Sequence record: OR455461.1
Length of the DNA stretch: 64,000 bases
Strand: one strand, 5' to 3'
Source of the DNA: Staphylococcus phage AH12
The position numbers were made by a program, and so were the translations under genes. Below the pieces are notes generated by a model. That model did not search any database, was not told where the DNA came from, and was given only the letters and a program-made list of their open reading frames with translations. This document shows positions 1 to 64,000 of the stretch, in pieces; position 1 is the first letter of the stretch, and every line of letters starts with the position of its first letter.

Positions 1-193
1 TTTTCCAGATCCATTATCTCCAAGAAGCATTATCATATTATTTTTACTCTTACTGAAGTCTATTTCAATTTCTTTTAATCCTGTTCCAGCATATATACCT
101 ATAAAGTTAACTAACTTTAATCTTTTAATTTTCATTATCCAAAGTCACTCTCCTAGCTGAATTATAATTTTTCGTTACTATAAATTTTTAATT

Positions 194-922
194 TTATTTA
201 AAATTATCTCTCACTAAATACTTCTCAATAGTTTCTTTATCAGTTATTTCCTTAAATATTCTACCAGAATCAAATTTAAAAAATTCAATTTCTCTATTAT
301 CGAATTTATCATAGTCTTCTAAACTTTTAGTTCCAATTATAGGTGCAAAAGAAGTTTCTTTTATTAAAAATTTTAAATCAGAATACTTAGACATTAAATT
401 TAAAGTATTGAAAATTGCACTATTCATATCAGATAAATTAAACTTCATATCATTATTATTTTTAAGATTTTCATTTTTAAGATCTGAAAAGAAAATATCA
501 TAATCACTTATTGTTGGAACATACTCCATTTTTATTAAATTATCTTTGTCTAAGATATTTCCTGATATAGATCTAAAAAATGGATTATATTTATTAGGAT
601 AATCTCCAATATTAAATACTAAAGTTAAGTAGCTAACATCATTTTTATTCATTTCAAATCTCCCAGCGATATTAATATAATCAATTGATTCTTCATTTTT
701 GCTTTTTATTGAATAATATAATCTAGGAAATATTTTACTAAAATCTATGGTAAAAGATTCCCCGTTTTCATCATAACTTACATATTCATAAAAATCAGTT
801 TTTACTTGTAAACTAGCAAGCAAATAATTGAAAAATACATCATTATTTACTTGCTCTGAATTTACATTATTTATTTCAACTAATTTATCACTTAATTTTG
901 TTACAAAATATTTTTTACCCAT
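194..922 (-). CDS. hypothetical protein; member of tandem paralog family with conserved C-terminal tag (..EITDKETIEKYLVRDNFK)
   Basis: 242-aa ORF. Tight spacing to the next ORF. C-terminal motif shared with about 15 other ORFs in the window. Confidence 0.6.
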   Translation of the reverse strand: MGKKYFVTKLSDKLVEINNVNSEQVNNDVFFNYLLASLQVKTDFYEYVSYDENGESFTIDFSKIFPRLYYSIKSKNEESIDYINIAGRFEMNKNDVSYLTLVFNIGDYPNKYNPFFRSISGNILDKDNLIKMEYVPTISDYDIFFSDLKNENLKNNNDMKFNLSDMNSAIFNTLNLMSKYSDLKFLIKETSFAPIIGTKSLEDYDKFDNREIEFFKFDSGRIFKEITDKETIEKYLVRDNFK

Positions 923-938
923 ATTAGATTCCTCCTTT

Positions 939-1721
939 TTATTTAAAATTATCTCTTACTAAATATTCTTTAATAACTTTTTCATCAGTAATCTCTTCAA
1001 ATACTCCAGATATTTTATACTCGTCAAATAAATTATAGTATTCATCATCTATATCATCATTATCTCTTTTATCATTCTCCGGTATGTGCGAGAAACAACC
1101 ATCTGATACAAAGAATTCTATATTAAAATGATCTCTAATTTGTGATAAAAGTTCCAATATAGAACTATTTACTTCAACTAATATTTGGTATAAATCTTTA
1201 TTATTTCTAAAATTATTTTCTGCACTATTATTAAAATCTGATATTAAATTTTCCATACTATTTATATAAAATCTAAAAGGTATTTTTAAAGAATTGGATT
1301 CATCTAATATATTGCCAATAGCATTATTAAAAAGTATCGAATTTATACTTGAAGAGTATGGATTTTCAATTCTAACTTTTAAATAGTTCTCATTTTCTAT
1401 TGATTCGTTGAAAATAATATCAAAATCAATAATAAGTATATTCGTTGTCTTTTTATTATTAACATTATATTTGATAACTGGAAAAATATATCCAGTCGAT
1501 ATAATCCCTGACCATAAATTCTCTCCATTATCATCTTTACCAACAATCTCTTCAGAAAGTATATTTATTTCTTCATTACTTTTTACTTGTAAATTAGAAA
1601 GTAATTGAGGTAGATATAAATAATCTTCATTTATATTATATCTGTATAAGTTAGTAACTTCAAATAAATCATCTGTCATTTTACTTAAAAAATATTTTTT
1701 ATGGCTTTTATTTATACTCAT
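939..1721 (-). CDS. hypothetical protein; C-terminal-tag paralog family (..EEITDEKVIKEYLVRDNFK)
   Basis: 260-aa ORF. RBS-like AAAGGAGG upstream. Conserved 3' coding end and downstream sequence. Confidence 0.6.
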   Translation of the reverse strand: MSINKSHKKYFLSKMTDDLFEVTNLYRYNINEDYLYLPQLLSNLQVKSNEEINILSEEIVGKDDNGENLWSGIISTGYIFPVIKYNVNNKKTTNILIIDFDIIFNESIENENYLKVRIENPYSSSINSILFNNAIGNILDESNSLKIPFRFYINSMENLISDFNNSAENNFRNNKDLYQILVEVNSSILELLSQIRDHFNIEFFVSDGCFSHIPENDKRDNDDIDDEYYNLFDEYKISGVFEEITDEKVIKEYLVRDNFK

Positions 1722-1737
1722 TACATTGATCTCCTTT

Positions 1738-2481
1738 TTATTTAAAATTATTTTTCACTAAATATTCTTTAATAACTTTTTCATCTGTAACCTCTTCAAA
1801 TAATCCAGAATCATTAAGTAGAAAATTATAATCAAATATAGGAAATAATGTATCTTCTTGTTCTTCCATTTTTGTATATATTCTTGTCATAAAATATGAT
1901 AACTCTGATTTTTTAACATTTAATTTTAAATCTCCATATTCCATTAAATCCATCAGATAATTTAAAAGAGTTCTATTAAATTCTTTGACCAACAATTCTA
2001 TTTCTCCAAAATTTAAAATATAATCTTTATCATCTAGATTAACAAAATTTTCACTAGTATGTCTTATATCATCAGTTAAAATTAAAAGTTTTTTATTCAT
2101 ATTATTTTCTATTTTGTCATGAAAAGATCCCTCTGGAAAATCTTTTTTAAATACTCCTCCATCTAAAATAGAATTAAATTGTAAATTAAAATTCGTATTG
2201 TAATTTAATAAATCTCTTACATAATCTTTACTTGATATTCTAGAATTTTGTTTGATTTTAACTACTTTATCATTAAAAAGAGAATAATCTAAAAAAAGCT
2301 CAGATTGATAAATAAAGTTTCTTGGTCTATTAAGCATTTTTTCATTTTTATAAATATATTCCATTTGCATTTTAGTAAATATTTCAGTCAATATATCTCT
2401 ACTTAAATCAGTTCTATCAATATTAAAGTGAAGTATTTTTCCATCTATTTTATATCTATAATAATTATTATATTCCATCAT
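1738..2481 (-). CDS. hypothetical protein; C-terminal-tag paralog family (..EEVTDEKVIKEYLVKNNFK)
   Basis: 247-aa ORF. Start overlaps the stop of the upstream gene by 4 nt. Confidence 0.6.
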   Translation of the reverse strand: MMEYNNYYRYKIDGKILHFNIDRTDLSRDILTEIFTKMQMEYIYKNEKMLNRPRNFIYQSELFLDYSLFNDKVVKIKQNSRISSKDYVRDLLNYNTNFNLQFNSILDGGVFKKDFPEGSFHDKIENNMNKKLLILTDDIRHTSENFVNLDDKDYILNFGEIELLVKEFNRTLLNYLMDLMEYGDLKLNVKKSELSYFMTRIYTKMEEQEDTLFPIFDYNFLLNDSGLFEEVTDEKVIKEYLVKNNFK

Positions 2482-3299
2482 GAAAATCCTTTCTTGACTT
2501 TAAAATTTTTAATATCTTTTTCATCTGTTAATTCTTTGAATAAATCATTTTCATCAACATCAACTAAATCCAATATACTAATTAAATTAGGTCCTATGTT
2601 ATTACTGATATTAATAAAGAATTCTATATTATCTTCATACATATATTTAATTTCATAAAGAGTCATTAGTACACTAACATTATTTTGATATATTAAAATA
2701 AAGAAGAAATCTTTAAATTTTTCTATAAAATTCTTACTATAAGCCTCAATTGATGGTCCCATAAATAATGGATCGTGTTTAAGTGTATTTTCATATTTTA
2801 TATAATTAAAACTTTCTTCAAAAGATTCAAAGTGTACAAATGTACCTTCTAATCCTTTATTTATTCCTTCATTAACTAGACCATTATTATCCATCAAGTT
2901 ATCTGTAATATTATTAAAATATTTTTTAGATATTAAATTATCAAATTTAAAATGTAAGTTAAATTTTCCAATATCCATTTTATCAATTCCTCTAATGTTA
3001 TAATCAATGGAAAAATTACTATTAATTTTTTTAAGTGTATCACTTTTATTACGTGAATCTTTAAAATATATATCTTTATTAAATTTAATATCAGTAAATT
3101 TTATCGATTCATCATTCAATTCTTCTTTCTTCATTTTAATATCATCTATGAAATATTTAGAAAGATGTATATTACTTAATATATTTCTAAGATCTATATG
3201 TGTTAAAATATACGCAATATATTCATATCTATTAATGTAATTTTTTTTATTAATTTCAATTAATTCATCTTCCTTTTTATCTATAAAATATTTTGTCAT
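2478..3299 (-). CDS. hypothetical protein; C-terminal-tag paralog family (..KELTDEKDIKNFKVKKGFS)
   Basis: 273-aa ORF. Confidence 0.55.
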   Translation of the reverse strand: MTKYFIDKKEDELIEINKKNYINRYEYIAYILTHIDLRNILSNIHLSKYFIDDIKMKKEELNDESIKFTDIKFNKDIYFKDSRNKSDTLKKINSNFSIDYNIRGIDKMDIGKFNLHFKFDNLISKKYFNNITDNLMDNNGLVNEGINKGLEGTFVHFESFEESFNYIKYENTLKHDPLFMGPSIEAYSKNFIEKFKDFFFILIYQNNVSVLMTLYEIKYMYEDNIEFFINISNNIGPNLISILDLVDVDENDLFKELTDEKDIKNFKVKKGFS

Positions 3300-3335
3300 T
3301 ATCTATTTCATCTCCTAATTTATATCTATATTTCA

Positions 3336-4115
3336 TTATGAAAATCCTTTCTTGACTTTAAAATTTTTAATCTCTTTATCATCAGTTATTTCTCTAAAAT
3401 ATACATTTGCATCAAAATCATTTAAACTAATATACTTATCATATTCTTTTTCAAAACTAAAACCTTTTTCTTTTACCTTTTCATTAACGCTAAAATCCCA
3501 ATCCGGTGCAATAAGAAATTCAATATCTGAATGATCTTGTATCTGATCCAGTAATTCAAAGATTAATTTATTTGTTTCATTAAATATATCATATAAATCA
3601 TCTCTGAGTTCTACAGCTCTTTTTCCTTTTCGTATATGACTTTTATAGTATTTTAAAAATCGAGACATAGTTTCTTCATTAAATTTATGAGGTAAATACA
3701 TTTCACCATTATTATCAAATATACCGGATCTTTTACTAAATAATCTTTTACCTATCTCACTATTATTATATACAGGGAAAGCTCTAAAATTAATATAGTT
3801 ATCGTCTTCTTCTTTTAAACTAAAACGTATTGTAGAGTAGAAGAGAAGTTCCATTTTGTTTGTTTTACCTTTATATTTATATTTTACTGTAGGGAAAGAA
3901 TTAAAAAATAATCTAATACCAAATAAACCATCGTCATCATTATATTCTTCATGAGTTATGAAAAATTTTTTATTATACTTTAACTGCATTTCAGCGAATA
4001 ATTTGCTTAAAACTTTCCATTTAAAGTCAAAATATTTTGTTTCATTTTCATTGAAAGTTAATTCGATAAATTCTTTTTCAGATTTACTAGTGTAGTATTT
4101 GTTAATTTTTTCCAT
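3336..4115 (-). CDS. hypothetical protein; C-terminal-tag paralog family (..REITDDKEIKNFKVKKGFS)
   Basis: 259-aa ORF. Confidence 0.55.
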   Translation of the reverse strand: MEKINKYYTSKSEKEFIELTFNENETKYFDFKWKVLSKLFAEMQLKYNKKFFITHEEYNDDDGLFGIRLFFNSFPTVKYKYKGKTNKMELLFYSTIRFSLKEEDDNYINFRAFPVYNNSEIGKRLFSKRSGIFDNNGEMYLPHKFNEETMSRFLKYYKSHIRKGKRAVELRDDLYDIFNETNKLIFELLDQIQDHSDIEFLIAPDWDFSVNEKVKEKGFSFEKEYDKYISLNDFDANVYFREITDDKEIKNFKVKKGFS

Positions 4116-4141
4116 TTATTTAACTCCTTTTATTATAATAA

Positions 4142-4169
4142 TCCCAATACTAAATTAATAGTATTGGGA
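4142..4169. terminator. hairpin terminator TCCCAATAC-loop-GTATTGGGA
   Basis: Perfect 9-bp inverted repeat with flanking T/A runs. Same stem sequence recurs at 19047..19080. Confidence 0.5.
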
Positions 4170-4195
4170 TAACTTTTTAATAATATATATTTATT

Positions 4196-4597
4196 CTAAT
4201 CTTCAGAATTAGGTGATACTTGTCCATTTTCCATTTCTTCACGTTGTTCTTTAAGTCTGTCGAGAACTTCTTTTTCTTCTTTATTTTGAGTTAATTCTGG
4301 TTCAATTAATAATTCTTTTTCTTTCATATCTTCTAATATACTTAAACCTTTTTGAACTTCTGGCGATTCATTAGAAGGATTAAATCTATTGTGTTTATTA
4401 TCATAGTAATTTAATTTAACTAGGTCTGAATTAGTTTCAATAACTACTTCAGCTTCTATGAATAAAATATCATTTGGATCAGTCACACGCTTTCTATATA
4501 CTAAAGCTTTAGTATAAGAATCTTTTCTAAAACCATAATCTCTTAATAGTTGTTTAATATTTTCTTTATTACTATTTAATCTATATTCTGATAACAT
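4196..4597 (-). CDS. hypothetical protein with acidic C-terminus
   Basis: 133-aa ORF followed by the hairpin terminator at 4142..4169. Confidence 0.5.
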   Translation of the reverse strand: MLSEYRLNSNKENIKQLLRDYGFRKDSYTKALVYRKRVTDPNDILFIEAEVVIETNSDLVKLNYYDNKHNRFNPSNESPEVQKGLSILEDMKEKELLIEPELTQNKEEKEVLDRLKEQREEMENGQVSPNSED

Positions 4598-4610
4598 TAT
4601 AAATCACTCC

Positions 4611-4736
4611 TTAATTGTTTTTACTAAATTCATGAACTTCATTAAGATGCTCATGGTCTTGATAACTAAATTTAAATTCATATAGTTTCTTTTCAAATCT
4701 TTTTCTAGTTAATAATTCGTATAATCTTTTTAACAT
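4611..4736 (-). CDS. small hypothetical protein (41 aa, MLKRLYELLTRKRFEKK...)
   Basis: Short ORF not in the supplied track. Preceded by AAGGAGATG plus 8 nt then ATG. Confidence 0.3.
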   Translation of the reverse strand: MLKRLYELLTRKRFEKKLYEFKFSYQDHEHLNEVHEFSKNN

Positions 4737-4760
4737 ATCTAATTCATCTCCTTATTAATT

Positions 4761-5171
4761 TTAAAATGACGCATCTATTATTAAATAAAAATCATGCTTA
4801 TTGCTTTCTAAATAGTATCTATTTTGAAATATTTCTAACATTAATTTGTAGTATTTTGTTAGATCATTATCAAAATTATCTTCTTTTAATTCTTTTTTCA
4901 TTAATTCTTTTAAATTTGATTCTGAAATTACTTGAACATCATAACCTTCATCATCTTTAAAAATAGTTGAATTTTCACTTAAAACTTTAAATAATTCATG
5001 TGGTTTATATAATTCTAATTCAAATAAGTGATTTTTCTTATTTATATATCTTTTATTTTTAATATACCAATCTAAATTTCTTTGATGACTTTTATTTATT
5101 CCATATATACTAAGTTCCATACCCATAAATAATACATCTCCTATATAATAAATACCCATAATATATTGCAT
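4761..5171 (-). CDS. hypothetical protein
   Basis: 136-aa ORF. Exact start uncertain, several in-frame Met codons. Confidence 0.45.
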   Translation of the reverse strand: MQYIMGIYYIGDVLFMGMELSIYGINKSHQRNLDWYIKNKRYINKKNHLFELELYKPHELFKVLSENSTIFKDDEGYDVQVISESNLKELMKKELKEDNFDNDLTKYYKLMLEIFQNRYYLESNKHDFYLIIDASF

Positions 5172-5194
5172 TAATATATTATGGGTAAAATAAT

Positions 5195-5980
5195 TTAAAA
5201 TTCTGCTTTTTGATAGATGTTACCAAATTCATCTTTAACTATTTCATCATTACCTTCAATATCTTCAAAGATAAGATCTCTAGTCATAGCAAATAATTCT
5301 GGATATTCATCTTCAAGTTCATCTTCTTCAATGATATTCATTTCTTTATCGGCAATTACTAACTCATATTCATCTAAATTATCACCTAATACAAAGAATT
5401 TCAATGTGTCTTTATATACTTTTAAAATAGATGATAAGTCTTGATGTTTAAGTTCATTAACCTCTTTTTGTAATTCTTCTCTTTTTTCAATTTCTTTTTC
5501 ATCTTCATCTATATTTTTATTTAGATTTTCTAAAGTTTGATCTAATTTATCTTTCAAATCTTCTTCTTCTTCAGTAGTATCTTCTTCATTTTCTGTCATA
5601 CTGTTCAATATATCTTTATTAGACATAGTATTAAGCTGACTAAGTACATTTTTAGCAAGAACTTTATAATTATCTTCAGATTCATCATCTTCAACCATTT
5701 TCTGAGCTTTCATAGTTAAGTCAATAATATCTTTTTTAACATTTTTCATTTGCATAATAGTGTCTTTAATTTCTTTTTCTACACTAATAATGTTAGCTTC
5801 CATATTAGATACAAATGTATGTTTAGGATATTTCAGATTCTTAGTCAGATCTCTAATTCTTTCTTCTAATTGAATTTCTTTACGTTCCATTTTAGATTTA
5901 AATCCAACTAGCATTTTATATTCTTCCATCATATCATTAATTTGTGAAATTAAATCAATTTCATTATTTTCATTAGACAT
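5195..5980 (-). CDS. hypothetical acidic coiled-coil protein
   Basis: 261-aa ORF, Glu/Lys/Asp-rich heptad-like sequence. Confidence 0.55.
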   Translation of the reverse strand: MSNENNEIDLISQINDMMEEYKMLVGFKSKMERKEIQLEERIRDLTKNLKYPKHTFVSNMEANIISVEKEIKDTIMQMKNVKKDIIDLTMKAQKMVEDDESEDNYKVLAKNVLSQLNTMSNKDILNSMTENEEDTTEEEEDLKDKLDQTLENLNKNIDEDEKEIEKREELQKEVNELKHQDLSSILKVYKDTLKFFVLGDNLDEYELVIADKEMNIIEEDELEDEYPELFAMTRDLIFEDIEGNDEIVKDEFGNIYQKAEF

Positions 5981-6026
5981 TTATTTAATCACTTCTTTCA
6001 TATATTATAAAAGTAAGTTAATTAAA

Positions 6027-6713
6027 TTACTTAAAGTTTTTATTTACTAAATAGTTTTTAATTTCTTTCTCATCTTTAACTTCAATAAATTTCTTATTGA
6101 AATTTAATATATTATAATCATCTAATGTCCCATCTTTATATTTAGAGAAATCTTCTAGTTTTATTTTATTCTTATTTTCTTCAAATTCTTCTAGAATTTC
6201 TTCATTAATTATATATAAATCAATATCATCATTTTCAATTTCTTTTAATATCGCTTCAAACATTTCACTAAAGAAAATCTGATCGTCTTCTTTATGAGTG
6301 TATTCAAATTTAGGATAATTTTCATATTCAAATAATTTCCGGTTATAAAATAAGTTTCTTACTTTTGTGAAATTTCCAACGCTTTCAAATTTATTAAGAG
6401 TTGCAGCAGTAGGTACAAGTTTAATATCAATTATAGCTTCATGATTAAGCTTCAACCGAATAATCAATTCTATTTCTTTTATTCTATACATGATATTATT
6501 GTGATTAATTACAATGAACTTTCTAGTCATTCCTTGATGCCTTAATATATAGTCTCCTTCTGTATATTTCTCATGCTTCACTAAGTATAGATTATCATCT
6601 ACATAGTTAATGAATGAAAAAGCTCTAATATATTTTTCTATCCCATCTTTTGCTTCTACATATTTTCCATTATCTTTATTTTTGTATAATTTGAAATCAT
6701 ACATATCATTCAA
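6027..6713 (-). CDS. hypothetical protein; C-terminal-tag paralog family (..EVKDEKEIKNYLVNKNFK)
   Basis: 228-aa ORF. Confidence 0.55.
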   Translation of the reverse strand: MNDMYDFKLYKNKDNGKYVEAKDGIEKYIRAFSFINYVDDNLYLVKHEKYTEGDYILRHQGMTRKFIVINHNNIMYRIKEIELIIRLKLNHEAIIDIKLVPTAATLNKFESVGNFTKVRNLFYNRKLFEYENYPKFEYTHKEDDQIFFSEMFEAILKEIENDDIDLYIINEEILEEFEENKNKIKLEDFSKYKDGTLDDYNILNFNKKFIEVKDEKEIKNYLVNKNFK

Positions 6714-7323
6714 ACCCTTTCTTGACTAAGTAATTTTTAATTTCCTTTTCATCCGTTACTTCTTCAAATAGTTCATCTATATTACTTAAATCATAGATTT
6801 CTTTTATATTATCTTTACTTATTTTGTAATCATGAATATTATCTTTATCATTTAATGAAAATACATTGAATATAGAACCATTTTTATTAAATATATCTCT
6901 AGTCAAGTATTCTTTAGCTTTGTCTATTAAAGTTTTTCCTTCAGTATATATTTCTCCATCATTAAAATAAAATTTACTTTCACCTTCTTCAGATACAAAA
7001 GGTCCTATTTCACAGTGAACTTCTTTTTTTGAAAACTTTGGAATATTCAATACAAAACTAAATTCATATTGACCGTCATTTTTATCTACGAAAAGATCAA
7101 ATTCATTTACATAAAAAAGATTATTCATATCATAACCGAATCTTAGAATTAGACCATCCATAGAATTTATCCACAGACGAACATTTTCAACATCATAACC
7201 AGTACAGCCCGGATGTTTGAAAAATTGATCAAAAGATATATCAAATAATTCTTTTCTAGAAAGACTCTTTTCATTAATGAAACTATATTCTAGGATGTCA
7301 GACACATATAATGTTTTATTCAT
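6706..7323 (-). CDS. hypothetical protein; C-terminal-tag paralog family (..EEVTDEKEIKNYLVKKGFE)
   Basis: 205-aa ORF. Confidence 0.55.
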   Translation of the reverse strand: MNKTLYVSDILEYSFINEKSLSRKELFDISFDQFFKHPGCTGYDVENVRLWINSMDGLILRFGYDMNNLFYVNEFDLFVDKNDGQYEFSFVLNIPKFSKKEVHCEIGPFVSEEGESKFYFNDGEIYTEGKTLIDKAKEYLTRDIFNKNGSIFNVFSLNDKDNIHDYKISKDNIKEIYDLSNIDELFEEVTDEKEIKNYLVKKGFE

Positions 7324-7341
7324 TTTAATTACCTTCTTTCA

Positions 7342-7887
7342 TCATTTAAAATTTTTCTCTACTAAATATTTTTTAATTTCTTTTTCATCTTTAATTTCAT
7401 CAAAGCATTCTAATATACCGCTAATATCTCTTTCAATCCCATCAATAATTATTTTTAATTCAATTCTATCATTCTTAATAATATAATCAGAAGCATTAAC
7501 AACGGATTGAATTAAATCTCCTTTATCAGTTTCATAATTATCAAGAAGAATATATGTGTATAATCTAGTATTAACATTGTATTCTCTTAATTTAAATAGA
7601 TCTAATGGTAATCTAATTCTAGAATATACCAATATGCTATTATTGTCTCCATGCGTTATTGATAAAGGACCTTTTAAATAACCATCTATTTTCATGTATA
7701 CATTTGATAAATAATCATAAATACTAATATCATCAGAATCACTTCTTATATAAACATTAGTAAATAATATTAATAAAGATAAACCTAACACACGATCATT
7801 TTCTATATTATTATGATTAAATTGTATTATTTTATGATGTTTACTTTTTCTTAAAAATCTAGAGTTTTTTAAATCCATATATTTCAC
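7342..7887 (-). CDS. hypothetical protein; C-terminal-tag paralog family (..DEIKDEKEIKKYLVEKNFK)
   Basis: 181-aa ORF. Confidence 0.55.
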   Translation of the reverse strand: MKYMDLKNSRFLRKSKHHKIIQFNHNNIENDRVLGLSLLILFTNVYIRSDSDDISIYDYLSNVYMKIDGYLKGPLSITHGDNNSILVYSRIRLPLDLFKLREYNVNTRLYTYILLDNYETDKGDLIQSVVNASDYIIKNDRIELKIIIDGIERDISGILECFDEIKDEKEIKKYLVEKNFK

Positions 7888-7893
7888 TTCTCT

Positions 7894-8535
7894 CTACTTA
7901 AAATTTTCTTTAACTAAGTATTGTTTAATTTCTTTTTCACTTTCTAATTTTTCTAAGACCTTGTATATTTCATCGAGTGTATATTCTTCTAAAATTAAAT
8001 CTTTCTTAAATTCTCGACTTGTCATAAAATCAATATCATCCTCTACAGAATCAACTGTATATATTATTAAATTTGTTTCTTTTTTACTACTAAAGAGATC
8101 AATTATATTTGAAATTAATTCATGTTCCAAATTATCTCTATTTTTAATTTGAATTTTAGCTGTATATGAAAATACTTGACTACTAATTGAACTTTTAAAA
8201 GGTCCTATATTCTTGTATCCATTTTCATTTTTATCTAATAATGAAAATACAAAATATAATTCAAAATAATTATTATTGCACGTGTCTGTTATATCTATAT
8301 AAGAATTCTTAGTTCTGTAATAAGTATTTTTATCCCTTATCAAAATACTATTGGTTTTTAATGAAAATAAACCAATTTCATCTATTTTTTTCTTAACGTT
8401 ATTAAAATTAAATAATTCTTTGAATAGATTAACATTTAATTCATCTTTAGTAACATCTTTATTAGTTACTATTATTTGCCCTCTACTATCAACTTTATAG
8501 AATTCATGATTATTTATATATTCATTATTATCCAT
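7894..8535 (-). CDS. hypothetical protein; C-terminal-tag paralog family (..ESEKEIKQYLVKENFK)
   Basis: 213-aa ORF. Confidence 0.55.
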   Translation of the reverse strand: MDNNEYINNHEFYKVDSRGQIIVTNKDVTKDELNVNLFKELFNFNNVKKKIDEIGLFSLKTNSILIRDKNTYYRTKNSYIDITDTCNNNYFELYFVFSLLDKNENGYKNIGPFKSSISSQVFSYTAKIQIKNRDNLEHELISNIIDLFSSKKETNLIIYTVDSVEDDIDFMTSREFKKDLILEEYTLDEIYKVLEKLESEKEIKQYLVKENFK

Positions 8536-8569
8536 ATTAACTTCATCTCCTCTATTTAAAATATTATTA

Positions 8570-8600
8570 GAGATAATGAATTATTATAATCCATTATCTC
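8570..8600 (-). terminator. hairpin GAGATAATG..CATTATCTC
   Basis: 9-bp inverted repeat in intergenic gap. Confidence 0.35.
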
Positions 8601-8629
8601 ATTTTTATAATATATATTTAATACATATT

Positions 8630-9301
8630 TCACCTAAATCCTTCTTTAACTAAGTAATTCTTGAATTCTTTATCAGTAGCAGTTCTAAATAAATCTTTAT
8701 TGTGTAAATTAATATCTTTTAAACTATAATATGATCCATCAATTAAAAACTGTAGGTCTTCATATTTATTCAATTCACTTATCATCTTGATGAATTGTTT
8801 TTGAAACTTCTCAAGTGATAAGTGAAATTTAGGACATCTTTCACTAATACTATTCAAAGCAACGCCTTCATTTTTGGTTAGTTTAATTGTATTAAGTTTA
8901 CTATTTATACTTGTACCCATCTTCATCATATTATACTCATACAACATTTCATCTTTTAGATAACTATTATCTTTCTCTTTACTTATTAATTTTAATTCAG
9001 TTTTTACAAATGATATTCCAGCAAAACTAGTTGATCCTGAATCCATATTTTGATAATAAGACAACTTCATATTCTTATAATCATTAAACCCTCTTAATTT
9101 CAGTTTACATTCAACTGTAAATTGCAATACATTTTCATAATCAGGATTAGCGTTATCAGTTAATAATTTTATCATATTGATAGTATCTACTCTTTCAATA
9201 TAATCTCTATCATTATCATATCTATCTTTATTTATTTTCATGAAACGATTATCTTCCAAATCTTTATTTATTATATATAAATCAAAATCATAACCTTCCA
9301 T
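8630..9301 (-). CDS. hypothetical protein; C-terminal-tag paralog family (..TDKEFKNYLVKEGFR)
   Basis: ORF 8630..9397 trimmed to the Met (MEGYDFD) that follows AAGGAGG. This removes the overlap with the upstream gene. Confidence 0.5.
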   Translation of the reverse strand: MEGYDFDLYIINKDLEDNRFMKINKDRYDNDRDYIERVDTINMIKLLTDNANPDYENVLQFTVECKLKLRGFNDYKNMKLSYYQNMDSGSTSFAGISFVKTELKLISKEKDNSYLKDEMLYEYNMMKMGTSINSKLNTIKLTKNEGVALNSISERCPKFHLSLEKFQKQFIKMISELNKYEDLQFLIDGSYYSLKDINLHNKDLFRTATDKEFKNYLVKEGFR

Positions 9302-9314
9302 TAACAATTCCTCC

Positions 9315-9800
9315 TTATTTAAAATGATTTCTAACTTTAAAATCTTTAACTTCTTTACAATCTTCTGAGATAATTTCAAATATATCTTCATTATCAAAAT
9401 TGAATTTTTCTAATGGAATATTATAATATTTCATATTTATATCTATCGTATCACATATTCTTTTATAAAATAAATAATAAAGATCAACTGAAGAGTCTGA
9501 TATGACAAGATTTTGATTTGTTAAATTTATATTTTTAGGTATAAAAGGGGCACTATTAAAGTCCCAATTAATATGTGTAGCTAAATTATGATTAGTAAAA
9601 TCGTAAATTAAGAAAAAATCTAGTTTTATATTACCTTCTTCTTCATCATATAATTCAATCTTTTTACCATCAGATTTATAAAAAGAAAAATTTTCTTTTT
9701 TAAATTCATTATTGAATACATAATAGAAAGCATCGTCTTTTCTATGAATATCATTAACTTCATATATTTCATTATTTACTTTATCTTTGTAATATATCAT
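9315..9800 (-). CDS. hypothetical protein; tandem duplicate of 9818..10297, short version of family tag (..VKDFKVRNHFK)
   Basis: 161-aa ORF. Its first ~30 aa and the underlying DNA are nearly identical to the neighbour. Confidence 0.55.
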   Translation of the reverse strand: MIYYKDKVNNEIYEVNDIHRKDDAFYYVFNNEFKKENFSFYKSDGKKIELYDEEEGNIKLDFFLIYDFTNHNLATHINWDFNSAPFIPKNINLTNQNLVISDSSVDLYYLFYKRICDTIDINMKYYNIPLEKFNFDNEDIFEIISEDCKEVKDFKVRNHFK

Positions 9801-9817
9801 TATCTATTTCAGCTCCA

Positions 9818-10297
9818 TTATTTAAATGTATTTCTAACTTTAAAATCTTTTACTTCTTGACTATTTTCATCCAATATTTCAAATATATCTGTATTACTAA
9901 ATTTAAAATCTTTTAATTTGACATAGTACTTTGATAATTTTTGATCTATCTCACATATATTTTTATATATTAAATAATAGAGATCCTCAGCAGAATCACT
10001 TGAAATAAAATTTTGACTCATTAAATTAAGTTGATGGCCCATTAAAGGTACATCTTTATTCCATGAAGGAATTAATGTCGTTTCATAATTAATAAAATTA
10101 TAACGAATATCAAATCTATATTTTAAAAATCCATACTCTTCATCTATAAATTCTACTATTTTGCTACTAGAAAAATACATATCCTCAAATGTTGGTAAAA
10201 ATTCGTTTCCAAATACATAATAGAATGCATCATCACTTCTATGAATATCATTAACTTCATATATTTCGTTATTTACTTTATCTTTGTAATATATCAT
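9818..10297 (-). CDS. hypothetical protein; tandem duplicate of 9315..9800 (..VKDFKVRNTFK)
   Basis: 159-aa ORF. Confidence 0.55.
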   Translation of the reverse strand: MIYYKDKVNNEIYEVNDIHRSDDAFYYVFGNEFLPTFEDMYFSSSKIVEFIDEEYGFLKYRFDIRYNFINYETTLIPSWNKDVPLMGHQLNLMSQNFISSDSAEDLYYLIYKNICEIDQKLSKYYVKLKDFKFSNTDIFEILDENSQEVKDFKVRNTFK

Positions 10298-10311
10298 CTA
10301 TTTACCCTTCC

Positions 10312-11022
10312 TTATTTAAAATTTTCTTTAATTAAATATTTCTTAATTTCTTTTTCATCAGTTATTTCTTCAGATATAGAATACAGATAATTTTTAATAT
10401 ATTCCATAAAAGGTATAAACGCTCCATCTATATTAATTGACATATCTTTTAATATATAGTGAATCAGACTGTCTAAAGACTTATATTCATTATCTTCTAT
10501 ACTCTCTAAATATTCTTTTTTAAAATCTACTCTAAAAGATATATCTTCATCAATTAGCATTATTCTTTTAATTGAGTATTTCTCACTGTCACAATTATCT
10601 AATACATTTTTTACCTTTTGAGGGTTTTTTATTTTTAAAACAATTTGAAATATTCTTTCATTATCAATATTATCATAAAAACAAACAATTGAAGCCTTTA
10701 TTTTATCAGAATCATTACCCTTAATTACCATATTTTTATCTTTTCCAGTTAGATTTTTAAGATTCATAATAATATCTGAGTAAATATAAAAATGGAAATT
10801 CATCTGCATATTGTTTACTAGAAAACTACTATCAAGAAATTCAATATTCTTTTGATTTTTATTTGTTATATGTTCCATAGCTTTATATAAAAATCTACCA
10901 TTATCAATTTCATTATTATTTAAAGAAAATTTTTGATTAGTTATTGTATTATTGTATACTTTTATATTATTCATTTTATCCACCTCAATTTTATAATATA
11001 TATTTAAATAAGCATTTTGCAT
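10312..11022 (-). CDS. hypothetical protein; C-terminal-tag paralog family (..EEITDEKEIKKYLIKENFK)
   Basis: 236-aa ORF. Confidence 0.55.
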   Translation of the reverse strand: MQNAYLNIYYKIEVDKMNNIKVYNNTITNQKFSLNNNEIDNGRFLYKAMEHITNKNQKNIEFLDSSFLVNNMQMNFHFYIYSDIIMNLKNLTGKDKNMVIKGNDSDKIKASIVCFYDNIDNERIFQIVLKIKNPQKVKNVLDNCDSEKYSIKRIMLIDEDISFRVDFKKEYLESIEDNEYKSLDSLIHYILKDMSINIDGAFIPFMEYIKNYLYSISEEITDEKEIKKYLIKENFK

Positions 11023-11079
11023 AAAAGCAATATAATAAGAGTAACGATCTATATTAGACCGTTACTCTGAATTTTTAAA

Positions 11080-13246
11080 TTATTCTTTAGTTAAAGAATA
11101 TAAAGCTTGTACCATATATTTATGATAATTAGACTATATCTTATGATATTTAAATCATTTCCATATTTAGTCGTTGAACAACTTTTATTAAGTTGATGCT
11201 GATTAGTTTTGTTTTTCCAGCAATTAATGAAATTTATTGAGAGCATACAAACTTACTCTCATTACCAACTCCACGTATACTATTTCCTGTGTAGTTTAAG
11301 TAATTAGTTTTCTTATTAATAAGTTTATCAGCTTCTTTATTTGCCTCTACAGACCATAAAGAGCGTATTGAAATCATATCCATTTTATATACATGTATTT
11401 ACATATAATTAGACTATATCTTCTTTAGTAATATATTTAGTCGTTGAACAACTTTTATTAAGTTGATGCTGATTATCTTATAGATTTTCCAGCAATTAAT
11501 ATTATTTAATGATGGTAATATGAAATTTTGCCATCAAAGTCAGCCGTAGTATTAACTTCATATAAATTTTTTATGAAGACTAGACTATATCAAACACTTT
11601 TAATTAAGTGTAATTATATTTAGTCGTTGAACAACTTTTATTAAGTTGATGCTGGTTAGATTTGACATTCCAGCAATTAATAATTTTTTGACATTATATC
11701 GCTATAATGAAAGGTCATTAAAATAGCCAAGTGCTTGAGCATATGAATTGTGTATGATTGCAGTATCTAAGAAAATATCTTCATCAATAGGATATTCTCT
11801 TACTACTTTAGGGTAATCTTTTAATACTATATCATCTAAAACTATTTCTGGAATAGTATCAACAGTAGTTAATATTTTAATTTTAGCAGGGGCTACGTTC
11901 AAGAAATTTTCGCATTTATTATATTTATATAATACTTATATAAATTAGACTATATTATATACTATTTAATAGTACCATTGCATTTAGTCGTTGAACAATT
12001 ATATTTAATTGATGCTGATTAACTTTATTAATAGTATTTCAGCAATTAACAGTGTTTATCGACTTAAATCACTTTAAGAAGCGACCATTTTATTAATCGG
12101 ATATCTTGAATACATAACATGCTTATCTTCTACTATTTCAGTTGCAGCGATATAAAGTAAATCAATTACAGTAAAATCTCTACCTAAAGTATTTTCAAAT
12201 AATTTAACTTTATGACGTTTACCTTCTCTATCATTTACATATATAGGACTAAATCTTTCATTAGGATCTTTAATAAAAAATTCTAGCATATTCTTAATTT
12301 CTTTATCATCAAATTGTTCATAAACTTCCTCTAATGAAAGCTCTTTATCTCCTTCACCTGTAGCTGTTTGGAAAGCATCTTTATGAAGTTCAATAAAATC
12401 AATTATATACTTATTAAAGAATGGTAAGAATAATGTAACTAATTGAGTTAATGGTACACCTAACTCACCAAACTCTATCTGCATTTCATCCCATTTATTC
12501 GAATTAATTTTAGGTGAAGAAATAACTGCACGAGTACTATTATCTACTGTTTTACCCAATATACGTTTTTGCATAAAACCAGTTTTACCTGATAATTCTC
12601 CTGAAGTAAATTTCTGATATATTTCAAATAATGTATTTTGTATATTATATTTAGTACTGTTAGCTATAAATCCGAATGAATTAAAACTAATAGCATCTAC
12701 AGAACGTATAATAGAAGAATACATATTATTAACTTCTTCAGTATCTTGAATTTCTCCTGAAGTTTCATTAGGATTAAAGTCTCTATAAAATGCAGGTATT
12801 ACTAACCATTTATCTACAAATATTTTTTGTTTATCCGTATTCTTAATCATATCAATTTTTTCAGATCTAATACGAGAATCATTCTTTCTAAATTTTAAAT
12901 CATCAAATACTTCATATAAGAAATTCAGTCCAGTGTCTCCATCTTCTGAAGGAACTAATTGACCTTTTTCTACTTTAAAATACTCTGAACCCTGAATACA
13001 TAGTTCAATATTTTTATCTAAATCTTTTAATGCTTTATAAGCTACCGGATTAAGGTATTTATCCTTTAAATTAATCCAACCTAAATTATTTTTTCTTTCA
13101 GGAGTACCTATCAAACCAAATATGTCATATGAAAATAAACCATCATCTTTTGGTAGTATACCCGAATCAAAAAATACAGGGTTGGTTACTTCTTTAGCAT
13201 TAGTGTCAGTTATGACTTGTTCAATATCTATCATATCTACTTTCAT
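11080..13246 (-). CDS. multisubunit RNA polymerase beta-prime-like subunit, N-terminal/catalytic-loop part. Split gene: join(13246..12096, 11912..11717, 11544..11530, 11380..11255, 11112..11080), about 506 aa
   Basis: Exon A contains GKTGFMQKRILGKTVDNSTRAVI, matching the beta-prime [23 protein letters not shown] motif. Predicted spliced product reads ..GYFN-ADFDG-DMISIRSLWSVEANKEAD.., matching ..[26 protein letters not shown]... Exon E gives ..VQALYSLTKE, matching VVLGLYYMTR. Exon borders were derived from P1/IGS pairing and reading frame. Confidence 0.7.
11113..11254 (-). ncRNA. ultra-compact group I intron R4 (142 nt) in the RNAP beta-prime-like gene
   Basis: P1 is exon GAGAGU paired to IGS GCUCUC with terminal U.G, 10-nt loop. 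Same core. Ends ..AUAUAUG before GUACAAGCU (V Q A). The first intron nucleotides encode KFVCSQ* when unspliced. Confidence 0.7.
11381..11529 (-). ncRNA. ultra-compact group I intron R3 (149 nt) in the RNAP beta-prime-like gene
   Basis: Same core. Hairpin UGAUGG(C)-15 nt loop-CCAUCA(A) forms P1. Ends ..AUAUAAAAUG immediately before GAUAUGAUU (D M I). The 5' splice site appears to follow C of GGC, facing A in the IGS. Confidence 0.6.
11545..11716 (-). ncRNA. ultra-compact group I intron R2 (172 nt) in the RNAP beta-prime-like gene
   Basis: Same conserved core. 5' exon ends ..UUUUAAU (Asn). GNRA hairpin CAUUAUA-GCGA-UAUAAUG lies in the P1 loop. Tentative IGS is GUCAAAA. The terminal G sits just before GCUGACUUUGAUGGC. 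Exact 3' splice site is tentative. Confidence 0.55.
11913..12095 (-). ncRNA. ultra-compact group I intron R1 (183 nt) in the RNAP beta-prime-like gene
   Basis: P/Q/R/S cores present (UUAAUUGCUG, AAUCAGCAUC, GUUCAACGACUAAAU, GAUAUAGUCUA). P1 is exon CGAU paired to IGS GUCG with U.G at the splice site. GNRA-capped hairpin CUUAAA-GUGA-UUUAAG. Ends ..AAUAAAUG. The reading frame is restored (AU + C = Ile). Confidence 0.7.
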
Positions 13247-13249
13247 TTA

Positions 13250-13540
13250 CTATTTCACATCACTTTCTTTTAATAATGGATTAATATCTTTTTCAATATA
13301 ATAATCTACCATAGTTTCTTTATTATAATATTTTAGTAATTCTTTATTATCTTCTTTATTAAATGAATTATACATTAATGTAGTAATACATATAAATAAA
13401 ACGATTATCATATTAAAGGATAGTATAATAATTTTATTACTTTTTTTGTAATTAGTTTTACTTAATAATACTACAGACGGTATAGCAGCTAAAATAAGAT
13501 ATAATAAAGAAAAAACTATTATGAAATCTTTAATTTCCAT
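13250..13540 (-). CDS. small membrane protein (two predicted TM helices)
   Basis: 96-aa ORF with hydrophobic stretches IIVFSLLYLILAAIPSVVLL and IIILSFNMIIVLFICITTLM. Confidence 0.5.
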   Translation of the reverse strand: MEIKDFIIVFSLLYLILAAIPSVVLLSKTNYKKSNKIIILSFNMIIVLFICITTLMYNSFNKEDNKELLKYYNKETMVDYYIEKDINPLLKESDVK

Positions 13541-13597
13541 TTTTCATTTTAATTTCCCTTCTCAATGTCAATTTTTATAAAAAAAAAATTATAATAA

Positions 13598-13630
13598 ATC
13601 CATGTTTGACTTGAATTTGTCAAACATGGA
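13598..13630 (-). terminator. rho-independent terminator
   Basis: 13-bp perfect stem ATCCATGTTTGAC..GTCAAACATGGAT followed on the minus strand by a U10 run. Confidence 0.6.
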
Positions 13631-13638
13631 TTATTTGT

Positions 13639-14373
13639 TTATTTAATACTTTGTCCCATATAACTGAAATAATTTAAATCAATTTTCTTTTCTTTAGCTT
13701 TTAATATAGTGCCTTCGTCTATATTTTGATTATAACCTAGTGATGGAATATCTATACCAGTCTGTGATACATTTTCACAATTCTTTATGATATCACTAAT
13801 ATTACTTACTTCATCTTCATATATTCTAGTAACATATCCTAAAGTATTAATTACGTCAGACTTTTTCTCATCTGGTTCTAAGTAGAATATATCGACTTTA
13901 TCCATACTTCCTCTAAATAAAGTTTTTAAAAACTTCTCTTTAGATTTTAGATTATTATCTGAAGTTTTAGTAACGATAGATAATTTATTCATTAACGGTG
14001 TATTAATAGTATATGATAAACTTCTACCTAAATTAGTTGGTTGAAGTTCATCATATAAATCTTTTTTAAATATAATTTCATTTTGTAGTCTTTCTCTTGC
14101 TTCATTAACTTCTTTTTCTGAAAAATTATTATAAACATCTTTCCTAACTAACCATTGGTCTATATAGTATTCAGGTCTACTTAATATTACATCATAATGT
14201 TTATTATAATCAAAGTCTTCAGATAATCTAAAGAATTGATTATAATATTCATAATCCTCATGCATTAATTGAACTATCTTTGGTGAAATATTAACTAAGA
14301 CTTCATCACAATCAGCAACTATATGACCTGTATTCATTTCATCTTCTGTATACATATATTCGTTATCCTCCAT
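13639..14373 (-). CDS. HAD-superfamily 5'(3')-deoxyribonucleotidase-like protein (putative dNMP phosphatase)
   Basis: N-terminal HIVADCDEVLVN resembles the HAD motif I (D-x-D-x-V/T-L) of the NT5C-type nucleotidase family. Assignment from motif only. Confidence 0.4.
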   Translation of the reverse strand: MEDNEYMYTEDEMNTGHIVADCDEVLVNISPKIVQLMHEDYEYYNQFFRLSEDFDYNKHYDVILSRPEYYIDQWLVRKDVYNNFSEKEVNEARERLQNEIIFKKDLYDELQPTNLGRSLSYTINTPLMNKLSIVTKTSDNNLKSKEKFLKTLFRGSMDKVDIFYLEPDEKKSDVINTLGYVTRIYEDEVSNISDIIKNCENVSQTGIDIPSLGYNQNIDEGTILKAKEKKIDLNYFSYMGQSIK

Positions 14374-14376
14374 ATA

Positions 14377-15687
14377 CTATTCAAAATCCTTTATAAATTT
14401 ATCTTTTAAATTTGTTATTTTATCTTCTCTAAATTTAGTTTGTCTAATTTTAAACGGTCTTTCAGGTATTAAGAAATCAGTTGTATGAATATTTTCTTCA
14501 TCTGAAATTGTCATATATTTAGGGTTAGATGTATCAAAAGCTGTATAAATATCAAATTTATTTTTCTTCATTAAATTATATTTAGCTTGTGAAATTAATA
14601 CACTATAATAAATATCTTTTAATTTAACTGATTTTCTATAATTAGATGGATCTTGAAGCTCTGGAGATTCTTGACCATTAACTAATATACCTTTACCATG
14701 ATAATTCTTACCAATATAGTATATTAAATAAATGAACCCTTGATCATCTTTAACACTGAATAATCTATAACCATCTTTATCTTCATCAAATATTTCATAA
14801 ATATTCCAGTCTTTAATTATTCTACGTTTAGCATAATAAGGTCTATTTTCAGGTCTTAAATGATAAGGTTGTCCTCCAATAGGCATTTTCTTATCGTATT
14901 CTTCTTTTTCAAGTTGTTTAATATATGTTTTACTGAAATTATCAAATAAGAAGGACACTTGATCATCAAAACCTTCATAATTATAAGTAATTGGTAAAAT
15001 AACTTTAAATATTTTGCTATTAGTTTTATTAAATACTTTTCTTAAATTAAAATCGTTTAATTTAATTCTTATTTCATCAGAACTAATATCTTCATAATAA
15101 TCATCAATTTTAATTGATTCTAAAGAACTAATTAAAGTACTATATGATTTTGGATTTTCTTCTTCAATATCTGTATGAATAACAATTTCTTCATTTTCAT
15201 GATCAATATGAGCAATCATTCTATAATATTTCATATCAAGATAATCAACATCATATACTTCTTCTTTATCAGGTTCTCTTGACCATATTTCTAAATCATC
15301 AAATCCTTTTATTTCTAATTTAGAATTATCTTTCAAAGTAATATTTTTTAAGAAATCTTTTCCAATATGTTTTCTAGATAAATGAGTGAAGAATATCTTT
15401 AACTGAGATTTATTTAATTTAGGTATATCTTTATCTAGTTCAAAGAAGTAACAATCATTATTAAATTTTTCTTTATTATCATAATTATTTCTATAATCAT
15501 TTAATAAGTTTTTTAATTCTTTATCTTCCATAAATCTAGTTAAATTATCAATAATAAATCTATTATGATCAAATCTATAAAACCAAGTACCATCTACATC
15601 CATCTTTCTAAACTTAGAAGGTATTTTTCTACCATTTTTTCTATATAACGATTTCTTCTTACTAAATACATCTGATTGTTTTGCCAT
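14377..15687 (-). CDS. hypothetical protein
   Basis: 436-aa ORF with basic N-terminus. Confidence 0.5.
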   Translation of the reverse strand: MAKQSDVFSKKKSLYRKNGRKIPSKFRKMDVDGTWFYRFDHNRFIIDNLTRFMEDKELKNLLNDYRNNYDNKEKFNNDCYFFELDKDIPKLNKSQLKIFFTHLSRKHIGKDFLKNITLKDNSKLEIKGFDDLEIWSREPDKEEVYDVDYLDMKYYRMIAHIDHENEEIVIHTDIEEENPKSYSTLISSLESIKIDDYYEDISSDEIRIKLNDFNLRKVFNKTNSKIFKVILPITYNYEGFDDQVSFLFDNFSKTYIKQLEKEEYDKKMPIGGQPYHLRPENRPYYAKRRIIKDWNIYEIFDEDKDGYRLFSVKDDQGFIYLIYYIGKNYHGKGILVNGQESPELQDPSNYRKSVKLKDIYYSVLISQAKYNLMKKNKFDIYTAFDTSNPKYMTISDEENIHTTDFLIPERPFKIRQTKFREDKITNLKDKFIKDFE

Positions 15688-15824
15688 TTCTTTTCACTCT
15701 CCAAATTTATTAAGAATAAGTTTAATTTTAATAGTGACATATTCTCGTTTTTATAATATATATTTTAACATGAAATTAAAAATTAAGCAAGAATTTTTAT
15801 ATAAAAATAATAATTTTTTTCAAA

Positions 15825-16319
15825 CTACATAAAAGTCTTTTTAGTTTCTATTTTCATAAATTCTTTTTTATCTATCTCTTCAAAAATAATATAAATATCA
15901 TTTAAGTAAATATAAAAATCATCATCTTTGTCATTATATTGAAAATTTAAACGAAGATAATTGTTATCATTATCTTCGTCAATAGATGGACATTTAATTA
16001 AACCATGTTTATAAGGCATGTTAGTCTCATACTCTATACTATTTTTATTTATATTTATTTCTTTATGAATATCCAAACTAATAGCGTTATATACTTCTAG
16101 TATTTCTCCATCTTTTTTATTGTATACTTTACATCTTATAAAAGGTAATATTTCATCACTTAAAATACTATATAACATCATAAAAATATCATCATTTTTA
16201 CCAACTTTAAATACAATATCTTCTTTCATTTCCATATAATATTTAAAAACAGACGATAATTTCTTTTCAGTTTCAAATAGTTCTTGAAACTTTTTAGGTT
16301 TAAATAAAAAGTACCTCAT
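15825..16319 (-). CDS. hypothetical protein
   Basis: 164-aa ORF. Confidence 0.45.
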   Translation of the reverse strand: MRYFLFKPKKFQELFETEKKLSSVFKYYMEMKEDIVFKVGKNDDIFMMLYSILSDEILPFIRCKVYNKKDGEILEVYNAISLDIHKEININKNSIEYETNMPYKHGLIKCPSIDEDNDNNYLRLNFQYNDKDDDFYIYLNDIYIIFEEIDKKEFMKIETKKTFM

Positions 16320-16336
16320 TAAATATACCTCTTTTT

Positions 16337-18626
16337 CTAAAATTTAACCATATTTGATACGAAAGAACTATTTGAAGATTCTAACACTTTAACTCCAATA
16401 GATTCAATAATATCTTTACCTGGTTTAATGTGATCTTCTATCATTGAATCATAATCAATAAATGGTCTAAACTCTTCAGGTATTTTATTTCCTTCTACAG
16501 CAATTACATTCATTCCATTTTTAACTAATCTTTCGTTTCTAAATATTTCTCTAAATTTATCTAATAATTCTTCATCATCAACTTTATCTTTAATATCTCC
16601 AAATGATTTAATATTTAACTTAACCATTAAGATATTTGATGGAAGAGATATTTCTTTATCTGGATACATTAAATTCCATGATAAAGCTGCTCTATAATTC
16701 ATTTGTGTATAAGGATCTTTATATACTTCTGCATTATTAGCTTTACCAGGTTTTAAGAATTCAATATCACCATTCTCTAATGATTTTTTAATCATCTCTT
16801 CAATTTCTTTATATTTACGTATAATACCAATTCTATCAATACCAGTTTTATTTTCTAAAATATCTTTCTGTAGTATTTCAGTGAATAATTCTCTAATACG
16901 TTTATTAGTATTAACTTTTCTAATAGCCATACCTTTAACATCTAAGTCTGGTGGTTGAACTAAATTACCTTCTTGTTGTATTACTGATGATGCATAAGTT
17001 TTCTTTTTATCTGTTGTTAATTGTTTGTCAAGTAAAACGTTTATACTTATATTTAAAATATAAGACTAGACTATATCATATTCTTTATTATTAAGAATTA
17101 TTATATTTAGTCGTTGAACTTCATTATTGAAGATGCTGATTAAGTTTATTTTGTCTCAGCAATTAATAATATTTACTAATACACATTACTGTATACTGGA
17201 GCATTTACATACTCATTTTTCATTGATATAACACCTAAATGTTCATCTTCTAATCCTAAATCTTTACAGAATCTATGATAAGATAATTCTAGTAATTTAG
17301 TTATTTGATAGTTAATAATAGATATATTACCTACACGTTGTTCTAATTTATCTTCTAAACCATTTTCTGCAATAGGGAAATCTTCAGGTTTCTTTTCTTT
17401 CATTTTTTGATATAATGGATCTAAATGTACAAAGTTACTATCTGTCTTTAATATTATATTTTTAAATATAAAATAGACTATATCATATACTCTTTATGAG
17501 CATCATTATATTTAGTCGTTGAACAATCATATTGATTGATGCTGATTAATTTAATAAATACTTTCTCAGCAATTAATAATGTGAATCAACTTAAATTACT
17601 TTAAGCGGCGACCATGTTATCATAATCGATTGTAAGTACACTTCTACGTTTTTTATAATTCATTCTATACATTCTATTGTAATCTTGATAATTATAGATA
17701 ACCCAGTCTTCTAATATATCAAATAATTCATCTAATAATGGAATCATATCTTCAGGTGGTTCATTTGGATCTAAGAAATCTTCTCTACCAGTCATTTTAC
17801 TAATTTTATTATCAAATATATCTGTATGATCTAATAAACCATAAAGATTATTTTTAAAATAAACTCTATTTTTCTCATCTTGAGTTAAATTACTAAAGAA
17901 TTCTTTCAAATCATTTTCTTCATCTTCAGAGAAATTATATTCTACGTTATCCAATAAACCTTTTAATATTTCATTATCAGTAGGAACTGAATTTATCTTA
18001 ATATCGTGTTCTTTATATTCTTCTTGACATATTCTTACGATATAATTATAAATCTCACTAATATTCATAAAGAATATTTTACTTCCTATAAATCTTTCTA
18101 AAGCTATTGCTGAAGTAGTAACAATATCAACACCACTATATGTGATAGCAGGGCCTGAATAAGGATCATAGAAAATACTATTTCCTTGTATCATTGCACC
18201 ATAGTAACTATTAGCCAAAATCTTAATTGTTTTTTGCTCGTTCATATATTTATGATATTTAATATCGTCTACACCTTTACTTATAAACATATTATGTTTA
18301 GCTACTTTACGTGAGTCAATGAAGTCTTTTAACATCTCTGCATTTAAATTTTTTCTTTGTGATTGTGGTTGATAAATCGAACCTGATCCAGTTACTATTA
18401 AATTTGAATTAATAACTGTACGTAATAAAGAATCAACATTCATTTCTTGACCTGATACTTCTGTCATGACAGGTTTAACATTTTCTTTTACAAATTCTCT
18501 ACACTCTTTTAATATTTCTTCTTTATCAAAATCAGGATTATTCTTTTGAACCATCCATACCAATTGTTCTAAGTATCCGGTTAAAGCTCTTTTTCTTTCT
18601 TCTTTATTCTTTAATTCTGTTGTCAT
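16337..18626 (-). CDS. family-B DNA polymerase, C-terminal catalytic (palm/fingers/thumb) part, encoded as its own gene. Split gene: join(18626..17625, 17445..17193, 17037..16337), about 651 aa
   Basis: Exon 1 has motif B KILANSYYGAMIQG (Kx3NSxYG). Predicted splicing joins ..VLTID to TDSNFV.., giving motif C IDTDS (cf YGDTDS). Exon 3 has the KKxY motif DKKKTYASS. AGGAGGT RBS lies before the ATG at 18626. The N-terminal exonuclease part and motif A are not in this gene. Confidence 0.7.
17038..17192 (-). ncRNA. ultra-compact group I intron (155 nt) between polB exons 2 and 3
   Basis: Same core. P1 is exon GUAU plus intron AC, paired to IGS GUGUAU with U.G at the splice site. Hairpin CUUAUAU..AUAUAAG precedes the 3' end ..AUAAACG. 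The frame is restored (U + UU = Phe). Confidence 0.6.
17446..17624 (-). ncRNA. ultra-compact group I intron (179 nt) between polB exons 1 and 2
   Basis: Same P/Q/R/S core. P1 is exon CGAU paired to IGS GUCG with U.G. GNRA hairpin CUUAAA-GUAA-UUUAAG. Closely related to intron R1, same 5' flank AUGGUCGC..CUUAAAGURAUUUAAGUYGAU. Ends ..AUAUUAAAG. The unspliced frame reads YDNMVAA*. Confidence 0.7.
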
Positions 18627-18757
18627 TTGGTTTACTACCTCCTACATAATTATAAAAATCTAGTTATTCTTTAGTATTAAAATTTTTAAACTATCATTAA
18701 CAAAACATACTATTTATTAATAAACTAAATAAATCTAAGAAAGAGATGTGAAACATT

Positions 18758-19036
18758 TTGTCTAATAATTTATCTTCAATCGAAAAACAAATATTAGAAG
18801 CTACTGATGAAGCTCTTATTCAAGAGCAAAACATCATGCGTTTGGATGAACGTACTAAACGTAAACGTAGATTAAATCAAGCAGCATTAATTGCAGCTAA
18901 AGAAGCTCAAGATCCTATTTATTTTAAATACCAAAAAGCTTCTAGAGCACGTAGAAAATGGCGTGACTTAATTCGTCAAAAATACGCTACTAAAGCTAAA
19001 TTAAAATTAGCTGAGTATGATCACAACAAAAAATAA
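18758..19036 (+). CDS. hypothetical basic protein
   Basis: 92-aa ORF, the only plus-strand gene in this block. Followed by the hairpin terminator at 19047..19080. Confidence 0.5.
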   Translation: MSNNLSSIEKQILEATDEALIQEQNIMRLDERTKRKRRLNQAALIAAKEAQDPIYFKYQKASRARRKWRDLIRQKYATKAKLKLAEYDHNKK

Positions 19037-19046
19037 TTTATATTTA

Positions 19047-19080
19047 TCCCAATACCTATTAATACAATAGGTATTGGGAT
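19047..19080. terminator. bidirectional hairpin terminator TCCCAATACCTATT..AATAGGTATTGGGA
   Basis: 14-bp stem plus T-run. Lies between convergent genes. Confidence 0.55.
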
Positions 19081-19085
19081 TATTT

Positions 19086-19742
19086 TTATTTAAAATTTTT
19101 ATTTATTTTATATTTTTTAACTTCACTTTCAGAAAGCTCTTCAATTATATTATTTTTTCTGCTGTTAAATACATTTTCAATCTCTTGTAAATAAAATATA
19201 TTACTATCTTCTATTTCCCCATTTTTAAATAAAGATAGATTAAATGAATACATATCTCCTAAAATGGTTTTAATTTTGTTTAGAACAGAATAAACTGCGT
19301 TTTCAAAATTATCTTTATCTGTACGAACCATAACAATTTCATCCGAATATTCTATATGAAATTCTTCATTTAAATCTATTAAAGCTTTTTTAGATGCATA
19401 TAAATCATAATATACACCTAAATCTAATTTCAATTCAATATCAGAATCATTCTTAATAAATAATAAAGAAATAAAATTATTATTATCAATATCGCTTGAA
19501 AATACTAACGATACGCCATTTTCATCTAAATTATTTGAAATAAAATCTTTTATTAAAATTTTAAAATATAAGAAAAAACTGATTTCAGTATTCATTTTAA
19601 ATACATTATTTTTTCTTAAATTTACATCTTTAGAAAAATTGAAATTCAAATAATTAATTTTTAATCTATAATAAAAAGAATCATCTTTGAATCTCAATAG
19701 ATTTGTGTAATGGTTTATTAACTCATCTTTAAATTTCTTCAT
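19086..19742 (-). CDS. hypothetical protein; outlying member of C-terminal-tag family (..SESEVKKYKINKNFK)
   Basis: 218-aa ORF. Confidence 0.5.
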   Translation of the reverse strand: MKKFKDELINHYTNLLRFKDDSFYYRLKINYLNFNFSKDVNLRKNNVFKMNTEISFFLYFKILIKDFISNNLDENGVSLVFSSDIDNNNFISLLFIKNDSDIELKLDLGVYYDLYASKKALIDLNEEFHIEYSDEIVMVRTDKDNFENAVYSVLNKIKTILGDMYSFNLSLFKNGEIEDSNIFYLQEIENVFNSRKNNIIEELSESEVKKYKINKNFK

Positions 19743-19829
19743 TCAAAATTTCCCTTCAATAAATTTTTTAAATTCACTCCAATTCTAATTTTTTATATCC
19801 TAAATAACCTTTAGATTTTACATATTTTA

Positions 19830-20144
19830 TTAATTTCTAATATATGAAATTACAAATGAAATTACAAATAAAATACTCAATGCAAGAATTACTGTCAATC
19901 CAAATGTTACTATAAAGTCTAAGACAGGACTACCCAAATGGATATCTGGAAAGTTAAATATTGATTCGTTAGGAATATTATCGTCTGGTGTATGTTGTGG
20001 CATATTTGCAGGATTAGTTGGACTAGTGGGATTAGCTGGATGTAAAGGATTATTTGGACTAGCTGGGCTAGCGGGATTACTTGGATTTAAAGGGCTAGCG
20101 GGATTACTTGGATTTAAAGGGCTAGCGGGATTACTTGGATTCAT
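19830..20144 (-). CDS. small membrane-anchored protein with N-terminal Pro/Ser/Asn repeats (NPSNPASPL x3) and a C-terminal TM helix
   Basis: 104-aa ORF. 27-bp tandem DNA repeats encode the peptide repeat. Hydrophobic C-terminus VLDFIVTFGLTVILALSILFVISFVI. Confidence 0.5.
   Translation of the reverse strand: MNPSNPASPLNPSNPASPLNPSNPASPASPNNPLHPANPTSPTNPANMPQHTPDDNIPNESIFNFPDIHLGSPVLDFIVTFGLTVILALSILFVISFVISYIRN
20040..20130. repeat. 27-bp tandem repeat (about 3 copies) inside CDS 19830..20144
   Basis: TTAAAGGGCTAGCGGGATTACTTGGAT repeated head-to-tail. Encodes the PSNPASPLN peptide repeats. Confidence 0.7.
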
Positions 20145-20203
20145 TATTTATCCTCTCCTTATTTAAAGTTTAAATTCTAAGTATATTATCTAAAAATATT
20201 GAA

Positions 20204-20926
20204 TCATTCCAATTCTAATCTTTCATATCCTAAATAACCTTTAGCTTCTTGTATATTATTATACTTATTTATTAAACTAACTAAACTATGTCTTAATCTA
20301 TAATATACAGTACCTTTACATTTACTAATATTCTCATCTAAAAACATAATCCATTCGTATAATACTTTTTCATCAATTTCTTTAATTAAATTCCTATGAA
20401 TTAGATATTCTATTACAGATTGTAAATTAGGATTAAATATAATTCTATTTAATTTATTCTGATTAAATTCATCTTTAAAATTGACATATATTACATCTGA
20501 AATATACTTGGAATCGTCTTCTTTAATTTTAGTTCCTATATTAATTAATCGATTAATAAATAAATATTTATCATTAATAATCATGGTATCGGAATCTACC
20601 ATTTTAACTAATCTCTTAATTGATGCTTTTCTTAATAGACCGGTTAAAAATTTATCCTCTTTTCCATTAATTCTTATACCTTCAGATTCAAAATTGTCTA
20701 TGATATAATTTATAAATTCTTCATATTTGTTTAACTCATTTTTAGTAAATAATGTTTTATCTAAGTTATCTTTAATGTAACAACTTAAAATATTACTTTC
20801 CAGTAATAATTGAAAAGTAATAATATTCTTTGAAGATGGATCATTTAAATTAATTGTCATTAATTGATCTATACGTATACTTTCTCTATTCTTTAACTTC
20901 ACTTCTTTATTCTCTTTTACTAACAT
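20204..20926 (-). CDS. hypothetical protein
   Basis: 240-aa ORF. Confidence 0.5.
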   Translation of the reverse strand: MLVKENKEVKLKNRESIRIDQLMTINLNDPSSKNIITFQLLLESNILSCYIKDNLDKTLFTKNELNKYEEFINYIIDNFESEGIRINGKEDKFLTGLLRKASIKRLVKMVDSDTMIINDKYLFINRLINIGTKIKEDDSKYISDVIYVNFKDEFNQNKLNRIIFNPNLQSVIEYLIHRNLIKEIDEKVLYEWIMFLDENISKCKGTVYYRLRHSLVSLINKYNNIQEAKGYLGYERLELE

Positions 20927-20945
20927 GTCTCATAACCTCTTTCTT

Positions 20946-22190
20946 TTAAATAAATGTTTTCTTAACTGTATTGTGCATAATTATTTTCTTAAGTTCTCCT
21001 TTAGATTTACTAACTAAAAACCTTGGATCGTTATATTTAAATTTATCAACATTACCATAGCTAGGACTTAAAATATCTTTTATAAGTTTTTTCTTCTCTA
21101 CTGTAGTTATATTTTTATTAATTAAATCTAATAATTTAATAAAGAATTCTTCAACATTCTCATTTTCAGGTAATTTATTTTTAAATATTACACATATACG
21201 AAAAATACTATCATATTGATAATTATTGAAAAAGAATACTTTAGCTATATCATCTTTATCACCTAAGTAAGTTTCGTCATCATATTTTAAATAATTATCT
21301 ATTATATTATAAACACCTGTATCTTTTATATTTTTATTGAAAAATTTTATTCTTTCAATTAAATACTTTTTATCAAATTCTTTATATTTACTATCTTTAA
21401 CTTTATTATTAATAATATTATCCACTGTATTTTCAATATAATTTAATATATCGTTATCAGATTTTTTATATTTTTCCCCAAATACACGATACAACTCATT
21501 CATAATTAATATTTTATTACTGTATGTTTTATTTTTAGTTCCAGTATAAATATAATCAATTACAGTTTTAATAAATTTTTCCTCTTTATCTTTATTAAAA
21601 GATTTAGTATAGAATATTTTATTAAATAATTGAGTTATACCTATTTTATTAATATAATTTAAACTCATTATATGTGTATTTTCTTTAAAGAAATCCATAT
21701 CTTCATCTTTTATTAATTTGACCATATATGCAAGATCTGTTTCGTTAGAGAAGCATTCCTCTATATCAATATTAATTTTATTTAAATCATTATCATAAAT
21801 AAATTTACTGATATACATAAATTTAATTAATACATTTATATCTTTATTCATATAATAATTATCTTCCATATTTATTTCTTTAATTAAATTATCCTTTAAT
21901 ATTTCTTTTAAAGCTAAATTTTCGGTATGATAATAATTCAATATTAATGAAGCTAATATGTCACCATTTTTTAAATTATCAAGATATTTTATTTTGATAA
22001 TCTTAATATTATCATTTATTTTTACTTCTTTTGAATCTAAAATATTCAAATTTTCTATACCTTCTGTAATTGAATATCTATAGAACAAATTTGTAATAAA
22101 TTTATTAATCATATATTTATCATCTTCATTTAAATCATTATTTTTTAAATCAAATGTAAATATATCATTTAAATATAAATCTTCTATCAT
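20946..22190 (-). CDS. hypothetical protein
   Basis: 414-aa ORF. Confidence 0.5.
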   Translation of the reverse strand: MIEDLYLNDIFTFDLKNNDLNEDDKYMINKFITNLFYRYSITEGIENLNILDSKEVKINDNIKIIKIKYLDNLKNGDILASLILNYYHTENLALKEILKDNLIKEINMEDNYYMNKDINVLIKFMYISKFIYDNDLNKINIDIEECFSNETDLAYMVKLIKDEDMDFFKENTHIMSLNYINKIGITQLFNKIFYTKSFNKDKEEKFIKTVIDYIYTGTKNKTYSNKILIMNELYRVFGEKYKKSDNDILNYIENTVDNIINNKVKDSKYKEFDKKYLIERIKFFNKNIKDTGVYNIIDNYLKYDDETYLGDKDDIAKVFFFNNYQYDSIFRICVIFKNKLPENENVEEFFIKLLDLINKNITTVEKKKLIKDILSPSYGNVDKFKYNDPRFLVSKSKGELKKIIMHNTVKKTFI

Positions 22191-22220
22191 ATCTATTTCA
22201 TCTCCTTATAAATTAAAAAT

Positions 22221-22250
22221 AGTGTAATATCAAATTAATGATATTACACT
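22221..22250 (-). terminator. hairpin AGTGTAATATCA..TGATATTACACT
   Basis: 12-bp inverted repeat in intergenic gap. Confidence 0.4.
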
Positions 22251-22289
22251 CTAATTATTACATTTTTATAATATATATTTGAATCACAT

Positions 22290-24512
22290 TTATAAAAATA
22301 TATTTCTTGCTAGATATTTAGTTCTGTATTTTCTAAATTTTTTCAATACTTCATAATTCAGATCATCTTCATTATCTTTAATGAAATTATTGAAACTTCC
22401 ACTTTTAATTTTACCTTCATTATCTTTGTAAGCAAACTCTGAATTTAAGAAATATTTTGAGCTTATATTAAGCTTTTCTAAATAAAAATCATTATACGGT
22501 TGGTTGAAATTAATATTTCCGAATAATAGTAAAAGCATATTTGAAATAGATTCAGAATTACCATCTATAAATATACTTTTAATTACATTTAATGATGTTG
22601 TTTGCCCTTTATAATCTACATCATCTCTAAATAAAGAAATCATATTATTTGTACTTGCAAATTCTAATTCTTCACTTTCTTGTTTAAATCCATTAATTGA
22701 CATTAAGAATATTAATGATATATCCTCAATACTTAGATCATTATTAATAATTCTAATACTTTCAGCTACTATATTATTAGATCCAAAACCAGAAAATTTA
22801 TTAAAGTTAATTATAAAATTGTCTAGACTAACACTCATTATATTTTTATGGTCATTTTTCTTACTGTCTATTTCTTCAAAAATCTTTTTGTAATTTTTAA
22901 TTAAATAATCTCTATCAAATTCATTTATATCTTTAATGCACATTTTAGTGAAATAATCTATATTATCTAAAGAAGGAGACATCGTTATTTTCATAAAATT
23001 ATCATTTTCAAGAGAACTAATTAACTCATATGTTGAATCTTTTAATTTACTGAAATCAATATTAGTTGCGTCAATATCTATTTTTTTATTATATTTTTTA
23101 ATAACTTCAATTAAATTTCTTGTAAGATTTTCATCATGTAAATCTTTAATATAAAATTTATCTTCATTATTTGGATTCATTAAAGAATTATAAATGTTAA
23201 AAATTCTAATTTCAAAATCATCTAATTGTTCTACTTTCTCATTAGCTTTTTCATCAAGAAAATAATTGATTATATTTTCTTGATTTATATAACCTATAGA
23301 GTTTTTAATTTCACTAATAATATTAGATAATGTATTATTGTATTTTTCTTTAACTTTATTAATTGTATGACTAGAAATACTTGAATTATTATCTTTAATG
23401 GATTTTTCAATTGACTTATCTAAGACATCATTAAAACCAATTTTTATATTCTCATTAACATCTAAATTTTTATTTAATTTATTAAGAACATCATTAAATT
23501 CACTTAAAATTCTTTTATTTAAATCACTTCTTTGTCTCATGAATTCTTCTAATTCTATATTTTCATCTTTTTTAATTTCAATTACATTTCTATTTAATCT
23601 TGGTCTCAAATCAGGATATTTTAATTTTTGATCATCAATAATATTATTGATTTCATTAACTCTAATTAAATTATTTAGTAACATCATTAGATTTGCAAGA
23701 GAATAATAACTGTTTTTGTTATATCCTCTATATACACCCACAAACAATAAATATTCTAATCCAATGAAATTGTATATATCTGGTCTAAAGTCAGTAGTTT
23801 TATATACACATGTAGCTATAAATTTCATTACCTCTGGTGCATACTTATATATGATATTCATATTTGGAATAGATTCTTTTTCTATTGATTTATACCATTT
23901 TCTTCTTTCTCTAATAGATACTGTCTCATCAATACATAATATATTTTCAAAAGATAATTCAGATATTTTATTATTTTCATCAATAAAGGAATCAGATTGG
24001 AAGAATTTTATATCAGTTTCTAATCTATCTGTAATTGTATTATTATAATTTATAGACATATTTCGAAGCACAAAAGTATCTTTTAATTTAGTGCCATTAT
24101 CTAATCGTTCACCTTTATTTGTAAAAATATCCTCACGTCTATTTACATTATTTATAACATCTGAATCTCTTATTATGCTGTTATCAGCATAAGGATCTCT
24201 AAAAATAGAAATACCTTCTTCATTTTCATCCAATAATCCTTCTGTATTAATATCAGGATGCTTCATTAGAAAATCTTTATAATTTTTTCTATATTCATTA
24301 TCCCTAACCATTACTTTTTGTTTAACGTCTCCATATGAGTATCTAATAAGATTAATTAAATTTTCTTCTATTCTACTTTTCAAATTATCAGTTAAAAAAG
24401 TTCTAGTATTCGTATCTTTTCTATTGTACATAACATCTAAATCACAAAATTCTTTATTATATAAAGTTACATTAAATAATTTTTCTATCTCATCTTTTAC
24501 AAAATTTTCCAT
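22290..24512 (-). CDS. hypothetical protein
   Basis: 740-aa ORF. Confidence 0.5.
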   Translation of the reverse strand: MENFVKDEIEKLFNVTLYNKEFCDLDVMYNRKDTNTRTFLTDNLKSRIEENLINLIRYSYGDVKQKVMVRDNEYRKNYKDFLMKHPDINTEGLLDENEEGISIFRDPYADNSIIRDSDVINNVNRREDIFTNKGERLDNGTKLKDTFVLRNMSINYNNTITDRLETDIKFFQSDSFIDENNKISELSFENILCIDETVSIRERRKWYKSIEKESIPNMNIIYKYAPEVMKFIATCVYKTTDFRPDIYNFIGLEYLLFVGVYRGYNKNSYYSLANLMMLLNNLIRVNEINNIIDDQKLKYPDLRPRLNRNVIEIKKDENIELEEFMRQRSDLNKRILSEFNDVLNKLNKNLDVNENIKIGFNDVLDKSIEKSIKDNNSSISSHTINKVKEKYNNTLSNIISEIKNSIGYINQENIINYFLDEKANEKVEQLDDFEIRIFNIYNSLMNPNNEDKFYIKDLHDENLTRNLIEVIKKYNKKIDIDATNIDFSKLKDSTYELISSLENDNFMKITMSPSLDNIDYFTKMCIKDINEFDRDYLIKNYKKIFEEIDSKKNDHKNIMSVSLDNFIINFNKFSGFGSNNIVAESIRIINNDLSIEDISLIFLMSINGFKQESEELEFASTNNMISLFRDDVDYKGQTTSLNVIKSIFIDGNSESISNMLLLLFGNINFNQPYNDFYLEKLNISSKYFLNSEFAYKDNEGKIKSGSFNNFIKDNEDDLNYEVLKKFRKYRTKYLARNIFL

Positions 24513-24560
24513 ATCTTAAATATTCATCCCTTTCAATATATAAAAAATAAAATATAATAT

Positions 24561-24591
24561 GTGGTAATAGAGAAATTAATCTCCATTACCA
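24561..24591 (-). terminator. rho-independent terminator
   Basis: Stem GTGGTAATAGAG..CTCCATTACCAC followed by a U-run on the minus strand. Confidence 0.5.
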
Positions 24592-24602
24592 CATAATTAA
24601 TA

Positions 24603-26546
24603 TTAGAAACTATTACGATTATTATCTATTTCTAATTTTAGTACTTTACCTTTTGGATCGTTAACTGATAAATTTTTCTCATCTTCAGTGATAACCCAAA
24701 TAATGTCTTTTAATACACCATAATCAACTTCCGGTTCTCCAAAACCATCTGAGAAGAATAGTAAAATATCATCTTTTGTTACATTGTATTTATTTTTATT
24801 ATCATCATTATTTAAATAATTAAATACAGAACTAAAATAAGTTCCTCCTCGACCCATTACATAATTATTAAATTGGTTAGGTCTAGTTACTTCTACAACT
24901 TCTTCTACATCTGTAGAGAAGAATAATAAAACTAAATCAATCTTCATATCTTTACTGATATAATATAATTCAGCAATAATTTCTTCAATTTCATTTTTAC
25001 TCATTGAACCTGAAGTATCAATAGCTGCAAACACTTTACCTAATTTCTTACCAGGTAATGTTCCCCTTACATCATTACGATAAGGTTGTCTTCTGTTACG
25101 TCTTAAGATAGTTTTTCTAGTGTCTGCACGTTTTTTACCAACTTTAGCTTTTAAGAAATCTTGCCATTTAATTTTTGGTTTACGTTTCAGTATTTCAATT
25201 TGTTCTTTAATATGAGCTGGTGTATCACCTCTACTATTACTAACAGCATTAGTTAATAGTTCATGAAGTTGATCTTTCATTCTTTCTTCAGTAGCATCGT
25301 TTTGTAATGGATTGACATCAAATCTATCTTCATATTTTTTATTACCTTCTAATGAAGAAGACATAGTCATATTACTTCCCATATCACTAATATTTTGACC
25401 ATTACCCATTCCACCATCTTCACCTTGCATACCTTCAGAACCTTGTTGCATACTATTTTGAATCATCTGATTTAATAAGTTTGATTTCATTTCTTGAATT
25501 TTGTCAGATAAATCAGAATTATTAGATTGATCGAAATCATTATTATTACTATTATCTTTCATAGAATCTAATAAATCATTCATCTTTTCTTCAATCTCTT
25601 TTTGACTTTTAGTATCATTACTTTCTTTTTCATTATTACCATTCATTTCATCTAACTGATTCATATAATCTTGAGCCTGTTTTTCAAAGTCATCAATATC
25701 TGAATCATCAATTTTATTATTGGAAAGTTGTTTTGATAAATCATTCTTTTCCTCTATATCTTTTAATTTATCCAACATATCTTTCAACTGTTCATTTTCT
25801 TGTTCTAATGATTCTTCGCTTCTTTCATTTTGTTTCTCAGAAGCTTCTTGAATCATATCTTGAATAGATTCACCCATAGAATCAAACATGTCTTCTTCAT
25901 TATTTTCTCTATATACATCTACTAATTCTTTAATATAATAATGAGAACCATCTTTGTGATTTAATTTAAAATCTGTCTTATTAAATTTATCTTGAATATA
26001 CTTTTCAATCTTATCTACATTAGGTGCAATTTCAGGTAATACTTTTTTACTAGTATTAGCTTCACGTTTACCTAATTGGAAGTCTTCATCAATTTCAAAT
26101 ATAGATAAATCCATACCTAAATGACTTATCATTTTTAATTGTTGATCTTCTTTATTCTTTAACATTCTAAATTCAATCAAATGTCCATGAGCAACATGCA
26201 TAGCTTCATGTAGGAACATAGAAATAATTTCCTCATCTTTATCAACTGTAGTAGCTAATAGTACTGGATTAATACCAATTCTATATCCTTTATCTTCATC
26301 ATATACTGAGAATGTAGCTTCAGGTACATCAAGATCAATAATCTTTTCTACAGTCATTAACATAACTCCATAGATATCTACATCTGAAGTATATAATACA
26401 AATATACTATTCTCCATTAATTCTTTACCAAGTTTAACTAATTTTTCTTTATCATAACTTCTATCTTCTCTAATAGAATCTTGAACTTCATCAAGTATAT
26501 CTCTTCTAATAACTTTAATAGTACGTTTTTCCATTATCCAATTCAT
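24603..26546 (-). CDS. VWA-domain protein with N-terminal putative Zn-metallopeptidase-like domain (HExxH)
   Basis: HEAMHVAHGH motif near the N-terminus. Long acidic low-complexity middle. C-terminal VFAAIDTSGSMS (MIDAS-like DxSGS) of a VWA fold. Adjacent to the AAA+ ATPase gene. Confidence 0.6.
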   Translation of the reverse strand: MNWIMEKRTIKVIRRDILDEVQDSIREDRSYDKEKLVKLGKELMENSIFVLYTSDVDIYGVMLMTVEKIIDLDVPEATFSVYDEDKGYRIGINPVLLATTVDKDEEIISMFLHEAMHVAHGHLIEFRMLKNKEDQQLKMISHLGMDLSIFEIDEDFQLGKREANTSKKVLPEIAPNVDKIEKYIQDKFNKTDFKLNHKDGSHYYIKELVDVYRENNEEDMFDSMGESIQDMIQEASEKQNERSEESLEQENEQLKDMLDKLKDIEEKNDLSKQLSNNKIDDSDIDDFEKQAQDYMNQLDEMNGNNEKESNDTKSQKEIEEKMNDLLDSMKDNSNNNDFDQSNNSDLSDKIQEMKSNLLNQMIQNSMQQGSEGMQGEDGGMGNGQNISDMGSNMTMSSSLEGNKKYEDRFDVNPLQNDATEERMKDQLHELLTNAVSNSRGDTPAHIKEQIEILKRKPKIKWQDFLKAKVGKKRADTRKTILRRNRRQPYRNDVRGTLPGKKLGKVFAAIDTSGSMSKNEIEEIIAELYYISKDMKIDLVLLFFSTDVEEVVEVTRPNQFNNYVMGRGGTYFSSVFNYLNNDDNKNKYNVTKDDILLFFSDGFGEPEVDYGVLKDIIWVITEDEKNLSVNDPKGKVLKLEIDNNRNSF

Positions 26547-26576
26547 CTCCTAATATTTATAAATAAAAAAATAAAT

Positions 26577-26607
26577 AAGATAATGGAGAACTTAATCTCC
26601 ATTATCT
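26577..26607 (-). terminator. rho-independent terminator
   Basis: Stem AGATAATGGAGA..TCTCCATTATCT followed by a U-run on the minus strand. Confidence 0.5.
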
Positions 26608-26615
26608 GTATTATA

Positions 26616-28163
26616 TTATCCTAAAGAACCTGTCATTTTTTCATATAGTTTAAATGCTTCTTCACTGTATAAATCATTATCAGTAAATTTATCATATAGA
26701 ATTTGATCTGTATCTTCTGTTGATTCAGATAATCTACTAATTAATCTTACTGATGTAGCATTAGTTTCAGTTTTACCTAATAATAAAGCTTCTACTGCAA
26801 CTTGAATAACTTTCTCATCAATTAAGTCTGGATTATTTTTAAGATAGTTAATGATAGCAGTTTTCAGTGTCAATTGACGAATTGTAGATTGACCTTCAAT
26901 AACTTCAATGTGTTGTTTCAATAATTCTTTTCTTGGAGTCATTACTCCTCTATCATATTCAAATAGAATATCAGAAGGTCTTGGAAGTTTAGCTTGATTA
27001 TCAATATAGAATTTAGTAAATTTATTAGCTAAAGACATATTAATTTTACCTTCTGCAGAAATCTGTAATGCTTTTTGTTTATTACGTCTATTTTCTTCTG
27101 GACTTCCTGTTTTTAATAAGTCACTATCTTCAATAGTATATACAAGATTACTTAACATTTCCCAAGAACGAGGGTTAGTGTCATTAAAGTCAACATTCGC
27201 TTCTTTATTAGGATTGAATAAATATTCATAACTTTCTTTTTCAGTAATAAATTCTAATACAGAAGGATGAATATTTTGTTTTTCAGAATCTGGTTTATAT
27301 TGAGTTGCATATTGTACGAAACTAGTCATATCTGGTTCCATATGAATATGAAGTAAACGAGAAGATACTGCATTATCCATAGATGTTGAAGAATAGTCTG
27401 TATCTTCAAAACCAGGCATATCAGAACTTGGATTTTGTGCTAGAGCAATTTTAACATTGTCAGGTAAATAATATCCATTAACTTGACGTTCTAATAAGAA
27501 GTTCATAAGTTCAGACTGTACTTGTTGATCTGTACGAGCAATTTCATCAACAAATAAAAGCGTATAAGGTCTAGGAATTAATTCTAATACTTTACTAATA
27601 TAATAACCTTTACCTAGTTTATCTTTTAGTTCTTTACCAGTAAGTTCTTTAAAGATTTCTTCTAATTCTGATACAGATTTATTTCTTAATTCTGCATGAG
27701 TATATTTAACATTTTTAACTTTAGCTTTGTTAAATACTTTATTAACATAGTTTTCTTGAGTGTCTTCATAATATTCAACTAGATTATCTTCTTTAGAAAG
27801 ATCTTTATAAAGTTCTTTAAGTTCATCTAATTTCATATTAGCTAAATCTCTTTGAGAATATTGAACTCCACCATTAGCTTGATACTCTTTATAAGCTTCA
27901 TAAAGTCTATTTGCTTCTTTAATTTTATCCATTGGAGCATATACAACTTCATTATCTTTAGGTGAAAGCATAGGCATTGAAAGCTCACCTTCTTTTAAGT
28001 TGTTAGCTGCAATAGTAATGAAGTTCATATTTTCTTCTCTAGCAATTTCTTTGAATAATTGAGTCTTACCAATTCCTCCGTGACCGATGATATTCACCAA
28101 GTTATCCGCCTCAAAGTTTAATTTTGCTACTAATTTTACATCACTGTATTTTGTTACTGACAT
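26616..28163 (-). CDS. MoxR-like AAA+ ATPase
   Basis: Walker A GHGGIGKT, Walker B LLFVDEIAR, sensor region ..ALAQNP... A coiled-coil insertion lies between the Walker motifs. Confidence 0.6.
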   Translation of the reverse strand: MSVTKYSDVKLVAKLNFEADNLVNIIGHGGIGKTQLFKEIAREENMNFITIAANNLKEGELSMPMLSPKDNEVVYAPMDKIKEANRLYEAYKEYQANGGVQYSQRDLANMKLDELKELYKDLSKEDNLVEYYEDTQENYVNKVFNKAKVKNVKYTHAELRNKSVSELEEIFKELTGKELKDKLGKGYYISKVLELIPRPYTLLFVDEIARTDQQVQSELMNFLLERQVNGYYLPDNVKIALAQNPSSDMPGFEDTDYSSTSMDNAVSSRLLHIHMEPDMTSFVQYATQYKPDSEKQNIHPSVLEFITEKESYEYLFNPNKEANVDFNDTNPRSWEMLSNLVYTIEDSDLLKTGSPEENRRNKQKALQISAEGKINMSLANKFTKFYIDNQAKLPRPSDILFEYDRGVMTPRKELLKQHIEVIEGQSTIRQLTLKTAIINYLKNNPDLIDEKVIQVAVEALLLGKTETNATSVRLISRLSESTEDTDQILYDKFTDNDLYSEEAFKLYEKMTGSLG

Positions 28164-28350
28164 ATCTAAATCTCTCCTCTTAATTAAAAATTTTTATTTT
28201 ATATTTGAGAATTAAGTCTAATAATAACTCATTCTCAATAAAATAATATATATTTAAAATATTATTTGAAAATTCTAATTTTTTATCTATATCGATAAAT
28301 GCTTTAACAACCATTTATTATAACAATAAAATGAACGGAAGTGAAATTAA

Positions 28351-30579
28351 ATGCTTATACGTAACGTAGGGAACTCGAATATGGGAAAGAATGATGTTCC
28401 TGAAATGGCTGAAGAAATACAATACTCCAAATCAAATAAACTATTATTGAATAATATATCTGAATGGTATATATTTGAAAAGCAATCAGTATTTGGTTTT
28501 CCATTATTAAAGAAATATGAAAATGTATTAAAGGCAGATTTGATAGATTATGACTTAGATAAAGAATATCATTATAAACCTGAGTATCTTTCTAATGAAT
28601 TGTATGGAACAACAGATCTATGGTATTTATTATTATTCGTAAATGATATGCAGACAGTGGATCAATTTAATACAGATACTGTTAAAATATTCACAGAAAC
28701 TGTAATTAACGATTTAAATAAAATTATCAATAGTGAAAACGATGTATTAGGATCTGAAACTAATCCTAAACCAATATATAAACATATGATTAAAAGTACT
28801 GAAGAAGATTCAGACAGAGTAACACCTAAATACAGAAATCCTAAAATTATACCTTTTGTACCCGAATTAGACTTTGATGATAAATTGAATGATATTACTT
28901 CAGATCGCTATTTAAGAGAAAGATATGAAGTTCATGAACACAAATTCTATAGACCTGATACAGATAAAAAAGAATTAGTTGAACCTTTTACACTTAATAA
29001 TGATGGTTTAAAAACTTTACCTCATATTTTTTATAAGAAAGGTTTTTCTCGTAAATTTAAAGGTAAGATGTATTTCAAACCTGGTGAAAAATACTTATTT
29101 GCTCCATTACAAAATGGAACTTCTAAATTAAATATAACAGACAGTAAAGGGTTTAATATAATTAATGCTACAGAAAATTATCAATTTAAAGCTCCAACTG
29201 CTATATTTGATTTAAGAAAAGCTAATGATGAAGATGTACAGCATTCTAATTTAGAATCAACTAGATTATCTTCAGTAAGTTTTAATAAAGAAACTGGTCT
29301 TTATGAAGTTAAAGGAGATATGTTCAGTAAGTCAGATAAAGAAGAAGGCGATTCAGCTTCTTTTGTTAAAATAACTCTAGATGATGAAAATGAAAATCCT
29401 AGAATGAATATTAAACGTTTACTTAAATATGATTTCTTTGCATTTAATTTAGGTTATTCAACTAATTTTAAAGATAATAATAATCCAACAGCTAAATTAG
29501 TATATGATATTACATTAACTTCTAATACTGGTAAAGTTAAGAAAGTTGAAAACATATTTCCTTCAACTAATAAAAATTATAATACTCAAGGTCAAAAATC
29601 TTATCTTAAGCATATGATGTATAATATGAAGAACATTAAAAAAATGGAGATAGATGTTAAATTAACTAATTTTGATAATGAAGTTGATCCAAATGAAATT
29701 ATACAAGTTAGTCTTGATGAACTTGAAATAGCTGGAATTAGTCATGAAGAATTTAATAATACATTTATAGTGACTAAAGAAGATTGGTATGATGTGGAAT
29801 TGGAATACAACTATTCATTAAAAAATCCAGATGGATCACAGTATTTCTTTGATGAAAGTCGTTCAGGAATCTTCTTTAACCCTATGATAGTTGCAGTAAG
29901 GTCTTATGGAACTTATCCAGTTGATACACAGACATATACAGGATTTTACAATAAATCAATTACTAAACAATCATTAGGAAACTATGGTTACGTTAGCTTT
30001 AAAGATGGAACAACTAAATTTGATGACGATTCTTTAAACTATGTATATAGTCAAAATTTCAAATTCCCTAAAAATTATATTATGACATTTAAAGTTATTA
30101 ATAAAAATAATACTGGTGGAGCAGGTATCATATTTGATTATAATTCTAATCTTAACTCAGGTTATATGTTATGGATAGCTTCTCAACAAGAAAATTGGGA
30201 TGTACCTTATTTTGATTTGGATGATAAAGATGTAATGGATGATCCTGATCGTGTAATGAAAACTGGTTTCTATGAAATTGATAAAGTATTTGGAAAACCT
30301 AAAGAAATATTCCAAGATGAAAAGGAAAAACAACTATATGTAACTAATCATGTACCTTTAGATATTAATAATAAATATATTAAGATTATAAAGAATGAAA
30401 ATAGAATTAGAATTTTCATAGACAAAAATAAAGATTTTAATTATAGAAAACCTGATGTTGATATTAAAGATATTGAAAATATTAATATGGAAGGTCATAT
30501 GGGATTCATATCCGCTTTTTCAGGTTTAGAAGTTCAATATGACAGTTATTATGAATATAGAGATAAGTATGATGATTAA
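28351..30579 (+). CDS. hypothetical protein (possible virion or carbohydrate-binding protein)
   Basis: 742-aa ORF. Start follows GGAAGTGAAATTAAA. Terminator hairpin at 30594..30622. Confidence 0.5.
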   Translation: MLIRNVGNSNMGKNDVPEMAEEIQYSKSNKLLLNNISEWYIFEKQSVFGFPLLKKYENVLKADLIDYDLDKEYHYKPEYLSNELYGTTDLWYLLLFVNDMQTVDQFNTDTVKIFTETVINDLNKIINSENDVLGSETNPKPIYKHMIKSTEEDSDRVTPKYRNPKIIPFVPELDFDDKLNDITSDRYLRERYEVHEHKFYRPDTDKKELVEPFTLNNDGLKTLPHIFYKKGFSRKFKGKMYFKPGEKYLFAPLQNGTSKLNITDSKGFNIINATENYQFKAPTAIFDLRKANDEDVQHSNLESTRLSSVSFNKETGLYEVKGDMFSKSDKEEGDSASFVKITLDDENENPRMNIKRLLKYDFFAFNLGYSTNFKDNNNPTAKLVYDITLTSNTGKVKKVENIFPSTNKNYNTQGQKSYLKHMMYNMKNIKKMEIDVKLTNFDNEVDPNEIIQVSLDELEIAGISHEEFNNTFIVTKEDWYDVELEYNYSLKNPDGSQYFFDESRSGIFFNPMIVAVRSYGTYPVDTQTYTGFYNKSITKQSLGNYGYVSFKDGTTKFDDDSLNYVYSQNFKFPKNYIMTFKVINKNNTGGAGIIFDYNSNLNSGYMLWIASQQENWDVPYFDLDDKDVMDDPDRVMKTGFYEIDKVFGKPKEIFQDEKEKQLYVTNHVPLDINNKYIKIIKNENRIRIFIDKNKDFNYRKPDVDIKDIENINMEGHMGFISAFSGLEVQYDSYYEYRDKYDD

Positions 30580-30593
30580 AGACAGTATAATTG

Positions 30594-30630
30594 AGGTAAT
30601 GACATTAATTTGTCATTACCTCTTATTTTT
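30594..30630. terminator. bidirectional terminator
   Basis: Stem GAGGTAATGACA..TGTCATTACCTC then TTATTTTTT. Lies between convergent genes. Confidence 0.6.
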
Positions 30631-30644
30631 TGCTATGTCAACTT

Positions 30645-30872
30645 TTAACTCATATTTTTTCTAACTAAATAATCTTTTATTTCTTTAACATCATATTTTT
30701 TAGCTACTTCGTAAATAAGCTCTCTAAGTTCTTTTACTTCTTTTTCTAGAGAATATTCTTCATTATCTTTCAATATATCTTTTTCTACTTGTTTAGATGC
30801 TCTAAGTTGTATTCTTGAATAAAGTTCATCCATAGATGAACCGTTATCATTAAAATTAATATATGAACTCAT
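30645..30872 (-). CDS. small protein with family-like C-terminal tail (..KEIKDYLVRKNMS)
   Basis: 75-aa ORF. Confidence 0.45.
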   Translation of the reverse strand: MSSYINFNDNGSSMDELYSRIQLRASKQVEKDILKDNEEYSLEKEVKELRELIYEVAKKYDVKEIKDYLVRKNMS

Positions 30873-30877
30873 AATTA

Positions 30878-31159
30878 TTATTTCCCTTCATTTTTATATA
30901 ATAATCTATTATATCTGGATTTTATACTTCTACTATTAATTTTCTCTTTAGATAAAGCTTCTTTTAGTTCCTTAATTTGTCTTTCTTTTTCTTTATTATC
31001 TTCAACAACTCTATTAGCCAAAGCTAGAGACTTATCAACTCTATTATTTAAATCGTAAAATTTCTCTTCTACTTTCTTAGTTCTAGCTATAGTTTTCTTT
31101 ACAGTGTTAATAAATTCTTCTGATCCAATTATTCTTTTAATAGCCTTCATATGCTTCAT
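30878..31159 (-). CDS. small coiled-coil protein
   Basis: 93-aa ORF. Confidence 0.45.
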   Translation of the reverse strand: MKHMKAIKRIIGSEEFINTVKKTIARTKKVEEKFYDLNNRVDKSLALANRVVEDNKEKERQIKELKEALSKEKINSRSIKSRYNRLLYKNEGK

Positions 31160-31163
31160 TCCT

Positions 31164-31439
31164 TTATTTAAGATTATCTCTTATAAAATTCTTTAGATAC
31201 TTTTTAGTTACTTCAGAATGTGAATTTAATTCGTTAGAAAGACGAACTAATTCTAATCTTACCTCATCCAATTTCTTTTCATTAGTTTGATTAGAATTAT
31301 CTATTTTATTAATTAATGTGCCTATAATATCATTTACATAATGATAGTTATCTTTCATAGTATTTAATTTAATTTCATTCATTCTAGTACGTTCTTCTAA
31401 ATCTTCCATACGCTTAATTAAACTTTTTTCATTATCCAA
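31164..31439 (-). CDS. small coiled-coil protein
   Basis: 91-aa ORF. Confidence 0.45.
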   Translation of the reverse strand: MDNEKSLIKRMEDLEERTRMNEIKLNTMKDNYHYVNDIIGTLINKIDNSNQTNEKKLDEVRLELVRLSNELNSHSEVTKKYLKNFIRDNLK

Positions 31440-31459
31440 AATAAAATCACATCTCTTTA

Positions 31460-31738
31460 TTATTTAAAATTTTCTTTAACTATTTCGTTAGATAGTTTAT
31501 TTATATAATCATTTTCAAATCCTGTATGCTTAGAAATAGATACTATTGCTTCTTTAAGAAGTTCATTTTCTTTTTTAAGATTTTCATTATATGCATAAAG
31601 ATCATTTACAGCTTTATTTAATTTTTCAATTTCAAAATTAATAATTGATCTATCATTAGATAATCTATGAGTCATATCTTTAAGGTCAACTTCTAGATTG
31701 TTTATTCCTCCTGCTAAATCTTCGATTTCTTCATTCAT
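31460..31738 (-). CDS. small coiled-coil protein ending ..IVKENFK
   Basis: 92-aa ORF. Confidence 0.45.
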   Translation of the reverse strand: MNEEIEDLAGGINNLEVDLKDMTHRLSNDRSIINFEIEKLNKAVNDLYAYNENLKKENELLKEAIVSISKHTGFENDYINKLSNEIVKENFK

Positions 31739-31751
31739 TTTTAAATCACCC

Positions 31752-32207
31752 TTATTTAATTAATTTAAATAAATTACGTCCAAATTCTTTATACTTTTTA
31801 TTTTCAATTAAACTAAAATCAGCTAAGCTACTATCTACTTGTAATAAGTAAATTGGATCGTCCTTTTTATTTTTATTATTTAAAATAAAACTTCCAAAAT
31901 AAATATTTTCTTCTCTAGGTTTTTCTTTTTTAACTTTTAAATCTTTTTCGTTGAATTCAAATTTATATATGAAACCCATCAACTGTATAGGGCCATTTTT
32001 AAATATATGATAATCAAAACTATTTTCAAATTTATGATTTTCTTTATTAATTTGATCTATTAATTCATCTTTAATAACTTCATTATAAAAAGACTCATCA
32101 ACTTGACTCAATGGTCTTAAATAAGATTCTTCCTGTATTTTAGGTTCTAATAATTTAATTTTTTGGTCTAAAGTTAAATCTGATGCAATTTTCTTTTCAT
32201 TTGTCAT
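31752..32207 (-). CDS. hypothetical protein
   Basis: 151-aa ORF. Confidence 0.45.
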   Translation of the reverse strand: MTNEKKIASDLTLDQKIKLLEPKIQEESYLRPLSQVDESFYNEVIKDELIDQINKENHKFENSFDYHIFKNGPIQLMGFIYKFEFNEKDLKVKKEKPREENIYFGSFILNNKNKKDDPIYLLQVDSSLADFSLIENKKYKEFGRNLFKLIK

Positions 32208-32221
32208 TATTTTAAATCTCC

Positions 32222-32449
32222 TTATATAAATTTACTATTAATATCTTTAAAAAGTATTTTCTTTAACTCTTTTCTATCAACTTCATTATTCTGATAAATT
32301 TTAAAAAGGAAGTCATGAAGTTCTTTATTCTCTTGTTTCAGTTCTTCAATTTTATCAAGTTTATCCTGACCTCTTACTGTTCTAGAAAGATTATTCAATG
32401 CAGTGTTTAATTGATTTGAAACTTGATTAATTTGATTGTTATTTGCCAT
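32222..32449 (-). CDS. small hypothetical protein
   Basis: 75-aa ORF. Confidence 0.4.
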   Translation of the reverse strand: MANNNQINQVSNQLNTALNNLSRTVRGQDKLDKIEELKQENKELHDFLFKIYQNNEVDRKELKKILFKDINSKFI

Positions 32450-32462
32450 TGAAAAATCTCCT

Positions 32463-33686
32463 TTACTTAACTATAATTAAATTCTTTTTAGCACGAGTAA
32501 TTGCAGTATATAATGATTTGTATCTATCTTTAGAATAATTTTCATCGAATACAATAACGTTATCAAATTCAGATCCTTGAGATTTATGAACAGTTATTCC
32601 ATAAGCATAATTAAAAGGATTAACTTTCATACTAAAATTACTCATAGTGGTTACATAACGTTTTTTAAAGATCTTATTAATTTCATTATCTGTCTTTCTT
32701 AATTCAAATAATTCTTGTTGATCTCTAATAGTTCCATTGAAAATTAAATCATCATAATATATTCTACTAAATCTTTCATCTTTAAAACCAACAGGTTTAA
32801 AATCTAATTGTGTTGAAGCAGTAAAACTATTTTTCTTACCGGATCTTGTTATTTCTCCAATTAAACCATTTGTAAGATATTGATTTATATTTCCTTCAGT
32901 AATAACTTTATTCCAGTTATTTTTTAAACAAATAATTTTTTCTCCTGATTTAGGGAAAGGATTTGATTCAATGTCAATTCCTTCAACTTGACTTCTATAG
33001 AAGCTATTAAATTGATTAACTGTTTTATTATAACTCATAAGAACTTGATCTGCATTTTTATACATATCTATTGTTAAATCATTTGAATTTATTACTTGTA
33101 AATTATCTCCATAAGAACCATATTCAATATCTTCTCCTTTACGGACTTCATTAGCCATTTTAAGAATAGGATTATCTAATGCCTGTCTAACAGGTTCATC
33201 TAAGAATATGTCTGGATTTTCTATTAATGAATTAGTACCAAATACTGGTGTCAATTGAGATTTATCTCCACAAACTAATATAGGTATTTCAAATTGTTTA
33301 ATCTCTTCAATCATTTTATCAGGAACCATAGATATTTCATCAATGATTATTAATTTAATTTCAGGATTAAATTCTTCTTTAGTTTTTAAAACAAATCTAA
33401 CTTCACCTGTTTTTTCATCTACGAAAGGATTATAGATAGTTCTATGAATGGTAGTAGCGTTTATACCTCTCTTAACTAATACTCCTGCTGCCATACCTGT
33501 ATATGCTATAAATGATACTTGAGATTCATGTAATCCTAAAGTATCTATTATTTTAGTCATCAAATAACTTTTACCACTTCCAGCAATTCCTGCTAAAACA
33601 AAAGGTCTTGATGTATCATTATTCCACCAGTACTTAGCTTTCATTAATCCTTCTTCTTGTTTTTTATTTAATCCCATGAAATTCAT
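32463..33686 (-). CDS. SF1B Dda/RecD-like DNA helicase
   Basis: Walker A LAGIAGSGKSYL, Walker B LIIIDEISMV, C-terminal GITVHKSQGSEFDNVIV (helicase motifs V/VI of the RecD/Dda family). Confidence 0.6.
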   Translation of the reverse strand: MNFMGLNKKQEEGLMKAKYWWNNDTSRPFVLAGIAGSGKSYLMTKIIDTLGLHESQVSFIAYTGMAAGVLVKRGINATTIHRTIYNPFVDEKTGEVRFVLKTKEEFNPEIKLIIIDEISMVPDKMIEEIKQFEIPILVCGDKSQLTPVFGTNSLIENPDIFLDEPVRQALDNPILKMANEVRKGEDIEYGSYGDNLQVINSNDLTIDMYKNADQVLMSYNKTVNQFNSFYRSQVEGIDIESNPFPKSGEKIICLKNNWNKVITEGNINQYLTNGLIGEITRSGKKNSFTASTQLDFKPVGFKDERFSRIYYDDLIFNGTIRDQQELFELRKTDNEINKIFKKRYVTTMSNFSMKVNPFNYAYGITVHKSQGSEFDNVIVFDENYSKDRYKSLYTAITRAKKNLIIVK

Positions 33687-34050
33687 ACACCTCGATTATT
33701 TTTGTAAATTATTCACTTTATATTTTAATAATTATTGGTTAAGTCAGTTTAATAATTTTTTCTTTATAAAAAATTTGAAATCCACCACAATATATTATTT
33801 ATATATTTGTAAATAATAGATTTTTTATTAATTAATAAATATATTATAAAAAATAATAGTAATTAAAAATGTTATTAAAAATTAAGTAATTAAAATTAAA
33901 GAAAAATTCATATAAATAAACTTAATTTGGATCATAGAAAAAATTAAAAATTCCAACTAATATTTTAAATATATATTATTTTAATGAGATTAGGTTAAAT
34001 ACTAATTTCAAATATATAAAAATATGTAAAATATAAGGAGAGAATATGGT
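33687..34050. promoter_or_regulatory. 364-bp very AT-rich divergent intergenic region (candidate promoter hub or origin-like region)
   Basis: Largest non-coding gap in the window, between divergently transcribed genes. Many A/T tracts and short direct repeats (ATTAAAAAT, TAAATAT). Confidence 0.35.
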
Positions 34051-34983
34051 ATGGCAATTACAAGAAGAAAAGTAACTAATGAGACTAAGGATTTAAGTGT
34101 ATTGGAATCAGCAGAATTAAAAGTAAGTGAAGAACAAGGTTATAAAGGTGATGTATTAACTTTTGAAATTGAAACAGTTCCAAAAGAATATGATAGAAAG
34201 AATTTAGTATTAATTCCAGAAGATGATAATGTAATTAAAATTAATTACAATAAGAATGAAATTAATATTGCTTCTGATGAATTAAAAGATGTAAGTATCA
34301 AATTAAAGGATATTCCAACAGATACAGAATATGATAATGTAACTATTACAGCTTCAGGAATTAATCCTGATAAAGAAAAAGAAATTAAAGAGGAAAAAGA
34401 AGAAAAAGAAGTTAAAGAAGAAAAAGTAGAAGAAGTTAAGAATCCAGTTAAAAAGAAACCTAGTACAAAAACTAAAACTAAAACAAATAAAAAGGATGAT
34501 AATAAAATGGAAAAAATTAAAGTTAATCGAGTTAAAAAAGACGTTAAGAAAACTGCTAAAAAGGAATACAGTGATAAATCATACACTAAAGATGAATTGT
34601 TAAATGATTTATTAACGAATCTTGTAGATGAATCAGGAGATGCTGCATACAGTAAGAAAGAATTAAAAGATATTATAACATTAGCAGATTCATTACGTAC
34701 ATCAGCTTTAAAAGATGGTAAAACAATTTCAATTAATAACATCAACTTTACACGTAAATTACAAAAAGCTCGTATTCATGCACCTAAATTAGATACAGTT
34801 AAATCACCTTCATATGTAACTCCACATGTAGTTATGCAAGCTAAAGTTGAATCTGATGATAAAAAAGTATTAAAAGGTGAGAAATTATCTGCTGATAAAT
34901 TTAAAACAGTAGATGGTGAAGAAATCGATTTAAATAAAGTTAATGAAGAGTATGAAAAAGAGTTTAAAAATAAATTTCAATAA
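34051..34983 (+). CDS. hypothetical Lys/Glu-rich protein
   Basis: 310-aa ORF. AAGGAGAG RBS. KEKEIKEEKEEKEVKEEKVEEVK low-complexity segment. Confidence 0.5.
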   Translation: MAITRRKVTNETKDLSVLESAELKVSEEQGYKGDVLTFEIETVPKEYDRKNLVLIPEDDNVIKINYNKNEINIASDELKDVSIKLKDIPTDTEYDNVTITASGINPDKEKEIKEEKEEKEVKEEKVEEVKNPVKKKPSTKTKTKTNKKDDNKMEKIKVNRVKKDVKKTAKKEYSDKSYTKDELLNDLLTNLVDESGDAAYSKKELKDIITLADSLRTSALKDGKTISINNINFTRKLQKARIHAPKLDTVKSPSYVTPHVVMQAKVESDDKKVLKGEKLSADKFKTVDGEEIDLNKVNEEYEKEFKNKFQ

Positions 34984-34995
34984 TAAATAGATTGG

Positions 34996-35658
34996 ATGAT
35001 ATTAATGAAGCATTTTTACAATAAAAAAAGAAGTATTAATATTAATATAGAAAATTTATATTTAAATCATATTGATGTAATTAAACGTTACGATTTTGGT
35101 GATGAAGAATTACATCAAATGATTGATAGATTTTTACCTCAAGTAATTGAAGAATCTTATGAGTTTAATATTGAAATGTATAATTTATTAAAGACTGATA
35201 ATATTAAAGAACGCTATGAATTAACTTCATTAGCTTCTCTTGAATTATTAGATATAATTCTTTATTTCGTTTCTATAAATTCTACTTTAATTGAGAAGTA
35301 TAATTTAGAATACAAATATGTAATAGAGTTGAATGATTTAAATTTCAGTAAAGACTTTGTATTAAATACAGGTGAAAAAGTTAATGATGATAAATTCTAT
35401 CAAACAATAATTGATTCTGTAAGTAAAACAGTAGTTAATAACGGTGGTCATATAAGAAGATTAACTCCTAATAGAAAATATCATCAAGAGAATAAAGAAG
35501 TTAGTAAAAAAGAAATGAATCATATTATTGGTACTATTTTCTTTATTAATCATAGAACAATAGATTTCTTATTAACTGTATTATTTGAAAAACTATCTTT
35601 AGAAAAAGATGTAGATCCAATATTAGATAAAATTCAAGAAGTAGTTAAAAATAAATAA
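34996..35658 (+). CDS. hypothetical protein
   Basis: 220-aa ORF, followed by hairpin plus T-run terminator at 35664..35727. Confidence 0.5.
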   Translation: MILMKHFYNKKRSININIENLYLNHIDVIKRYDFGDEELHQMIDRFLPQVIEESYEFNIEMYNLLKTDNIKERYELTSLASLELLDIILYFVSINSTLIEKYNLEYKYVIELNDLNFSKDFVLNTGEKVNDDKFYQTIIDSVSKTVVNNGGHIRRLTPNRKYHQENKEVSKKEMNHIIGTIFFINHRTIDFLLTVLFEKLSLEKDVDPILDKIQEVVKNK

Positions 35659-35663
35659 TTATT

Positions 35664-35727
35664 TTCCCTAACACTTATATTCCTTAAATGGAGTATTTGT
35701 GTTAGGGAAATTTTTGTTTTTTTTTTG
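35664..35727 (+). terminator. rho-independent terminator
   Basis: Stem TTCCCTAACAC..GTGTTAGGGAA followed by T18. Confidence 0.6.
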
Positions 35728-35805
35728 TAAATTATTATCAAATCATATATCTCGATGAAACATATTTGTATTAAGAAAATATGAGCGGTGGTGAAATTAA
35801 AAGTA

Positions 35806-38800
35806 ATGGATAATAATAAAAAGAATATAAAGAGACTAGAGAAAAATAACAATTCAGAGATAATTAAAAATGCTTCTAAAAATACTAGTCGTATTCTTTT
35901 CAATGCATTTATTAAATCAAATCCAGCACTAGATAGTGTTATTGGTTCTGATGGATTAAATTTAATGAATCAAGAAGAAAGAAGAATTAAAAATGTTTCT
36001 GAAATTAAATCTTCTACTAAGAATTTAATAAAAAGTATTAAATCTAGTTCAGAAGAAAATGATATATTTTCAGAAGAAAGTGAAAAACTATCAAATTCTA
36101 AACCTGAGTATGAGACAGTTACTGAAATAATTGATAATGATGATGGTACAAAATCTGAAATAATAAACGTTTCAGATAAAAAGAAATCTAGTCTAGTAAA
36201 TTCACCTTTAATTGCTTTTAATAATCTCGCTACGATTAACCAAAAAGGTTTTACAGGAACTAATATAGCTTTAAGAAATTTAGCGGTATCAAATGAAGCT
36301 ACAAGTACTTTAATGAATTCAGCAGTATTGAATTTAGAATCAATACAGAATTCTATATATCAAAATACTTTACTTGAAGAAAACACTAAAAGAGGAAAAC
36401 AGAGTAAATTATTTGAAATAGTTAATGGTAATATAAGTTTATTAAAATATTTAGACAATAAAACAAATATTGAAAATAATTCAATGATAAGTATGTTAGG
36501 TGGTTCTGAAGGACTTAAGAATATATTAATGGGATTTGCAAAAAATCCTATTGAATTAGCATTAACTACAGGTGCTCAAATGGGCATGAAGAAATTAATG
36601 TATGGAAGTACTTCAGGATATGATCCAGATGATGTTGAAAATAAAGGTATATTTAGTAGACTTAATAGAAAATTTGATCCTAATAATTTAGGTTCTTTAT
36701 TAGTAAGTGAACTGACTGATGATGAAGGAAGAATATCAAATACCCTAGATAAACTTAAAGGTAATGATAATAAATATATTTCTAATTTAGGAGAAGCACT
36801 TAATAAGAGAATCGGAAATTTAAAAGATAATGTTTTAAGTGATGGAACAATATCAACTAAGAATAAAAGAGATAAAAATACTCCAGTTCAATTTGATAGA
36901 GAAAGTCATACTTCTATTAATAAAGCTATACCAGATCTTTTATCTAGATTACAAGGTAATCTAATTGCTAGAAGAGAAGGAAAATCTAATGGTTTAGTTA
37001 ATAATAGCGAATTAGGTAGTATATATAACTATTCTAAAGGAACTTGGGATAGTAGAGGGAATAATAGAAAAAATATAAATGACAAATTAAAAGAAAAATC
37101 ATTATTTAATTTTAAAGATACTAAGTTAGGAAAAGATTTATCTAATAATGGTATTGAAGATGAAGAAGTTAAAGACATCTTATTCTCTTTAAGTAAAATT
37201 AATAAACCAGTAAAAAATAAAGATGAATTATCTAAATATACTAAAGATATAAATTATTCAGATATTGTTGAAAATATTTTCAATAATGATATATCTAAAT
37301 TTAATATTGATCTTTTTAATATTAAGAAATCAATAGGTACTGAGTATAACAAGATTGATAAAGATGGTTCATCATTAATGACATTTACAGATATTAAAGG
37401 TTTAAAAAGAAGAAATAATGAAGTTCAATCAAGTTCTGCTAGAGTAAATAAAATTAATGAAGTTAAAGATTATTCTAATATCGAATGGAAGAATGATGAT
37501 CTTGATGAACTTAAAAAATTATTCTTAGAAATAGAAAGTAAATTAGATGATATTAACCCAGAAAATATAAGCAATAATAAAGATTATGTAAATGATAAAA
37601 TAGGAAGAATTAATAGTATTATAGATTCTTCTAGTAAGTTTAATTTACCTAGCTATTTATCTAATGAAAAAACAAAATCAGTTCAAGACAAATTAGGTAA
37701 ACTATCAAACTCCGTTAATAAATTTAATGATATACGTAAAGATCCTTCATCTATTTTAAAAGGAAACACTTATAATGATAATAATAATGAAGATCTTAAT
37801 TCTGGGATCATAGATAATAACTATACAGATAATCATCCTTTAATGAATTTAATAAATAATATTAAAGGAAAACAGAGTAATAATAAAGTTGATTTAAATA
37901 AAGAACCAACTAAAAGCATTGATGATTTATCTAGAGAAGAAAAGCAATCTAAAGCTAGAAAGTATCTTGAAAATATAATTAGCACTGCTTATCCTAAGCA
38001 AAGTAAAACTATGATAAATGACATGAATCAATCTGATGATAATAAAAAATTAGATGAAATGAAAAAAGGTTTATCAACTGCAAATGCTGCTGAAACTGGT
38101 GAAGATGTTATATCAAAATTATCAGGATCTAGTAAAACAAAAGTTGCTGAAGATTTAAGAGGAACTCTTAAATTTGGTTCTGGTGGAGCTGCTGAAAAAG
38201 AAATGGGTACTAAAAAATTAATGAATTCAATGTTAGATTTTAGTAAACCAGGAACAATTGCCTTTGCAGGACTATCCGCTACTGTTTTAGCTAAATTAAT
38301 GAACGGTAAAAAGAAAAAAGATCAAGAAAAAGGTCTAATGGGTAGCGTTGGAACAGGATTAGGTTTCTTAGGTAAAGCTGGATTAATGTTAGGTGGAGGA
38401 GTTTTAGCTGCTAAATTCTTACCTAAACTCTTAGGTAAATTTTTACCTAAAGGTGCTATGAATATGTTTGATACAATTAAAAATTTACCTGGAAAATTAA
38501 AAGGAACTTTTGGTAAAGTTTTTGATGCCGGTAAAAATTTCTTCGGTAAAGGTAAAAACCTAATTGGAAAAGGATTAGGATTAGGTAAAAATATATTCGG
38601 TAAAGGAATTAAGTTAGGTAAAAATATCTTAGGAAAAGGTGCTCAATTAGGAAAATCTTTAATGGGTAAAGGATCTTTAGGATTAATTAAAGATGGTTTC
38701 GGTAAAGGTGCTTCTATAGCTAAAAGTGGATTTAATAAATTATTTAATCTTGGTGGTAAAAATTCTTTTGCAACTAAAGGTCTTCCTAAATCAGGTGGGA

Positions 38801-41751
38801 TTTTAGGAAAAGGATTAAGTAAAGCTGGTTCCATCGGTAAAGGTCTATTTAGCTCTATGAAAAATGGTGGTAAAAAAGCATTAGGTTTCTTAGGTAAAGC
38901 TAAAAATAAATTATTCAGTAAAGGCGGTATGAAAGCTGCTGGAAAATTTGCTTTAAAAGCTGGTCTAAAAACAGCATTACCTTTTATACCTGTTGTTGGA
39001 CCTATTATAGGTGCTGCAATGTGGGCACCAGATATTGTTAAAACTATAAAACACCCTATTGAATCTCTTAAACATCCAATTAAAACTTTAGGAAGCTTTT
39101 TCGGATTGTCTAAGCATCCAGGAGATACTCTTGAGGCTAAACAAAAAGAAGAAAAAGAAAATGAAGATGAAACAGGTTTAGGAAGATTAATATTATCTAC
39201 TTCTAAAATGATGTTTAGATCATCTCCTTTATTCCCAATTTCCAAAGTTGGAGGAGATATGTTTAAAACAATAACTGATAATAAAATGAAGTCAGGTCCT
39301 AAAGCTGAAGAAGAAATACAAGAAAATATGTTCTATGATACTCCTTTAGGTAGCCTATATCAAATGGCTAAAGGTGGTATAGATTTCTCTACTAAAGGTG
39401 GAGGAGAAATTGGCGACTGGTTTGCTAGATTTTTAGTTAAAATGGAAGGCATGGTTGTGGCTATGTCTAAAATGAAGAATTCTAGTTCAGGAGGAGATTC
39501 ATCTTCGTCTTCATCAGATAGTGGTAGTGGACAATTACAAGGTAATGAAATTGAAATAGATAAAAATGCACCTTCTATTACATCACAATCTGTATTGAGT
39601 AAAATACCTGATAATGCTGCAGGTGCTTGGATTAAGAAACATCAATTCTGGCAACCTTTCGGTAACTATCAAGGACTATCATTTAATGGTAGTTCAAAAC
39701 ACTGGGGTATTGATATTGGTATGCCTACAGGAACAGATATATTGGCTATTGTACCTGGTACAGTAAGTAATATAATTAAAGATGTTGGTGGAGGTAATAT
39801 CGTTGAGGTCAAAAACGGTAGTATCTACACTTGGTATATGCATAATAGTAAAATAATTGCTAAAAAAGGTGATAAAGTAGGAGTAGGTCAAAAAATTGCC
39901 ATATCTGGTAATACAGGTGCTCAAACTACTGCACCACATATGCACTTCCAGGTCATGAAAGGAAGACCTTCAAATGAAACTGCGATTGATCCAGCACCTT
40001 ATGTATTTGCTAAGGTAAAAGGTAAAGGTTCAGATGATGATGACAAGAGCAGTTCTAAAGGTGGAAGTAGTAAAAAAGGTGAAAAAGATAAAGGTGGAGG
40101 ACATTCACTAATAGGTGATATGAATTCTGTATCTATGCAAAGACAACTTAAGAAGAAAAATATTCAAGATATGCAGAATAAGAGAAAAGAAATTGCTCAA
40201 CAAAAGAGAGATCAAGATAAAATTGATACACAAATAAATAGAATTAATAAGCAAGATGATTATAAAGTTAAAGAAAAAGCTAAAAAAGTAAATAAAGTAT
40301 TTAATGCAATTAAAGAAAGTAAAGAGAAAAAACAAACTGGAATATTAAGATCATCAAATCAATTTAATAAAATTTTGATTATAGGTGATGAAATAACTAA
40401 AGATGCTTCAAATGATCTTAGAATTAAAATTAAAGGTGCTAAAATAGAAGCTTCTGTAGGAAAACAATATTCTGGTGGATCTGAATCTGGTAGAAGAATA
40501 TTACAAAATAATATTGATGAGTATAACAGAACCGGTGTAGCAATAGTTATCCAATTAGGTTTAAACGGAGGATTATCTACAGGAGAAATATCAGAAATAC
40601 AGAATATGTATGATAAAGCTAATGTATATTTCGTTAATACTTATTTCAATAGTAATAAAAATGGTACTAGTTTAGATTTAACTGATTTAATGAATGCAGT
40701 CAATGAATCAATTAATGCTAGTGCAGCTAATATAATTGACTGGTTTAGCAAAGCTAATTCTGTTTTAGTTAAAGAAGATGGATATATGCCAACAAATAAA
40801 GGTAGAATGATATTAGTAGATTTAATAAAAATGTATGTAAATCCTTATATTGGTGGTGGCGGTGCTTCTGATGATAAAAAAGCAGAAGAAAAAATTGATA
40901 AAGAAGTAGAAAAAGAAAAATCTAAAGCTGATAAAAAAGATAATAAAGATGAAGATGAAAAAGGATCTGAATCTAAAGTTTCTAAAGATGAAGATGGAGA
41001 ATCTTCTGATAGTGATAGTTCTGATTCTTCTTCAGGTGCCGGAGAGTACAGTTTCAAAAATGGTACTTGGTATGGCTCTATTACTGGTAGAGATGATAGA
41101 CGAATGGATGAAGAAGAGCAAGAAGAGCTTAATGATCGTTTAATGAAACGTTATGCTAAAATCTATGGAATTGACTATGAAGAAGCTAAGAAAATAGATA
41201 AGGAACAACAAGAAGAACTTAAAGCTAAAGCAGGTAAAGAAGCTACAGAATCTGGTTCTTCAAGTGGATCAAGTTCATCTAAAGATGGAGATGATAAAGA
41301 TTCAGGATCTTCTGCAAGTTCTTCTAAAGACAAAGCTAAAGAAAATATCGAAAAAGCAGGAAGTCAAATTTCCAAATTAGGTAATGGTTTCCAATTACCT
41401 ACATTAGAGAATAGTGGTTTTTCTAATACTAATAAAACAACACAAAATAATCAAGGCGATACAAGTAATAGTACAACAAATAATAATTATAATCAAGGTC
41501 AAGAAAGCACTGTTAATAATACTGATGTGAAACAAGAATTTGTAAAAGGTAAAAATAAAACTACAAATCATTATAATAAAATTGTAAATAATTATAAAAA
41601 TTCAACTGTGACTAATGGTAATACAGATTATGTATATGATTATGAGCAATATTGGTATTCAGATGACCTCGTTAAAATGTTGTCAAATATAGATAGAAAT
41701 ACATTAGCTTCTACTAAAGAATTAGATAGACTTTTAGAAGAATTAAAATAA
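35806..41751 (+). CDS. giant virion/tail-associated protein (~1981 aa) with peptidase M23 (LytM-like) domain and a second hydrolase-like domain; tape-measure/lysin-like
   Basis: HWGIDIGMPTGTDILAIVPG...HNSKIIAKKGDKVGVGQKIAISGNTGAQTTAPHMHFQ matches the M23 HxxxD/HxH signature. Gly/Lys-rich repeats (GKGLGLGKNIFGKG..). The ORF track starts at GTG 35788. ATG 35806 is preferred from RBS context. Confidence 0.6.
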   Translation: MDNNKKNIKRLEKNNNSEIIKNASKNTSRILFNAFIKSNPALDSVIGSDGLNLMNQEERRIKNVSEIKSSTKNLIKSIKSSSEENDIFSEESEKLSNSKPEYETVTEIIDNDDGTKSEIINVSDKKKSSLVNSPLIAFNNLATINQKGFTGTNIALRNLAVSNEATSTLMNSAVLNLESIQNSIYQNTLLEENTKRGKQSKLFEIVNGNISLLKYLDNKTNIENNSMISMLGGSEGLKNILMGFAKNPIELALTTGAQMGMKKLMYGSTSGYDPDDVENKGIFSRLNRKFDPNNLGSLLVSELTDDEGRISNTLDKLKGNDNKYISNLGEALNKRIGNLKDNVLSDGTISTKNKRDKNTPVQFDRESHTSINKAIPDLLSRLQGNLIARREGKSNGLVNNSELGSIYNYSKGTWDSRGNNRKNINDKLKEKSLFNFKDTKLGKDLSNNGIEDEEVKDILFSLSKINKPVKNKDELSKYTKDINYSDIVENIFNNDISKFNIDLFNIKKSIGTEYNKIDKDGSSLMTFTDIKGLKRRNNEVQSSSARVNKINEVKDYSNIEWKNDDLDELKKLFLEIESKLDDINPENISNNKDYVNDKIGRINSIIDSSSKFNLPSYLSNEKTKSVQDKLGKLSNSVNKFNDIRKDPSSILKGNTYNDNNNEDLNSGIIDNNYTDNHPLMNLINNIKGKQSNNKVDLNKEPTKSIDDLSREEKQSKARKYLENIISTAYPKQSKTMINDMNQSDDNKKLDEMKKGLSTANAAETGEDVISKLSGSSKTKVAEDLRGTLKFGSGGAAEKEMGTKKLMNSMLDFSKPGTIAFAGLSATVLAKLMNGKKKKDQEKGLMGSVGTGLGFLGKAGLMLGGGVLAAKFLPKLLGKFLPKGAMNMFDTIKNLPGKLKGTFGKVFDAGKNFFGKGKNLIGKGLGLGKNIFGKGIKLGKNILGKGAQLGKSLMGKGSLGLIKDGFGKGASIAKSGFNKLFNLGGKNSFATKGLPKSGGILGKGLSKAGSIGKGLFSSMKNGGKKALGFLGKAKNKLFSKGGMKAAGKFALKAGLKTALPFIPVVGPIIGAAMWAPDIVKTIKHPIESLKHPIKTLGSFFGLSKHPGDTLEAKQKEEKENEDETGLGRLILSTSKMMFRSSPLFPISKVGGDMFKTITDNKMKSGPKAEEEIQENMFYDTPLGSLYQMAKGGIDFSTKGGGEIGDWFARFLVKMEGMVVAMSKMKNSSSGGDSSSSSSDSGSGQLQGNEIEIDKNAPSITSQSVLSKIPDNAAGAWIKKHQFWQPFGNYQGLSFNGSSKHWGIDIGMPTGTDILAIVPGTVSNIIKDVGGGNIVEVKNGSIYTWYMHNSKIIAKKGDKVGVGQKIAISGNTGAQTTAPHMHFQVMKGRPSNETAIDPAPYVFAKVKGKGSDDDDKSSSKGGSSKKGEKDKGGGHSLIGDMNSVSMQRQLKKKNIQDMQNKRKEIAQQKRDQDKIDTQINRINKQDDYKVKEKAKKVNKVFNAIKESKEKKQTGILRSSNQFNKILIIGDEITKDASNDLRIKIKGAKIEASVGKQYSGGSESGRRILQNNIDEYNRTGVAIVIQLGLNGGLSTGEISEIQNMYDKANVYFVNTYFNSNKNGTSLDLTDLMNAVNESINASAANIIDWFSKANSVLVKEDGYMPTNKGRMILVDLIKMYVNPYIGGGGASDDKKAEEKIDKEVEKEKSKADKKDNKDEDEKGSESKVSKDEDGESSDSDSSDSSSGAGEYSFKNGTWYGSITGRDDRRMDEEEQEELNDRLMKRYAKIYGIDYEEAKKIDKEQQEELKAKAGKEATESGSSSGSSSSKDGDDKDSGSSASSSKDKAKENIEKAGSQISKLGNGFQLPTLENSGFSNTNKTTQNNQGDTSNSTTNNNYNQGQESTVNNTDVKQEFVKGKNKTTNHYNKIVNNYKNSTVTNGNTDYVYDYEQYWYSDDLVKMLSNIDRNTLASTKELDRLLEELK
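41035..41290. repeat. about 250-bp segment nearly identical to 46375..46625 (shared between the two giant genes)
   Basis: Encodes GAGEYSFKNGTWYGSITGRDDRRMDEEEQEELNDRLMKRYAKIYGIDYEEAKKIDKEQQEELKAKAGKEATESG. The second copy reads GASEYSFKNGTWYGSITGRDDNRMDEEEQEALNDRLMKRYARIYGIDYEEAKKIDEEQQAELKAKAGKEATESG. Confidence 0.7.
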
Positions 41752-41772
41752 AAAGAGTGGTGAGAATAAAAA

Positions 41773-44700
41773 TTGGCTAAAGATAAATTTAATACTAAGA
41801 AATTAGAAAGAGAGTTCAATAGGAACTCTTCTTCTAATTCTTCTAGAAAATATATTGATAATGAATTCAAAAAGAATTTAAATAGTATGAAATCAAACAA
41901 CATGAAAAAACTTATTGATAACAATAATCCTTTAAAAGCTATCAAAGAAGTTAAAGATAATAGAAAAGAACAATTTAAGAAATTAACTGAAACTGGAAAA
42001 GATTTGTCTAAAGAAGCTCTTAAAAGTACTAAAAGAACTTTAAAAACTGGTGAAACAATCATAGATAAAGAAGCTTTAAGTAAATCATCTAATTTAGATG
42101 GTGGAACAATGGGCATGGGCGATGATTTTGATTTCAGTAGCTTTGATGATCTTGATATGGGTGATGAAAATCTAGATAATGATGAAGTAGGAGATTTTTC
42201 TTTCGATGATTTTGATGAAGAAGAAAGTAATAAATCTGAAGTAATTTCATCAACAACAATAGTTAGTGATAATTCATCTTCAGCTAAATCTTCTGCTCTT
42301 TTAACTTCTTCTATATCTAATTTATCTCAAATTAATGCCACAGGTTTTAATAATTTGATGGAAACTCTTCATTATATGAGAGAAACTAATGATAATGTTA
42401 GAACGGATTTATTTGAAGGATTAACAGGTTTAATCAAAACTAGTAATGATATTAGAAGTAATACAACCGTAAAAAATATAAGTGAAATTAAAAATAGCAA
42501 TTCTTTAGAAGATTTGTTCTTATCTAATATAACTCTTTCTAATATATTAAGTGGTAGTAAAGAAACTGGTTTTAAAGATAAAGCTAAAGACTTTGCTAAA
42601 AAACAAGGTATTGAATTAATTAAAGATGTTATTGGGAGTAGGTCTAAAGGTATACAAGGTGGACTTTTAGATAGTGCTAAAGGCAAAGCTTTTGATATAC
42701 TAAACAGTGACAAACTTAGTGAAAAGCTAACAAATATGTCAACAGTATTTACTAAAGATGAAGATAAAAAAGGTAAGAAGAAAACCAATCGTGATTTCAT
42801 AGATAAACAGAAAAGCAAACTTATAGATAAATTATTTAATAATATAGATGGTGGAATTTCAACAGCAAATAAAAAGAATAAAAATGAAAAAGTAGCTTTT
42901 GATGTTGAAACCCATAGTACTATTAATACAGTTATTCCTGGTTATTTATCTAAAATAGTTGGTTTAACTTCTGAAGATGGTCAAGAAATTCACTATGATT
43001 ATGATTCAGGTTCATTTAAAACTTCTAAATCTATTAATGATGAAATTAAAAAATCTATAGATAGTACTATTGAAAGTTCTGAATTCTTCAAGAGAGTTGA
43101 AAGTAAAGCTAAAGATAAAAATATAGACTCTAAAGATTATAAATCATTAGTAAAGAATATTATTAGTGAAAATGTTAATAGTTCTAAAGATAGTGATAAA
43201 GTTAAAACTAAGTCATCTAATGTAAATAGTCTTTTAGAAGAGCTATTTGAAGATAAAGAAGTAAAAACTAGTTTAACTAAAGCTAGAATGCAATTGAATC
43301 AAAAATCTAAATCAATTAGAAAAAATCTTGGCGGAAGTACTATAAATGCAGTTAATGATAAAGGTCAAAAACCTAAGTCATATGCTTCTAAAGGTAACAA
43401 TGAATTTTCTGACATTAATTTTAATATTATCAATAGCGATATAAGTGAAATTAAAAATATTGTATCTAGAATAAATGATAAACTAGATGTAAGAAAAAAT
43501 AATCAACAATCTTCACAAAATGATAATAATAATATTGTATCTGGAGATAGTCAAAAACAAGATAGTAAATTTGATGAAATTAAAGAAAAATTGGATGATA
43601 TTAAAGATACTAAGTCTTCTAATTCTAATAATTCTTCTAATTCTAATAATGGAAATAATTTAAATAATAGAGATGAACAAAAATCTACTTTGATTCCAGA
43701 TAGTAATGAAGCTCATGCTTCTGAAGTAAGCAGACAACAAGAAGAAAAAGAAGATAATCCATTAAAAGATGAAATTAAAGATAAAATAGAAGAAAAAGCT
43801 AAAGATAAAATTAAAGATATTGATAAAGATAAACTTAAAAGAAAAGTATTAGATAGTAAAATGGCTAATACTAAAATTGGTAAAAGTGTTATAGGTGCTG
43901 GTGAATCACTTGCCGGTAAATTTGCTGCTGGTGGAGCTTTGTTATCTGGTGCTGGAAGAGGATTACGTTCTAAACTAAGAAATAAAGCTAAAGGTAAATT
44001 TGGTGCAAGTAAAGTTGGAAGTAAATTAATGGGATCTAGAGTTGGTAAAGGTATAGCTAAAGCTGGTTTGAAAGTAGGTTCAAGAGTAGGACTAGCTGCA
44101 ACTGGTGTAGGATTACCTTTATCTATACTATTGTCTGCTCCTGAAATAATGAGTACTATAGCACATCCGATTGAATCTCTTAAACATCCAATTAAAACTT
44201 TAGGAAGCTTTATAGGTTTTAATGATCACCCTGCAAAACAGAAAAAAGAACAAGAAAAATTAGATTCAGAACAACCTAATGGTGAAAATGCTAAATTTAG
44301 TGTTGATCCTTTAATTGATTCTAAATTAACTGGTGATAAAGATAGTTCTTCATTAATTGGAAGTTTTATTAAAGACAATCCTTTATTAGCTCAAGTTCCT
44401 TTAATGGGATTAGCTGGAGTTGGACTTTATAAAGGAATTGTAAAACCTGCTTTCGGTCTAGGTATGAATATGGTACAGAAAACTACTGGAATGGCTAAAG
44501 GATTTGGTGATTCTACTGATAGTATGATGGAAGAAAAATCTGGCGGTTTTGGTGGTTTAATTAAAAAAGCTGTAGGTGGAGCTTCAATGTTATTAATGGC
44601 ACCTTTAGCTATGGCTGGAAAAGGAATTAGTAACATGGTAGGAGCTACTTCTAATCTTATTCAAGGTGGAATAGGCTTAGCTAAAAACTTATCAGGATTC

Positions 44701-47523
44701 CTTGATGACAAATTTTCTTCTCATGAAGAAGATATGTCTAATCAAAGTCGTGAAATGGTAGAAGCTAGTAAAGAAGAATTAGGTTCTTATCAAGAAGGTA
44801 TTGAAGATCATGCATCTGAAAGAGCTAAAAAAGAAATGGCTGAAATGCAAGGAATGTCTGATAAAGCTAGTAAAGATGCTAAAAAACAAGTAGAAGATTC
44901 AACTAATAAAACTAAAGATAGTATCGAGAAAGATGTTAATGGAGTGATGAAAAATTCTCCTTTATCTATCATGGGTAAAATTAGTGAAAAAATGCATAAA
45001 ATGATGCCTAATAATTTAATGAGTAAACTTAAAAAAGCTCCTAAAAAATTGGCTGAAACTATGTTAAGATTATCTCCTTTCTATTCTTTATTAAGTAAAA
45101 AGAAAAAGAAAAAATCTAAAAAAGATATAACTGATCCTGATGGTGAAGTAGTAAACAAAATTGGTGATTGGTTTGATAAACTTGGCGGAATGATGAACGA
45201 TATTATGGCAGGATTCATGGCCGGTTCATCAGGAAGTTCTTCTTCAGAAGGATCATCTGATGGAGGAGCAGAAAGTGTTGATGGTAAAGATGTTGCATCT
45301 AAAGTATGGAATTTCTTTGCTGAAAAGGGGTTAGAAGATCATCAAATAGCAGGTATATTAGGTAACTTTGAACGTGAATCCAAAATGGATCCTGGTGCTG
45401 AACAAAACTCTGGATGGGTTGGAGGTAAAGGGCTAGCTCAATGGGATGACCGTAAAGATAATCTTAAAGCATTTGCTGAAAAGAAAGGTAAGAAATGGTC
45501 TGACCTTGATGCTCAGTTAGACTTCATGTGGTATGAACTTCAAGGATCTGAATCTGCTGCTTGGTCTGCTATTAAGAAAGCTAAAAATGTTGATGAAGCA
45601 ACAGTTGTATGGGAGAATTTATATGAACGTGCAGGAGTTAAAGTTATTCCTGAAAGACAATCAAACGCTAAAAAATGGTTAGATAAACTAGGGGGTTCAT
45701 CTAAGAAATCCACTAAAGCTAAAGGTGGAGGTTCTAGTACTGTTTATAGTGATACGAACGTTAATCAATTTGCAAATATGGTATCATCTACATCTAATAA
45801 AAATAAAAAAGTTGGAAAAACTGGTTTAGTTTTAGAAAAACCTACTATTACTGGTGGAGTTTATGGTAAAGGTGGAGGTGGAGGATCCGGTGGATCTGAA
45901 AAAGATAAAATTAAACAAGCTGTACAATGGGCAATAGCTCAAGACGGTGCAACATACTCTCAGTCAAATAGACAAGGTAAAAATTCATTTGACTGTTCTA
46001 GTTTAATTGCTCGTTCATTTAAAAAAGCTGGTTTAGAAATGGATATTAATGCTACCACTTTTACTTTTAGAGATGGTGGTACTAAATTTAGAAAAATAAG
46101 TAAAGGTACTAAGAAAAAAATTGGTGATATTACTTTATGTGATAACGATAACCATGTTACTATGTATATAGGTGGAGGAAAACAAGTTGAATCATATTAT
46201 GGTCATGGTGTTGCTGTAACTCCTGCAAATAAATACCAAAAAATGGGATTACAAATTGGTATTACAATGAGATATGGCGGCGGTGGTCCTGATGATACAG
46301 GCAAACCTCTAGATGGTAGTGATAAAATAGGTGGAAGCGATAATGAAGGAGGAGACTCTAACGGTTCTTCTGCTGGAGCTTCTGAATATAGTTTCAAAAA
46401 TGGTACTTGGTACGGTTCTATTACTGGTAGAGATGATAACCGTATGGATGAAGAAGAACAAGAAGCTTTAAATGATAGATTAATGAAACGTTATGCTAGA
46501 ATTTATGGAATTGACTATGAAGAAGCTAAGAAAATAGATGAAGAACAACAGGCTGAACTTAAAGCTAAAGCAGGTAAGGAAGCTACTGAATCTGGAGCTT
46601 CAAGTGGATCAAGTTCATCATCTGACGGTTCAGAAGGGTCATCTGGCAAAGATGGTTCTGATGGAAAAGATGGTAAAGACGGTTCATCACCTTCATATAG
46701 TTCTGGAGCTGATGGTGACAATCAATCATCTTCAGGAAGTCAAGGAAATGTTAATAATAACCAAAATAATTCTAGTATAATTAATAATGGAGGAAACAAT
46801 AGTTCTACGGTTATTAATAATAATTATAATAATGGTAAGCCTACAACTAATAATAACTCTATTACAAATCAAACTATACAAGGCAACAATAATACAGTAA
46901 GAAATATCTATAATATTACTAATAATTATAATAATTCTAAAGTAAATTATGAAAATAAAGGACCTATGAAAGTAGATCCACAAAAACGTATGGATTTAGA
47001 TAATATAATTAAACATACAAGTAATATTGATAAAAATACTGCCAAAATGTTAGAACAACTTAAAGATATGTCCTTTAAAGGTAAAAATATTAATAAAGAT
47101 GGAAATACAACAAATATTTCTAATACTATTATTAATAATAAAGGTGATTTAGTAGATTCTAAAGGTAATGTAATTATTAAAGATATTCAAAAAGAGCTTG
47201 AAAAAATTATTAAAGAAAATCCTAATATTATTAATAATGGTTCTAATGGTCAAAATGGTTCTAATGGATCTAATGGTTCTAATGGAAATAGTAACAATAA
47301 TAATGGAAATGATAATCAATCAAATCCTAATAATCCTAATGATCCAAACAATTCTAATAATCCAAATAATCCTAATGATCCAAATAATCCTTATACTCCT
47401 GATGGTTCAAGTCAAGATCCATCTACAGGTAATCAGGATTTACAAGAAGCAATTAGAGATTCTTATGGAGATAGATTTGTTATTGACGTTAGACCAGCTA
47501 TACCTGTTTTCTCAGGAAAATAA
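41773..47523 (+). CDS. giant virion/tail-associated protein (1916 aa) with phage-tail-lysozyme-like domain and NlpC/P60 (CHAP-like) peptidase domain
   Basis: GILGNFERESKMDPGAEQNSGWVGGKGLAQWD matches the phage tail lysozyme domain. ..NSFDCSSLIARSF..HVTMYIGGG..YGHG gives the Cys/His papain-like NlpC/P60 signature. TTG start after GAGTGGTGAG. Shares segments with the preceding gene. Confidence 0.6.
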   Translation: MAKDKFNTKKLEREFNRNSSSNSSRKYIDNEFKKNLNSMKSNNMKKLIDNNNPLKAIKEVKDNRKEQFKKLTETGKDLSKEALKSTKRTLKTGETIIDKEALSKSSNLDGGTMGMGDDFDFSSFDDLDMGDENLDNDEVGDFSFDDFDEEESNKSEVISSTTIVSDNSSSAKSSALLTSSISNLSQINATGFNNLMETLHYMRETNDNVRTDLFEGLTGLIKTSNDIRSNTTVKNISEIKNSNSLEDLFLSNITLSNILSGSKETGFKDKAKDFAKKQGIELIKDVIGSRSKGIQGGLLDSAKGKAFDILNSDKLSEKLTNMSTVFTKDEDKKGKKKTNRDFIDKQKSKLIDKLFNNIDGGISTANKKNKNEKVAFDVETHSTINTVIPGYLSKIVGLTSEDGQEIHYDYDSGSFKTSKSINDEIKKSIDSTIESSEFFKRVESKAKDKNIDSKDYKSLVKNIISENVNSSKDSDKVKTKSSNVNSLLEELFEDKEVKTSLTKARMQLNQKSKSIRKNLGGSTINAVNDKGQKPKSYASKGNNEFSDINFNIINSDISEIKNIVSRINDKLDVRKNNQQSSQNDNNNIVSGDSQKQDSKFDEIKEKLDDIKDTKSSNSNNSSNSNNGNNLNNRDEQKSTLIPDSNEAHASEVSRQQEEKEDNPLKDEIKDKIEEKAKDKIKDIDKDKLKRKVLDSKMANTKIGKSVIGAGESLAGKFAAGGALLSGAGRGLRSKLRNKAKGKFGASKVGSKLMGSRVGKGIAKAGLKVGSRVGLAATGVGLPLSILLSAPEIMSTIAHPIESLKHPIKTLGSFIGFNDHPAKQKKEQEKLDSEQPNGENAKFSVDPLIDSKLTGDKDSSSLIGSFIKDNPLLAQVPLMGLAGVGLYKGIVKPAFGLGMNMVQKTTGMAKGFGDSTDSMMEEKSGGFGGLIKKAVGGASMLLMAPLAMAGKGISNMVGATSNLIQGGIGLAKNLSGFLDDKFSSHEEDMSNQSREMVEASKEELGSYQEGIEDHASERAKKEMAEMQGMSDKASKDAKKQVEDSTNKTKDSIEKDVNGVMKNSPLSIMGKISEKMHKMMPNNLMSKLKKAPKKLAETMLRLSPFYSLLSKKKKKKSKKDITDPDGEVVNKIGDWFDKLGGMMNDIMAGFMAGSSGSSSSEGSSDGGAESVDGKDVASKVWNFFAEKGLEDHQIAGILGNFERESKMDPGAEQNSGWVGGKGLAQWDDRKDNLKAFAEKKGKKWSDLDAQLDFMWYELQGSESAAWSAIKKAKNVDEATVVWENLYERAGVKVIPERQSNAKKWLDKLGGSSKKSTKAKGGGSSTVYSDTNVNQFANMVSSTSNKNKKVGKTGLVLEKPTITGGVYGKGGGGGSGGSEKDKIKQAVQWAIAQDGATYSQSNRQGKNSFDCSSLIARSFKKAGLEMDINATTFTFRDGGTKFRKISKGTKKKIGDITLCDNDNHVTMYIGGGKQVESYYGHGVAVTPANKYQKMGLQIGITMRYGGGGPDDTGKPLDGSDKIGGSDNEGGDSNGSSAGASEYSFKNGTWYGSITGRDDNRMDEEEQEALNDRLMKRYARIYGIDYEEAKKIDEEQQAELKAKAGKEATESGASSGSSSSSDGSEGSSGKDGSDGKDGKDGSSPSYSSGADGDNQSSSGSQGNVNNNQNNSSIINNGGNNSSTVINNNYNNGKPTTNNNSITNQTIQGNNNTVRNIYNITNNYNNSKVNYENKGPMKVDPQKRMDLDNIIKHTSNIDKNTAKMLEQLKDMSFKGKNINKDGNTTNISNTIINNKGDLVDSKGNVIIKDIQKELEKIIKENPNIINNGSNGQNGSNGSNGSNGNSNNNNGNDNQSNPNNPNDPNNSNNPNNPNDPNNPYTPDGSSQDPSTGNQDLQEAIRDSYGDRFVIDVRPAIPVFSGK
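46375..46625. repeat. second copy of the shared about 250-bp segment
   Basis: See 41035..41290. A second shared block (..HPIESLKHPIKTLGSF..) lies at 39055..39105 and 44165..44215. Confidence 0.7.
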
Positions 47524-47566
47524 TATTTTGATGCAACATAAATTTATAGTAAATAAATTAAATTGG

Positions 47567-47605
47567 GGATATGACATTTATTATGTGTCATATCCTCTTT
47601 ATTAT
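47567..47605 (+). terminator. rho-independent terminator
   Basis: Stem GGATATGACA..TGTCATATCC then TCTTTATTATTT. Confidence 0.5.
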
Positions 47606-47625
47606 TTAAAAGGAAGTGAAATAAA

Positions 47626-49101
47626 TTGGCTGAAGAAAAAGATAAAAAAGAGTCTAAAGAACAAGAACCTTTAAAAGTTGCTGACGATGATATGGCTTTA
47701 ATACCTCAAGCTGATGAGAAAAAAGGTGATTATGACTATCATGAATATGATCCTACTCAAAAAGATACTGGTGCTTTTATGGATGCTTTGGGTAATCAAA
47801 GACAAGCAACTGAATATTTAACAGATAAAAATGCTAAAGATAAAAAACAATTAAGAAATGTTAAAGGTGAACTAGATGTATTTGGAATGCCTATGTACTA
47901 TTCTAGTTTAGATGATCCTAATAGAAGAATATATAAAAGAACATTTGAATTAGATTTACCTTTAGTATTTATAATGCCGGGTATGCCTAAATTAAATGGT
48001 AAATTATTTGGTAAACCAGGAGAAGGTAAATTATGGAGTTTTGGTGAAGGAATGGATAGATTAGTAAACTCTGGGTTATCTTTAGTTGGTATCGGTAATA
48101 CTAAAGATGGTCGTATGATAAGCTTTGAACCTAAAATGGCTGAATATTATAAATATGTACAAACTATGGCTTCTCAAGTTCATGCATCAATGGGATTAAA
48201 AGGATCATTTGATCTAGGTGGATCTCTACAAGATGATAAAAACTATGGACTAGCTTACTATGCAGATAAATCAACTAGTATATCAGAATCTGCAATGCAT
48301 GAATATAATCAATCTGATATTGCTTCTCAAGTTAATAATAAAAACCAAGAAATACGAGAACAAAAAGAAATGGCTCGTATTGGAGGAGCTTCTATTTTAG
48401 GTAAAATTACAAGATCTATTAAAGATAGTGTTAATGATATGGTAGCAAATATGCCAGTTATTGGTGGTATTGTAGGTAACTTTATGGAACATTTAGATGG
48501 TGCAAGTATGTACTATCCCGATGTATGGATGAACTCGACATTCGATAGAACTTATAATCTAGAATTTAAATTCTATAGTGCTTATGGAGATCCTCAATCT
48601 ATCTTTGATAATGTATATTTACCATTCTTGTCACTATTAGTTTTAGCATTACCATTACAAGACTCAATTTTCTCTTATAAGCAACCATTTATTATTAGAG
48701 CTAATTGTCCTGGTAGATTTGAATGTAACACAGGTATAATAACTTCAATGAATATAGTTCGTGGTGAAGAGGGTACATGGACTGCAGATGGTTTCCCAAG
48801 AGAAATTACTGTATCTATTAATATTAGAGATATGTATCCAAACTTAATGGCATCAAAATCATTCCAACGTATGAAATTTAACACAGGATTATTATCTTAT
48901 ATTGATTGCTTAGCCGGAATTAGAAGGGATCAACTATCTATTATTGATAAAGCTCAAATTAATATGAAAACTCAATACTCTAGAAGTATGCAGGTAATTA
49001 AAGGAAGAGTCTTTCAACAACAAATTGATGATGCAATCTATGGATATAAATCCCAATATAATCCTCATCCAAATAGCCCGGGATTGAATATGTTTACTTA
49101 A
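47626..49101 (+). CDS. hypothetical virion-associated protein
   Basis: 491-aa ORF. TTG start after GGAAGTGAAATAAA. Position in the structural block. Confidence 0.5.
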   Translation: MAEEKDKKESKEQEPLKVADDDMALIPQADEKKGDYDYHEYDPTQKDTGAFMDALGNQRQATEYLTDKNAKDKKQLRNVKGELDVFGMPMYYSSLDDPNRRIYKRTFELDLPLVFIMPGMPKLNGKLFGKPGEGKLWSFGEGMDRLVNSGLSLVGIGNTKDGRMISFEPKMAEYYKYVQTMASQVHASMGLKGSFDLGGSLQDDKNYGLAYYADKSTSISESAMHEYNQSDIASQVNNKNQEIREQKEMARIGGASILGKITRSIKDSVNDMVANMPVIGGIVGNFMEHLDGASMYYPDVWMNSTFDRTYNLEFKFYSAYGDPQSIFDNVYLPFLSLLVLALPLQDSIFSYKQPFIIRANCPGRFECNTGIITSMNIVRGEEGTWTADGFPREITVSINIRDMYPNLMASKSFQRMKFNTGLLSYIDCLAGIRRDQLSIIDKAQINMKTQYSRSMQVIKGRVFQQQIDDAIYGYKSQYNPHPNSPGLNMFT

Positions 49102-49135
49102 TTTAAAATTAATATAACTGAAAGGAACTAAAATT

Positions 49136-51298
49136 ATGAAATTATATAGAATAGAAGAATTAATTGATAAACACAATTCTGGAGACATTGTAATAACTAA
49201 AATTAAAGATAATGAAAATAAAACTTTAATAGAAACTAAAACAAAGAAAAGTGATAAATTAATATTAAGAGTGAAATTCAATTCTGAGGAATATAATAAA
49301 TTTATATTTAATGAAGATAATACACTTGATATTTTAAAATCAGAAGATTATATCAAAAGTGAATATGGATTAGAGAATCCAACTTTTAGATTAGAGGATA
49401 TTTCTTCAGATATTTTAGTATATGAAGAAAGACCTTATGAAATTATCGGTGATTTAAAATATGACTTATTTACTATATTCTATAATTATTTAGGTAAAAC
49501 AGAGAGAATTTATGATACAAACTTCATAGGTAATATAGAATATGAAGATTTGTCTTTTAATAGTATAGAAAGAAAGGAAGTGAAAATAGAACCTTACCCA
49601 CCAATATATCAAGATAATAGAAAGTACCCTAAAGATTATGCTTATAATAGTAAAGTATTAAAAGAATCTGAAATTATAGATGGTTTAATACATGAAGGGT
49701 TATTAGATGATGGCAGGATATTTTATGATGCATATCTAGGTGATATATATAAAACAAGGGAAAGCATCTTTGATGGAGCTTATAAAAGAAAATCAGGATA
49801 TGATAGATTTCTTGGAGAAGGCTATGTAACTATTGAAGATGGAATATTGGAAATGAATATTTATATTCCTAAGTCTTCTTATTATGAAGTTAGATGTAAA
49901 AATGGAAACCACTTTAGTAATGGTACAGTAAACAAAGTATTTGTGGACAATGTAGGATACTATTTTAGATCTCCGACAGATAGGGAATTTATATGGAATA
50001 GATCTATATTAGAATTTTACAAAGATTCAGAAAATGAATTTTATGAAGAAGTACCATTGTATTTGGAAAAAGGAAAACATACGTTTAAATTTGAATACGA
50101 TAAAAGATTCTCTACTAAAAATAATGATATAGATATTCTTATACTTCGAGAGACTGAAGTTCCTAAATCTAAAAATCCTTTTTATATTAAAACTTATAAT
50201 GACTTCAAGATTGGTACTCGTACTATAATTCCAATGAGTGATTTTTATGTAGATAATGATTCACTAAATATGGGTACTGGAAATATCTTAGAAACTGTAA
50301 AGATAAATGGTAAATTAACTTCTATTGATGAAGTTAATAGAATGAACAATAAATTTACAATTTTAACAGGTACACTTAGAAATGAAATAACATTAACTGA
50401 ATCTGGAATGTACACATTCAATTTACTGTTTAGAAGAAAAAATGAGAATGAAGTTAATAATAAAAAAGAAGAAGCAATAATTAGTATAAATGGTAAGAAT
50501 TACTTAGCCAAAGTATATGAAGATCATAATGATTTATGTACATTGTCTTTATACAAGAGAAATACTGTTTTAGGTATAGATGATCGTATTAAAGAAGTAT
50601 ATCTAAAAAAAGAAAATGAAATTAAAATAACAGTACCCGATGAAAATAATTTTTTATTTGATTCATTGATAATAAATTCAAATACTATTGAAAAACATTC
50701 AAATGTCAATCCAAAAGCATTATTATATCCTAATATTAAAGATCATTATTTCATATTTAAGGATTATGTAGAAACAAATAATGATGATGAGTTAAATAAT
50801 ATTGATGGTGAAAAATCAAGATCATTCAGAAGTATTAGTGAATATATAGATACTGAAGATAATATTGAGTTTTATATAGAAAAACCTCCTATATATTACG
50901 CTATTAATGAATTTGATTATAATACTAGAAAATTGGAATTCGATATTAGGTATAAAAACCCAATACAAAATTTAGATATTTCTTTCCAAATAAAATCTCA
51001 TTATTTACCTAAAATTTTAATGATACATGATGATATGCAATTTGATAGATATATGATATTTAAACCTTATGTATTTGAATCCATTAAATATCTGAGTCAG
51101 GATTATACTTATGATGGTTATATTAGTAAATTTAATAAGTATGATGCTAAATTAGTTCCACTACAGAATTTTACTGAAAGTGAAATTGGTGAAACAATAT
51201 ACGATCTCGGAGAAAATTGGAAAAACAAATTATTGAATGAAACTGAGAATTTAGACATTATAACATTATGTCACATATATTCTAGAATAAATTATTAA
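49136..51298 (+). CDS. hypothetical protein (possible baseplate/fibre component)
   Basis: 720-aa ORF. Bidirectional terminator at 51305..51334. Confidence 0.5.
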   Translation: MKLYRIEELIDKHNSGDIVITKIKDNENKTLIETKTKKSDKLILRVKFNSEEYNKFIFNEDNTLDILKSEDYIKSEYGLENPTFRLEDISSDILVYEERPYEIIGDLKYDLFTIFYNYLGKTERIYDTNFIGNIEYEDLSFNSIERKEVKIEPYPPIYQDNRKYPKDYAYNSKVLKESEIIDGLIHEGLLDDGRIFYDAYLGDIYKTRESIFDGAYKRKSGYDRFLGEGYVTIEDGILEMNIYIPKSSYYEVRCKNGNHFSNGTVNKVFVDNVGYYFRSPTDREFIWNRSILEFYKDSENEFYEEVPLYLEKGKHTFKFEYDKRFSTKNNDIDILILRETEVPKSKNPFYIKTYNDFKIGTRTIIPMSDFYVDNDSLNMGTGNILETVKINGKLTSIDEVNRMNNKFTILTGTLRNEITLTESGMYTFNLLFRRKNENEVNNKKEEAIISINGKNYLAKVYEDHNDLCTLSLYKRNTVLGIDDRIKEVYLKKENEIKITVPDENNFLFDSLIINSNTIEKHSNVNPKALLYPNIKDHYFIFKDYVETNNDDELNNIDGEKSRSFRSISEYIDTEDNIEFYIEKPPIYYAINEFDYNTRKLEFDIRYKNPIQNLDISFQIKSHYLPKILMIHDDMQFDRYMIFKPYVFESIKYLSQDYTYDGYISKFNKYDAKLVPLQNFTESEIGETIYDLGENWKNKLLNETENLDIITLCHIYSRINY

Positions 51299-51304
51299 AA
51301 TATA

Positions 51305-51340
51305 TCCCCTAACACATTTATTTGTGTTAGGGGATTTTTA
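51305..51340. terminator. bidirectional terminator
   Basis: Stem TCCCCTAACAC..GTGTTAGGGGA plus T-run. Lies between convergent genes. Confidence 0.6.
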
Positions 51341-51349
51341 TTGCTAAAA

Positions 51350-52156
51350 TTATTTAATATCTCCGTTACCTGAACCTGTAATTCCACCTTTGTTATAATC
51401 AAAGTCAGAAAGCTGAGCTCCTGCTTCTTTAGGTGCATTAGGATCAAACATACCTTGTTCAACGAAGCTGTATACTTCTTTAAGTTTAGACTTAGCGAAG
51501 TCATTTACACGAGCAGAGATTTCCATATTACCTGCGAAATCTTGTTCAATTTGAACTTCTTCGTGAGTTTCCATAGTATAGTTATGGTGATCAATGCTAA
51601 TACGAGTAGGCATAACAGCTGTATAGTAAGCAGCAAATTCAATATTATTTTTACTAGTGTTATTAGCATCAGGACGAGTTTGGATGTATAGTAATTCTCC
51701 TGTATGGTTCTTAGCAGCATATTCTAAGTTATGAATCTTAGGATAAGTAGCAATACCAGTACGAGGATCACGGATACCAGATACCCAATATTGATACATA
51801 TTTTTAATTGGACTACCAGAGAATTCTTGGTGAGTCATTTGGAAACCAGTGTTCCCTTTAGTGATAGACGCAGCAGTACGATAGTTATTACCGTTAAATG
51901 TATGCATATAATCATTTGTAGTTAATTCAATATTTTCTAAACCTTGGAATGATTTAAAGTTCTTTTGAGTCATAGCTTTAAATCCAGGGAATTGTTTTTC
52001 AACCCATGAAGGAACTTTAGTCCATACGATAAAGCTGTAACCAGTTACGAACGGATCAAACTCAAGAGTTTGTAAGTTCATATGGCCATTGTAGAACCAT
52101 TTATTTTTAGCGATGTTATTATCAAATACACGCTGATTCTTACTTGGTAAAATCAT
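51350..52156 (-). CDS. putative tail tube protein
   Basis: 268-aa ORF directly downstream of the putative sheath gene. Assignment by gene order and size only. Confidence 0.35.
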   Translation of the reverse strand: MILPSKNQRVFDNNIAKNKWFYNGHMNLQTLEFDPFVTGYSFIVWTKVPSWVEKQFPGFKAMTQKNFKSFQGLENIELTTNDYMHTFNGNNYRTAASITKGNTGFQMTHQEFSGSPIKNMYQYWVSGIRDPRTGIATYPKIHNLEYAAKNHTGELLYIQTRPDANNTSKNNIEFAAYYTAVMPTRISIDHHNYTMETHEEVQIEQDFAGNMEISARVNDFAKSKLKEVYSFVEQGMFDPNAPKEAGAQLSDFDYNKGGITGSGNGDIK

Positions 52157-52288
52157 AGATTATTTTCTCCTTTTCATAAATATTTATCCATAATGATATA
52201 TAATAAAGAGTTTATATAAACTTCATATTAGTATAAATAATTATAAGATAATATCTTTTATATTTTAAAATTTATATAAATAAAAAAT

Positions 52289-52315
52289 AGGATACGACTT
52301 ACATTGTCGTATCCT
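52289..52315 (-). terminator. rho-independent terminator downstream of putative sheath gene
   Basis: Stem AGGATACGAC..GTCGTATCCT with a U-run on the minus strand. Confidence 0.55.
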
Positions 52316-52337
52316 ATAATGGGTTTATATTAAACTA

Positions 52338-55300
52338 TTATTTTTCAACATTGATATCAATGAAGATACGTTCAATAACATTATTGAATTTAACAGAAAT
52401 ACGTACACGTACGATACGTTGAGCTTTATCATATTCATCAGCACTAACTTCAGCTTGAATAGTTTCACAGCTACGGTTAGATACATAACGAGTTAAATAA
52501 GAATTCAATTCTGTATTCATGATAGAACGAGTTTCATCATCATTAAGTTCAAATTGGTAATCAGATACAAGTAATTCTGCATCACGTTTAATTTGATTTA
52601 ATGTGAAGATATTATTAAGGTTAGATAATGGACCATCTGATTTAATAGATGTCATTTGAGAACCAAATTTAGTTCTATCAATATCTTTTTCAATGTAGTT
52701 AATTTTAGAAGTATAAAGTTTTTCTTTATAAGGTTCATTAGGAGCCCATGATAAAGCTTTATGTCCTTCTACTAGTCCACGTCTAGGTCCTGCAATAGGG
52801 AAGTGTAAACCAGAGTTAATTGCTTGATAAGGAATCATTGAAGCTAAACGATAAGTTGGTGTGAAACGAATGTCTCTACCAGTATACTCATCATAATAAG
52901 TTAAATCTTGAGAGTAAATAGCTGTGTACTCAGAAGATACTGCAAATTCTTCTTTTCTCCATTTAATTGCATCTTCAGGACTAACTGGGTAACGATCTGT
53001 AATAGTATCAGCTAAGAATACAAAGTCTTTACGGTTGTTTTTAGCTAATTCAGAAATAGCGAACTTAACTTCGTTAGAATAACGAGCATCAAGAACAACA
53101 TCAAACGGAACAGCTTTTGTATTTGTTAAATCTTCATCAATTAAACCTTTATAAGCTTTAATTAATTCACGATTAACTGCATTCTTACGTTCACTATATG
53201 ATAAATCATTTTCATAAGAGAAATCGCCATCTGAACCGAATAAGAATTTAACTGGACTAGCCACATCAATAAGGTTAGTATTGAAGTATTTAGAGTTAGC
53301 TTTATTCAAGTTAGCAACAGCTAATTCAATATTTTGATGAGCATTTGAAGTGATATCACGTTCAGTATAGTTAGAACGAGTTTGGATCATTTCATCAATA
53401 TTCTTACGGAAAATAGCAATATCATAATAGATAGTGTTAGCTGCAATACGTACAGCACGAGCAACTTTATAAGTTGAAGATACTGAAACCGCTCTATTAA
53501 TTAAGTCAACTAATTGATTAGCAATTTCATTACATGTAGTATAAACTTCTTCACGATTAGTTGCATTATCATCCATTAAACCTACACGAACATCATCAAT
53601 TAATAATTGACAATCTGCAATACGATTTAACATAGATTCAGGAGAAACTATTTCACGTTCACCGTCTCCATCTTCATCAGGAATAGTGTTAATGAATGTG
53701 ATAGCGTCTTCTGGTAATCCTTCTTTAACAGCAGGAATTAAATTGTCAGTAACATATTTAAGTTCAGTTTCAGTATCATTTAATACTTTACTCATACCTT
53801 CAATATTAGTTACAGATTTCATTCCAATACGTAATTCAGCAATATCATTAGTAATATCTAAGATATTAGATTTATGCTGAATACCAAAGATACGGATTTG
53901 GTCTTTTTGAGAAAGAATATCACGTAATTCTTTAACATCTGCTTGATATTTAGGATTTGAAGAAATACCTGAGTTAGATTTATAAACTAATTCATAAGCG
54001 GCATTAAGTTTATTACCATTGTCTAAGAATTCATTTAATAGTAAAGAACCAATTTCTTCAGAAGAAGCTAATACAGCTGATAAGTTTTCTTCATTAGAAT
54101 CTTCGAAATAAGTTTTATAGTTTTCAACTAATTCAGATACAACACCTGAAGGTTTACCACCAAAGTTAATTTCAGAAGGTTTGAATTTTTCAGCTAATTC
54201 TTTTTCTACTGCTTCTTCATCTTCGATATTAGCTGTAACATCTTCTTGAGTTAATTTATCAGAAACTAAATTCTCTTTAATTATCTTAGGAAGATCACCT
54301 GCATCATCAACAAATAGTCCACCATTAGGCACGATAATTTTGTTTAAGATTGATTTAAATTCAGAGAATTTATCAGAACGTAGAGTCTTATATTGATCTC
54401 TCATGTAAGATAAACGATCAGAATCTGTTACGAATGATTTCTCACGAATACCATTATCTAATGAAATTAAAGCATTTTCAACTGGATCGTTAAAATCAGG
54501 TTTATTTAATACTGGTTGTCCATTAATAGTTACTGGAATACCTTTATTATTATAACGTTGTAAAGAAACATGAACATCTTCTGAATCTTTAGTAACTTCA
54601 GAATAGAATGTTTCAGGTGCTCCGTCTAAACCTACTTTAGAACGTCCAGAAATAACATCAATACTAGCTGGATGAACATATGGATTAATTTGTTCAGCTA
54701 ATCTTTGGAAATTTTCAATATTAAATTTAATATTGATATATTTAGAATAACGATTAACTACTTCTTCGATAAACATTGATTCACCAGTATCAGAAATTGA
54801 ATCTGTATCAAATGTTACTAAGAAAGGTCCATCTATTACATTAACATTACCAAATTCATCGAAATCTAATACTTCTAGATTATAAACACGTTCTGTACGA
54901 CCACTAGTGTCATAAGAAGTATTTAAAGTTAAACGAATTCCTAGATCGTTATAAGATTCACCACGACCATTTGGATAAGCTAATAGTAAGAAATTATTAT
55001 TATATCCATCTACAGTTTGTTCTGCAGTACGATCTAATGAAATTTCATTTACTAATTCTTCAATATTTCTATTATTTTTCTTAACAAATGCAATAGTTGG
55101 ACGAATTTTAACATCATCAATTTCTACTAATTCATTTGCTTCTGTTAAAACTTTTTTGCCTTTACGTTGAACTCTACTTTGAACATTTAAAATGGCATGA
55201 GAATAAGTTGCGTTGTTAGGTAGTACACGTAATACGTAAGCTTGACCACCAGAACGTAACCAGTTTACCATGTTGTAAGCAGTTTGTCCATATTTTGCGT

Positions 55301-55487
55301 AATTTGGTTCACCATATTTAAAGATAAATTCTTCTTCAGTACCAACAAAGTCAATAACTCCATCTTTACCTTTTTCAAATGTGTCAGCTGCAAATAAAGT
55401 CACTGGACCTTGAGCTGTTTGGAAGTTATTTTGATAAGAGTTAACTTGAGTTTGTACAGAAGGATGGAGATACATAAAGTCTGCCAT
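52338..55487 (-). CDS. putative tail sheath protein (large, 1049 aa)
   Basis: C-terminal ..FDVVLDARYSNEVKFAISELAKNNRKDFVFLADT resembles the conserved sheath core (cf T4 gp18 ..DVQLFIAGSCAGE..CLVLCSPP). Codon usage suggests a highly expressed structural gene. Weak motif-level call. Confidence 0.4.
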   Translation of the reverse strand: MADFMYLHPSVQTQVNSYQNNFQTAQGPVTLFAADTFEKGKDGVIDFVGTEEEFIFKYGEPNYAKYGQTAYNMVNWLRSGGQAYVLRVLPNNATYSHAILNVQSRVQRKGKKVLTEANELVEIDDVKIRPTIAFVKKNNRNIEELVNEISLDRTAEQTVDGYNNNFLLLAYPNGRGESYNDLGIRLTLNTSYDTSGRTERVYNLEVLDFDEFGNVNVIDGPFLVTFDTDSISDTGESMFIEEVVNRYSKYINIKFNIENFQRLAEQINPYVHPASIDVISGRSKVGLDGAPETFYSEVTKDSEDVHVSLQRYNNKGIPVTINGQPVLNKPDFNDPVENALISLDNGIREKSFVTDSDRLSYMRDQYKTLRSDKFSEFKSILNKIIVPNGGLFVDDAGDLPKIIKENLVSDKLTQEDVTANIEDEEAVEKELAEKFKPSEINFGGKPSGVVSELVENYKTYFEDSNEENLSAVLASSEEIGSLLLNEFLDNGNKLNAAYELVYKSNSGISSNPKYQADVKELRDILSQKDQIRIFGIQHKSNILDITNDIAELRIGMKSVTNIEGMSKVLNDTETELKYVTDNLIPAVKEGLPEDAITFINTIPDEDGDGEREIVSPESMLNRIADCQLLIDDVRVGLMDDNATNREEVYTTCNEIANQLVDLINRAVSVSSTYKVARAVRIAANTIYYDIAIFRKNIDEMIQTRSNYTERDITSNAHQNIELAVANLNKANSKYFNTNLIDVASPVKFLFGSDGDFSYENDLSYSERKNAVNRELIKAYKGLIDEDLTNTKAVPFDVVLDARYSNEVKFAISELAKNNRKDFVFLADTITDRYPVSPEDAIKWRKEEFAVSSEYTAIYSQDLTYYDEYTGRDIRFTPTYRLASMIPYQAINSGLHFPIAGPRRGLVEGHKALSWAPNEPYKEKLYTSKINYIEKDIDRTKFGSQMTSIKSDGPLSNLNNIFTLNQIKRDAELLVSDYQFELNDDETRSIMNTELNSYLTRYVSNRSCETIQAEVSADEYDKAQRIVRVRISVKFNNVIERIFIDINVEK

Positions 55488-55614
55488 ATTTTTTGTAACC
55501 TTCCTTTCGATATTTACATCTATGTGATTTTATTTTTTCAATAGACATTTTTAATATAATAAATTTTATAATAGTATGTTTAAAGTACAGAAGTATATAT
55601 GAAACACAATGTAG

Positions 55615-55809
55615 CTATTCCATAGAACTTTTAACTAATTTTTCTACATCAGATTTATATTCTTCAGGTACTTGATCTATACTTATTTCATTTTGAAAAA
55701 CTAAAAATGCTAAATAAGGTTTAAAATATTTTTTATTAGAATTAAATTTAGCAAATAACAGTAAAGATTTTACCAAAGGTAATAAATTTTTTGATAATTT
55801 CCATATCAT
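55615..55809 (-). CDS. small hypothetical protein
   Basis: 64-aa ORF. Confidence 0.3.
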   Translation of the reverse strand: MIWKLSKNLLPLVKSLLLFAKFNSNKKYFKPYLAFLVFQNEISIDQVPEEYKSDVEKLVKSSME

Positions 55810-55829
55810 ATTATTAACACTTCTTTCTA

Positions 55830-56603
55830 TTAATATTTCATAACATCTTCTAAAGGTGTACGTTTTTCTTCTCCACCCTTAGCAGTTCTACCTATAGAAC
55901 TTACAATTGTATCGTCCATTCCTTCAAATGTAAATGAAGCAAATGTTGAATTAAGATTAGGTAGTTTCTTAAGGTTATAATTAATATAATCTAATGATCC
56001 TACATTATCTTTTTTATTCAAAGCTATTCTATAAGGCATTTCTACATTACCTTTATATCTACATATTTCAGCAATAATTAATTCATAAGTTAATGAATTT
56101 GATTTAAGATTTACTTTATTACTATTTAATACATCATAATGAAGTTTAATAATATCATTATAATCTACAAATGAAGGTAATTTACCTGCATGGAATAAAA
56201 ATAAAAAATTCTTAACAGTTTCAGCTGATTGTTCAATATGTACATTAGCCATAAACTGACATCCATTAGTTAATCTAAATACATCATACTGAATTGGATC
56301 TAAACCTTCTGATAATTTCCCATCAAATTTAAACTGTTCTGTATAGTTGAAATCCATTCTGTTAGGATATTTAATCTTTCTAACTTCTCCAGATTTACCT
56401 TCTTCAGCTTGTTTTTCAGTTTTAATTTCAAATTGGAACATACCATAAGCATTAATATATTCTCCACGATGTTCAGCTAAACCATTTTTAAATTGTTCTC
56501 TTGGTATATAAATATCTAATACTTCACCAGTAAAAATTATTGAATTTCCATCTCTTTTAAATTCTTTAATATTCAATTTTAAATATATCTCCCTTCCATT
56601 CAA
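55830..56603 (-). CDS. hypothetical protein
   Basis: 257-aa ORF. Confidence 0.5.
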   Translation of the reverse strand: MNGREIYLKLNIKEFKRDGNSIIFTGEVLDIYIPREQFKNGLAEHRGEYINAYGMFQFEIKTEKQAEEGKSGEVRKIKYPNRMDFNYTEQFKFDGKLSEGLDPIQYDVFRLTNGCQFMANVHIEQSAETVKNFLFLFHAGKLPSFVDYNDIIKLHYDVLNSNKVNLKSNSLTYELIIAEICRYKGNVEMPYRIALNKKDNVGSLDYINYNLKKLPNLNSTFASFTFEGMDDTIVSSIGRTAKGGEEKRTPLEDVMKY

Positions 56604-56654
56604 TATTTCATAAATATAAGAATGTTAAAGCTCAATTTTCGTGCGTAAAAAATA

Positions 56655-56683
56655 CCCTAACATCTCAGTTAGAAATGTTAGGG
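56655..56683 (-). terminator. rho-independent terminator downstream of nrdF
   Basis: Stem CCCTAACAT..ATGTTAGGG with a U-run on the minus strand. Confidence 0.5.
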
Positions 56684-56711
56684 CTGCAAATTAATCATAT
56701 ACATTTGTTTA

Positions 56712-57785
56712 TTAATCTATATAGTAGCTGTGTTTGAATCTATCATCTGCTTTATCTTTATATGAATTAATAATATTTTTATTAAGTTCATTAACATCAA
56801 TTACATCGTAATCTTCTTCTTTAGTATTTTCAGCTTTACCAATAAGATATCCGTTACCTTCTTGAGAGAAGAAATCATGATTACCAGTAGAAGTTTTTAA
56901 TCCAGCCATTACAATTGGATTTACATCTTCTTCAGTAGTTTCGAAAATAGGATCTAATTTAAGATTTAATAAAGCTTTATTGGCATTATATTGAGCAAAT
57001 ATTTTAACATCTTCAGCCCAACCAATTTCAGTATAAACTTCTTCAATGAATTCACATTCAACTTGATAAAGTTCAAATAGTAAATTAGTTACCCACATTT
57101 TAATTTCGTTTTGTTCATTTTCTTCTAATTTTTCATAACGTTTACCAAATTTATATCCAATATAAGAACCATGAAGTGACTCATCTCTTAAGATTAATTT
57201 AATGATTTCTAATACACTTTTAAGACTATCTTTTAATCTTAATGGAGTATAAAAACCTGAATAAAATAAGAATGACTCTAAGAATACTGAAGCGGCTTGC
57301 ACTTTAAGGATATCACCTGATTGATAAGCTTCATTAATCAATTTAATTTTCTTTTGAACATGTTCATTTTCTTCTACCCATTTGAAGTTTTCATCTACTT
57401 GTTTTGAATTTAACAAAGTAGTAAAAATAGTACTATACGAGCGATTGTGAATACTTTCCATAAATCTGATGTTGTTTAATACATCTTCTTCCATAGGTGT
57501 AAGAGCATGATGAAGTAAAGCATCTCCTCCTTCACGTGATTGAAGTGTATCAAGAGTAGTTAATTCGGCAAATACTTTATTAACTACATCTTTTGTATTA
57601 TCATCTAATCCATTCCAAGCTTTAATATCATTTGAAACTGGAATACGTGTTGAAGTCCAAAATTGTGATACTAAAGTATCAAATGTCATTAAATCTACAT
57701 AATCGTCTACTTTATTCCAATTCATAGGACTATAATAACTTTTATTATCATTACTACTTGTTAAGAAATTTCCTTTTGTTGTCAT
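56712..57785 (-). CDS. nrdF: ribonucleotide reductase class Ib beta subunit
   Basis: 357 aa. Ferritin-like R2 signatures (..MESIHNRSYSTIF.., ..EEV..E..). Downstream of nrdE in the nrdHIEF arrangement. Confidence 0.8.
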   Translation of the reverse strand: MTTKGNFLTSSNDNKSYYSPMNWNKVDDYVDLMTFDTLVSQFWTSTRIPVSNDIKAWNGLDDNTKDVVNKVFAELTTLDTLQSREGGDALLHHALTPMEEDVLNNIRFMESIHNRSYSTIFTTLLNSKQVDENFKWVEENEHVQKKIKLINEAYQSGDILKVQAASVFLESFLFYSGFYTPLRLKDSLKSVLEIIKLILRDESLHGSYIGYKFGKRYEKLEENEQNEIKMWVTNLLFELYQVECEFIEEVYTEIGWAEDVKIFAQYNANKALLNLKLDPIFETTEEDVNPIVMAGLKTSTGNHDFFSQEGNGYLIGKAENTKEEDYDVIDVNELNKNIINSYKDKADDRFKHSYYID

Positions 57786-57806
57786 CTAAGTAACTCTCCT
57801 TATTCT

Positions 57807-58052
57807 TTATACTAATATAAAATCAATTATCTTTACTTTTTTATCTCTAACATGTCTAAATTGATCATCATAATTTTCTAAGTAATAATGAACTTTATTA
57901 TCCAAGTCAGAGCTATTAGAGATGACCTCTTTAGCTCCACTTGGTAAATCTATTACTACTATTAATATTTCTGGTTCTTTATTTAAATTTCTATATTTAC
58001 TTTCAAATTTTTCTTTTAATGTCATATAATTTCCTCCAATTAGATAGAACAA
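57807..58052 (-). CDS. small hypothetical protein between nrdE and nrdF
   Basis: 81-aa ORF. Overlaps the nrdE stop by 13 nt. Confidence 0.4.
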   Translation of the reverse strand: MFYLIGGNYMTLKEKFESKYRNLNKEPEILIVVIDLPSGAKEVISNSSDLDNKVHYYLENYDDQFRHVRDKKVKIIDFILV

Positions 58053-60403
58053 GATTCACATTCAACAATACCTTGAGAATTTTCATCATGGTCTGGTGAA
58101 TAAATACGAGTATAATACATAGATTTAATACCTTTACTGTAAGCATAGTTACGTAATCTACTAATATCACGAGTAGTAGTTTCTTTATCTAAAGAATCTT
58201 TTTTCCATTCATACAATTCAGGATCAAGTTCATTCATTAAATAAATATTCATAGAGATACCTTGATCAACATGATATTGAGCTTCTGAATATAAATCAAT
58301 CATATCACGCATATCTAATTGATAAGCATTTTTCTTAAAGTAATCAAAGTTATCTGGTGTAATACCTGGTGCTGGATAGAAAGTAGTACCTGTTTTACCT
58401 TCTACACGTTCTTCAATTAATTCAACAATAGGGTGAATTGAAGGTGATACTTCTCTAACATAACCAATAGAACCATTAGGTGCTACAGCTAATCTATTTT
58501 GATTGTATAAACCATCCATAACGATATTATTTCTTAATTGTTCCCAATCACTATCAGATGGAATAAAGATATCTTCAAATAATTCTTTAACTTTTTCAGT
58601 ACGTGGTTGAATATTTTTACCAATATAACGTTTATCAAAGTAAGAACCATCAGCATATTCAGTTTTTTCAAATAAATAGAATGATTCATCTTTTTCTTTA
58701 GCAATTTTATTTGATTCAACTAACGTCCAATAGTTTAATAGCATGAAATAAATATTAGTGAAATCTTTAGATTCTTCTGATCCATATTGAATATGATTTT
58801 CAGCTAAATAAGTGTGTAATCCCATTGCACCTAAACCAACTGTATGGAATAAATCATTAGCTTTCTTAACTGTAGGTACAGCTTCAATATTAGATTTTTC
58901 TGCTACTGAATTTAAACTTCTTAACATAGTTCCAACTGATTTACCAAAGTCTTCTGATTTCATTAAACCAGGTACGATAGTTGAAGCTAAGTTACATGAA
59001 ACATCTGTTCCTGTTTTAACATATTGTTGATTATCGTCAACTAATGAAGGGTATTGTACTTGCAGAATTTCACTACACAAATTACTCATTTTAATTGTAC
59101 CATGACTAATTGGATTAGCTCTATTAGCTGTATCAATATTAATAATATAAGGATATCCAGATTCTTGTTGTAATTTACTAATAGTAGTTTCTAAATCACG
59201 AGCATACATTTTCTCTTTACCAATACGTTTATCATCTACAAAGATATCATAGTAAGTATTAAAGTCAATACTATCGAAATCTAAATCATAATATTTTTTA
59301 ATATCATATGGACTAAATGTATATAATGATTTATTTTCTTTAACTAATTGGTAATATTTATCTGGAACTGTTAAACCTAATGAAATAGTTTTTAGTCTTA
59401 CTTTCTCATCAGCATTTTCTTTCTTAGTATCTAAGAATTTCACTACATCTTTATGGAAAATATTTAAGTAAAGTGCACCTGCACCATTTCTTTGCATTTA
59501 TATTAACTATATGAAATTCATATAGATTAGACTATATCTTATACTATTAATAAGTATTATTATATTTAGTCGTTGAACAATCATCTTGATTGATGCTGAT
59601 TAAGTTTATAAACTTTTCCAGCAATTAATATTATTTATACTGAGCCATTAAAATTAACCCAGTTGATTTACATATGATAAAGTATCTTCAAATACTTTCA
59701 TAACTGGAACTACTCCTGAAGCAGCACCTTCAACACCTTTAATTGGATCATTATCAGCACGTAGATTACTTAAAGATACTCCTATTCCTCCACCACGTTT
59801 ACTTAATTGTGCCACATTAGAGATATTTCTATAAATAGATGATAAAGAATCCTCCATAGTTAATAAGAAACAACTTACTAACTCACCAGAACGTACTCTA
59901 CCTGCATTAAGAAATGTAGGTGTAGCTGGTTGGAAAGTACCTGTAATAATTTCATTAGCAATATCTCTAGCTAATTCTTCATCACCGTCAGCTAAGTATA
60001 AAGCTACAAATAAAATTCTATCTTCATATAGTTCTAATAAGATTTCCCCTGCATCATCTTTCATTGCATACTGTTCATAGAATTTTTTAGCTCCTAATAA
60101 ACGAGTAAAACGATGTTTATAAGCCATTAATTCTTTCATTAATCCTTTAATAAATTCAAAATTATAGTTATTGATCATATCTCCATCAATATAATCATTA
60201 TTAACTAAGTAATTAATTTTTTCCTTATATGTTTTAAAATATCTTACATTCTTATTAACTTTTTCATCGAAGTATTTACTAACAGAAGCTAACTCAAATT
60301 CTAGATCTAAATTACCGTCTTTTAATTGTGAACCTCTTGAATTCAATTCATTGTATGAATAATCTTTGAACTTTTCTGAGTTTAAGTCTATTTCTTTTGT
60401 CAT
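58040..60403 (-). CDS. nrdE: ribonucleotide reductase class Ib alpha subunit. Split gene: join(60403..59657, 59494..58040), about 733 aa
   Basis: Exon 1 has ..TFQPATPTFLNAGR..GELVSCFLL..SKRGGGIGVSLSNLR... Exon 2 has ..QRNGAGALYLNIFH.. and the C-terminal Cys pair (CESCSI). Predicted splicing gives the seamless ..NQLG-QRNGAGA.. junction. Confidence 0.8.
59495..59656 (-). ncRNA. ultra-compact group I intron (162 nt) in nrdE
   Basis: P1 is exon CUGGGU paired to IGS GCUCAG (C-G, U-A, G-C, G.U, G-C, terminal U.G), 11-nt loop. P/Q/R/S cores AAUUGCUGG, AAUCAGCAUC, GUUCAACGACUAAAU, AAGAUAUAGUCUA. P9-like hairpin CUAUAUG..CAUAUAG. Ends ..AUAUAAAUG. The ATG of the downstream ORF is actually the intron 3' end. 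Confidence 0.8.
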
Positions 60404-60423
60404 TTTATCCTATCTCCTTATAT

Positions 60424-60846
60424 CTATACTAACTCTAAATCTTTATTTATAATACTAGAGTTACTTAAGTCTTTTAATTTTTTATTTAATTCGATATGTT
60501 CATTTTTAATTCCGAATAATTCTATACCCATTAATAATTCTAAATTAAAATCATTACATAATTTCTTAGGTGTAGTTAAGAATTCATAATTAAGATTTCT
60601 ATTACCTGAACCTACAATGCCAATACATCTACTTAGATTCATTCCATTACTAAAGAACTTTTTAACGTGATTATAAATTGCATGTGGAGTATTATAAGAT
60701 CCACATATAAGTATATAATCTTCATTCATTTCTATTTCTTCACAGTTATTTCTATTAAGTTCAATAGGTTCTCCAACTATTGTTTTGTCTAATTTATCTG
60801 CAAATTTTTTACTATTACCTGTTAGAGTAAAATAAACTAATTTCAT
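60424..60846 (-). CDS. nrdI: flavodoxin-like RNR class Ib activation protein
   Basis: 140 aa. N-terminal KLVYFTLTGNSKKF typical of NrdI. Position between nrdH and nrdE. Confidence 0.7.
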   Translation of the reverse strand: MKLVYFTLTGNSKKFADKLDKTIVGEPIELNRNNCEEIEMNEDYILICGSYNTPHAIYNHVKKFFSNGMNLSRCIGIVGSGNRNLNYEFLTTPKKLCNDFNLELLMGIELFGIKNEHIELNKKLKDLSNSSIINKDLELV

Positions 60847-60941
60847 GAAAATCTCTCCATTTAATTATATTTTCTAAATTCGAGGTTTAAAATAGATCCA
60901 TCATAAGTTATCCTTATGATAGATCATTTTAATTCATATAT

Positions 60942-61145
60942 TTAATATCCTACTTGACGATATTCCCAGTTCCAAAAACTACCATCAGACTCAAAGGTAT
61001 AATTCCAACCTTCAATACTGAAATTTTCTTTATAAGGTCCTTCGTATAAAGGTTTATCATTTAATTCTTTAACTTGACCGTTTTGAACCATTTCAGCAAG
61101 TTTTTTATAATCTACTGATTCTTTATTTTCAAAGATAGTATTCAT
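60942..61145 (-). CDS. small hypothetical protein
   Basis: 67-aa ORF between nrdH and nrdI. Confidence 0.4.
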   Translation of the reverse strand: MNTIFENKESVDYKKLAEMVQNGQVKELNDKPLYEGPYKENFSIEGWNYTFESDGSFWNWEYRQVGY

Positions 61146-61163
61146 AATGATAAATCATCCTTT

Positions 61164-61397
61164 CTATAATGAAGATAATACTTGATTTAATTTAGCTGGA
61201 TCGTTTCCAACTACAACATCAGTACCGAAATCAATTACTGGTAAAGATTGATAGCCTTTAGATAAAAGATCTTCTTTAGCTTTTTCATCCTCATCAATAT
61301 TAATTTCTGTATATTCAATTCCTTGATTACCTAAAACCATTTTACTAAACATGCATTTACTACAATTATTCTTTGTATAAAATTTAATTTCTGGCAT
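61164..61397 (-). CDS. nrdH: glutaredoxin-like protein NrdH
   Basis: 77 aa. CSKC redox motif near the N-terminus. Thioredoxin-fold size. Leads the nrd cluster. Confidence 0.7.
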   Translation of the reverse strand: MPEIKFYTKNNCSKCMFSKMVLGNQGIEYTEINIDEDEKAKEDLLSKGYQSLPVIDFGTDVVVGNDPAKLNQVLSSL

Positions 61398-61435
61398 AAC
61401 TAACTCTAACCTCTTTCTATTCTAATTTTTATAAT

Positions 61436-62188
61436 TTATTTTTGGTATCTAATTAAGATACTATTAATTACTTTGATAAAATCTTCGTTCTGTTCTAATT
61501 TATTACCGAATTTTCCAATATAATCAACATTTTCAGAAAGAGATTTTATATAATAAGGAGATTTTTCATAATTTTGTAACATGTATGAACCTAATGAACA
61601 CATAAATTTATACAATGAATTTGTTTCTTTGAAACTATCACTGTCTAATGCATTTTTTAGATTTTCATAGATCTCTTCTAGATCAATATAATTGTATTCA
61701 TTATTTTCATTTCCATGAATTTTATTATGATTATAAATTTTCATATTTAATTTTTCATTTACTTTTTTAAGTTTATTTTCTTTAACAGGTAATTTACTAA
61801 TAGTAATATTATCTAACATATGTTTAGCTTCTTTACTATCTTTAATTTGTTCAATGATATTTTCAATTTGTTTAGCATCATTAATCTTTAAATCTTTTAA
61901 AGGTTTTAATCTTTCAGGAATATCTTCATCTTTTTCAAAAGTTAAATCACCATTAATGAAATCTAATTTCTCTTGATATCTTTGAACTTTAGAATCTACA
62001 GATAGTACATCATTGATATCAATATTATCTTTACCATAGTAAGTTGATAATTCTTTATTGATATCTTCCTTTTTTTCTTCGATTTCTTTTTCTAATTTAT
62101 CATTCTCTTCATCAAATTCTTCCATAGCATTTTGTAAATCTTTTTCTAGTTCTTCAACATATTTATTCTCTTCTACCATTTTTGACAA
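61436..62188 (-). CDS. hypothetical coiled-coil protein
   Basis: 250-aa ORF. Confidence 0.5.
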   Translation of the reverse strand: MSKMVEENKYVEELEKDLQNAMEEFDEENDKLEKEIEEKKEDINKELSTYYGKDNIDINDVLSVDSKVQRYQEKLDFINGDLTFEKDEDIPERLKPLKDLKINDAKQIENIIEQIKDSKEAKHMLDNITISKLPVKENKLKKVNEKLNMKIYNHNKIHGNENNEYNYIDLEEIYENLKNALDSDSFKETNSLYKFMCSLGSYMLQNYEKSPYYIKSLSENVDYIGKFGNKLEQNEDFIKVINSILIRYQK

Positions 62189-62194
62189 ATCTCC

Positions 62195-62995
62195 TTATTT
62201 ATATTTATTAATGAAATAATACTGTATTTCTCTAAATAATACATTATTATCTTCAAATGTGTCTCTTAATACATTAATAAGATTATTATCAAATCTAACA
62301 TCAGTAATTGATTGTTCTACTAACATTTTATCAATTTGATAATTATTCAATTCAGATTCTTCATCTAGAATTACAGTTTCAATAATATCTTCATTATCTC
62401 CAATATAAACTCCTTCAATAATATCTGGAATAGAATAAATCATTGCAGTGTATTCATTATCAATAGTTTTCTTTAAATTGTTATATGATAATGAAGTATT
62501 AATATCATCATTTAAATTATCTTCATAAGTCTTAGATAAGTGTACAATATTTTTTTCAATATGATTAATAAATAGATTATTAATCATTTCTTTTTTATTT
62601 AATACAAAGAAATAATATAATGATTTAATATACTGAGCTTTATCTTCAACTAAAATATCTTCTGAAAATTCAATAGATAATTGATAAGTATCTTGAATTG
62701 ATTCTAATATTTCATTTAAAATATCATTATAAACTTCTTTAGTTCTATTTAAAATATCATTATCTTCTTTATATCTTTCTAATACAAAATTAAATCGGAT
62801 TTCAAAATATTCAAAAAAATTCTTATGGTGTTGATCCGTATAAAACTGTTTTGTGTTAGATTCATGAATTTGATCTTTAATATTATCTACCATAATATCT
62901 TCAGAGATATTCATAATAATCTCATCGTATTCCTCTTTAACCATTTCTAAATCATCTTTATCATCAATTAAGTATGTCTTAGTCAAAATTTTCAC
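62195..62995 (-). CDS. hypothetical protein
   Basis: 266-aa ORF. Confidence 0.5.
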   Translation of the reverse strand: MKILTKTYLIDDKDDLEMVKEEYDEIIMNISEDIMVDNIKDQIHESNTKQFYTDQHHKNFFEYFEIRFNFVLERYKEDNDILNRTKEVYNDILNEILESIQDTYQLSIEFSEDILVEDKAQYIKSLYYFFVLNKKEMINNLFINHIEKNIVHLSKTYEDNLNDDINTSLSYNNLKKTIDNEYTAMIYSIPDIIEGVYIGDNEDIIETVILDEESELNNYQIDKMLVEQSITDVRFDNNLINVLRDTFEDNNVLFREIQYYFINKYK

Positions 62996-63167
62996 TTCCC
63001 ATTTATCTTTTTATTTTTATATAATATATTATTCTAACGAATAATTAAAATTTTCTTTTATCTTTTCTAAAATTAACTCTACTATACAACTTAGTTAATA
63101 CTATTTTTTAAAAATTTCCAATAAAATAGAGTAATGACGAAGTTAATCATCATTACTCTTATATATT

Positions 63168-64000
63168 TTATTTGAATAAATCCATAATACGTTTATTATT
63201 GTTGTCCATTGGTTTTTGTTGTTGACCAAATATAGAATTACTCATATCATTTCCTTCAATAACACTATTGATACGTTTTATTGAAGTAATATCTTTTCTT
63301 CTAGCTTCTTGTTCTTTTCTGATTCCTTCTGCATTTTCTCCGTTAGATGAGAGTTTAGAACCATATTTAATTTTTACAAATTTATTAATATCCTTTTCAT
63401 AATAATATGCATATAAACAGAATAAATAAGACATCATTAAGTCATCGTGACCTCCCGGTGGATGGTCAATACGTCCTTTAATCATTTGTAAAGATTTTAC
63501 TTCTTGGAAGAGTGCTTTATTATTAATTAAATATGGTTTTTCTTCAACAAGCATAGATAGTATTTCATTTAACATTATATCACGAGATTTTTTAGTTGTA
63601 TCAATACCATATCTACGAGTTTCTTTTTTAACTTTTTCATTTTTACCATATCTAGATACTTCATTAAATAAACCTTTATCTTCTACTTGTTTTTCAGCTA
63701 CACGAGTTTTAAGTGTATAGAATAGATTAGATTCTAAACCATCATAAGTTATCATATGATCAATTACTGTTAAACCTGCATAGTTACGTTCAGGTATTAA
63801 TATAGCGTTAGGTATATAGAAACTAACCAATTCTTTAATTAATTTTCTGAATGTAGGTCCATTAATTACGTTATTTTTAAATGTCATCACTGGTTCCAAA
63901 GTAGCTGGATCCACTACAGTAAATGCTGTATTATCTCGTCCTAAACCACCAGACATATCAATACCAATAAGCCAATTTTTCTCTGTAATATTATCCATAT
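63168..64000 (-). CDS. terminase large subunit, C-terminal RNaseH-like nuclease domain (5' part of gene lies beyond window end or in another exon)
   Basis: ..NWLIGIDMSGGLGRDNTAFTVVD.. and ..IDHPPGGHDDLMMSYLFCLYAYY.. match the catalytic Asp clusters of terminase nuclease domains. The ATPase domain is not in the window. Confidence 0.55.
   Translation of the reverse strand, partial: MDNITEKNWLIGIDMSGGLGRDNTAFTVVDPATLEPVMTFKNNVINGPTFRKLIKELVSFYIPNAILIPERNYAGLTVIDHMITYDGLESNLFYTLKTRVAEKQVEDKGLFNEVSRYGKNEKVKKETRRYGIDTTKKSRDIMLNEILSMLVEEKPYLINNKALFQEVKSLQMIKGRIDHPPGGHDDLMMSYLFCLYAYYYEKDINKFVKIKYGSKLSSNGENAEGIRKEQEARRKDITSIKRINSVIEGNDMSNSIFGQQQKPMDNNNKRIMDLFK

Follow-up and report, generated by a model that had tools for sequence, protein, structure and literature searches.

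A fixed C-terminal tail on divergent, predicted early proteins of Staphylococcus jumbo phages

Why should a phage keep a row of genes whose products have highly divergent bodies and end in nearly the same peptide? The question is raised by a 64,000-nucleotide stretch of Staphylococcus phage AH12 (OR455461.1; hereafter the window), which is related to the AR9/PBS1-like Staphylococcus jumbo phages Machias and PB50. Fourteen ORFs, 13 in a tandem minus-strand array (194-10974) and one dispersed (19086-19742), end in a common tail of ~22 amino acids, F-x-E-[IVL]-T-D-E-K-E-I-K-x-[YF]-[LK]-[VI]-[KR]-x-[NG]-F-x-stop. A tail HMM matched these 14 members with E-values of 1e-7 to 1e-12, each match reaching to within one residue of the C-terminus, whereas the best match in a shuffled-protein control had an E-value of 0.04. 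The tail was thereby confirmed for all 13 array ORFs of the original prediction. The three outliers that had been added to them fared differently: 19086..19742 matched (E=3e-7); the minus-strand ORF 30645..30872 (75 aa, ending VKEIKDYLVRKNMS) is a marginal relative that matched in the helix part only (E=1.2e-4) and has Met instead of Phe at position -2; the ORF at 31460 has only the last ~5 residues and gave no match at E<=10. Phe at -2 was found in 86/86 members from seven phages, and in almost all of them it is followed by one residue, which varies (K, R, S or E), and then by the stop.

All members lie on the minus strand. The first gene of predicted early operon 1 is c2 (10312..10974, 220 aa from MNNIKVY; tail HMM E=1.6e-10), with a start that agrees with P0002 and the Machias ortholog. 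It is followed by two c1 paralogs, a short-type one of 159 aa (9818..10297; E=1e-8) and one of 161 aa (9315..9800), in which the N-terminal 33 aa are invariant, the middle is variable and the tail is conserved, and by c4 (8630..9301, 223 aa from a MEGYDF start). Predicted operon 2 opens with c7 (7894..8535; cassette present in Machias, not in PB50), with c10 (7342..7878), c6 (6706..7323) and c11 (6027..6704) after it. The first gene of predicted operon 3 is a c0 member (3336..4115); next come c3 (2478..3299), whose stop overlaps the start of the following gene (ATGA), c5 (1738..2481; again in Machias, not in PB50) and two further c0 members, 939..1721 (S6 ortholog 93% identical, dS 0.07) and 194..922, the array's last gene. 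Gene starts were corrected for 8630-9301, 10312-10974, 6027-6704 and 7342-7878. The dispersed member, c9 (19086..19742), is the last gene of a separate, likewise predicted early operon and is followed by a terminator hairpin. The array has the vRNAP beta' gene on one side and the SbcC-like gene on the other, and it is complete within the window because positions 1-135 (minus strand) already belong to this SbcC-like gene, encoding its N-terminus.

The concern voiced in the original prediction, that the tail might be a generic ending of AT-rich ORFs, can be set aside. A scan of 1.84e9 representative proteins with the tail HMM gave 12 matches at E<=1e-3, all of them family orthologs, and tblastn with the tail against 50,697 phage records gave matches in 9 Staphylococcus jumbo phages only. 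Among the representative proteins and phage records searched, the tail occurs only in the Staphylococcus jumbo phage clade. Searches of Pfam, PHROG, NCBIfam and PDB gave no significant profile or fold match to the family, in agreement with the earlier view that the tag does not belong to a described family. The family is real and previously undescribed, its variable bodies all ending in a constant tail at the C-terminus.

The divergence of these bodies, also noted earlier, was borne out: they fall into 16 BLAST clusters, and most of these could not be linked by profile comparison. An N-terminal hairpin-like motif is common to the BLAST-unrelated c0, c1, c3 and c4, with c11 close to it, and is missing from c5, c6, c7, c9 and c10, which retain the tail. 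Foldseek gave weak full-length matches (15-16% identity) to family-sized proteins, for which length was the sole criterion of assignment to other clusters. The N-terminal motif and these weak matches point to partial common ancestry of the bodies. An AF2 model of 939..1721 (pLDDT 66.6, pTM 0.67) has an alpha/beta body, a low-confidence linker (residues 211-238) and a tail made of a strand (241-244) and a helix (247-258). The pLDDT of the tail (68-77) is near that of the body and above that of the linker, which is variable in length among members and often acidic.

Family copy number is 8-15 per locus, and cassettes were gained or lost between phages that are ~91% identical. The shuffling that the original prediction had expected was observed in a swap between c8 of PB50 and c7 plus c10 of the window. 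Some 50 nt ahead of the stop, identity climbs from ~40% to ~96%, which places the downstream junction inside the tail codons (of c10 in the window), and the upstream junction follows the common promoter, 5'UTR and RBS. At this one junction, the tail-coding segment serves as a site of homologous recombination, and it can act in this way because it is the only sequence common to all cassettes. The tail is not the sole route of shuffling, because the junction of the c5 indel (not in PB50) lies at the stop/start boundary, outside the tail. Comparable exchange is known from the PeSL elements of T4-like phages, where short conserved flanks are homologous exchange points and near-identical phages differ by insertions, deletions and replacements (PMC2839356, PMC4122927). 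As in the PeSL case, an early promoter and a stem-loop flank the variable ORFs of the array (the promoter being of the vRNAP and not of the sigma-70 type), and junctions fall in short conserved flanks in the c8 swap, with that of the second indel at the stop/start boundary. The PeSL junction, however, is a non-coding regulatory cassette, and the ORFs shuffled there have nothing in common, whereas one junction of the array is coding and gives every cassette the same protein tail, under selection at the peptide level. Fast protein evolution (body dN/dS 0.27-0.85 versus 0.02-0.18 in neighbouring core genes), copy-number change and cassette exchange are classic signs of an arms race.

When would the family be expressed? 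Seven perfect AAATATATATTAT-N6-G sites are present in the window, all intergenic and in the correct orientation, for a chance expectation that we estimate at ~0.05. Three of them, on the minus strand, head the sub-arrays (10993..11005 for operon 1, 8607..8619 for operon 2, 4180..4192 for operon 3), and another (22268-22280) belongs to the operon ending in 19086..19742; each of these matches in 13/13 positions plus the +1 G. Hairpins of -15 to -17 kcal/mol follow the promoters at 4192 (4141-4170, -16.9 kcal/mol), 8619 (-14.8 kcal/mol) and 22280, and a terminator-like hairpin (11038..11068, minus strand) lies between the array and the vRNAP beta' gene upstream of it. Promoter positions are kept in PB50, Machias, S6, SA1, MarsHill and LY01, and the core of this motif has been reported upstream of 29 MarsHill genes. 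The same consensus was experimentally defined for the AR9 vRNAP (PMC5312081), and by identity to it the array is predicted to be three early operons transcribed by the virion RNA polymerase. No late-like promoter motif was found upstream of any family member, though some late expression in addition may occur. With the early genes of AR9/PBS1 (PMC5312081) the array has in common not only this consensus, but also the vRNAP beta'/SbcC-like neighbourhood and a gp141-like embedded gene. In contrast, AR9 and Listeria phage LPJP1 encode no tail-bearing proteins at the syntenic position, and the family is an expansion confined to the Staphylococcus clade.

The explanation that we consider best, and hold at slightly below an even chance, is that the members are early effectors specific to this lineage, which take over the host or counter its defences, share a C-terminal module for interaction, and are not virion cargo. 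We infer the effector and interaction-handle roles from how the proteins are built, when they would be made and how they evolve. The injected virion RNA polymerase would drive the three operons, and the rapidly diversifying family would be expressed immediately after infection. Each member would combine a divergent alpha/beta body, a variable linker and the fixed ~22-aa module, itself predicted to consist of a short beta-strand (F-x-E-I), a capped amphipathic helix (T-D-E-K-E-I-K-x-Y-L-V-K) and an [N/G]-F-x free end. The bodies probably bind targets, and the module may be a common protein-protein interaction handle that links many different bodies with one another or with a single partner, common to all, inside the infected cell. 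Tail codons and promoter/5'-hairpin elements would permit the exchange of whole bodies between related phages.

Could the peptide instead be incidental, and the 3' ends be cis-acting recombination or regulatory repeats? The swap breakpoint within the tail codons, the unusually uniform codons of Ile -11 (ATT) and Phe -2 (TTT), and the overlap of some tails with the RBS or start of the next gene would fit this reading. However, paralogous tails have only 63% nucleotide identity, the longest stretch of exact identity between them has a median length of 10 nt, codons for Val, Tyr, Glu and Lys vary where the amino acids are fixed, and the motif was not found off-frame or away from the C-terminus. 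Tail dN is far lower than body dN at similar dS, codon heterozygosity at conserved tail residues is near neutral (0.26 observed versus 0.30 expected), and in most clusters no other segment is as conserved as the tail (60-94% identity). The tail module is kept by purifying selection on the peptide, not on the DNA, and a purely DNA-level role is very improbable. From the earlier emphasis on DNA conservation, the junction in the tail codons survives, whereas codon choice at conserved residues, close to the neutral expectation, makes conservation at the DNA level secondary; the supposedly conserved downstream spacer was a misreading, since the quoted TTATTTAAAATTATCTCTTACTAAATATTC is the reverse complement of a coding end (E-Y-L-V-R-D-N-F-K-stop), and true downstream spacers have only an RBS in common. 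The original prediction had also suggested virion incorporation or ejection, that is, a sorting signal for capsid loading and ejection with the DNA; such a signal would be analogous to the T4 capsid-targeting sequence. In T4, the targeting peptide of the internal proteins is removed by the prohead protease at a consensus site, and the genes are late. The T-D-E of the tail loosely resembles S/A/G-x-E, the type of site cut by prohead proteases of phiKZ-like phages, which would favour packaging, yet the residue at P3 of the putative site varies (T, K, E, A or S). The T4 internal proteins (IPI, IPII, IPIII and T-even relatives) have diverse bodies with only a short terminal peptide in common and occupy a plastic locus whose content changes from one close relative to the next, and at least IPI* acts as an effector against host defence (PMC3012670); the Staphylococcus locus is similarly hyperplastic (16 clusters, 8-15 copies, cassette turnover). 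AR9-like phages do package proteins such as the vRNAP (PMC5312081), and the array adjoins genes annotated as virion-associated. On the other hand, the T4 peptide is N-terminal and ~10 aa long, and directs encapsidation into the scaffolding core (PMC3012670), whereas the Staphylococcus tail is C-terminal in 86/86 members, ~22 aa long and predicted to be structured. Perfect, putatively early vRNAP promoters precede all sub-arrays, with positions kept in seven phages and without a late-like motif, while the AR9 virion protein genes tested (g121, g153) gave late transcripts only (PMC5312081). None of the ~18 DC4 members was among 15 virion proteins identified by LC-MS, a weak point given how shallow that proteome is, and the neighbouring gene product annotated 'virion associated protein' is an SbcC-like ATPase. 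A packaging tag is thus improbable, and an interaction handle for host-takeover proteins is more likely. Recognition of the tail by a protease, a chaperone or another partner may still apply.

A more serious alternative, though in our view still a doubtful one, is that all members are paralogs with one very divergent fold, of which the tail is simply the part conserved best, kept for folding and without a common partner; for example, the C-terminal strand-helix could pack on the N-terminal hairpin and close the domain, and members would still be early effectors. The tail pLDDT close to that of the body may reflect such packing, the N-terminal motif is a second conserved element in several clusters, c1 is conserved at both ends and variable in the middle, and the Foldseek similarities, weak as they are, extend over the full length. 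Against a purely structural role, the clusters that lack the N-terminal motif retain the tail, the linker before it is variable in length and of low confidence, and bodies have diverged past profile detection where tails are still 60-94% identical. A stop one residue past an invariant Phe would also be odd for a mere core helix. Strict C-terminal placement and the invariant penultimate Phe could equally suit a C-terminal degron or timer, by which a host or phage protease (e.g., ClpXP or ClpCP) clears early effectors in step; the predicted co-expression of members as early genes and the modelled flexible linker before the tail are compatible with it. We nevertheless regard a degron as quite unlikely, as the last residue varies and 22 conserved residues with secondary structure are long for such a signal. 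To our knowledge, the tail does not resemble a Clp degron either, for example the ...LAA end of ssrA.

SspB-type and poxvirus ankyrin/PRANC-type adaptors have a variable substrate-binding body and a C-terminal motif that docks to one hub machine. In SspB this motif binds ClpX; the ankyrin/PRANC families (F-box-like) vary in copy number and are involved in host range. The Staphylococcus family is analogous in its variable body, flexible linker and extreme C-terminal motif, a likeness of architecture only, with no sequence similarity. An 'adaptor library' in this sense is a further reading that we consider unlikely: each body would capture a different host protein, such as a defence-system component, and the tail would dock all of them, via the free [N/G]-F-x end, into one hub (e.g., a Clp-type unfoldase/protease of the host or a partner that the phage encodes), so that the captured proteins are neutralised or degraded. 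New specificities would be gained by body swaps between the constant promoter/5'UTR and tail junctions. If true, this would be the bacterial-virus counterpart of poxvirus ANK/PRANC or SspB-type logic.

The family takes ~10 kb of each ~260-275 kb genome of the clade, roughly 4%, and its locus shows clearly how one coding repeat can double as protein module and recombination junction. The tail peptide is an experimental handle, as a single bait, be it the peptide or a tail-tagged reporter, could reveal the common partner and its pathway. Staphylococcus jumbo phages are considered for S. aureus therapy and transduce plasmids, and the targets of their variable early genes matter for host range and for how the phages withstand bacterial defence systems. 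Embedded in the array are four conserved core genes outside the family (minus strand; 4196-4597, 4611-4736, 4761-5126 and 5195-5980), all under strong purifying selection, and the last of them resembles AR9 gp141 in position, size and termini.

An ORF listing combined with a simple regular expression recovered exactly the 13 tandem ORFs of the original prediction and the dispersed ORF 19086 (ORFs are named by start coordinate), and no further ORF of at least 50 aa in the 64 kb matched the strict tail pattern. With a profile HMM of the 22 C-terminal residues (tail peptide, e.g. FEEITDEKEIKNYLVKNNFK), members score E = 1e-7 to 1e-12, compared with E = 0.04 for the best match among shuffled control proteins. 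In every member the match runs to the final or penultimate residue; the tail is fixed at the exact C-terminus. The consensus of 86 members from seven phages reads F(-20)-x-E-[IVL]-T-D-E-K-E-[IV]-K-x-[YF]-[LK]-[VI]-[KR]-x-[NG]-F-x, with an invariant Phe at -2. Among the outliers that had been proposed outside the array, 19086 is a clear member by the tail HMM, 30645 is marginal (helix part only, Met at -2) and 31460 is unsupported.

Some other endings in the window resemble the tail superficially. The minus-strand ORFs 30878-31159, 31164-31439 and 31460-31738 are tandem coiled-coil ORFs of ~92 aa that seem to form a separate small set of paralogs; their endings (..RDNLK, ..KENFK) are tail-like over the final few residues alone. 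The endings K-K-T-F-[MI] of 15825-16319 and 20946-22190 and R-N-I-F-L of 22290-24512 (all minus strand) loosely echo the K-x-N-F-K ending of the family.

The family is undescribed and clade-restricted. A profile-HMM search had been proposed as a check, and when the tail profile was run exhaustively against 1.84 billion representative proteins (hmmsearch), only 12 matched at E<=1e-3, all of them C-terminally and all obvious orthologs of the family. By tblastn, the tail consensus was found in only nine Staphylococcus jumbo phages among 50,697 phage records, even at E<=10, and nothing similar is present in Pfam, PHROGs, NCBIfam or PDB sequences, in agreement with the first impression that the tail belongs to no described family. 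The tail is therefore not a generic ending of AT-rich phage ORFs; the window itself is very AT-rich (GC 0.20-0.34). A family-wide profile retrieved four close orthologs only, even at E<=10. Mimicry of a host protein by the tail was rejected, as the exhaustive search returned nothing outside the family. A weak Pfam/PHROG match of ORF 6027 to 'superinfection exclusion GP17' was also discarded (17 bits where the cut-off is 25, shared by no paralog).

Within the phage collection, the first 12 kb of the window match only the nine Staphylococcus jumbo phages, best of all Machias and PB50 (~91% identity over 66-74% of the query). Two genes flank the array: upstream, that for the N-terminal portion of the beta' subunit of the virion RNA polymerase (vRNAP), set off by a terminator-like hairpin at 11038-11068, and at the other end that for a 911-aa SbcC-like ATPase, labelled 'virion associated protein' in some records. 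The N-terminus of this ATPase is encoded at 1-135 on the minus strand, and the array is therefore complete within the window. A domain search gave no match for the embedded non-family genes and neighbouring early genes; the embedded genes 4196-4597 and 5195-5980 are constrained like core genes in comparison with PB50. The syntenic loci of AR9 and Listeria phage LPJP1 are without an analogous tail family, and keep a gene that resembles 5195-5980 in position, size and termini (AR9 gp141). Two minus-strand genes are each broken up into several ORFs, namely those for the N-terminal part of vRNAP beta' (11234-13246) and for the catalytic part of the DNA polymerase (16337-18626). Annotations in Machias, MarsHill and AR9 place introns or homing-endonuclease insertions at these genes, and the insertion pattern varies among relatives.

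Judged from consensus matches, the array is organised in early-promoter operons. The AR9 early promoter for the injected vRNAP is AAATATATATTAT-(6N)-G (PMC5312081), and its core was found upstream of 29 MarsHill genes (Korn et al.). Perfect matches, +1 G included, occur seven times in the window, where we estimate about 0.05 by chance; there is no enrichment of the 9-mer core by itself. Each of the seven is intergenic and in the correct orientation. Those at 10993-11005, 8607-8619 and 4180-4192 precede the three sub-arrays, and the one at 22268-22280 serves the operon that ends with 19086. The same arrangement is seen in 6/6 relatives (PB50, Machias, S6, SA1, MarsHill, LY01). Stem-loops of -9 to -17 kcal/mol lie right at the +1 of early promoters (promoter plus stem-loop at 4141-4192, 8570-8619, 22221-22280 and 28226-28255, minus strand).

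The original prediction suggested, among other signals, one for virion incorporation or ejection. The late-like motif AACA-N6-T[AG] is missing from the 120 nt upstream of each member and from the intergenic gaps of the array; as evidence this is weak, since the late consensus is unverified for the clade. The members in phage DC4 (UFVDC4_00016-18, 25-27, 29-34, 37-42) are absent from the 15 virion-detected proteins, again weak evidence because that proteome is shallow. Together with the early promoters, these observations disfavour virion cargo.

Comparison among relatives, also proposed originally, revealed 8-15 members per syntenic locus by tail HMM in PB50, Machias, S6, SA1, MarsHill and LY01. 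The bodies, i.e. the parts before the tail, evolve fast: against PB50, dN/dS is 0.35-0.82, versus 0.02-0.18 for neighbouring core genes. Whole member genes (cassettes) are exchanged, as had been suspected, and the array is a mosaic: 194 and 939 resemble PB50 cassettes and are absent from Machias, and 1738, 7342 and 7894 resemble Machias cassettes and are absent from PB50. ORF 939-1721 is 93% identical to its S6 ortholog (L003 19015-19797) with a dS of 0.07, against 0.6-0.9 for flanking core genes, which indicates recent lateral exchange of a single gene between diverged lineages. PB50 has a single cassette of body cluster c8 in place of c7 and c10. Homology upstream extends through promoter, 5' hairpin and RBS. 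It disappears in the bodies and returns at the D-E-K-E-I-K codons, ~50 nt ahead of the stop (~96% identity over a background of ~40%), placing one junction within the tail codons. For a c5 cassette absent from PB50, the junction is the stop/start boundary, so the tail repeat is one shuffling route among others.

Further differences were noted nearby. PB50 (L001 19193-20053) and Machias (L002 18127-18987) have an extra c0-type member of 271-286 aa between the position of the 194 ortholog and the SbcC-like gene, a further whole-cassette difference among ~91%-identical phages, which the window lacks. ORFs 20946-22190 and 22290-24512, near early promoters, are 33-34% identical to their S6 orthologs (dN/dS 0.36-0.68). 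In 20204-20926 (minus strand), the last 22 aa are 100% identical to S6 and the body 56%.

Selection acts mainly on the tail peptide. In ortholog pairs, tail dN is far below body dN with similar dS. All four codons are used for Val -6, and Tyr, Glu, Lys, Thr and Gly codons vary too. Codon heterozygosity at conserved tail positions is 0.26, versus 0.30 expected from body codon usage, with unusually uniform codons only at Ile -11 (ATT) and Phe -2 (TTT), and paralogous tails share only 63% nucleotide identity. The DNA-level conservation claimed originally is secondary, and the 'conserved spacer' was the reverse complement of the coding end; true spacers have only a Shine-Dalgarno sequence in common. 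Purely DNA-level conservation of the tail is the less likely explanation. A promoter hidden in the tail was dismissed, since the early promoters are intergenic and neither consensus occurs within the tail. In members ending K-K-G-F-S/E before TGA, the tail codons AAG AAA GGA/GGG provide a Shine-Dalgarno-like AAAGG for the next gene. At 2478-2481 and 6704-6713, the stop and the next start overlap or abut (ATGA), an arrangement suggestive of translational coupling within operons.

With tails removed, BLAST partitions the 86 members into 16 clusters, and hhalign plus HMM comparison of the trimmed bodies links only c0-c3, c4-c5-c12 and c6-c7 (shallow profiles). Many clusters have in common an N-terminal hairpin-like motif, [YF]-[YF]-x-x-K...[ILF]-[IV]-E-[IV]-N. 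When one cluster at a time was left out, held-out c0, c1, c3 and c4 outscored 185/185 background ORFs, and c11 all except one. Most members are probably very divergent paralogs, and gain of the tail by recombination is conceivable for some bodies. An AF2 model of 939-1721 (pLDDT 66.6, pTM 0.67) has the predicted order hairpin, helix, beta-meander, helices and low-confidence linker (residues 211-238), followed by the tail as strand 241-244 and helix 247-258. The model of 9315 (c1) is unusable because of its pLDDT of 45.7, and resembles that of 939-1721 only in secondary-structure order. Charge is uninformative on DNA mimicry, as the family pI (median 5.3) matches that of the remaining phage proteome (5.1).

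We infer that the family comprises early host-takeover or anti-defence effectors, for which the tail would be a shared interaction module. This is suggested by the protein stopping exactly one residue past the invariant Phe, by the variable pre-tail linker, which is predicted with low confidence, and by persistence of the tail on unrecognisably diverged bodies, including clusters without the N-terminal motif. In the main alternative, the tail would be merely the most conserved element of the fold, perhaps clasping the N-terminal hairpin, and the tail pLDDT is compatible with this. A degron is less likely than a shared interaction module, as is a packaging signal.

Functionally, the nearest analogy is the internal-protein locus of T4, whose diverse anti-defence bodies have a capsid-targeting peptide as their sole common part (PMC3012670). 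Unlike the T4 proteins, the family has at sequence level no N-terminal position of the common part, conserved cleavage site or sign of late expression. In evolutionary terms, the nearest analogy is the PeSL-mediated modular shuffling of T4-like phages (PMC4122927), which likewise involves early promoter and stem-loop composites, but one junction here is a coding module. This is a new protein family in an arrangement that is a variant of known systems.

Other genes were also noted. ORF 19830-20144 (minus strand), in the same early operon as 19086, encodes 104 aa with an N-terminal Pro/Asn/Ser-rich repeat (NPSNPASPL x3) and, at the C-terminus, a hydrophobic segment; the product is probably a small membrane protein. 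Two genes adjoin at 24603-28163 (minus strand). One encodes 647 aa, with a metalloprotease-like HExxH motif (HEAMHVAHGH) and a middle part that is long, acidic and of low complexity. The other encodes a 515-aa ATPase, for which relatives carry the annotation ATP-binding protein or AAA family ATPase. A separate early promoter (28243-28255) belongs to the ATPase, whose DC4 ortholog was seen in virion LC-MS.

What the first reader, a model, noticed from the sequence alone, without database searches (positions are those of the whole stretch)
11113..12095. Family of seven 142-183 nt ORF-less group I-like introns, smaller than any natural group I intron I am aware of
Seven same-orientation copies of a structured element sit inside three essential genes at 11113..11254, 11381..11529, 11545..11716, 11913..12095, 17038..17192, 17446..17624 and 59495..59656. 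Each carries the four canonical group I core elements in the canonical order. These are P-like UUAAUUGCUGGAAAA, Q-like AAUCAGCAUC, R-like GUUCAACGACUAAAU and S-like AAGAUAUAGUCUA. In each, GACUA pairs with UAGUC to give P7. A 5' exon ending in U pairs with an internal guide sequence as a U.G wobble, and a terminal G precedes the 3' exon. Three hairpins show compensatory covariation between copies. P6-like examples are CAACUU/AAGUUG, CAAUUA/UAAUUG, CUUCA/UGAAG and CAAUCA/UGAUUG. P4/P5-like examples are GCUG/CAGC versus CUGG/CCAG. Natural group I introns I know of are 200 nt or longer. These appear to lack P2 in four copies and have vestigial P5, P8 and P9. If they self-splice, they define a minimal group I ribozyme architecture.
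Basis: partly seen in the sequence, partly recalled or inferred. Interest (0 to 1): 0.95.

Follow-up and report, generated by a model that had tools for sequence, protein, structure and literature searches.

The report
Miniature group I introns in phage genes
Seven very short (142-183 nt), protein-less self-splicing-type (group I) introns interrupt the catalytic motifs of three essential genes of a Staphylococcus jumbo phage; they belong to a family with up to 34 copies per related genome, and their core is complete yet smaller than that of any well-studied natural group I intron.

Summary

Evidence that they are compact, ORF-less group I introns:
- Removing them restores uninterrupted reading frames.
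- For six of the seven, sister phages carry intron-less alleles collinear with the predicted spliced product.
- All seven match Rfam RF00028 below its threshold (17.9-36.9 bits against 50).
- On 82 distinct relatives, P3, P4, P6, P7 and P8 are 96.9% paired, and 20 of 28 pairs show double changes.
- P1 carries a wobble at the cleavage site, and every copy ends in G.

- c3 starts 9 nt and c5 starts 18 nt further upstream, giving 181 and 173 nt.
- Two 5' exons end in C and form a C.A wobble, not U.G.
- Four copies, not three, carry a P2 hairpin with a GNRA loop.

Beyond the window, phage LY01 holds 34 copies of about 129-188 nt, with exons as short as 6 nt. Four sister phages hold none. Copies that share a P2 module sit after the same exon 3- to 4-mers.

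Self-splicing was not tested. I found no paper describing the family. Verdict: a new variant of a known kind.

The parts
12096..13246 (-). Virion RNA polymerase beta'-N gene, exon 1. It ends ...SRYP(I), with the DNA ending CCGAT.
   Evidence: ORF 12074..13246. 98% identical to the Machias beta'-N gene.
11913..12095 (-). Intron c4, 183 nt. P1 is CGAU/GUCG with a U.G wobble; P2 is CUUAAA-GUGA-UUUAAG; it ends in G.
   Evidence: CM hit of 100 bits. RF00028 20.1 bits. The Madawaska intron-less allele is collinear: CCGAT|CGAAAA.
11726..11912 (-). beta'-N exon 2, (I)ENFLNV...SYAQALG.
   Evidence: tblastn against Madawaska, Machias and LY01.
11545..11725 (-). The 5' exon ends GGC, opposite ACC of the guide (C.A wobble). 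P2 is CAUUAUA-GCGA-UAUAAUG.
   Evidence: CM hit of 112 bits. RF00028 20.4 bits. Three intron-less alleles read ALG|ADFDG.
11530..11544 (-). 15-nt micro-exon GCTGACTTTGATGGC, encoding ADFDG of the catalytic DFDGD motif.
   Evidence: Splicing in silico. Homologues read ADFDG|DMISIR.
11381..11529 (-). Intron c2, 149 nt, without P2. P1 is UGAUGG/CCAUCA plus C(-1).A. P10 is GAUAUG/CAUAUU.
   Evidence: CM hit of 96.5 bits. RF00028 31.3 bits, E = 7.5e-6. LY01 has the homologous intron at this site with GGU|...GCCG (U.G). Madawaska has a 1472-nt HEG-bearing group I intron at the same position.
11255..11380 (-). beta'-N exon 4, DMISIRSLW...GNES.
11113..11254 (-). Intron c1, 142 nt, without P2. P1 is GAGAGU/GCUCUC with a U.G wobble. 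P10 is GUAC/GUAU.
   Evidence: CM hit of 106.6 bits. RF00028 28.4 bits. The Madawaska intron-less allele is collinear. The MFE fold reproduces P1, P4, P6, P7 and P8.
11080..11112 (-). beta'-N last exon, VQALYSLTKE followed by the stop codon.
17625..18626 (-). Family-B DNA polymerase (C-terminal part), exon ending ...VLTID.
17446..17624 (-). Intron c6, 179 nt, inserted inside the DTDS motif (ID|TDS). P1 is CGAU(UAUG)/(CAUG)GUCG. P2 is CUUAAA-GUAA-UUUAAG.
   Evidence: CM hit of 109.6 bits. RF00028 30.7 bits. The S6 intron-less allele is collinear.
17211..17445 (-). DNA polymerase middle exon, TDSNFVHL...ISMKNE.
17038..17210 (-). P1 is GAGU/GCUC with a U.G wobble. P2 is AUACA-GUAA-UGUGU.
   Evidence: CM hit of 94.4 bits. 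RF00028 17.9 bits. Intron-less S6 and PB50 read KNE|FLLD, and PALS_2, DC4 and SA1 give the same 535-nt span. The MarsHill homologue has a covarying P2, UGUAUA-GUGA-UAUACA.
16337..17037 (-). DNA polymerase last exon, FLLDKQLTTDKKKTYA... (KKxY motif region).
59657..60403 (-). Ribonucleotide reductase large subunit (nrdE), exon 1, ending ...YVNQLG.
59495..59656 (-). Intron c7, 162 nt, without P2. P1 is ACUGGGU/GGCUCAGU with a U.G wobble.
   Evidence: CM hit of 102 bits. RF00028 36.9 bits, E = 7e-8. Six intron-less phages match the spliced 400-nt query in one piece of exactly 400 nt.
58040..59494 (-). nrdE exon 2, QRNGAGALYLN...

Best explanation
The seven elements are compact, ORF-less group I introns with an IA-type core, removed from the mRNA by the ordinary group I pathway.

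Inferred mechanism: the end of the 5' exon pairs with an internal guide sequence to form P1, with a wobble pair (U.G, or C.A in c2 and c3) marking the cleavage site. An exogenous guanosine bound in P7 (GACUA/UAGUC) attacks that site. The terminal G of the intron then takes its place and the exons are ligated.

Shown from sequence: the fold is reduced to P1, (P2), P3, P4, a vestigial P5, P6, P7, P8 and P9. The P7.1/P7.2, P5abc, P6a and P9.1 type extensions of conventional phage introns are absent.

The copies belong to a multi-copy family that is present or absent site by site among closely related Staphylococcus jumbo phages, which is how mobile introns behave.

Inferred, not shown: splicing is autocatalytic or helped by an RNA chaperone or other protein. 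New sites are colonised by guide-sequence-directed insertion (reverse splicing, reverse transcription and recombination), or by trans-acting homing endonucleases.
For: 1. Family and core. The R box is exact in all 7 copies, and the CM gives 7 hits of 94-112 bits. All 7 match RF00028 over the full model length or the core, at E between 7e-8 and 0.04.

2. Structure. On 82 distinct family members, 96.9% of cells are paired, against 27-45% when partners are slid. 20 of 28 pairs show double changes. All pairs of P3, P6 and P8 covary. P4 and P7 are nearly invariant but fully paired. Single-sequence MFE folds reproduce P1, P2, P4, P6, P7, P8 and P9.

3. Excision. Removing the elements gives stop-free products of 499, 645 and 733 aa. 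It rejoins ADFDG|D, ID|TDS and NQLG|QRNGAGA.

4. Intron-less alleles in sister phages are collinear with the predicted spliced DNA for c1, c3, c4, c5, c6 and c7.

5. P1 rule. A U.G wobble occurs in 5 of 7 copies. c2 has GGC|...A-CCAUC where LY01's intron at the same site has GGU|...G-CCG. c3 likewise has GGC/ACC where its subfamily has GGU/GCC. These are U.G-to-C.A double changes.

6. Applying the rule 'P1 with U.G plus terminal G' to 30 LY01 copies restores long open frames across most junctions.

7. Madawaska carries a 1472-nt HEG-bearing group I intron with the same P, Q, R and S boxes at exactly the c2 site.

8. The phages carrying these interruptions are viable isolates, and their annotators already joined exons by protein alignment.
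Against: - There is no RNA or biochemical evidence, so self-splicing is untested.
- All copies fall below the RF00028 gathering score.
- G+C is only 20-24% and predicted MFE only -23 to -36 kcal/mol. The peripheral elements that stabilise other small introns are missing or not evident: there is no L9 tetraloop, and three window copies have no P2. Unaided folding may therefore be poor.
- P1 is only 3-4 bp in several copies, and P10 is convincing only for c1 and c2.
- c3's P1 is ambiguous: GG/CC plus a C.A wobble, or UUGGC/GUCAA lying after the hairpin.
- The covariation alignment was fitted to the model.
Confidence: 0.9

Rival explanations
1. These are group I-derived introns that are no longer autocatalytic. 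The stripped-down, AU-rich core would need a phage or host protein (a maturase-like factor, an RNA chaperone such as a cold-shock protein, or the ribosome) to fold and splice.
For: P7.1/P7.2, P5 extensions and an L9 tetraloop are missing. G+C is 20-24% and predicted stability is low. Scores lie below the RF00028 threshold. Some Bastillevirinae phage introns splice only in vivo (PMC11878797). LY01 is annotated with a cold-shock protein.
Against: All catalytic-core elements and junction sequences (J3/4, J6/7, J8/7, P7) are conserved at consensus. GNRA loops on P2 indicate RNA-RNA tertiary contacts. No candidate cofactor is linked to the introns. The Azoarcus intron shows that a small core can be very active.
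Confidence: 0.35
2. The elements are not spliced. They are repeated intergenic or MITE-like DNA that splits the genes into separately translated fragments, as jumbo-phage RNA polymerase subunits are already known to be split.
For: Jumbo-phage RNA polymerase genes are naturally split into several genes (PMC7598289). Annotators of LY01 and PB50 called the fragments as separate CDSs.
Against: Exons of 15 nt in the window, and of 6-12 nt in LY01, cannot be genes. The breaks fall inside the DFDGD and DTDS catalytic motifs. Most internal exons lack start codons. Intron-less alleles are exactly collinear. The elements carry a covarying group I core.
Confidence: 0.02
3. The interruptions are removed or bypassed at another level: inteins, translational bypassing or frameshifting, or the interrupted genes are pseudogenes.
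For: These phages do contain an intein in gyrA.
Against: The inserts contain stop codons in the exon frame and do not preserve the frame as protein. No intein motifs are present. Inserts of 142-183 nt with a conserved RNA structure are far beyond known bypass gaps. The genes are essential, and the phages carrying them are viable isolates.
Confidence: 0.01

Closest known systems
Phage group IA introns (T4 td/nrdB/sunY, Staphylococcus phage Twort orf142 and nrdE introns, SPO1/Bastille DNA polymerase introns), and the 1472-nt HEG-bearing intron of phage Madawaska at the c2 site
   Same: They share the P, Q, R and S core boxes, the P3/P7 pseudoknot, P1 with a guide sequence, and a terminal G. They target the same kinds of genes (DNA polymerase, nrdE, RNA polymerase) at catalytic motifs, occur several per gene, and are present or absent among related phages (PMC12908238).
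   Different: These are about half the size: 142-183 nt, against a non-coding part of 350 +/- 108 nt (PMC11878797). They have no ORF, no room for P7.1/P7.2, a vestigial P5, and P2 is absent in about half of the copies. They score below the Rfam threshold. They reach 10-34 copies per genome.
[quoted passage not shown]
   Same: It is a natural, ORF-less, minimal-periphery group I intron with a full catalytic core. It is the usual benchmark for a 'small' group I ribozyme (PMC13168695).
   Different: Azoarcus is GC-rich, lies in a tRNA anticodon loop, and is stabilised by two tetraloop-receptor contacts (from my own knowledge). The phage elements are 20-60 nt shorter, have 20-24% G+C, sit in mRNAs and are multi-copy.
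Small 'putative/degenerate' group I introns of fungal rDNA (56-81 nt, Phialophora and lichen fungi)
   Same: They are claimed to be group I derivatives well below 200 nt (PMC3160393).
   Different: They lack most of the core, and their classification is tentative. The phage elements keep every core helix, each supported by covariation.
crAss-like Zeta-group phages with 'unprecedented' intron density (up to 14 introns per genome)
   Same: Phage genomes heavily infested with group I introns in core genes, including RNA polymerase and DNA polymerase B (PMC7886860).
   Different: Those introns were recognised through their encoded endonuclease domains. Here the introns are ORF-less miniatures, and the count reaches 34 in LY01.
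Reverse-splicing spread of rDNA group I introns
   Same: Related introns occur at different sites whose upstream 3-8 nt match the guide sequence (PMC3984707; this work).
   Different: The sites here are in protein-coding genes of a DNA phage. The mechanism is inferred only, and the phage reverse transcriptase does not correlate with intron load.

Membership tests
Group I intron (Rfam RF00028) | Core helices P3, P4, P6, P7 and P8 in canonical order with conserved P, Q, R and S segments, supported by covariation | tested here: met
   96.9% of 2206 cells are paired, against 27-45% when partners are slid. 20 of 28 pairs show double changes. All pairs of P3, P6 and P8 covary. RNAalifold recovers P4, P6, P7 and P8 independently.
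Group I intron (Rfam RF00028) | P3/P7 pseudoknot | tested here: met
   All 6 pairs of P3 covary. P7 is 100% paired, with one compensatory change (AU to GC). The two helices cross.
Group I intron (Rfam RF00028) | Score at or above the curated gathering threshold (50 bits) | tested here: not met
   No hit at the gathering threshold. Scores are 36.9, 31.3, 30.7, 28.4, 20.4, 20.1 and 17.9 bits, with E between 7e-8 and 0.04.
Group I intron (Rfam RF00028) | P1: the end of the 5' exon pairs with an internal guide sequence, with a wobble pair at the cleavage site | tested here: met
   U.G in c1, c4, c5, c6 and c7; C.A in c2 and c3, with U.G-to-C.A double changes relative to LY01 homologues. c3's P1 is weak or ambiguous.
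Group I intron (Rfam RF00028) | Terminal guanosine (omega-G) at the 3' splice site | tested here: met
   7 of 7 copies end in G. The position is fixed independently by intron-less alleles for 6 of them.
Group I intron (Rfam RF00028) | Precise excision that restores a functional gene | tested here: met
   Stop-free products of 499, 645 and 733 aa. The spliced DNA is collinear with intron-less alleles. This rests on sequence only, with no RNA data.
Group I intron (Rfam RF00028) | Guanosine-dependent two-step transesterification (self-splicing) | not testable with these tools
   Needs an in vitro transcription and splicing assay, or RNA-seq.
Subgroup IA1/IA2 phage introns | Extra helices P7.1/P7.2 between P3' and P7' | tested here: not met
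   Only 15-28 nt separate the R and S boxes, which is filled by P3' and one hairpin, P8. Madawaska's intron at the c2 site has about 110 nt there.
Mobile (homing-endonuclease-encoding) group I introns | Intron-encoded homing endonuclease ORF | tested here: not met
   The introns are 142-183 nt with no ORF. HEG-bearing introns occupy the same or neighbouring sites in Madawaska and MarsHill.
GIR1 lariat-capping ribozyme (a group I-like RNA of similar size) | Match to the Rfam GIR1 family; no P1 and no exon ligation | tested here: not met
   No such Rfam match, even at E up to 10. P1 and the exon context are present.

The most novel reading that the evidence does not exclude
The most novel reading has three parts.
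1. This is a naturally miniaturised group I ribozyme family of about 129-188 nt, with a complete core and almost no periphery. It would splice efficiently enough to sit inside the catalytic motifs of essential genes.
2. It has multiplied to more than 30 copies per phage genome by guide-sequence-directed ectopic insertion (reverse splicing followed by reverse transcription and recombination). That would be the first large body of genomic evidence for this route in protein-coding genes.
3. It yields mRNAs with exons as short as 6-15 nt that must be joined by consecutive ribozymes.
Probability: 0.3. Interest if true: 0.92.

Novelty: new variant of a known kind. Interest (0 to 1): 0.8.

Why it matters
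1. Minimal ribozyme. If these RNAs self-splice, they set a new natural lower size limit for a complete group I ribozyme, roughly 130-180 nt against 205 nt for Azoarcus. They come with dozens of natural sequence variants, which is useful for structural work, folding studies and engineering such as circular-RNA production or trans-splicing.

2. Annotation. The standard Rfam threshold misses all of them. This explains why genomes of this phage group are annotated with fragmented 'hypothetical' genes, and why one study reported no introns (PMC10638138, although that particular phage seems truly free of this family). A dedicated model would repair the annotation of RNA polymerase, DNA polymerase, RNR and other genes in jumbo phages and in metagenomic contigs.

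3. Intron biology.
- Copy number runs from 0 to 34 among phages with 83-96% identical exons.
- Independent insertions lie a few nucleotides apart in the same catalytic motifs.
- Micro-exons are as short as 6-15 nt.
- The 5' module of an intron is linked to the upstream exon 3- to 4-mer.

Together these make the family a tractable system for the long-open question of how ORF-less group I introns reach new sites.

Tried and rejected
- Rfam at gathering thresholds on the whole window gave nothing. The matches appear only in E-value mode on short stretches, and c5 and c6 were lost again when 2.3 kb was searched.
- I tested whether nearest neighbours by identity of the intron core plus 3' part share 5' exon ends. 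They do not (p about 0.35-0.44). A few sequences were probably mis-trimmed in that script. Only the P2-module version of the test is significant.
- I tested whether the phage reverse transcriptase tracks intron load. It does not. All nine Staphylococcus jumbo phages have it, including the four with no copies, and it is not in the window.
- tblastn of the three spliced window proteins against IMG/VR loci carrying the family gave no hits, so the host genes there are different or too divergent.
- The reading that places the GNRA hairpin of c3, c4 and c6 inside the P1 loop, with the guide sequence after the hairpin, was considered. I dropped it for c4, c5 and c6 in favour of guide, then P2, then P3, by analogy with c5/MarsHill and 17 LY01 copies. 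It remains possible for c3.
- The AR9 genome paper and the J Virol version of Korn et al. could not be read, so I cannot exclude that they comment on intron size.
- Paper searches for small, minimal or miniature group I introns in phages found no description of this family.
- Split genes, inteins, translational bypass and pseudogenes were all rejected as explanations (see the rival explanations).
Full report
**What is in the window**

The elements lie on the minus strand. The R-box 15-mer GTTCAACGACTAAAT occurs exactly seven times. Each copy is flanked by UUAAUUGCUG(G/A) and AAUCAGCAUC upstream, and by GAUAUAGUCUA downstream. A covariance model of the roughly 108-nt core (R1) finds these seven at 94-112 bits. 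Nothing else in the 64 kb exceeds 20 bits with filters off.

The window is 95% identical to Staphylococcus jumbo phage Machias, and more distantly related to PB50, LY01, MarsHill, Madawaska, S6, PALS_2, DC4 and SA1. The host genes are:
- the family-B DNA polymerase (c5, c6);
- the class Ib ribonucleotide reductase large subunit (c7).

**Are they excised, and where exactly?**

Deleting the elements gives stop-free products of 499, 645 and 733 aa. The breaks fall in catalytic motifs: ADFDG|D of the beta' metal-binding loop, ID|TDS of the polymerase DTDS motif, and NQLG|QRNGAGA of nrdE. c3 and c2 are separated by a 15-nt exon that encodes ADFDG.

Sister phages provide intron-less alleles:
- For nrdE, the in silico spliced 400-nt query matches six phages in one piece of exactly 400 nt.
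- For the polymerase gene, S6, PALS_2, DC4 and SA1 match in one piece.
- For beta', Madawaska lacks c4, c3 and c1.

They move two 5' splice sites:
- c3 begins 9 nt earlier. Machias, Madawaska and MarsHill read ALG|ADFDG, with no 'YFN'.
- c5 begins 18 nt earlier. Intron-less S6 and PB50 read KNE|FLLD, and the other intron-less alleles give the same 535-nt span.

The corrected lengths are 142, 149, 181, 183, 173, 179 and 162 nt.

**Structure**

By inspection, RNAalifold and single-sequence folding, the layout from 5' to 3' is:
- the 5' splice site, a short loop, then the guide sequence;
- P2 with a GNRA loop in c3-c6 only;
- an A-rich linker;
- P3 (6 bp), then J3/4 (UAAU);
- P4 (UGCUGR/YCAGCA);
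- a short or absent P5;
- P6, then J6/7 (UUCAAC);
- P7 (GACUA), AAU, then P3';
- P8, then J8/7 (AAGAUA), then P7' (UAGUC);
- a P9 hairpin and a tail ending in G.

On 94 family members (82 distinct) from the window, LY01, Machias, MarsHill and metagenomic viral contigs:
- 96.9% of 2206 cells form standard pairs, against 27-45% when partners are slid.
- 20 of 28 pairs have double changes.
- Every pair of P3, P6 and P8 covaries.
- P4 and P7 are almost invariant but fully paired.

The alignment was fitted to the model, which inflates these numbers somewhat. The slid controls and the number of pair types make the result robust.

All seven copies match RF00028 significantly but below its 50-bit threshold, at 17.9-36.9 bits. 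This is why standard annotation misses them.

**Splice-site recognition**

P1 has a U.G wobble at the cleavage site in five copies:
- c1: GAGAGU/GCUCUC
- c4 and c6: CGAU/GUCG
- c5: GAGU/GCUC
- c7: ACUGGGU/GGCUCAGU

In c2 and c3 the exon ends in C opposite an A. LY01's intron at the c2 site has GGU| with G-CCG. The LY01 relatives of c3 have GGU| with GCC. These are therefore U.G-to-C.A double changes. From established ribozyme work (my own knowledge), that is the substitution which preserves wobble geometry.

P10 is clear for c1 and c2 only.

**The wider family**

A blastn search with c7 finds the following numbers of places:

| Phage | Places |
|---|---|
| LY01 | 34 |
| Machias | 30 |
| PB50 | 21 |
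| Madawaska | 12 |
| MarsHill | 10 |
| S6, PALS_2, DC4, SA1 | 0 |

R1 confirms 34 full-length cores in the complete LY01 genome.

I assigned junctions to 30 LY01 copies using only the P1 rule and a terminal G. This gives lengths of 129-188 nt with a median of 168. It restores long open frames across most junctions. The exons between neighbouring introns can be as short as 6, 9, 12 and 19 nt.

Insertion sites differ between phages within the same motifs:
- LY01 has GAD|FDG and DTDS|N.
- The window has LG|ADFDG and ID|TDS.

Full-length cores also occur in clusters on 200-400 kb IMG/VR contigs. Those contigs encode RNA polymerase beta/beta'-like fragments and HNH-type endonucleases.

Madawaska carries a 1472-nt HEG-bearing group I intron at exactly the c2 site. 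It has the same boxes and long peripheral insertions. The miniatures are therefore relatives of conventional mobile phage introns.

**How new sites might be reached (inference)**

Copies that share a P2 module, which the exon does not constrain, sit after the same exon ends:
- CGAU at four different sites for the GUCG/CUUAAAGNRAUUUAAG type;
- GGU or GGC at six sites for the GCC/UUAUUAUAGNAAUAUAAU type;
- an identical AACUGGGU for two P2-less copies in unrelated genes.

Nearest neighbours by P2 module share the last 3 nt of the 5' exon in 12 of 17 cases (permutation p about 0.001). This fits guide-directed insertion by reverse splicing. For that route only circumstantial rDNA evidence exists so far (PMC3984707).

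Three points weaken the inference:
- It is equally the pattern that selection for splicing competence would leave.
- The same test on the core was null.
- The phage reverse transcriptase is present in intron-free relatives too.

**Comparison and novelty**

These are group I introns by every sequence-level criterion except the Rfam score cut-off. They lack the P7.1/P7.2 helices of IA1/IA2 phage introns. They are shorter than the 205-nt Azoarcus intron (PMC13168695) and about half the usual non-coding size of phage introns (PMC11878797). Published 56-81-nt 'putative' fungal group I introns are smaller but lack the core (PMC3160393).

Korn et al. joined exons in Machias, MarsHill and Madawaska by protein alignment. 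They did not classify or size the introns. I found no paper describing the family, but two key papers were not readable.

**Verdict**

This is a real, well-supported family: a new, miniaturised and highly proliferated variant of a known kind. Self-splicing and the mode of spread remain to be tested.

Noticed in passing
window 11530..11544 (-); LY01 OR836606 240999..241004, 176622..176630, 233494..233505, 40560..40578: There are micro-exons between adjacent mini-introns. The window has one of 15 nt (ADFDG). LY01 has predicted exons of 6 nt (TACGAT), 9 nt (FDG), 12 nt and 19 nt. Open frames are restored across them.
   Followed up: partly
L002 (Madawaska MW349129) locus 4385..5856; L003 (MarsHill) locus 3693..5162: Madawaska has a 1472-nt group I intron at exactly the c2 site. 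It carries a homing endonuclease ORF, the same P, Q, R and S boxes, and long peripheral insertions. MarsHill has an intron near the c4 site, after ENF, that starts GUGCG and looks like group II. This fits the group II introns reported in beta'-N genes (PMC12350094).
   Followed up: partly
window 18384..18485 (-) and 18868..18923 (-): Two weak hits of the mini-intron model (about 20 bits, E about 0.5) lie in or upstream of the DNA polymerase gene. There is no RF00028 match there. They are probably chance matches or degenerate remnants.
   Followed up: partly
Whole genomes: LY01 34, Machias 30, PB50 21, Madawaska 12, MarsHill 10; S6, PALS_2, DC4, SA1 0: Copy number of the family varies from 0 to 34 among phages whose exons are 83-96% identical. 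The published maximum for a phage genome that I found is 14 introns (crAss Zeta group, PMC7886860).
   Followed up: partly
LY01 176631..176811 and 182162..182315, against window c3 (11545..11725) and c6 (17446..17624): The same catalytic motifs are hit independently at positions 6-9 nt apart, by different subtypes of the family, in different phages: GAD|FDG against LG|ADFDG, and DTDS|N against ID|TDS.
   Followed up: partly
IMG/VR loci L010, L023, L028, L036 (contigs of 232-378 kb): Clusters of 6-8 mini-intron cores, spaced roughly 150-250 nt apart at their densest, interleave with HNH-type endonuclease ORFs and RNA polymerase beta/beta'-like exon fragments in uncultivated jumbo-phage contigs. 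The family therefore extends well beyond Staphylococcus phages.
   Followed up: partly
LY01 L129 33311..34813 (-), and homologues in all nine Staphylococcus jumbo phages: A retron-type reverse transcriptase is conserved in the whole phage group, including the members with no mini-introns. It is not encoded in this window.
   Followed up: yes
Literature: bioRxiv 10.1101/2020.12.14.422802: MarsHill-like phages do not plaque or propagate efficiently at 37 C. As a speculation only, very AU-rich mini-ribozymes (20-24% G+C) inside essential genes could contribute to such temperature sensitivity.
   Followed up: no
LY01 176775..177214 (between the c4-like and c3-like introns): The beta'-N exon breaks off after ...HNSYA and resumes about 440 nt later at ALGAD. 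The tail of the intervening stretch reads GAUAUAGUCC...AAAUAGCG, so this appears to be another group I-type intron. The mini-intron model does not detect it.
   Followed up: no

Follow-up and report, generated by a model that had tools for sequence, protein, structure and literature searches.

How does Staphylococcus phage AH12 encode the catalytic loop of its virion RNA polymerase (vRNAP), when the codons of the ADFDGD motif do not lie side by side in its DNA? The window, which is the whole stretch of 64,000 nt that was analysed (sequence record OR455461.1), belongs to an AR9/PBS1-like Staphylococcus jumbo phage with 93-95% DNA identity to phages PB50 and Machias. The gene in question, at 13246..11080 (-), encodes the N-terminal part of vRNAP beta-prime, and its counterparts in PB50 and Machias are annotated as viral RNAP beta-prime.

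Exons and introns of the vRNAP beta-prime gene

Four ORF-less group I introns of 142-183 nt, named I1, R1, R2 and I4, interrupt the gene and were removed for the spliced product (12095-11913, 11725-11545, 11529-11381 and 11254-11113, respectively). The parts of the gene are listed below; a caret marks a splice junction or insertion point.

12096..13246 (-): exon 1, an ORF from the ATG at 13246 to ..TAT CCG AT; the spliced product is colinear with ..YPIENFLNV.. of SA1
Junction of exon 1 and I1 (-): CCGAU^UAAUAAAAUGGUCG, with a U.G pair in P1
11913..12095 (-): intron I1, group I, 183 nt, its P2 hairpin capped by a GUGA loop; shared with Machias, PB50 and LY01
11726..11912 (-): exon 2, ending ..GCA CTT GGC (A-L-G), placed by the gap-free 503-aa product and by the empty R1 site in Machias and PB50
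11545..11725 (-): intron R1, group I, 181 nt, terminal G at 11545; alternative register 11724..11544
11530..11544 (-): micro-exon GCUGACUUUGAUGGC, A-D-F-D-G, holding the first two catalytic Asp codons
11543..11530 (-): micro-exon in the alternative register, 14 nt, first codon UCU (Ser)
11381..11529 (-): intron R2, group I, 149 nt, without P2 and P8, terminal G at 11381
11255..11380 (-): exon 4, starting GAT ATG (D-M-I-S-I-R..) with the third catalytic Asp and ending ..AAT GAG AGT
11113..11254 (-): intron I4, group I, 142 nt, with P1 GAGAGU/GCUCUC (U.G) and a 7-bp P10
11080..11112 (-): exon 5, 33 nt, V-Q-A-L-Y-S-L-T-K-E and stop TAA (11082-11080), fitting the SA1 C-terminus ..GNESIQALHSLTKE and stop

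Excision of all four introns gave a 503-aa protein that aligned with zero gaps to the products of the uninterrupted SA1, S6 and PALS_2 genes, which read ..SYAGALGADFDGDM.. at the motif. The spliced protein matched Pfam RNA_pol_Rpb1_2 (PF00623) over aa 437-473 with 25.3 bits, a score equal to the cut-off. A PDB search matched it to the non-virion RNAP (nvRNAP) beta-prime of AR9 (7S00/7S01, E 5e-13) and also to bacterial beta-prime residues ~524-590, and ADFDGD was aligned with AR9 GDYDGD and with bacterial beta-prime. The (N/G)ADFDGD loop with its three Asp in the Rpb1 domain 2 region is thus present after splicing, and the predicted product contains the tryptic peptide EYPIDEDIFLDTAIIHNSYAQALG[A/S]DFDGDMISIR.

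The stretch GCTGACTTTGATGGC at 11544..11530 (-) encodes ADFDG, which would arise from a random 15-mer with a chance of 1.2e-7, and lies between R1 (11725..11545) and R2 (11529..11381). A sequence-only reading of this DNA had proposed just this arrangement, with the next exon starting GATATG, and it is borne out by a group I core on both flanks and by an exon start at 11380. An internal exon of 15 nt (or 14), bounded on both sides by group I introns, completes the conserved motif, and we regard this architecture as very probable. The same reading had the DFDGD codons joined by two splicing events; two events at the motif (four in the whole gene) are retained, but the protein it predicted, ..GYFNADFDGD.., is wrong and ..ALGADFDGD.. 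is best supported.

The proposed mechanism is as follows. R1 and R2, placed 15 nt apart in the catalytic (G)ADFDGD motif, would leave a micro-exon coding A-D-F-D-G. Each intron is predicted to fold into a group I core (P3-P9), with the 5' splice site chosen via P1, in which the end of the upstream exon would pair with the internal guide sequence, and each would presumably be removed by the usual two guanosine-initiated transesterifications. For P1, R2 would draw on the 6 nt at the end of the micro-exon, and for P10 on the 6-7 nt that open the next exon; R1 would take only GGC of exon 2 and form no P10. The two introns would not compete for micro-exon nucleotides, so that no order of splicing should be required. 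The ligated mRNA would read ..SYAQALG-ADFDG-DMISIR.., and active enzyme would be made only after both splicing events at the motif.

Group I fold of the introns

Covariation was tested for helices P3, P4, P6, P7, P8 and P9 on an unfitted MAFFT alignment of 15 intron copies. In the core helices, 98.3% of the cells were paired, compared with 24-46% when the partners were slid; both sides had changed in 21 of the 34 pairs, and none of 500 shuffles reached the observed level. The six helices occur in canonical order with the P3/P7 pseudoknot, with the exceptions that R2 is without P8 and I4 without P9, and RNAalifold and single-sequence folds gave the same helices as the comparative model. P/Q/R/S-like motifs are seen in the cores of both R1 and R2, GTTCAACGACTAAAT occurs 7 times in the window (0.28 expected), and the terminal G (omega-G) is found in 19/19 intron copies. 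P10 comprises 7 contiguous bp in R2 and I4; group I introns are not known to need P10 in all cases. Natural empty sites were found for every intron. Read-through stop codons start 18-21 nt inside each intron, which fits the earlier claim that unspliced RNA meets stops within 3-30 nt of the 5' splice sites. Judged by this fold, the introns are probably self-splicing.

A U.G pair at the 5' splice site is near-universal in group I introns, and it is present in I1, I4 and every other copy of the family; R1 and R2 are the only exceptions, with C opposite A. C.A is said to have functionally replaced U.G in vitro in work by Doudna, Cormack and Szostak from 1989, and to our knowledge the substitution at the cleavage site has so far been known mainly from mutagenesis. 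That C.A serves as the cleavage-site pair in R1 and R2 is suggested by the pairing of exon and guide. A literature search returned nothing citable on natural C.A at group I 5' splice sites or on the smallest group I intron.

The Rfam model RF00028 gave no group I match at its gathering threshold (50 bits) in the whole 64-kb window, so that 0 of the 7 introns of the window were detected at the curated threshold, and an Rfam search at E<=10 over 4 kb gave none either. With lax filters and 361 nt only, R2 scored 31.3 bits (E 2.3e-6) and R1 15.9 bits (E 0.096), both below the 50-bit threshold; the conserved P4, P6, P7 and J8/7 blocks aligned with the model, with P2, P5, P8 and P9 truncated.

Splice sites on the two sides of the micro-exon

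The last 6 nt of the micro-exon (11535-11530) form the exon strand of R2 P1. The R2 guide CAUAUU-A-CCAUC (11522-11511) pairs with the 3' exon GAUAUG (P10) and with the 5' exon GAUGGC (P1), where C(-1) faces A11516. The 3' splice site of R2, which the sequence-only reading had called the least certain junction, turns out to be the best supported one as far as sequence can tell, with a 7-bp P10 contiguous with P1 and three other phages in agreement. The R2 intron is also found in Machias and PB50, and its insertion site is filled in MarsHill, LY01 and L012 as well as in the nvRNAP genes of AR9, Internexus and PB50; DxDG^D is an old, widely used insertion site. At this site the guide changes together with the exon at -4 and -1 (GACGGU/GCCGU in MarsHill and LY01, GAUGGC/ACCAUC in the window), and the P1 register is supported by this co-variation together with the contiguous P10 of R2.

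The helices of R1 are listed below.

P1 (-): exon GGC 11728-11726 and UAU 11725-11723, paired with AUG-A-CC 11718-11713
P2 (-): 11709-11703 / 11698-11692, GCGA loop
P3 (-): 11685-11680 / 11617-11612
P4 (-): 11675-11670 / 11655-11650
P6 (-): 11648-11644 / 11636-11632
P7 (-): 11625-11621 / 11587-11583
P8 (-): 11611-11607 / 11598-11594
P9 (-): 11578-11572 / 11562-11556

At the R1 5' splice site the exon C stands opposite the guide A, and a U.G pair lies one nt downstream of this C.A. An MFE fold of the isolated P1-P2 region, whose helices are short and AU-rich, failed to give the comparative P1. The empty R1 site is preserved in Machias and PB50, both of which read GCACTTGGTGCAGATTTTGATGGC (ALGADFDG) and yet keep I1, R2 and I4. 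R1 is closest to an intron of Machias nvRNAP beta-prime, which occupies the paralogous G^AD site; this intron and the PB50 vRNAP beta intron, the nearest relatives, read GGU^..GCC-UUU-P2 where R1 reads GGC^..ACC-UUU-P2, and the 10-nt spacing at the 5' end of R1 is identical to that of the Machias relative. R1 seems to have moved from one paralogous catalytic site to another and would be a recent, lineage-private arrival. Of the eight exon differences from Machias, three lie at positions -1, +2 and +5 relative to the R1 site, each of them synonymous.

The 3' end of R1 is GG, which gives a second in-frame register in which both sites lie one nt downstream (5' site after U11725, 3' site after G11544), the micro-exon is 14 nt long and the protein reads ..ALGSDFDGD... 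This register also yields a gap-free product of 503 aa and uses a U.G pair and a terminal G; it leaves the 12-nt tail after P9 that is usual in the family, which fits the second G slightly better, and the Gly of AR9 at the same residue shows that the position tolerates change. However, it calls for a non-synonymous change where the residue before the first Asp is Ala in 9/9 Staphylococcus-phage alleles examined, puts the C.A mismatch at -2 of a 4-bp P1, and moves the cleavage-site pair one nt off the position that it has relative to CC-UUU-P2 in both closest relatives, and R2 is a member of the family that would itself use C.A. P10 does not discriminate, as none was found in either register, nor in R1 and its closest relative when sought in both. 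We therefore hold the register with Ala and a 15-nt micro-exon to be probable, with some reserve, and the Ser register to be a serious but rather improbable one. The choice between Ala and Ser is not settled by comparison because no other R1-bearing allele was found: no other sequence searched contains R1, viral contigs scanned with exact patterns for the R1/micro-exon junction and for the P2 region of the R1 subfamily gave no match, and a protein search with the exon 2 ORF returned only PB50, LY01 and one Logan contig, none of which has R1.

The sequence-only reading had ended exon 2 with ..GYFN at 11717, which is 9 nt too far downstream, and had matched YFNADFDGD to the universal beta-prime motif. 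That junction has U at -1 and a G at the intron end, is in frame and resembles bacterial YNADFDGD superficially, but retaining UAUUUUAAU in the mRNA (..GYFN-ADFDG-D..) adds three gap columns relative to every relative, whereas an exon end at 11726 gives the gap-free 503 aa. The nine extra nt are the intron-side strand and loop of P1, homologous to Machias nvRNAP intron sequence, and no guide sequence with a U.G pair is available. With three residues too many and no plausible P1, the likeness to YNADFDGD is coincidental, YFN being the P1 loop of the intron, and this junction is very improbable. It is also unlikely, if less so, that R1 is a recent insertion that splices poorly or not at all in a defective gene copy or a non-viable genome. 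R1 is unique to the window, so that its function has no backing from an independently isolated viable phage. Its C.A pair is non-canonical, P10 is missing and its P5 is shorter than in any other member of the intron family. Against a defect, R1 keeps all invariant nucleotides of the 15-copy family alignment, all its core helices are paired (fold z = -3.2), the flanking exon changes are all synonymous with the reading frame exactly kept, and vRNAP is presumably essential. Translation of the unspliced fragments as separate polypeptides, like the naturally split beta and beta-prime genes of these phages, is hardly credible. PB50 does annotate the pieces as separate CDSs, and RNAP subunits of AR9-like phages are described in a preprint (10.1101/2020.12.14.422802) as split into several genes; but the 5-codon piece is without start codon or ribosome-binding site, exons 2, 4 and 5 begin mid-alignment and have no suitably placed ATG, the DNA between the pieces covaries as a group I fold, and exact colinearity returns after its excision.

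Related introns and other small exons

Group I introns of phages T4 (td, nrdB, sunY) and SPO1 (DNA polymerase) interrupt nucleotide-metabolism, polymerase or catalytic-site codons; stop codons follow in frame shortly after their 5' splice sites, and their cores carry P/Q/R/S-type sequences. These introns are roughly 250-1000 nt long, mostly with homing-endonuclease ORFs, whereas the family described here is 140-183 nt, ORF-less, and has single members without P2, P8 or P9.

An intron at DxDG^D is already known and annotated in the AR9 nvRNAP beta-prime gene g270. Like R2, it lies between DxDG and the third catalytic Asp, a site also used in Internexus and in PB50 nvRNAP; its P1 (GACGGU/GCCGU) is identical to that of the R2-site introns of MarsHill and LY01, its two-exon join is annotated, and the structure of the mature protein is solved. 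It differs from R2 in being about 850 nt long with an HNH homing endonuclease and a canonical U.G, and it is the only intron at its motif, which hence has no micro-exon. What the window adds is R1 as a second intron, the micro-exon that results from it, and a C facing A at each of the two flanking 5' splice sites. MarsHill-like Staphylococcus jumbo phages, which share gene and clade with the window, have been described as having several intron-bearing RNAP subunit genes, with further introns in DNA polymerase and other genes, all of them deduced from protein alignment only (Korn et al., bioRxiv 10.1101/2020.12.14.422802); its available passages discuss no intron class or structure and report no micro-exon. 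Machias shares I1, R2 and I4, but R1 is in none of the three MarsHill-like phages.

The earlier judgement that a 15-nt exon between group I introns is extremely unusual was overstated. Exons of 6 nt (Machias nvRNAP beta-prime) and of 9 and 14 nt (LY01) occur at the same motif in relatives and were confirmed by colinearity, and mini-exons of less than about 4 codons "occur regularly" in mitochondrial genes with group I or II introns (PMC10352661). The fungal and protist mini-exons described in that MFannot paper resemble the window in lying between self-splicing introns with less than about 4-5 codons, typically at highly conserved residues, and are routinely overlooked by annotation; they are organellar, with introns that are usually large and often have an ORF, whereas both flanking introns in the window are <185 nt and of one multicopy family. 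A further precedent is a gene of Staphylococcus phage Twort, in which three group I introns and the skipping of an exon are reported (Landthaler & Shub 1999, as summarised in PMC3073962). As in the window, several similar group I introns lie close together, and the Twort case is a precedent for related ribozymes in tandem being able to skip an internal exon; Twort is of another phage family, the gene is different, and the skipping is reported for Twort and not for the window.

In some Staphylococcus jumbo phages, members of the intron family are found at about 17-28 places in each genome. The family may, tentatively, be a lineage of ultra-compact (140-183 nt) group I ribozymes without ORFs that had not been characterised before. 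Such a lineage would target catalytic-motif codons (RNAP DFDGD and GYxEDS, DNA polymerase DTDS, ribonucleotide reductase), would be able to do without P2, P8 or P9 and could accept C.A in place of U.G. If so, tandem insertions 6-15 nt apart would tie the expression of both phage RNAPs to several adjacent minimal ribozymes and would leave room for exon skipping or condition-dependent splicing (A+.C wobble, pH- or Mg-sensitive) as a control point. If self-splicing, the 142-149-nt introns without P2 and P8 or P9 would be near the minimal natural group I ribozyme, and the C.A cleavage-site pairs would be natural counterparts of the known substitution.

Published records of the relatives split or truncate these genes. 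PB50 has pieces of vRNAP beta-prime as separate CDSs; the Machias record misses I4 as well as two introns and the 6-nt exon in nvRNAP beta-prime, whose annotation ends at the first intron. Protein-alignment methods do not see micro-exons of 6-15 nt, and database proteins therefore lack the catalytic residues of both phage RNAPs. For LY01 intron X, no junction was found that satisfied both U at -1 and the reading frame. When both paralogous genes and several phages are taken together, at least 4 distinct insertion points fall in the motif G^AD^F^DG^D, a dense example of introns homing to codons that are intolerant of imprecise deletion.

The five exons of the virion RNA polymerase gene

The G+C content of the window is about 22-25%. 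Its segment 10500-14500 shares 93-95% identity with the Staphylococcus jumbo phages vB_StaM_PB50 and Machias; with MarsHill, Madawaska, S6, PALS_2, SA1 and LY01 the identity is about 80%. All of them are AR9/PBS1-like phages. In the records of these relatives the gene matching the one studied here, which lies on the minus strand, is annotated 'viral RNA polymerase beta-prime subunit' (virion RNA polymerase, vRNAP). SA1, S6 and PALS_2 carry it as an intron-less 1512-nt gene encoding ..YPIENFLNVAP.. ..SYAGALGADFDGDMISIRSLWTVEA.. ..GNESIQALHSLTKE*, and these natural empty sites were used to set the exons:

13246..12096, minus strand: exon 1 (followed by intron I1, 12095..11913)
11912..11726, minus strand: exon 2 (followed by intron R1, 11725..11545)
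11544..11530, minus strand: micro-exon, A-D-F-D-G (followed by intron R2, 11529..11381)
11380..11255, minus strand: exon 4 (followed by intron I4, 11254..11113)
11112..11080, minus strand: exon 5

Splicing of the five exons gave a protein of 503 aa that aligned without a gap to the SA1, S6 and PALS_2 proteins (431/503 residues identical to SA1). At the catalytic motif the minus strand reads ..GCACTTGGCTATTTTAATGACC.. / ..ACTACGGCTGACTTTGATGGCAAAATTT.. / ..TATAAAATGGATATGATT... Both the micro-exon GCTGACTTTGATGGC at 11544..11530 and the start of the next exon, GATATG from 11380, were found where the sequence-only reading had put them. The end that it gave to exon 2, 11717, yields 506 aa with YFN as a three-residue insertion, and this junction was corrected by 9 nt. 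The spliced product matched Pfam RNA_pol_Rpb1_2 with a score exactly at the cut-off (aa 437-473, ADFDGD within), the AR9 non-virion beta-prime subunit (7S00/7S01, E 5e-13) and, at about residues 524-590, bacterial beta-prime.

Of the four introns, three are present in Machias and PB50, which lack the one upstream of ADFDG and read GCACTTGGTGCAGATTTTGATGGC|aaaatt... Intron I4 (L001:5570-5711 in the Machias sequence) and the last exon of 33 nt (VQALYSLTKE*) are unannotated in both, and the annotated proteins finish in intron read-through (..GNESKFVCSQ*).

A compact group I intron family

The coding pieces are flanked by four copies of a 140-185-nt element with TTAATTGCTGG, AATCAGCATC, GTTCAACGACTAAAT and GATATAGTCTAAT, which we take to be the group I P, Q, R and S blocks. 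Seven occurrences of the 15-mer GTTCAACGACTAAAT were counted in the window (0.28 expected), all of them on the minus strand. Rfam at gathering thresholds reported no RNA family in the whole 64 kb, despite the seven group I introns in it, and no match on a 4-kb slice at E<=10. With laxer filters on a 361-nt slice, RF00028 matched R2 (31.3 bits, E 2.3e-6) and R1 (15.9 bits, E 0.096), with the P4, P6, P7 and J8/7 blocks aligned and P8 of R2 down to 2 nt. Standard annotation pipelines would overlook this compact family.

Nineteen intron copies were taken out with junctions set by intron-less homologs; they are 140-183 nt long, and 19/19 finish in G. The 15 distinct copies were aligned with MAFFT (alignment A1), and the structure was written on this alignment, which had not been fitted to it. 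RNAalifold recovered P4, P6, P7 and P8 from this alignment, and the full topology, with P9 and with P3 as a pseudoknot with P7, had 98.3% of cells paired versus 24-46% when partners were slid. Both sides had changed in 21/34 pairs, and 0/500 shuffles of the 15-copy alignment matched any measure. Single-sequence folding recovered P2, P4/P5, P6, P7, P8 and P9 for R1 (z = -3.2) and P4/P5, P6, P7 and P9 for R2; the helices missing are P2 and P8 in R2 and P9 in I4. We conclude from sequence and predicted fold that the elements are group I introns, built in an unusually compact way. The extreme compactness and multicopy nature of the family are new. Its introns occupy 27 places in Machias, 28 in LY01, 17 in PB50 and 9 in MarsHill.

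Further members interrupt other genes of the window:

17624..17446, minus strand: 179-nt intron lying in the gene for DNA polymerase, within the catalytic motif DTDS (..VLTID|TDSNF..); P1 CGAU/GUCG (U.G)
17210..17038, minus strand: second DNA polymerase intron, 173 nt, splitting a codon (GAG U|UU) at ..MKNE(F)|LLDKQ..; U.G and terminal G
59656..59495, minus strand: 162-nt intron in a ribonucleotide-reductase-like gene, at ..SYVNQLG|QRNGAGA..; P1 ACUGGGU/GCUCAGU

Splice-site pairing and the register of R1

In all copies but R1 and R2, the exon-final U pairs with a guide G located 9-14 nt into the intron; C stands opposite A instead in R2 (window, Machias and PB50) and in R1 (window only). P1 at the R2 site is GAUGGC|/ACCAUC in the window versus GACGGU|/GCCGU in MarsHill and LY01, so that the guide tracks the exon at -4 (C-G to U-A) and -1 (U.G to C.A). 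The R2 guide extends 5' as CAUAUU, pairing with the GAUAUG that starts the next exon, and this 7-bp P10 fixes the 3' splice site that had earlier been held the least certain. The R2 core (11529..11381) resembles I4-type introns (0.76 to Mars_I4) more than the intron that MarsHill and LY01 carry at this position (0.62; L004:5235-5392), which suggests intron replacement, or core recombination with site-specific guides kept. This position has apparently been colonised or re-cored on more than one occasion, and the guide/exon comparison, which may then set separate lineages side by side, still validates the P1 register.

The closest relatives of R1 are an intron in the beta-prime gene of the Machias non-virion RNA polymerase (nvRNAP; 80.6% identity) and one in the PB50 vRNAP beta gene. 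The Machias relative reads AUGGGU|UAUAAAGGUA-G-CC-UUU-[P2 CAUUAUA-GUGA-UAUAAUG] and R1 reads CUUGGC|UAUUUUAAUG-A-CC-UUU-[P2 CAUUAUA-GCGA-UAUAAUG]. The equal distance to the guide (10 nt) and the homologous 3' ends (..CAUG|GCC versus ..CUACG|GCU) place the R1 splice sites after C11726 and G11545, giving ALG|ADFDG. A third member of this subfamily, L009:602-781 in PB50 vRNAP beta (P2 CAUUAUA-GNRA-UAUAAUG), interrupts ..SSYG|TYEDSS.., presumably the conserved GYxxEDS region of the beta subunit.

In the P1 of R1 the C.A pair is followed directly 3' by a U.G pair, and R1 finishes in GG, so cleavage 1 nt downstream at both ends would also be in frame, with Ser replacing Ala. The resulting product (exon 2 to 11725, micro-exon from 11543) again has 503 aa and reads GSDFDG; the canonical U.G would be used, the tail after P9 would be 12 nt as in most copies, and AR9 has Gly at the residue in question. 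Such a shift conflicts, however, with the positional homology to both R1 relatives, and the residue is Ala in all Staphylococcus-phage alleles examined; moreover, the changes flanking R1 are purely synonymous, and C.A is used unambiguously by R2. The shifted cleavage is thus unlikely, and the register retaining Ala is probably the one used.

The Machias relative occupies the paralogous position in the other polymerase, AGMG|AD.., which makes R1 look as if it had moved between paralogous catalytic sites. The window differs from Machias and PB50 at 8 of 328 exon nt; three of these differences, all synonymous, fall at -1, +2 and +5 relative to the R1 insertion. Those at +2 and +5 produce the 3' flank GCTGAC, the same as in the intron-less nvRNAP allele of S6, and would be compatible with co-conversion from a donor like that allele. 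The third position of the Gly codon varies among intron-less alleles (GGC, GGA, GGT, GGG), and an intron landing beside GGC could regain the wobble geometry if its guide changed from G to A. R1 was found in none of the other records, contigs or proteins searched.

The P1 of R2 takes up the last 6 nt of the micro-exon and R1 has no P10, so that, judged from this anatomy, the two introns would use non-overlapping parts and no splicing order would be imposed. In-frame stops start 18-21 nt into each intron; early in-frame intron stops keep ribosomes off the ribozyme core in T4 td. Exon skipping that joins the 5' exon of R1 to the 3' exon of R2 is conceivable and would remove ADFDG and inactivate the enzyme; PMC3073962 summarises a precedent in Twort.

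Micro-exons and split motifs in related phages

Korn et al. (bioRxiv 10.1101/2020.12.14.422802) describe introns disrupting RNAP, DNA polymerase and further genes in MarsHill-like phages, as in AR9, with exon counts derived from protein alignment. In the AR9 annotation the non-virion beta-prime gene g270 is a join of two exons that encloses an HNH endonuclease gene, and its intron site reads GAC UAU GAC GGU|aaggcgauuGCCGU.. ..aaauG|GAC GUA. This intron, between DYDG and D, lies at the R2 position and has the same P1 as MarsHill and LY01; assembly of the Asp triad only after splicing was therefore already true of a studied phage. Internexus has the AR9 arrangement, and PB50 nvRNAP has an intron finishing ..aaatg|GATACT.

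Micro-exons are not confined to the window. The Machias nvRNAP beta-prime gene (MW349128, L008:1490-1857) reads ..AGMG|[182-nt intron]|GCCGAT|[180-nt intron]|YDGDTL.. inside ADYDGD. Its 6-nt exon (A-D) and both flanking introns are unannotated, the GenBank CDS ending at the first intron, and the spliced peptide aligned as a single stretch with seven relatives lacking introns, including S6 (AGMGADYDGD). The LY01 vRNAP gene (OR836606) has five introns, three of them crowded into the catalytic motif (L005:6204-6948), where a 14-nt exon (CGTTAGGTGCCGAT) and a 9-nt exon (TTTGACGGT) are left; its reconstruction has 503 aa, 488/503 identical to SA1 without gaps. The 384-nt LY01 intron X can be excised in frame only with G at -1, and the canonical U.G lies 1 nt downstream; the determined sequence may contain an error, or the splice site may be non-canonical. 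A more distantly related gene (L012, Logan ERR13865851 contig, 2427 nt) has a larger intron of about 310 nt at the I1 site and, at the R2 site (GATGGU|), one holding an ORF of >380 aa.

The core of the sequence-only reading, a catalytic motif joined across a micro-exon by two splicing events, proved right and the feature real. Its claim of extreme rarity is toned down by the 6-, 9- and 14-nt exons of the relatives and by mitochondrial genes, in which mini-exons of less than about 4 codons 'occur regularly' (PMC10352661); the preference of introns for active-site codons is textbook (PMC12908238). New are R1 itself, the resulting 15-nt exon for a phage gene, and the predicted C.A at both 5' splice sites flanking it. 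The feature is relevant to annotation and to ribozyme minimalism and is not a new principle.

Two adjacent paralogous minus-strand ORFs (9315..9800, 161 aa; 9818..10297, 159 aa) both begin MIYYKDKVNNEIYEVNDIHR and finish ..EVKDFKVRN(H/T)FK, which looks like a tandem duplication. ARAGORN found no tRNA or tmRNA genes in the whole window. Coding-strand polarity, judged by GC/AT skew, flips first near 28-34 kb and then near 52-56 kb.

Follow-up and report, generated by a model that had tools for sequence, protein, structure and literature searches.

A putative C·A pair instead of U·G at the 5' splice site of a reduced group I intron in the virion RNA polymerase beta'-N gene of Staphylococcus phage AH12

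The interrupted beta'-N gene

The window considered here, a stretch of 64,000 nucleotides of Staphylococcus phage AH12 (OR455461.1), belongs to an AR9-like Staphylococcus jumbo phage with about 95% identity to Machias and PB50. It carries a virion RNA polymerase beta'-N gene with four very small group I introns inside; intron-split RNA polymerase genes are already known from AR9 and MarsHill-like phages (bioRxiv 10.1101/2020.12.14.422802). The parts of the gene are as follows.

13246..11080, minus strand: virion RNA polymerase beta'-N gene
13246..12096, 11912..11726, 11544..11530, 11380..11255 and 11112..11080, minus strand: its five exons
11913..12095, minus strand: intron R1, 183 nt, with its 5' splice site after CCGAU (U·G to GUCG), a P2 hairpin and a terminal G
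11545..11725, minus strand: intron R2, 181 nt, upstream neighbour of R3; its 5' exon ends in GGC (C11726)
11544..11530, minus strand: exon 3, a micro-exon of 15 nt between R2 and R3, GCUGACUUUGAUGGC, coding for ADFDG
11529..11381, minus strand: intron R3, 149 nt, between the Gly (GGC) and Asp (GAU) codons of ADFDG/D, delimited as an insert relative to S6 and SA1
11113..11254, minus strand: intron R4, 142 nt, with its 5' splice site after GAGAGU (U·G to GCUCUC) and a terminal G

Taking the four inserts out in silico leaves a 1512-nt ORF that is colinear with, and exactly as long as, the intronless S6 and SA1 genes. The spliced protein of 503 aa is identical to that of S6 at 427 of the 504 aligned positions (stop included), ungapped (85%), and a Pfam RNA_pol_Rpb1_2 match covers its DFDGD region. 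Since R3 interrupts this metal-binding motif, the gene needs its exact removal, and exact excision in silico does give a continuous gene; the ligated exons 2, 3 and 4 are predicted to read GCACUUGGC-GCUGACUUUGAUGGC-GAUAUGAUU. Public annotations of the beta'-N gene are incomplete.

R3 begins with AAAAUUUCAUAUUACCAUCAUUAA at 11529 and ends with UAUAUAAAAUG at 11381, and exon 4 opens with GAUAUGAUU at 11380. Alignment to the intronless S6 and SA1 genes, together with Machias and PB50, fixes the position of the insert to within one base. The initial annotation had placed the junction after GGC, and this stands; it had also taken this junction to be the only one that preserves the frame, which is not so, as GG/C...U/GGAU is in frame too (slashes mark splice sites) and yields an intron ending in U. 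GGC/...G/GAU is the only in-frame junction that retains a terminal G, a base found as the last of the intron both in R3 (G11381) and in all mapped relatives. Excision at this junction would join GGC to GAU and give ADFDGD.

Group I core of R3

The following elements of the R3 core were located by means of a family alignment of 21 members (alignment A1).

11499..11504, minus strand: P3 5' strand UAAUAU (columns 6-11 of A1, pairing with columns 80-85)
11467..11494, minus strand: P4 (UGCUGG with UCAGCA), J4/5 AAA, P5 (AUCU with AGAU) and J5/4 AA
11449..11465, minus strand: P6 hairpin CAACUU-AAUAA-AAGUUG, with both-sided changes in five of six pairs
11438..11448, minus strand: J6/7 UUCAAC and the 5' strand GACUA of P7, the guanosine-binding helix
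11423..11434, minus strand: P3 3' strand AUAUUA, then a vestigial P8, CUAAAG, in which UAAA is closed by a single C-G pair
11412..11422, minus strand: J8/7 AAGAUA and P7 3' strand UAGUC, unvarying in the family
11381..11411, minus strand: P9 hairpin (-4.1 kcal/mol) and 3' tail up to the terminal G (11381)

Across the alignment, 98.8% of the cells in P3, P4, P6, P7 and P8 are paired, and P7 crosses P3 to form a pseudoknot. Both-sided changes occur in 17 of the 28 core pairs (five of six in P3), a level reached by none of 500 shuffles, and controls in which the strands were slid are 25-50% paired. J6/7 and the 5' strand of P7 are identical in all 21 members and agree with the RF00028 consensus GUUCAaAGACUAAA. 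R3 thus has the conserved helices P3-P4-P6-P7-P8 with the P3/P7 pseudoknot, its P8 being reduced to one C-G pair at a place where other family members have 5-6 bp, and it has no P2. The RF00028 model aligns to R3 over its full length with 31.3 bits (E 8e-6), which misses the Rfam gathering threshold of 50 because the peripheral helices are absent, and the family model R1 gives 96 bits; a search of the whole window at the Rfam gathering threshold gave no matches, and the introns surfaced only in E-value mode. As R3 is without a real P8, unaided self-splicing is not assured.

These observations bear on whether R3 is removed at all. Were it retained, the gene would yield separate polypeptides, ...ADFDG with a short read-through and MDMISIR..., the second starting at an AUG made by the last three intron bases. 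An in-frame AUG-GAU-AUG ORF does exist at 11383..11234 and is a separate CDS in the PB50 annotation, and RNA polymerase subunits of jumbo phages are naturally divided among several genes. We nevertheless find retention hardly credible, as the break would land within the metal-binding DFDGD loop, the AUG has no Shine-Dalgarno sequence upstream, the S6 and SA1 homologs are uninterrupted, and within the insert the group I core is complete and covaries, the last base is G and the guide matches the exons.

The 5' splice site of R3 and its orthologs

The strands that define the two splice sites of R3 are listed below.

11530..11536, minus strand: 5'-exon strand of P1, UGAUGGC, closing the exon with C11530 at a position where a U would be expected
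11510..11516, minus strand: guide strand of P1, A-CCAUCA; A11516 faces C11530, and the same column holds G in LY01 and MarsHill (ortholog alignment and direct reading)
11517..11523, minus strand: P10 guide UCAUAUU, adjoining the P1 guide and pairing with bases 1-7 of exon 4
11374..11380, minus strand: 3'-exon strand of P10, GAUAUGA, the start of exon 4 (codons Asp-Met-Ile)

As the initial annotation had described, UGAUGG (11536..11531) is paired throughout with CCAUCA (11515..11510), 15 nt separate the two strands, and the terminal exon C faces A; on the intron side, the UU located 5' of A11516 can pair with A+1 and A+2. Read against the ligated exons UGAUGGC/GAUAUGA, the guide 5'-UCAUAUU-A-CCAUCA pairs at 13 of 14 positions, the sole non-pair being C11530 with A11516, and at least 13 pairs were obtained in 218 of 100,000 shuffles of the first 41 nt of R3 (about 0.2%). 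The P10 guide of Machias and PB50 has U for C, so that G·U replaces G-C. R3 therefore has the internal guide of a group I intron, which pairs with both exons, forming P1 on the 5' side and P10 on the 3' side. The U·G usual for the class at the 5' splice site is absent, C11530 facing A11516, and since the first 36 nt of the intron are without any G, such a pair is impossible; R3 is classed as a group I variant on account of the other features examined, all of which it has. Nor is the C forced by coding, as the third position of the Gly codon is free (GGN), with GGU in S6 and GGA in SA1.

In LY01 and MarsHill, an intron is inserted at the identical site, and the exon ...GACGGU/ lies opposite the guide G-CCGU, with U·G in the same alignment columns that hold C·A in the window, Machias and PB50 (...GAUGGC/ opposite A-CCAUCA). 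The two states thus differ by a double change, and position -4 has likewise gone from C-G to U-A. The C·A is present in three distinct genomes, two of them from propagated phage isolates, that differ from each other elsewhere inside R3; as they are close relatives, they count as one evolutionary event and not three. Against S6 as intronless reference, a U precedes 12 of the 14 introns mapped in PB50 and five of the seven mapped in the window, so that the C·A is an exception to the norm and no artefact of junction calling. Related intron cores number about 22 per genome (33 copies in LY01); copies are also present in Machias, MarsHill and Madawaska, and IMG/VR jumbo-phage contigs give 131 hits. 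We also looked for further introns at the DFDG/D site: the pattern TTTGAYGG-N(66-96)-GTTCAACGACTAAAT had no match in IMG/VR or in GTDB genomes and 12 in JGI metagenomes, all of them unrelated introns in which TTTGATGG is present by chance, and a regex search of 120 IMG/VR loci found only one intron, located elsewhere in another beta' gene.

A displacement of both splice sites by one base would account for the C·A in another way. Cleavage would then follow G11531 (GAUGG/C), the intron would end in U (...AAAAU/GGAUAUG), the product GAU GGG GAU would still encode DFDGD, and the C·A would be the first pair of the intron instead of the cleavage-site pair. This is the sole other junction that preserves both frame and protein; one-base shifts between U·G and splice site are documented in group B IStrons (PMC4227781), and comparison of sequences points to a like shift in the PB50 terL-3 intron and in a 384-nt intron of LY01 (GAG/U). 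We consider it very improbable for R3, as the intron would end in U against the G of every mapped family member, the start of P10 would be moved away from the first exon base beside P1, and the register of the LY01 and MarsHill orthologs is the canonical one, with U before and G at the end of the intron. The junction, the terminal G, the guide, the stretch without G and the U·G of the orthologs all point to a C·A standing where the 5' splice site normally has U·G, as first proposed.

Our preferred reading, to which we give a probability of roughly three in four, is that R3 functions as a group I intron in highly reduced form, with C·A at the cleavage site in place of the U·G wobble. The guide 5'-UCAUAUU-A-CCAUCA-3' would first pair with the 5' exon (UGAUGG with CCAUCA, and AA with UU on the intron side) and so offer the phosphate after C11530 to the guanosine bound in P7. 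The C·A in the position of U·G would probably take the same wobble geometry (A+·C), whereby the helix distortion at the cleavage site would be retained; according to PMC5769748, which cites Doudna et al. 1989, C·A+ and G·U are isosteric and the former can stand in for the latter in P1. Once the first step is complete, the UU and the remaining guide would pair with the 3' exon (P10, GAUAUGA with UCAUAUU), the terminal G11381 would occupy the G site, and the exons would be joined as GGC/GAU to give ADFDGD. Strobel and Cech (1995/96, cited in PMC1920249) reportedly found that the exocyclic amine of guanine in the G·U pair plays a part in how the 5' splice site is recognised; an A·C pair is without this amine, so activity could be lower.

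The C·A would have been derived from U·G by two substitutions, with a Watson-Crick intermediate as the likely route, such as a G guide encountered by a GGC allele. In the C·A lineage, P1 has two more base pairs on its exon side, six in Machias against four in MarsHill, which may offset the weaker pair at the cleavage site. Nearest-neighbour folding, in which the C·A is uncredited, gives the R3 P1 only its 6-bp helix, at -5.5 kcal/mol, and the LY01 P1 -9.3 kcal/mol.

Alternatively, the C·A may be mildly harmful drift, in which case R3 would splice poorly alone, would need a phage or host protein or the abundant near-identical cores of the genome, and a low yield would be tolerated. R3 is indeed extremely reduced, without P2 and with a vestigial P8, some 22 related cores are at hand in the genome, and C·A variants of the Tetrahymena intron are said to be less active than U·G. 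These phages also grow poorly at 37 °C (bioRxiv 10.1101/2020.12.14.422802), a trait with no known tie to splicing. We hold this explanation to be unlikely: the change is double rather than single, which argues for selection restoring wobble geometry, the lengthened P1 looks compensatory, and the gene is required for the RNA polymerase packaged in the virion.

Intron R2 and comparison with other group I introns

The splice site of R2 was compared with that of R3, using the following elements.

11715..11713, minus strand: R2 guide A11715-C-C, upstream of P2
11709..11692, minus strand: R2 P2, GNRA-capped, CAUUAUA-GCGA-UAUAAUG

R2 is missing from Machias and PB50, and by comparison with them the insert starts right after GGC, so that UAUUUUAAU belongs to the intron. 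Its nearest paralog lies in the Machias non-virion beta' gene, exactly between GGU and GCC of the intronless ...GMG/ADYDGD, and the 9 nt of this paralog that are homologous to the start of R2 (UAUAAAGGU) are likewise intronic. The guide (A)CC of R2 faces the exon GGC and that of the paralogs, (G)CC, faces GGU, so that R2 probably carries a C·A at the splice site itself; it is a less clean case than R3 owing to the adjoining U11725·G11716, a U(+1)·G pair. The C·A had initially been placed inside a P1 formed by UUUUAAU and GUCAAAA. Both sequences exist, but the paralogs and the intronless alleles rule them out as P1: in each of the three paralogs, UCAAAA comes after the conserved GNRA-capped P2 regardless of the exon. 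As these exons are unrelated, the complementarity of GUCAAAA to the Machias exon GAUUUUGAU is apparently a coincidence. Splicing of R2 after UAUUUUAAU, which would add Tyr-Phe-Asn and give a canonical-looking FNADFDGD, is rejected on the evidence of the same paralogs and alleles. As a minor possibility, both sites of R2 may be shifted by one base (GGCU/...ACGG/), which would use the adjoining U·G and end the intron in G, at the cost of turning the conserved Ala of ADFDGD into Ser.

The R3 family shares with the phage introns of T4 td, Twort, SPO1 and AR9 (RF00028, IA-like) the core AAUUGC..GCA, GUUCAACGACUAAAU and GAUAUAGUCU, the P3-P9 topology with its P3/P7 pseudoknot, the guide and the terminal G, as well as a location in highly conserved catalytic motifs of replication or transcription genes. 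By comparison with these introns, R3 has C·A and not U·G at the 5' splice site, and the mini-introns are much smaller (142-183 nt), are without a homing-endonuclease ORF, number about 22 per genome and, in individual cases, do without P2, P5 or P8. The Azoarcus intron, of about 205 nt, is among the smallest self-splicing examples.

A likeness to the C·A itself is found in the engineered Tetrahymena variants of Doudna, Cormack and Szostak (1989), which, as cited in PMC5769748, also place an exon C opposite a guide A at the same cleavage-site position of P1, with the rationale that the wobble shape and not the bases U and G marks the site. Those variants were made in the laboratory from a large IC1 intron, whereas the C·A of R3 is natural, is present in three phage genomes and is separated from a U·G ortholog by a double substitution that likewise arose in nature. 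Exceptions with C for U occur naturally among group I introns whose 5' splice site has C·G, according to the title of Hur and Waring (1995) as cited in PMC6468297, which raises post-translational selection on the protein as a possible reason; that pair is Watson-Crick, whereas in R3 the third codon position is free (GGN), the partner has also changed to A and a wobble-type mismatch is kept. Among group B IStrons, which are bacterial group I ribozymes, splicing of BcISt1 after a non-U base was shown experimentally (Tourasse et al. 2014, PMC4227781), and this is relevant to the U(+1)·G of R2 and to the two GAG/U relatives. Group B IStrons keep a one-base-shifted U·G and an IS200/IS605-type transposase module, whereas R3 is without U·G and without an ORF; R2 resembles them only in the shifted U·G geometry, no ORF of the IS200/IS605 or IS607 type, nor any other, being present within its 181 nt. 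In the open-access literature, our searches turned up no group I intron reported to have a natural C·A at its 5' splice site, which is weak evidence of absence.

The C·A of R3 looks like a natural exchange of one wobble pair for another. We suggest only tentatively, and with considerable doubt, that the mini-introns of these Staphylococcus jumbo phages (about 22 per genome, 142-183 nt) are less strict in recognising a 5' splice site than group I introns of the textbook type, as might be read from the replacement of U·G by C·A twice in one gene (in R3, and in R2 relative to its paralogs) and from the two relatives that apparently splice one base upstream of U·G. If true, these C·A sites would mark the first time that an A+·C wobble is documented, in nature and through evolution, where a group I intron is cleaved, and splicing of the virion RNA polymerase mRNA could be sensitive to pH or dependent on a cofactor. 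The idea that wobble shape marks the site was based on laboratory mutants, and here a natural orthologous pair is available at one site, with U·G in MarsHill and LY01 and C·A in Machias, PB50 and the window, linked by a double substitution; it offers a system in which the cost of the C·A, the pH dependence of splicing and compensation by the longer P1 could be measured. Where annotation or intron prediction requires a U before the intron, C·A junctions will be misplaced or missed.

The interrupted beta' gene

Over the window, the Staphylococcus jumbo phages Machias and PB50 are about 95% identical to AH12, and more distant matches are LY01, MarsHill, Madawaska, S6, PALS_2, SA1 and Bacillus phage AR9. 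In related phages, the annotation of the minus-strand gene considered here is virion RNA polymerase beta' subunit, N-terminal part. In S6 and SA1 it is continuous (1512 nt) and encodes a protein reading ...YSRYPIENFLNV...ALGADFDGDMISIR...GNESVQALYSLTKE. Four inserts interrupt the coding sequence in the window, and we took their boundaries from a multiple alignment of the window with Machias, PB50, S6 and SA1 (a slash marks a splice junction throughout):

12095..11913, minus strand, intron R1, 183 nt
11725..11545, minus strand, intron R2, 181 nt
11529..11381, minus strand, intron R3, 149 nt, splitting ADFDG/D
11254..11113, minus strand, intron R4, 142 nt

Joining exons 13246..12096, 11912..11726, 11544..11530, 11380..11255 and 11112..11080 gives a 1512-nt ORF, the product of which is 85% identical to that of S6 with zero gaps and has a Pfam RNA_pol_Rpb1_2 match covering the DFDGD region.

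Public annotation of this gene is incomplete (window 11234-11383, minus strand; L001 3001-4833; L002). In Machias the CDS is a join of three exons that ends in read-through of R4, omitting R4 and the last 11 codons, and in PB50 and LY01 the exons are entered as separate proteins, one of which begins at an AUG made by the final three bases of R3. On the 3' side of the gene (window 9315-11022, minus strand) lie three tandem paralogous ORFs of 161, 159 and 236 aa, with common N-terminal (MIYYKDKVNNEIYEVNDIHR) and C-terminal (EVKDFKVRN.FK) ends and a repeat spacing of about 500 nt.

Group I identity, size and spread of the introns

At the Rfam gathering threshold the inserts gave no match. E-value mode gave end-to-end RF00028 alignments for R2, R3 and R4 and a partial one for R1 (R3, 31.3 bits, E 8e-6; R4, 28.4 bits; R2, 20.4 bits; R1, 20.1 bits), and the signature strings of a mini-intron family were found (AAUUGCUGG...UCAGCA, GUUCAACGACUAAAU and GAUAUAGUCUAA). 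We then aligned 21 distinct family copies from the window, Machias, PB50, LY01 and MarsHill and scored the core (P3, P4, P6, P8 and P7 crossing P3): 98.8% of alignment cells were paired, 17 of the 28 core pairs had changed on both sides, none of 500 shuffles equalled the observed pairing, and sliding the partner by 1-3 columns left only 25-50% pairing. A covariance model of this alignment recovered exactly seven copies in the window, R1 to R4 and the following three:

17624..17446, minus strand, intron in a DNA polymerase gene, 179 nt
17210..17038, minus strand, second intron in the DNA polymerase gene, 173 nt
59656..59495, minus strand, intron in a ribonucleotide reductase gene, 162 nt

We conclude that the inserts are genuine structured RNAs of group I type and of unusually small size. 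Of the self-splicing group I introns, that of Azoarcus (roughly 205 nt) is usually named as one of the smallest, so the window introns (142-183 nt) would be markedly smaller. Individual introns are missing P2 (R3, R4), P5 (R2, R4, where P4 bears an A-rich loop of 14 nt instead) or P8 (R3); R3 being without a proper P8, its unaided self-splicing is not guaranteed.

The family model gave 131 matches in IMG/VR loci (L008-L107). Their cores are compact, at about 100-135 nt, and many lie close together, several within a few kb, in uncultured contigs of 200-400 kb (e.g. L040, L027, L089, L014). Mini-introns of this type are therefore not restricted to Staphylococcus phages and are widespread in large AT-rich phage genomes.

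Several insertion sites deserve description. The R1-type intron at 17446-17624 (minus strand) splits the DTDS catalytic motif of a family B DNA polymerase (…LTID/TDSNF…); its U·G is canonical (AUCGAU/ with GUCG) and its last base is G. The second intron lies 236 nt downstream. The 15-nt micro-exon 11530-11544, coding for ADFDG between adjacent group I introns, holds the entire exon strand of P1, the 5' exon-guide pairing, of R3. LY01 has micro-exons of 14 nt (L003 4888-4901) and 9 nt (L003 5083-5091), with flanking introns of 384, 181 and 157 nt, and five introns inside about 350 nt of coding sequence. The non-virion beta' gene of PB50 (L133 ~1290-1320) has a homing-endonuclease-containing intron directly after GAU GGU, at the same DxDG/D position as R3 but with U, and that of Machias has instead two mini-introns, at G/A and AD/Y. 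In the virion and non-virion polymerases alike, the catalytic motif is a hot spot for insertion.

The predicted R3 splice site and its C·A pair

The R3 site reads, on the minus strand, ...GCU GAC UUU GAU GGC/AAAAUUUCAUAUUACCAUCAUUAAAUAAUAUUAAUUGCUGG ... UAUAUAAAAUG/GAU AUG AUU.... Direct reading bears out the P1 of the initial annotation, in which UGAUGG pairs with CCAUCA and C11530, at the end of the exon, lies opposite A11516. Immediately 5' of A11516, seven bases (UCAUAUU) pair with the first seven of exon 4 (GAUAUGA), forming P10, and the ligated junction UGAUGGC/GAUAUGA is thus matched by a single continuous 14-nt guide in which C·A is the sole non-pair; 0.2% of shuffles of the R3 5' region matched this pairing. 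No G occurs in R3 nt 1-36, which is all the sequence upstream of P4, so no U·G can be drawn in any register.

The junction after GGC had been described as the only frame-preserving one; the DNA comparison also permits a one-base alternative, GG/C...U/GGAU. We prefer GGC/...G/GAU because this gives the intron a terminal G, which every other mapped member has, because P10 starts at exon base +1, adjoining P1, and because orthologs fit that register canonically.

In LY01 and MarsHill, too, an intron occupies exactly this position in the gene. The aligned sites are:

Window: UUUGAUGGC/AAAAUUUCAUAUU-A-CCAUCA-UUAAAU
LY01: UUUGACGGU/AA---UUUAUAUU-G-CCGU-A-UUUAAAU

In LY01 and MarsHill the last exon base is U and the guide base facing it is G; in the window, Machias and PB50 they are C and A. 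At position -4 the same two lineages have C-G and U-A, respectively. Since the Gly codon can vary (GGU in S6, GGA in SA1), the C is not imposed by the protein sequence. U precedes five of the seven window introns. We assembled the PB50 and S6 genomes and searched them with nhmmer, which found 22 family copies in PB50 and none in S6; mapped against S6, the PB50 inserts had U and a terminal G at 12 sites, C at the R3 site and G at one odd site. Introns of this family generally use U·G, and C·A is therefore a derived state; the close relationship of the three genomes that have C·A means that it represents one event. In this lineage P1 of R3 has two added exon-side pairs (G-C and U-A), which may compensate for C·A.

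Splicing of R3 with C·A, deduced entirely from DNA comparison, would follow ordinary group I chemistry with C·A occupying the wobble position. PMC5769748, citing Doudna et al. 1989, describes the C·A+ pair as isosteric with G·U and able to replace it in P1, and PMC1920249, citing Strobel and Cech, gives the guanine amino group of G·U as thought important for 5' splice-site selection. The A·C pair is without this amino group and a cost is therefore expected; pH dependence of splicing is plausible. Naturally occurring C·G exceptions have been recorded (Hur and Waring 1995, by its title in PMC6468297), as has splicing after G in IStrons (PMC4227781); searches of the open-access literature turned up no naturally occurring C·A at a group I 5' splice site. 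The papers describing these phages predicted exons via protein alignment and left intron structure unanalysed.

The predicted R2 splice site and other variant pairings

For R2, a P1 pairing UUUUAAU with GUCAAAA had been proposed. Machias and PB50 are without R2 and read ...CUUGGU GCA GAU..., therefore the insert begins directly after GGC and UAUUUUAAU is intronic; UCAAAA comes after a GNRA-capped P2, and this pairing was rejected. The closest relative of R2 is an intron of the Machias non-virion beta' gene, placed exactly between GGU and GCC of ...GMG/ADYDGD by reference to the intronless S6 gene, and a second lies in the PB50 virion beta gene. All three have the layout GG(U or C)/, about 9 nt, (G or A)CC, UUU, the hairpin CAUUAUA GNRA UAUAAUG, and UCAAAA, so the guide is (G or A)CC:

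Machias: GGGU/...A-G-CCU
PB50: UGGU/...U-G-CCU
Window R2: UGGC/...G-A-CCU

Like R3, R2 has thus probably exchanged U·G for C·A, and it is a different intron with a different architecture. It is less clean than R3, since U11725, at the start of the intron, can pair with G11716, adjoining C·A. Moving both splice sites by one base (GGCU/...ACGG/) would be canonical but would turn a conserved Ala into Ser, and we regard it as a minor possibility. R2 may otherwise resemble group B IStrons, with its splice site one base 5' of a U·G pair, as demonstrated experimentally for BcISt1 (PMC4227781).

Two relatives (PB50 34271-34441, locus L147; LY01 L003 4504-4887) would have their 5' splice site after G, their only frame-preserving terminal-G junctions being AUGAG/UAAAAAGGCUC and GGAG/UAACUUACGCUCC. 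The U of the U·G pair would here be the first intron base, a one-base shift, read from sequence comparison, that equals the one reported for group B IStrons (PMC4227781).

P3 of R1 (12050-12057 / 11973-11979) contains a C·A mismatch in the window (CACUG opposite CAAUG) and a U-A pair at that place in Machias and PB50 (CAUUG opposite CAAUG), one more C-for-U difference within a helix.
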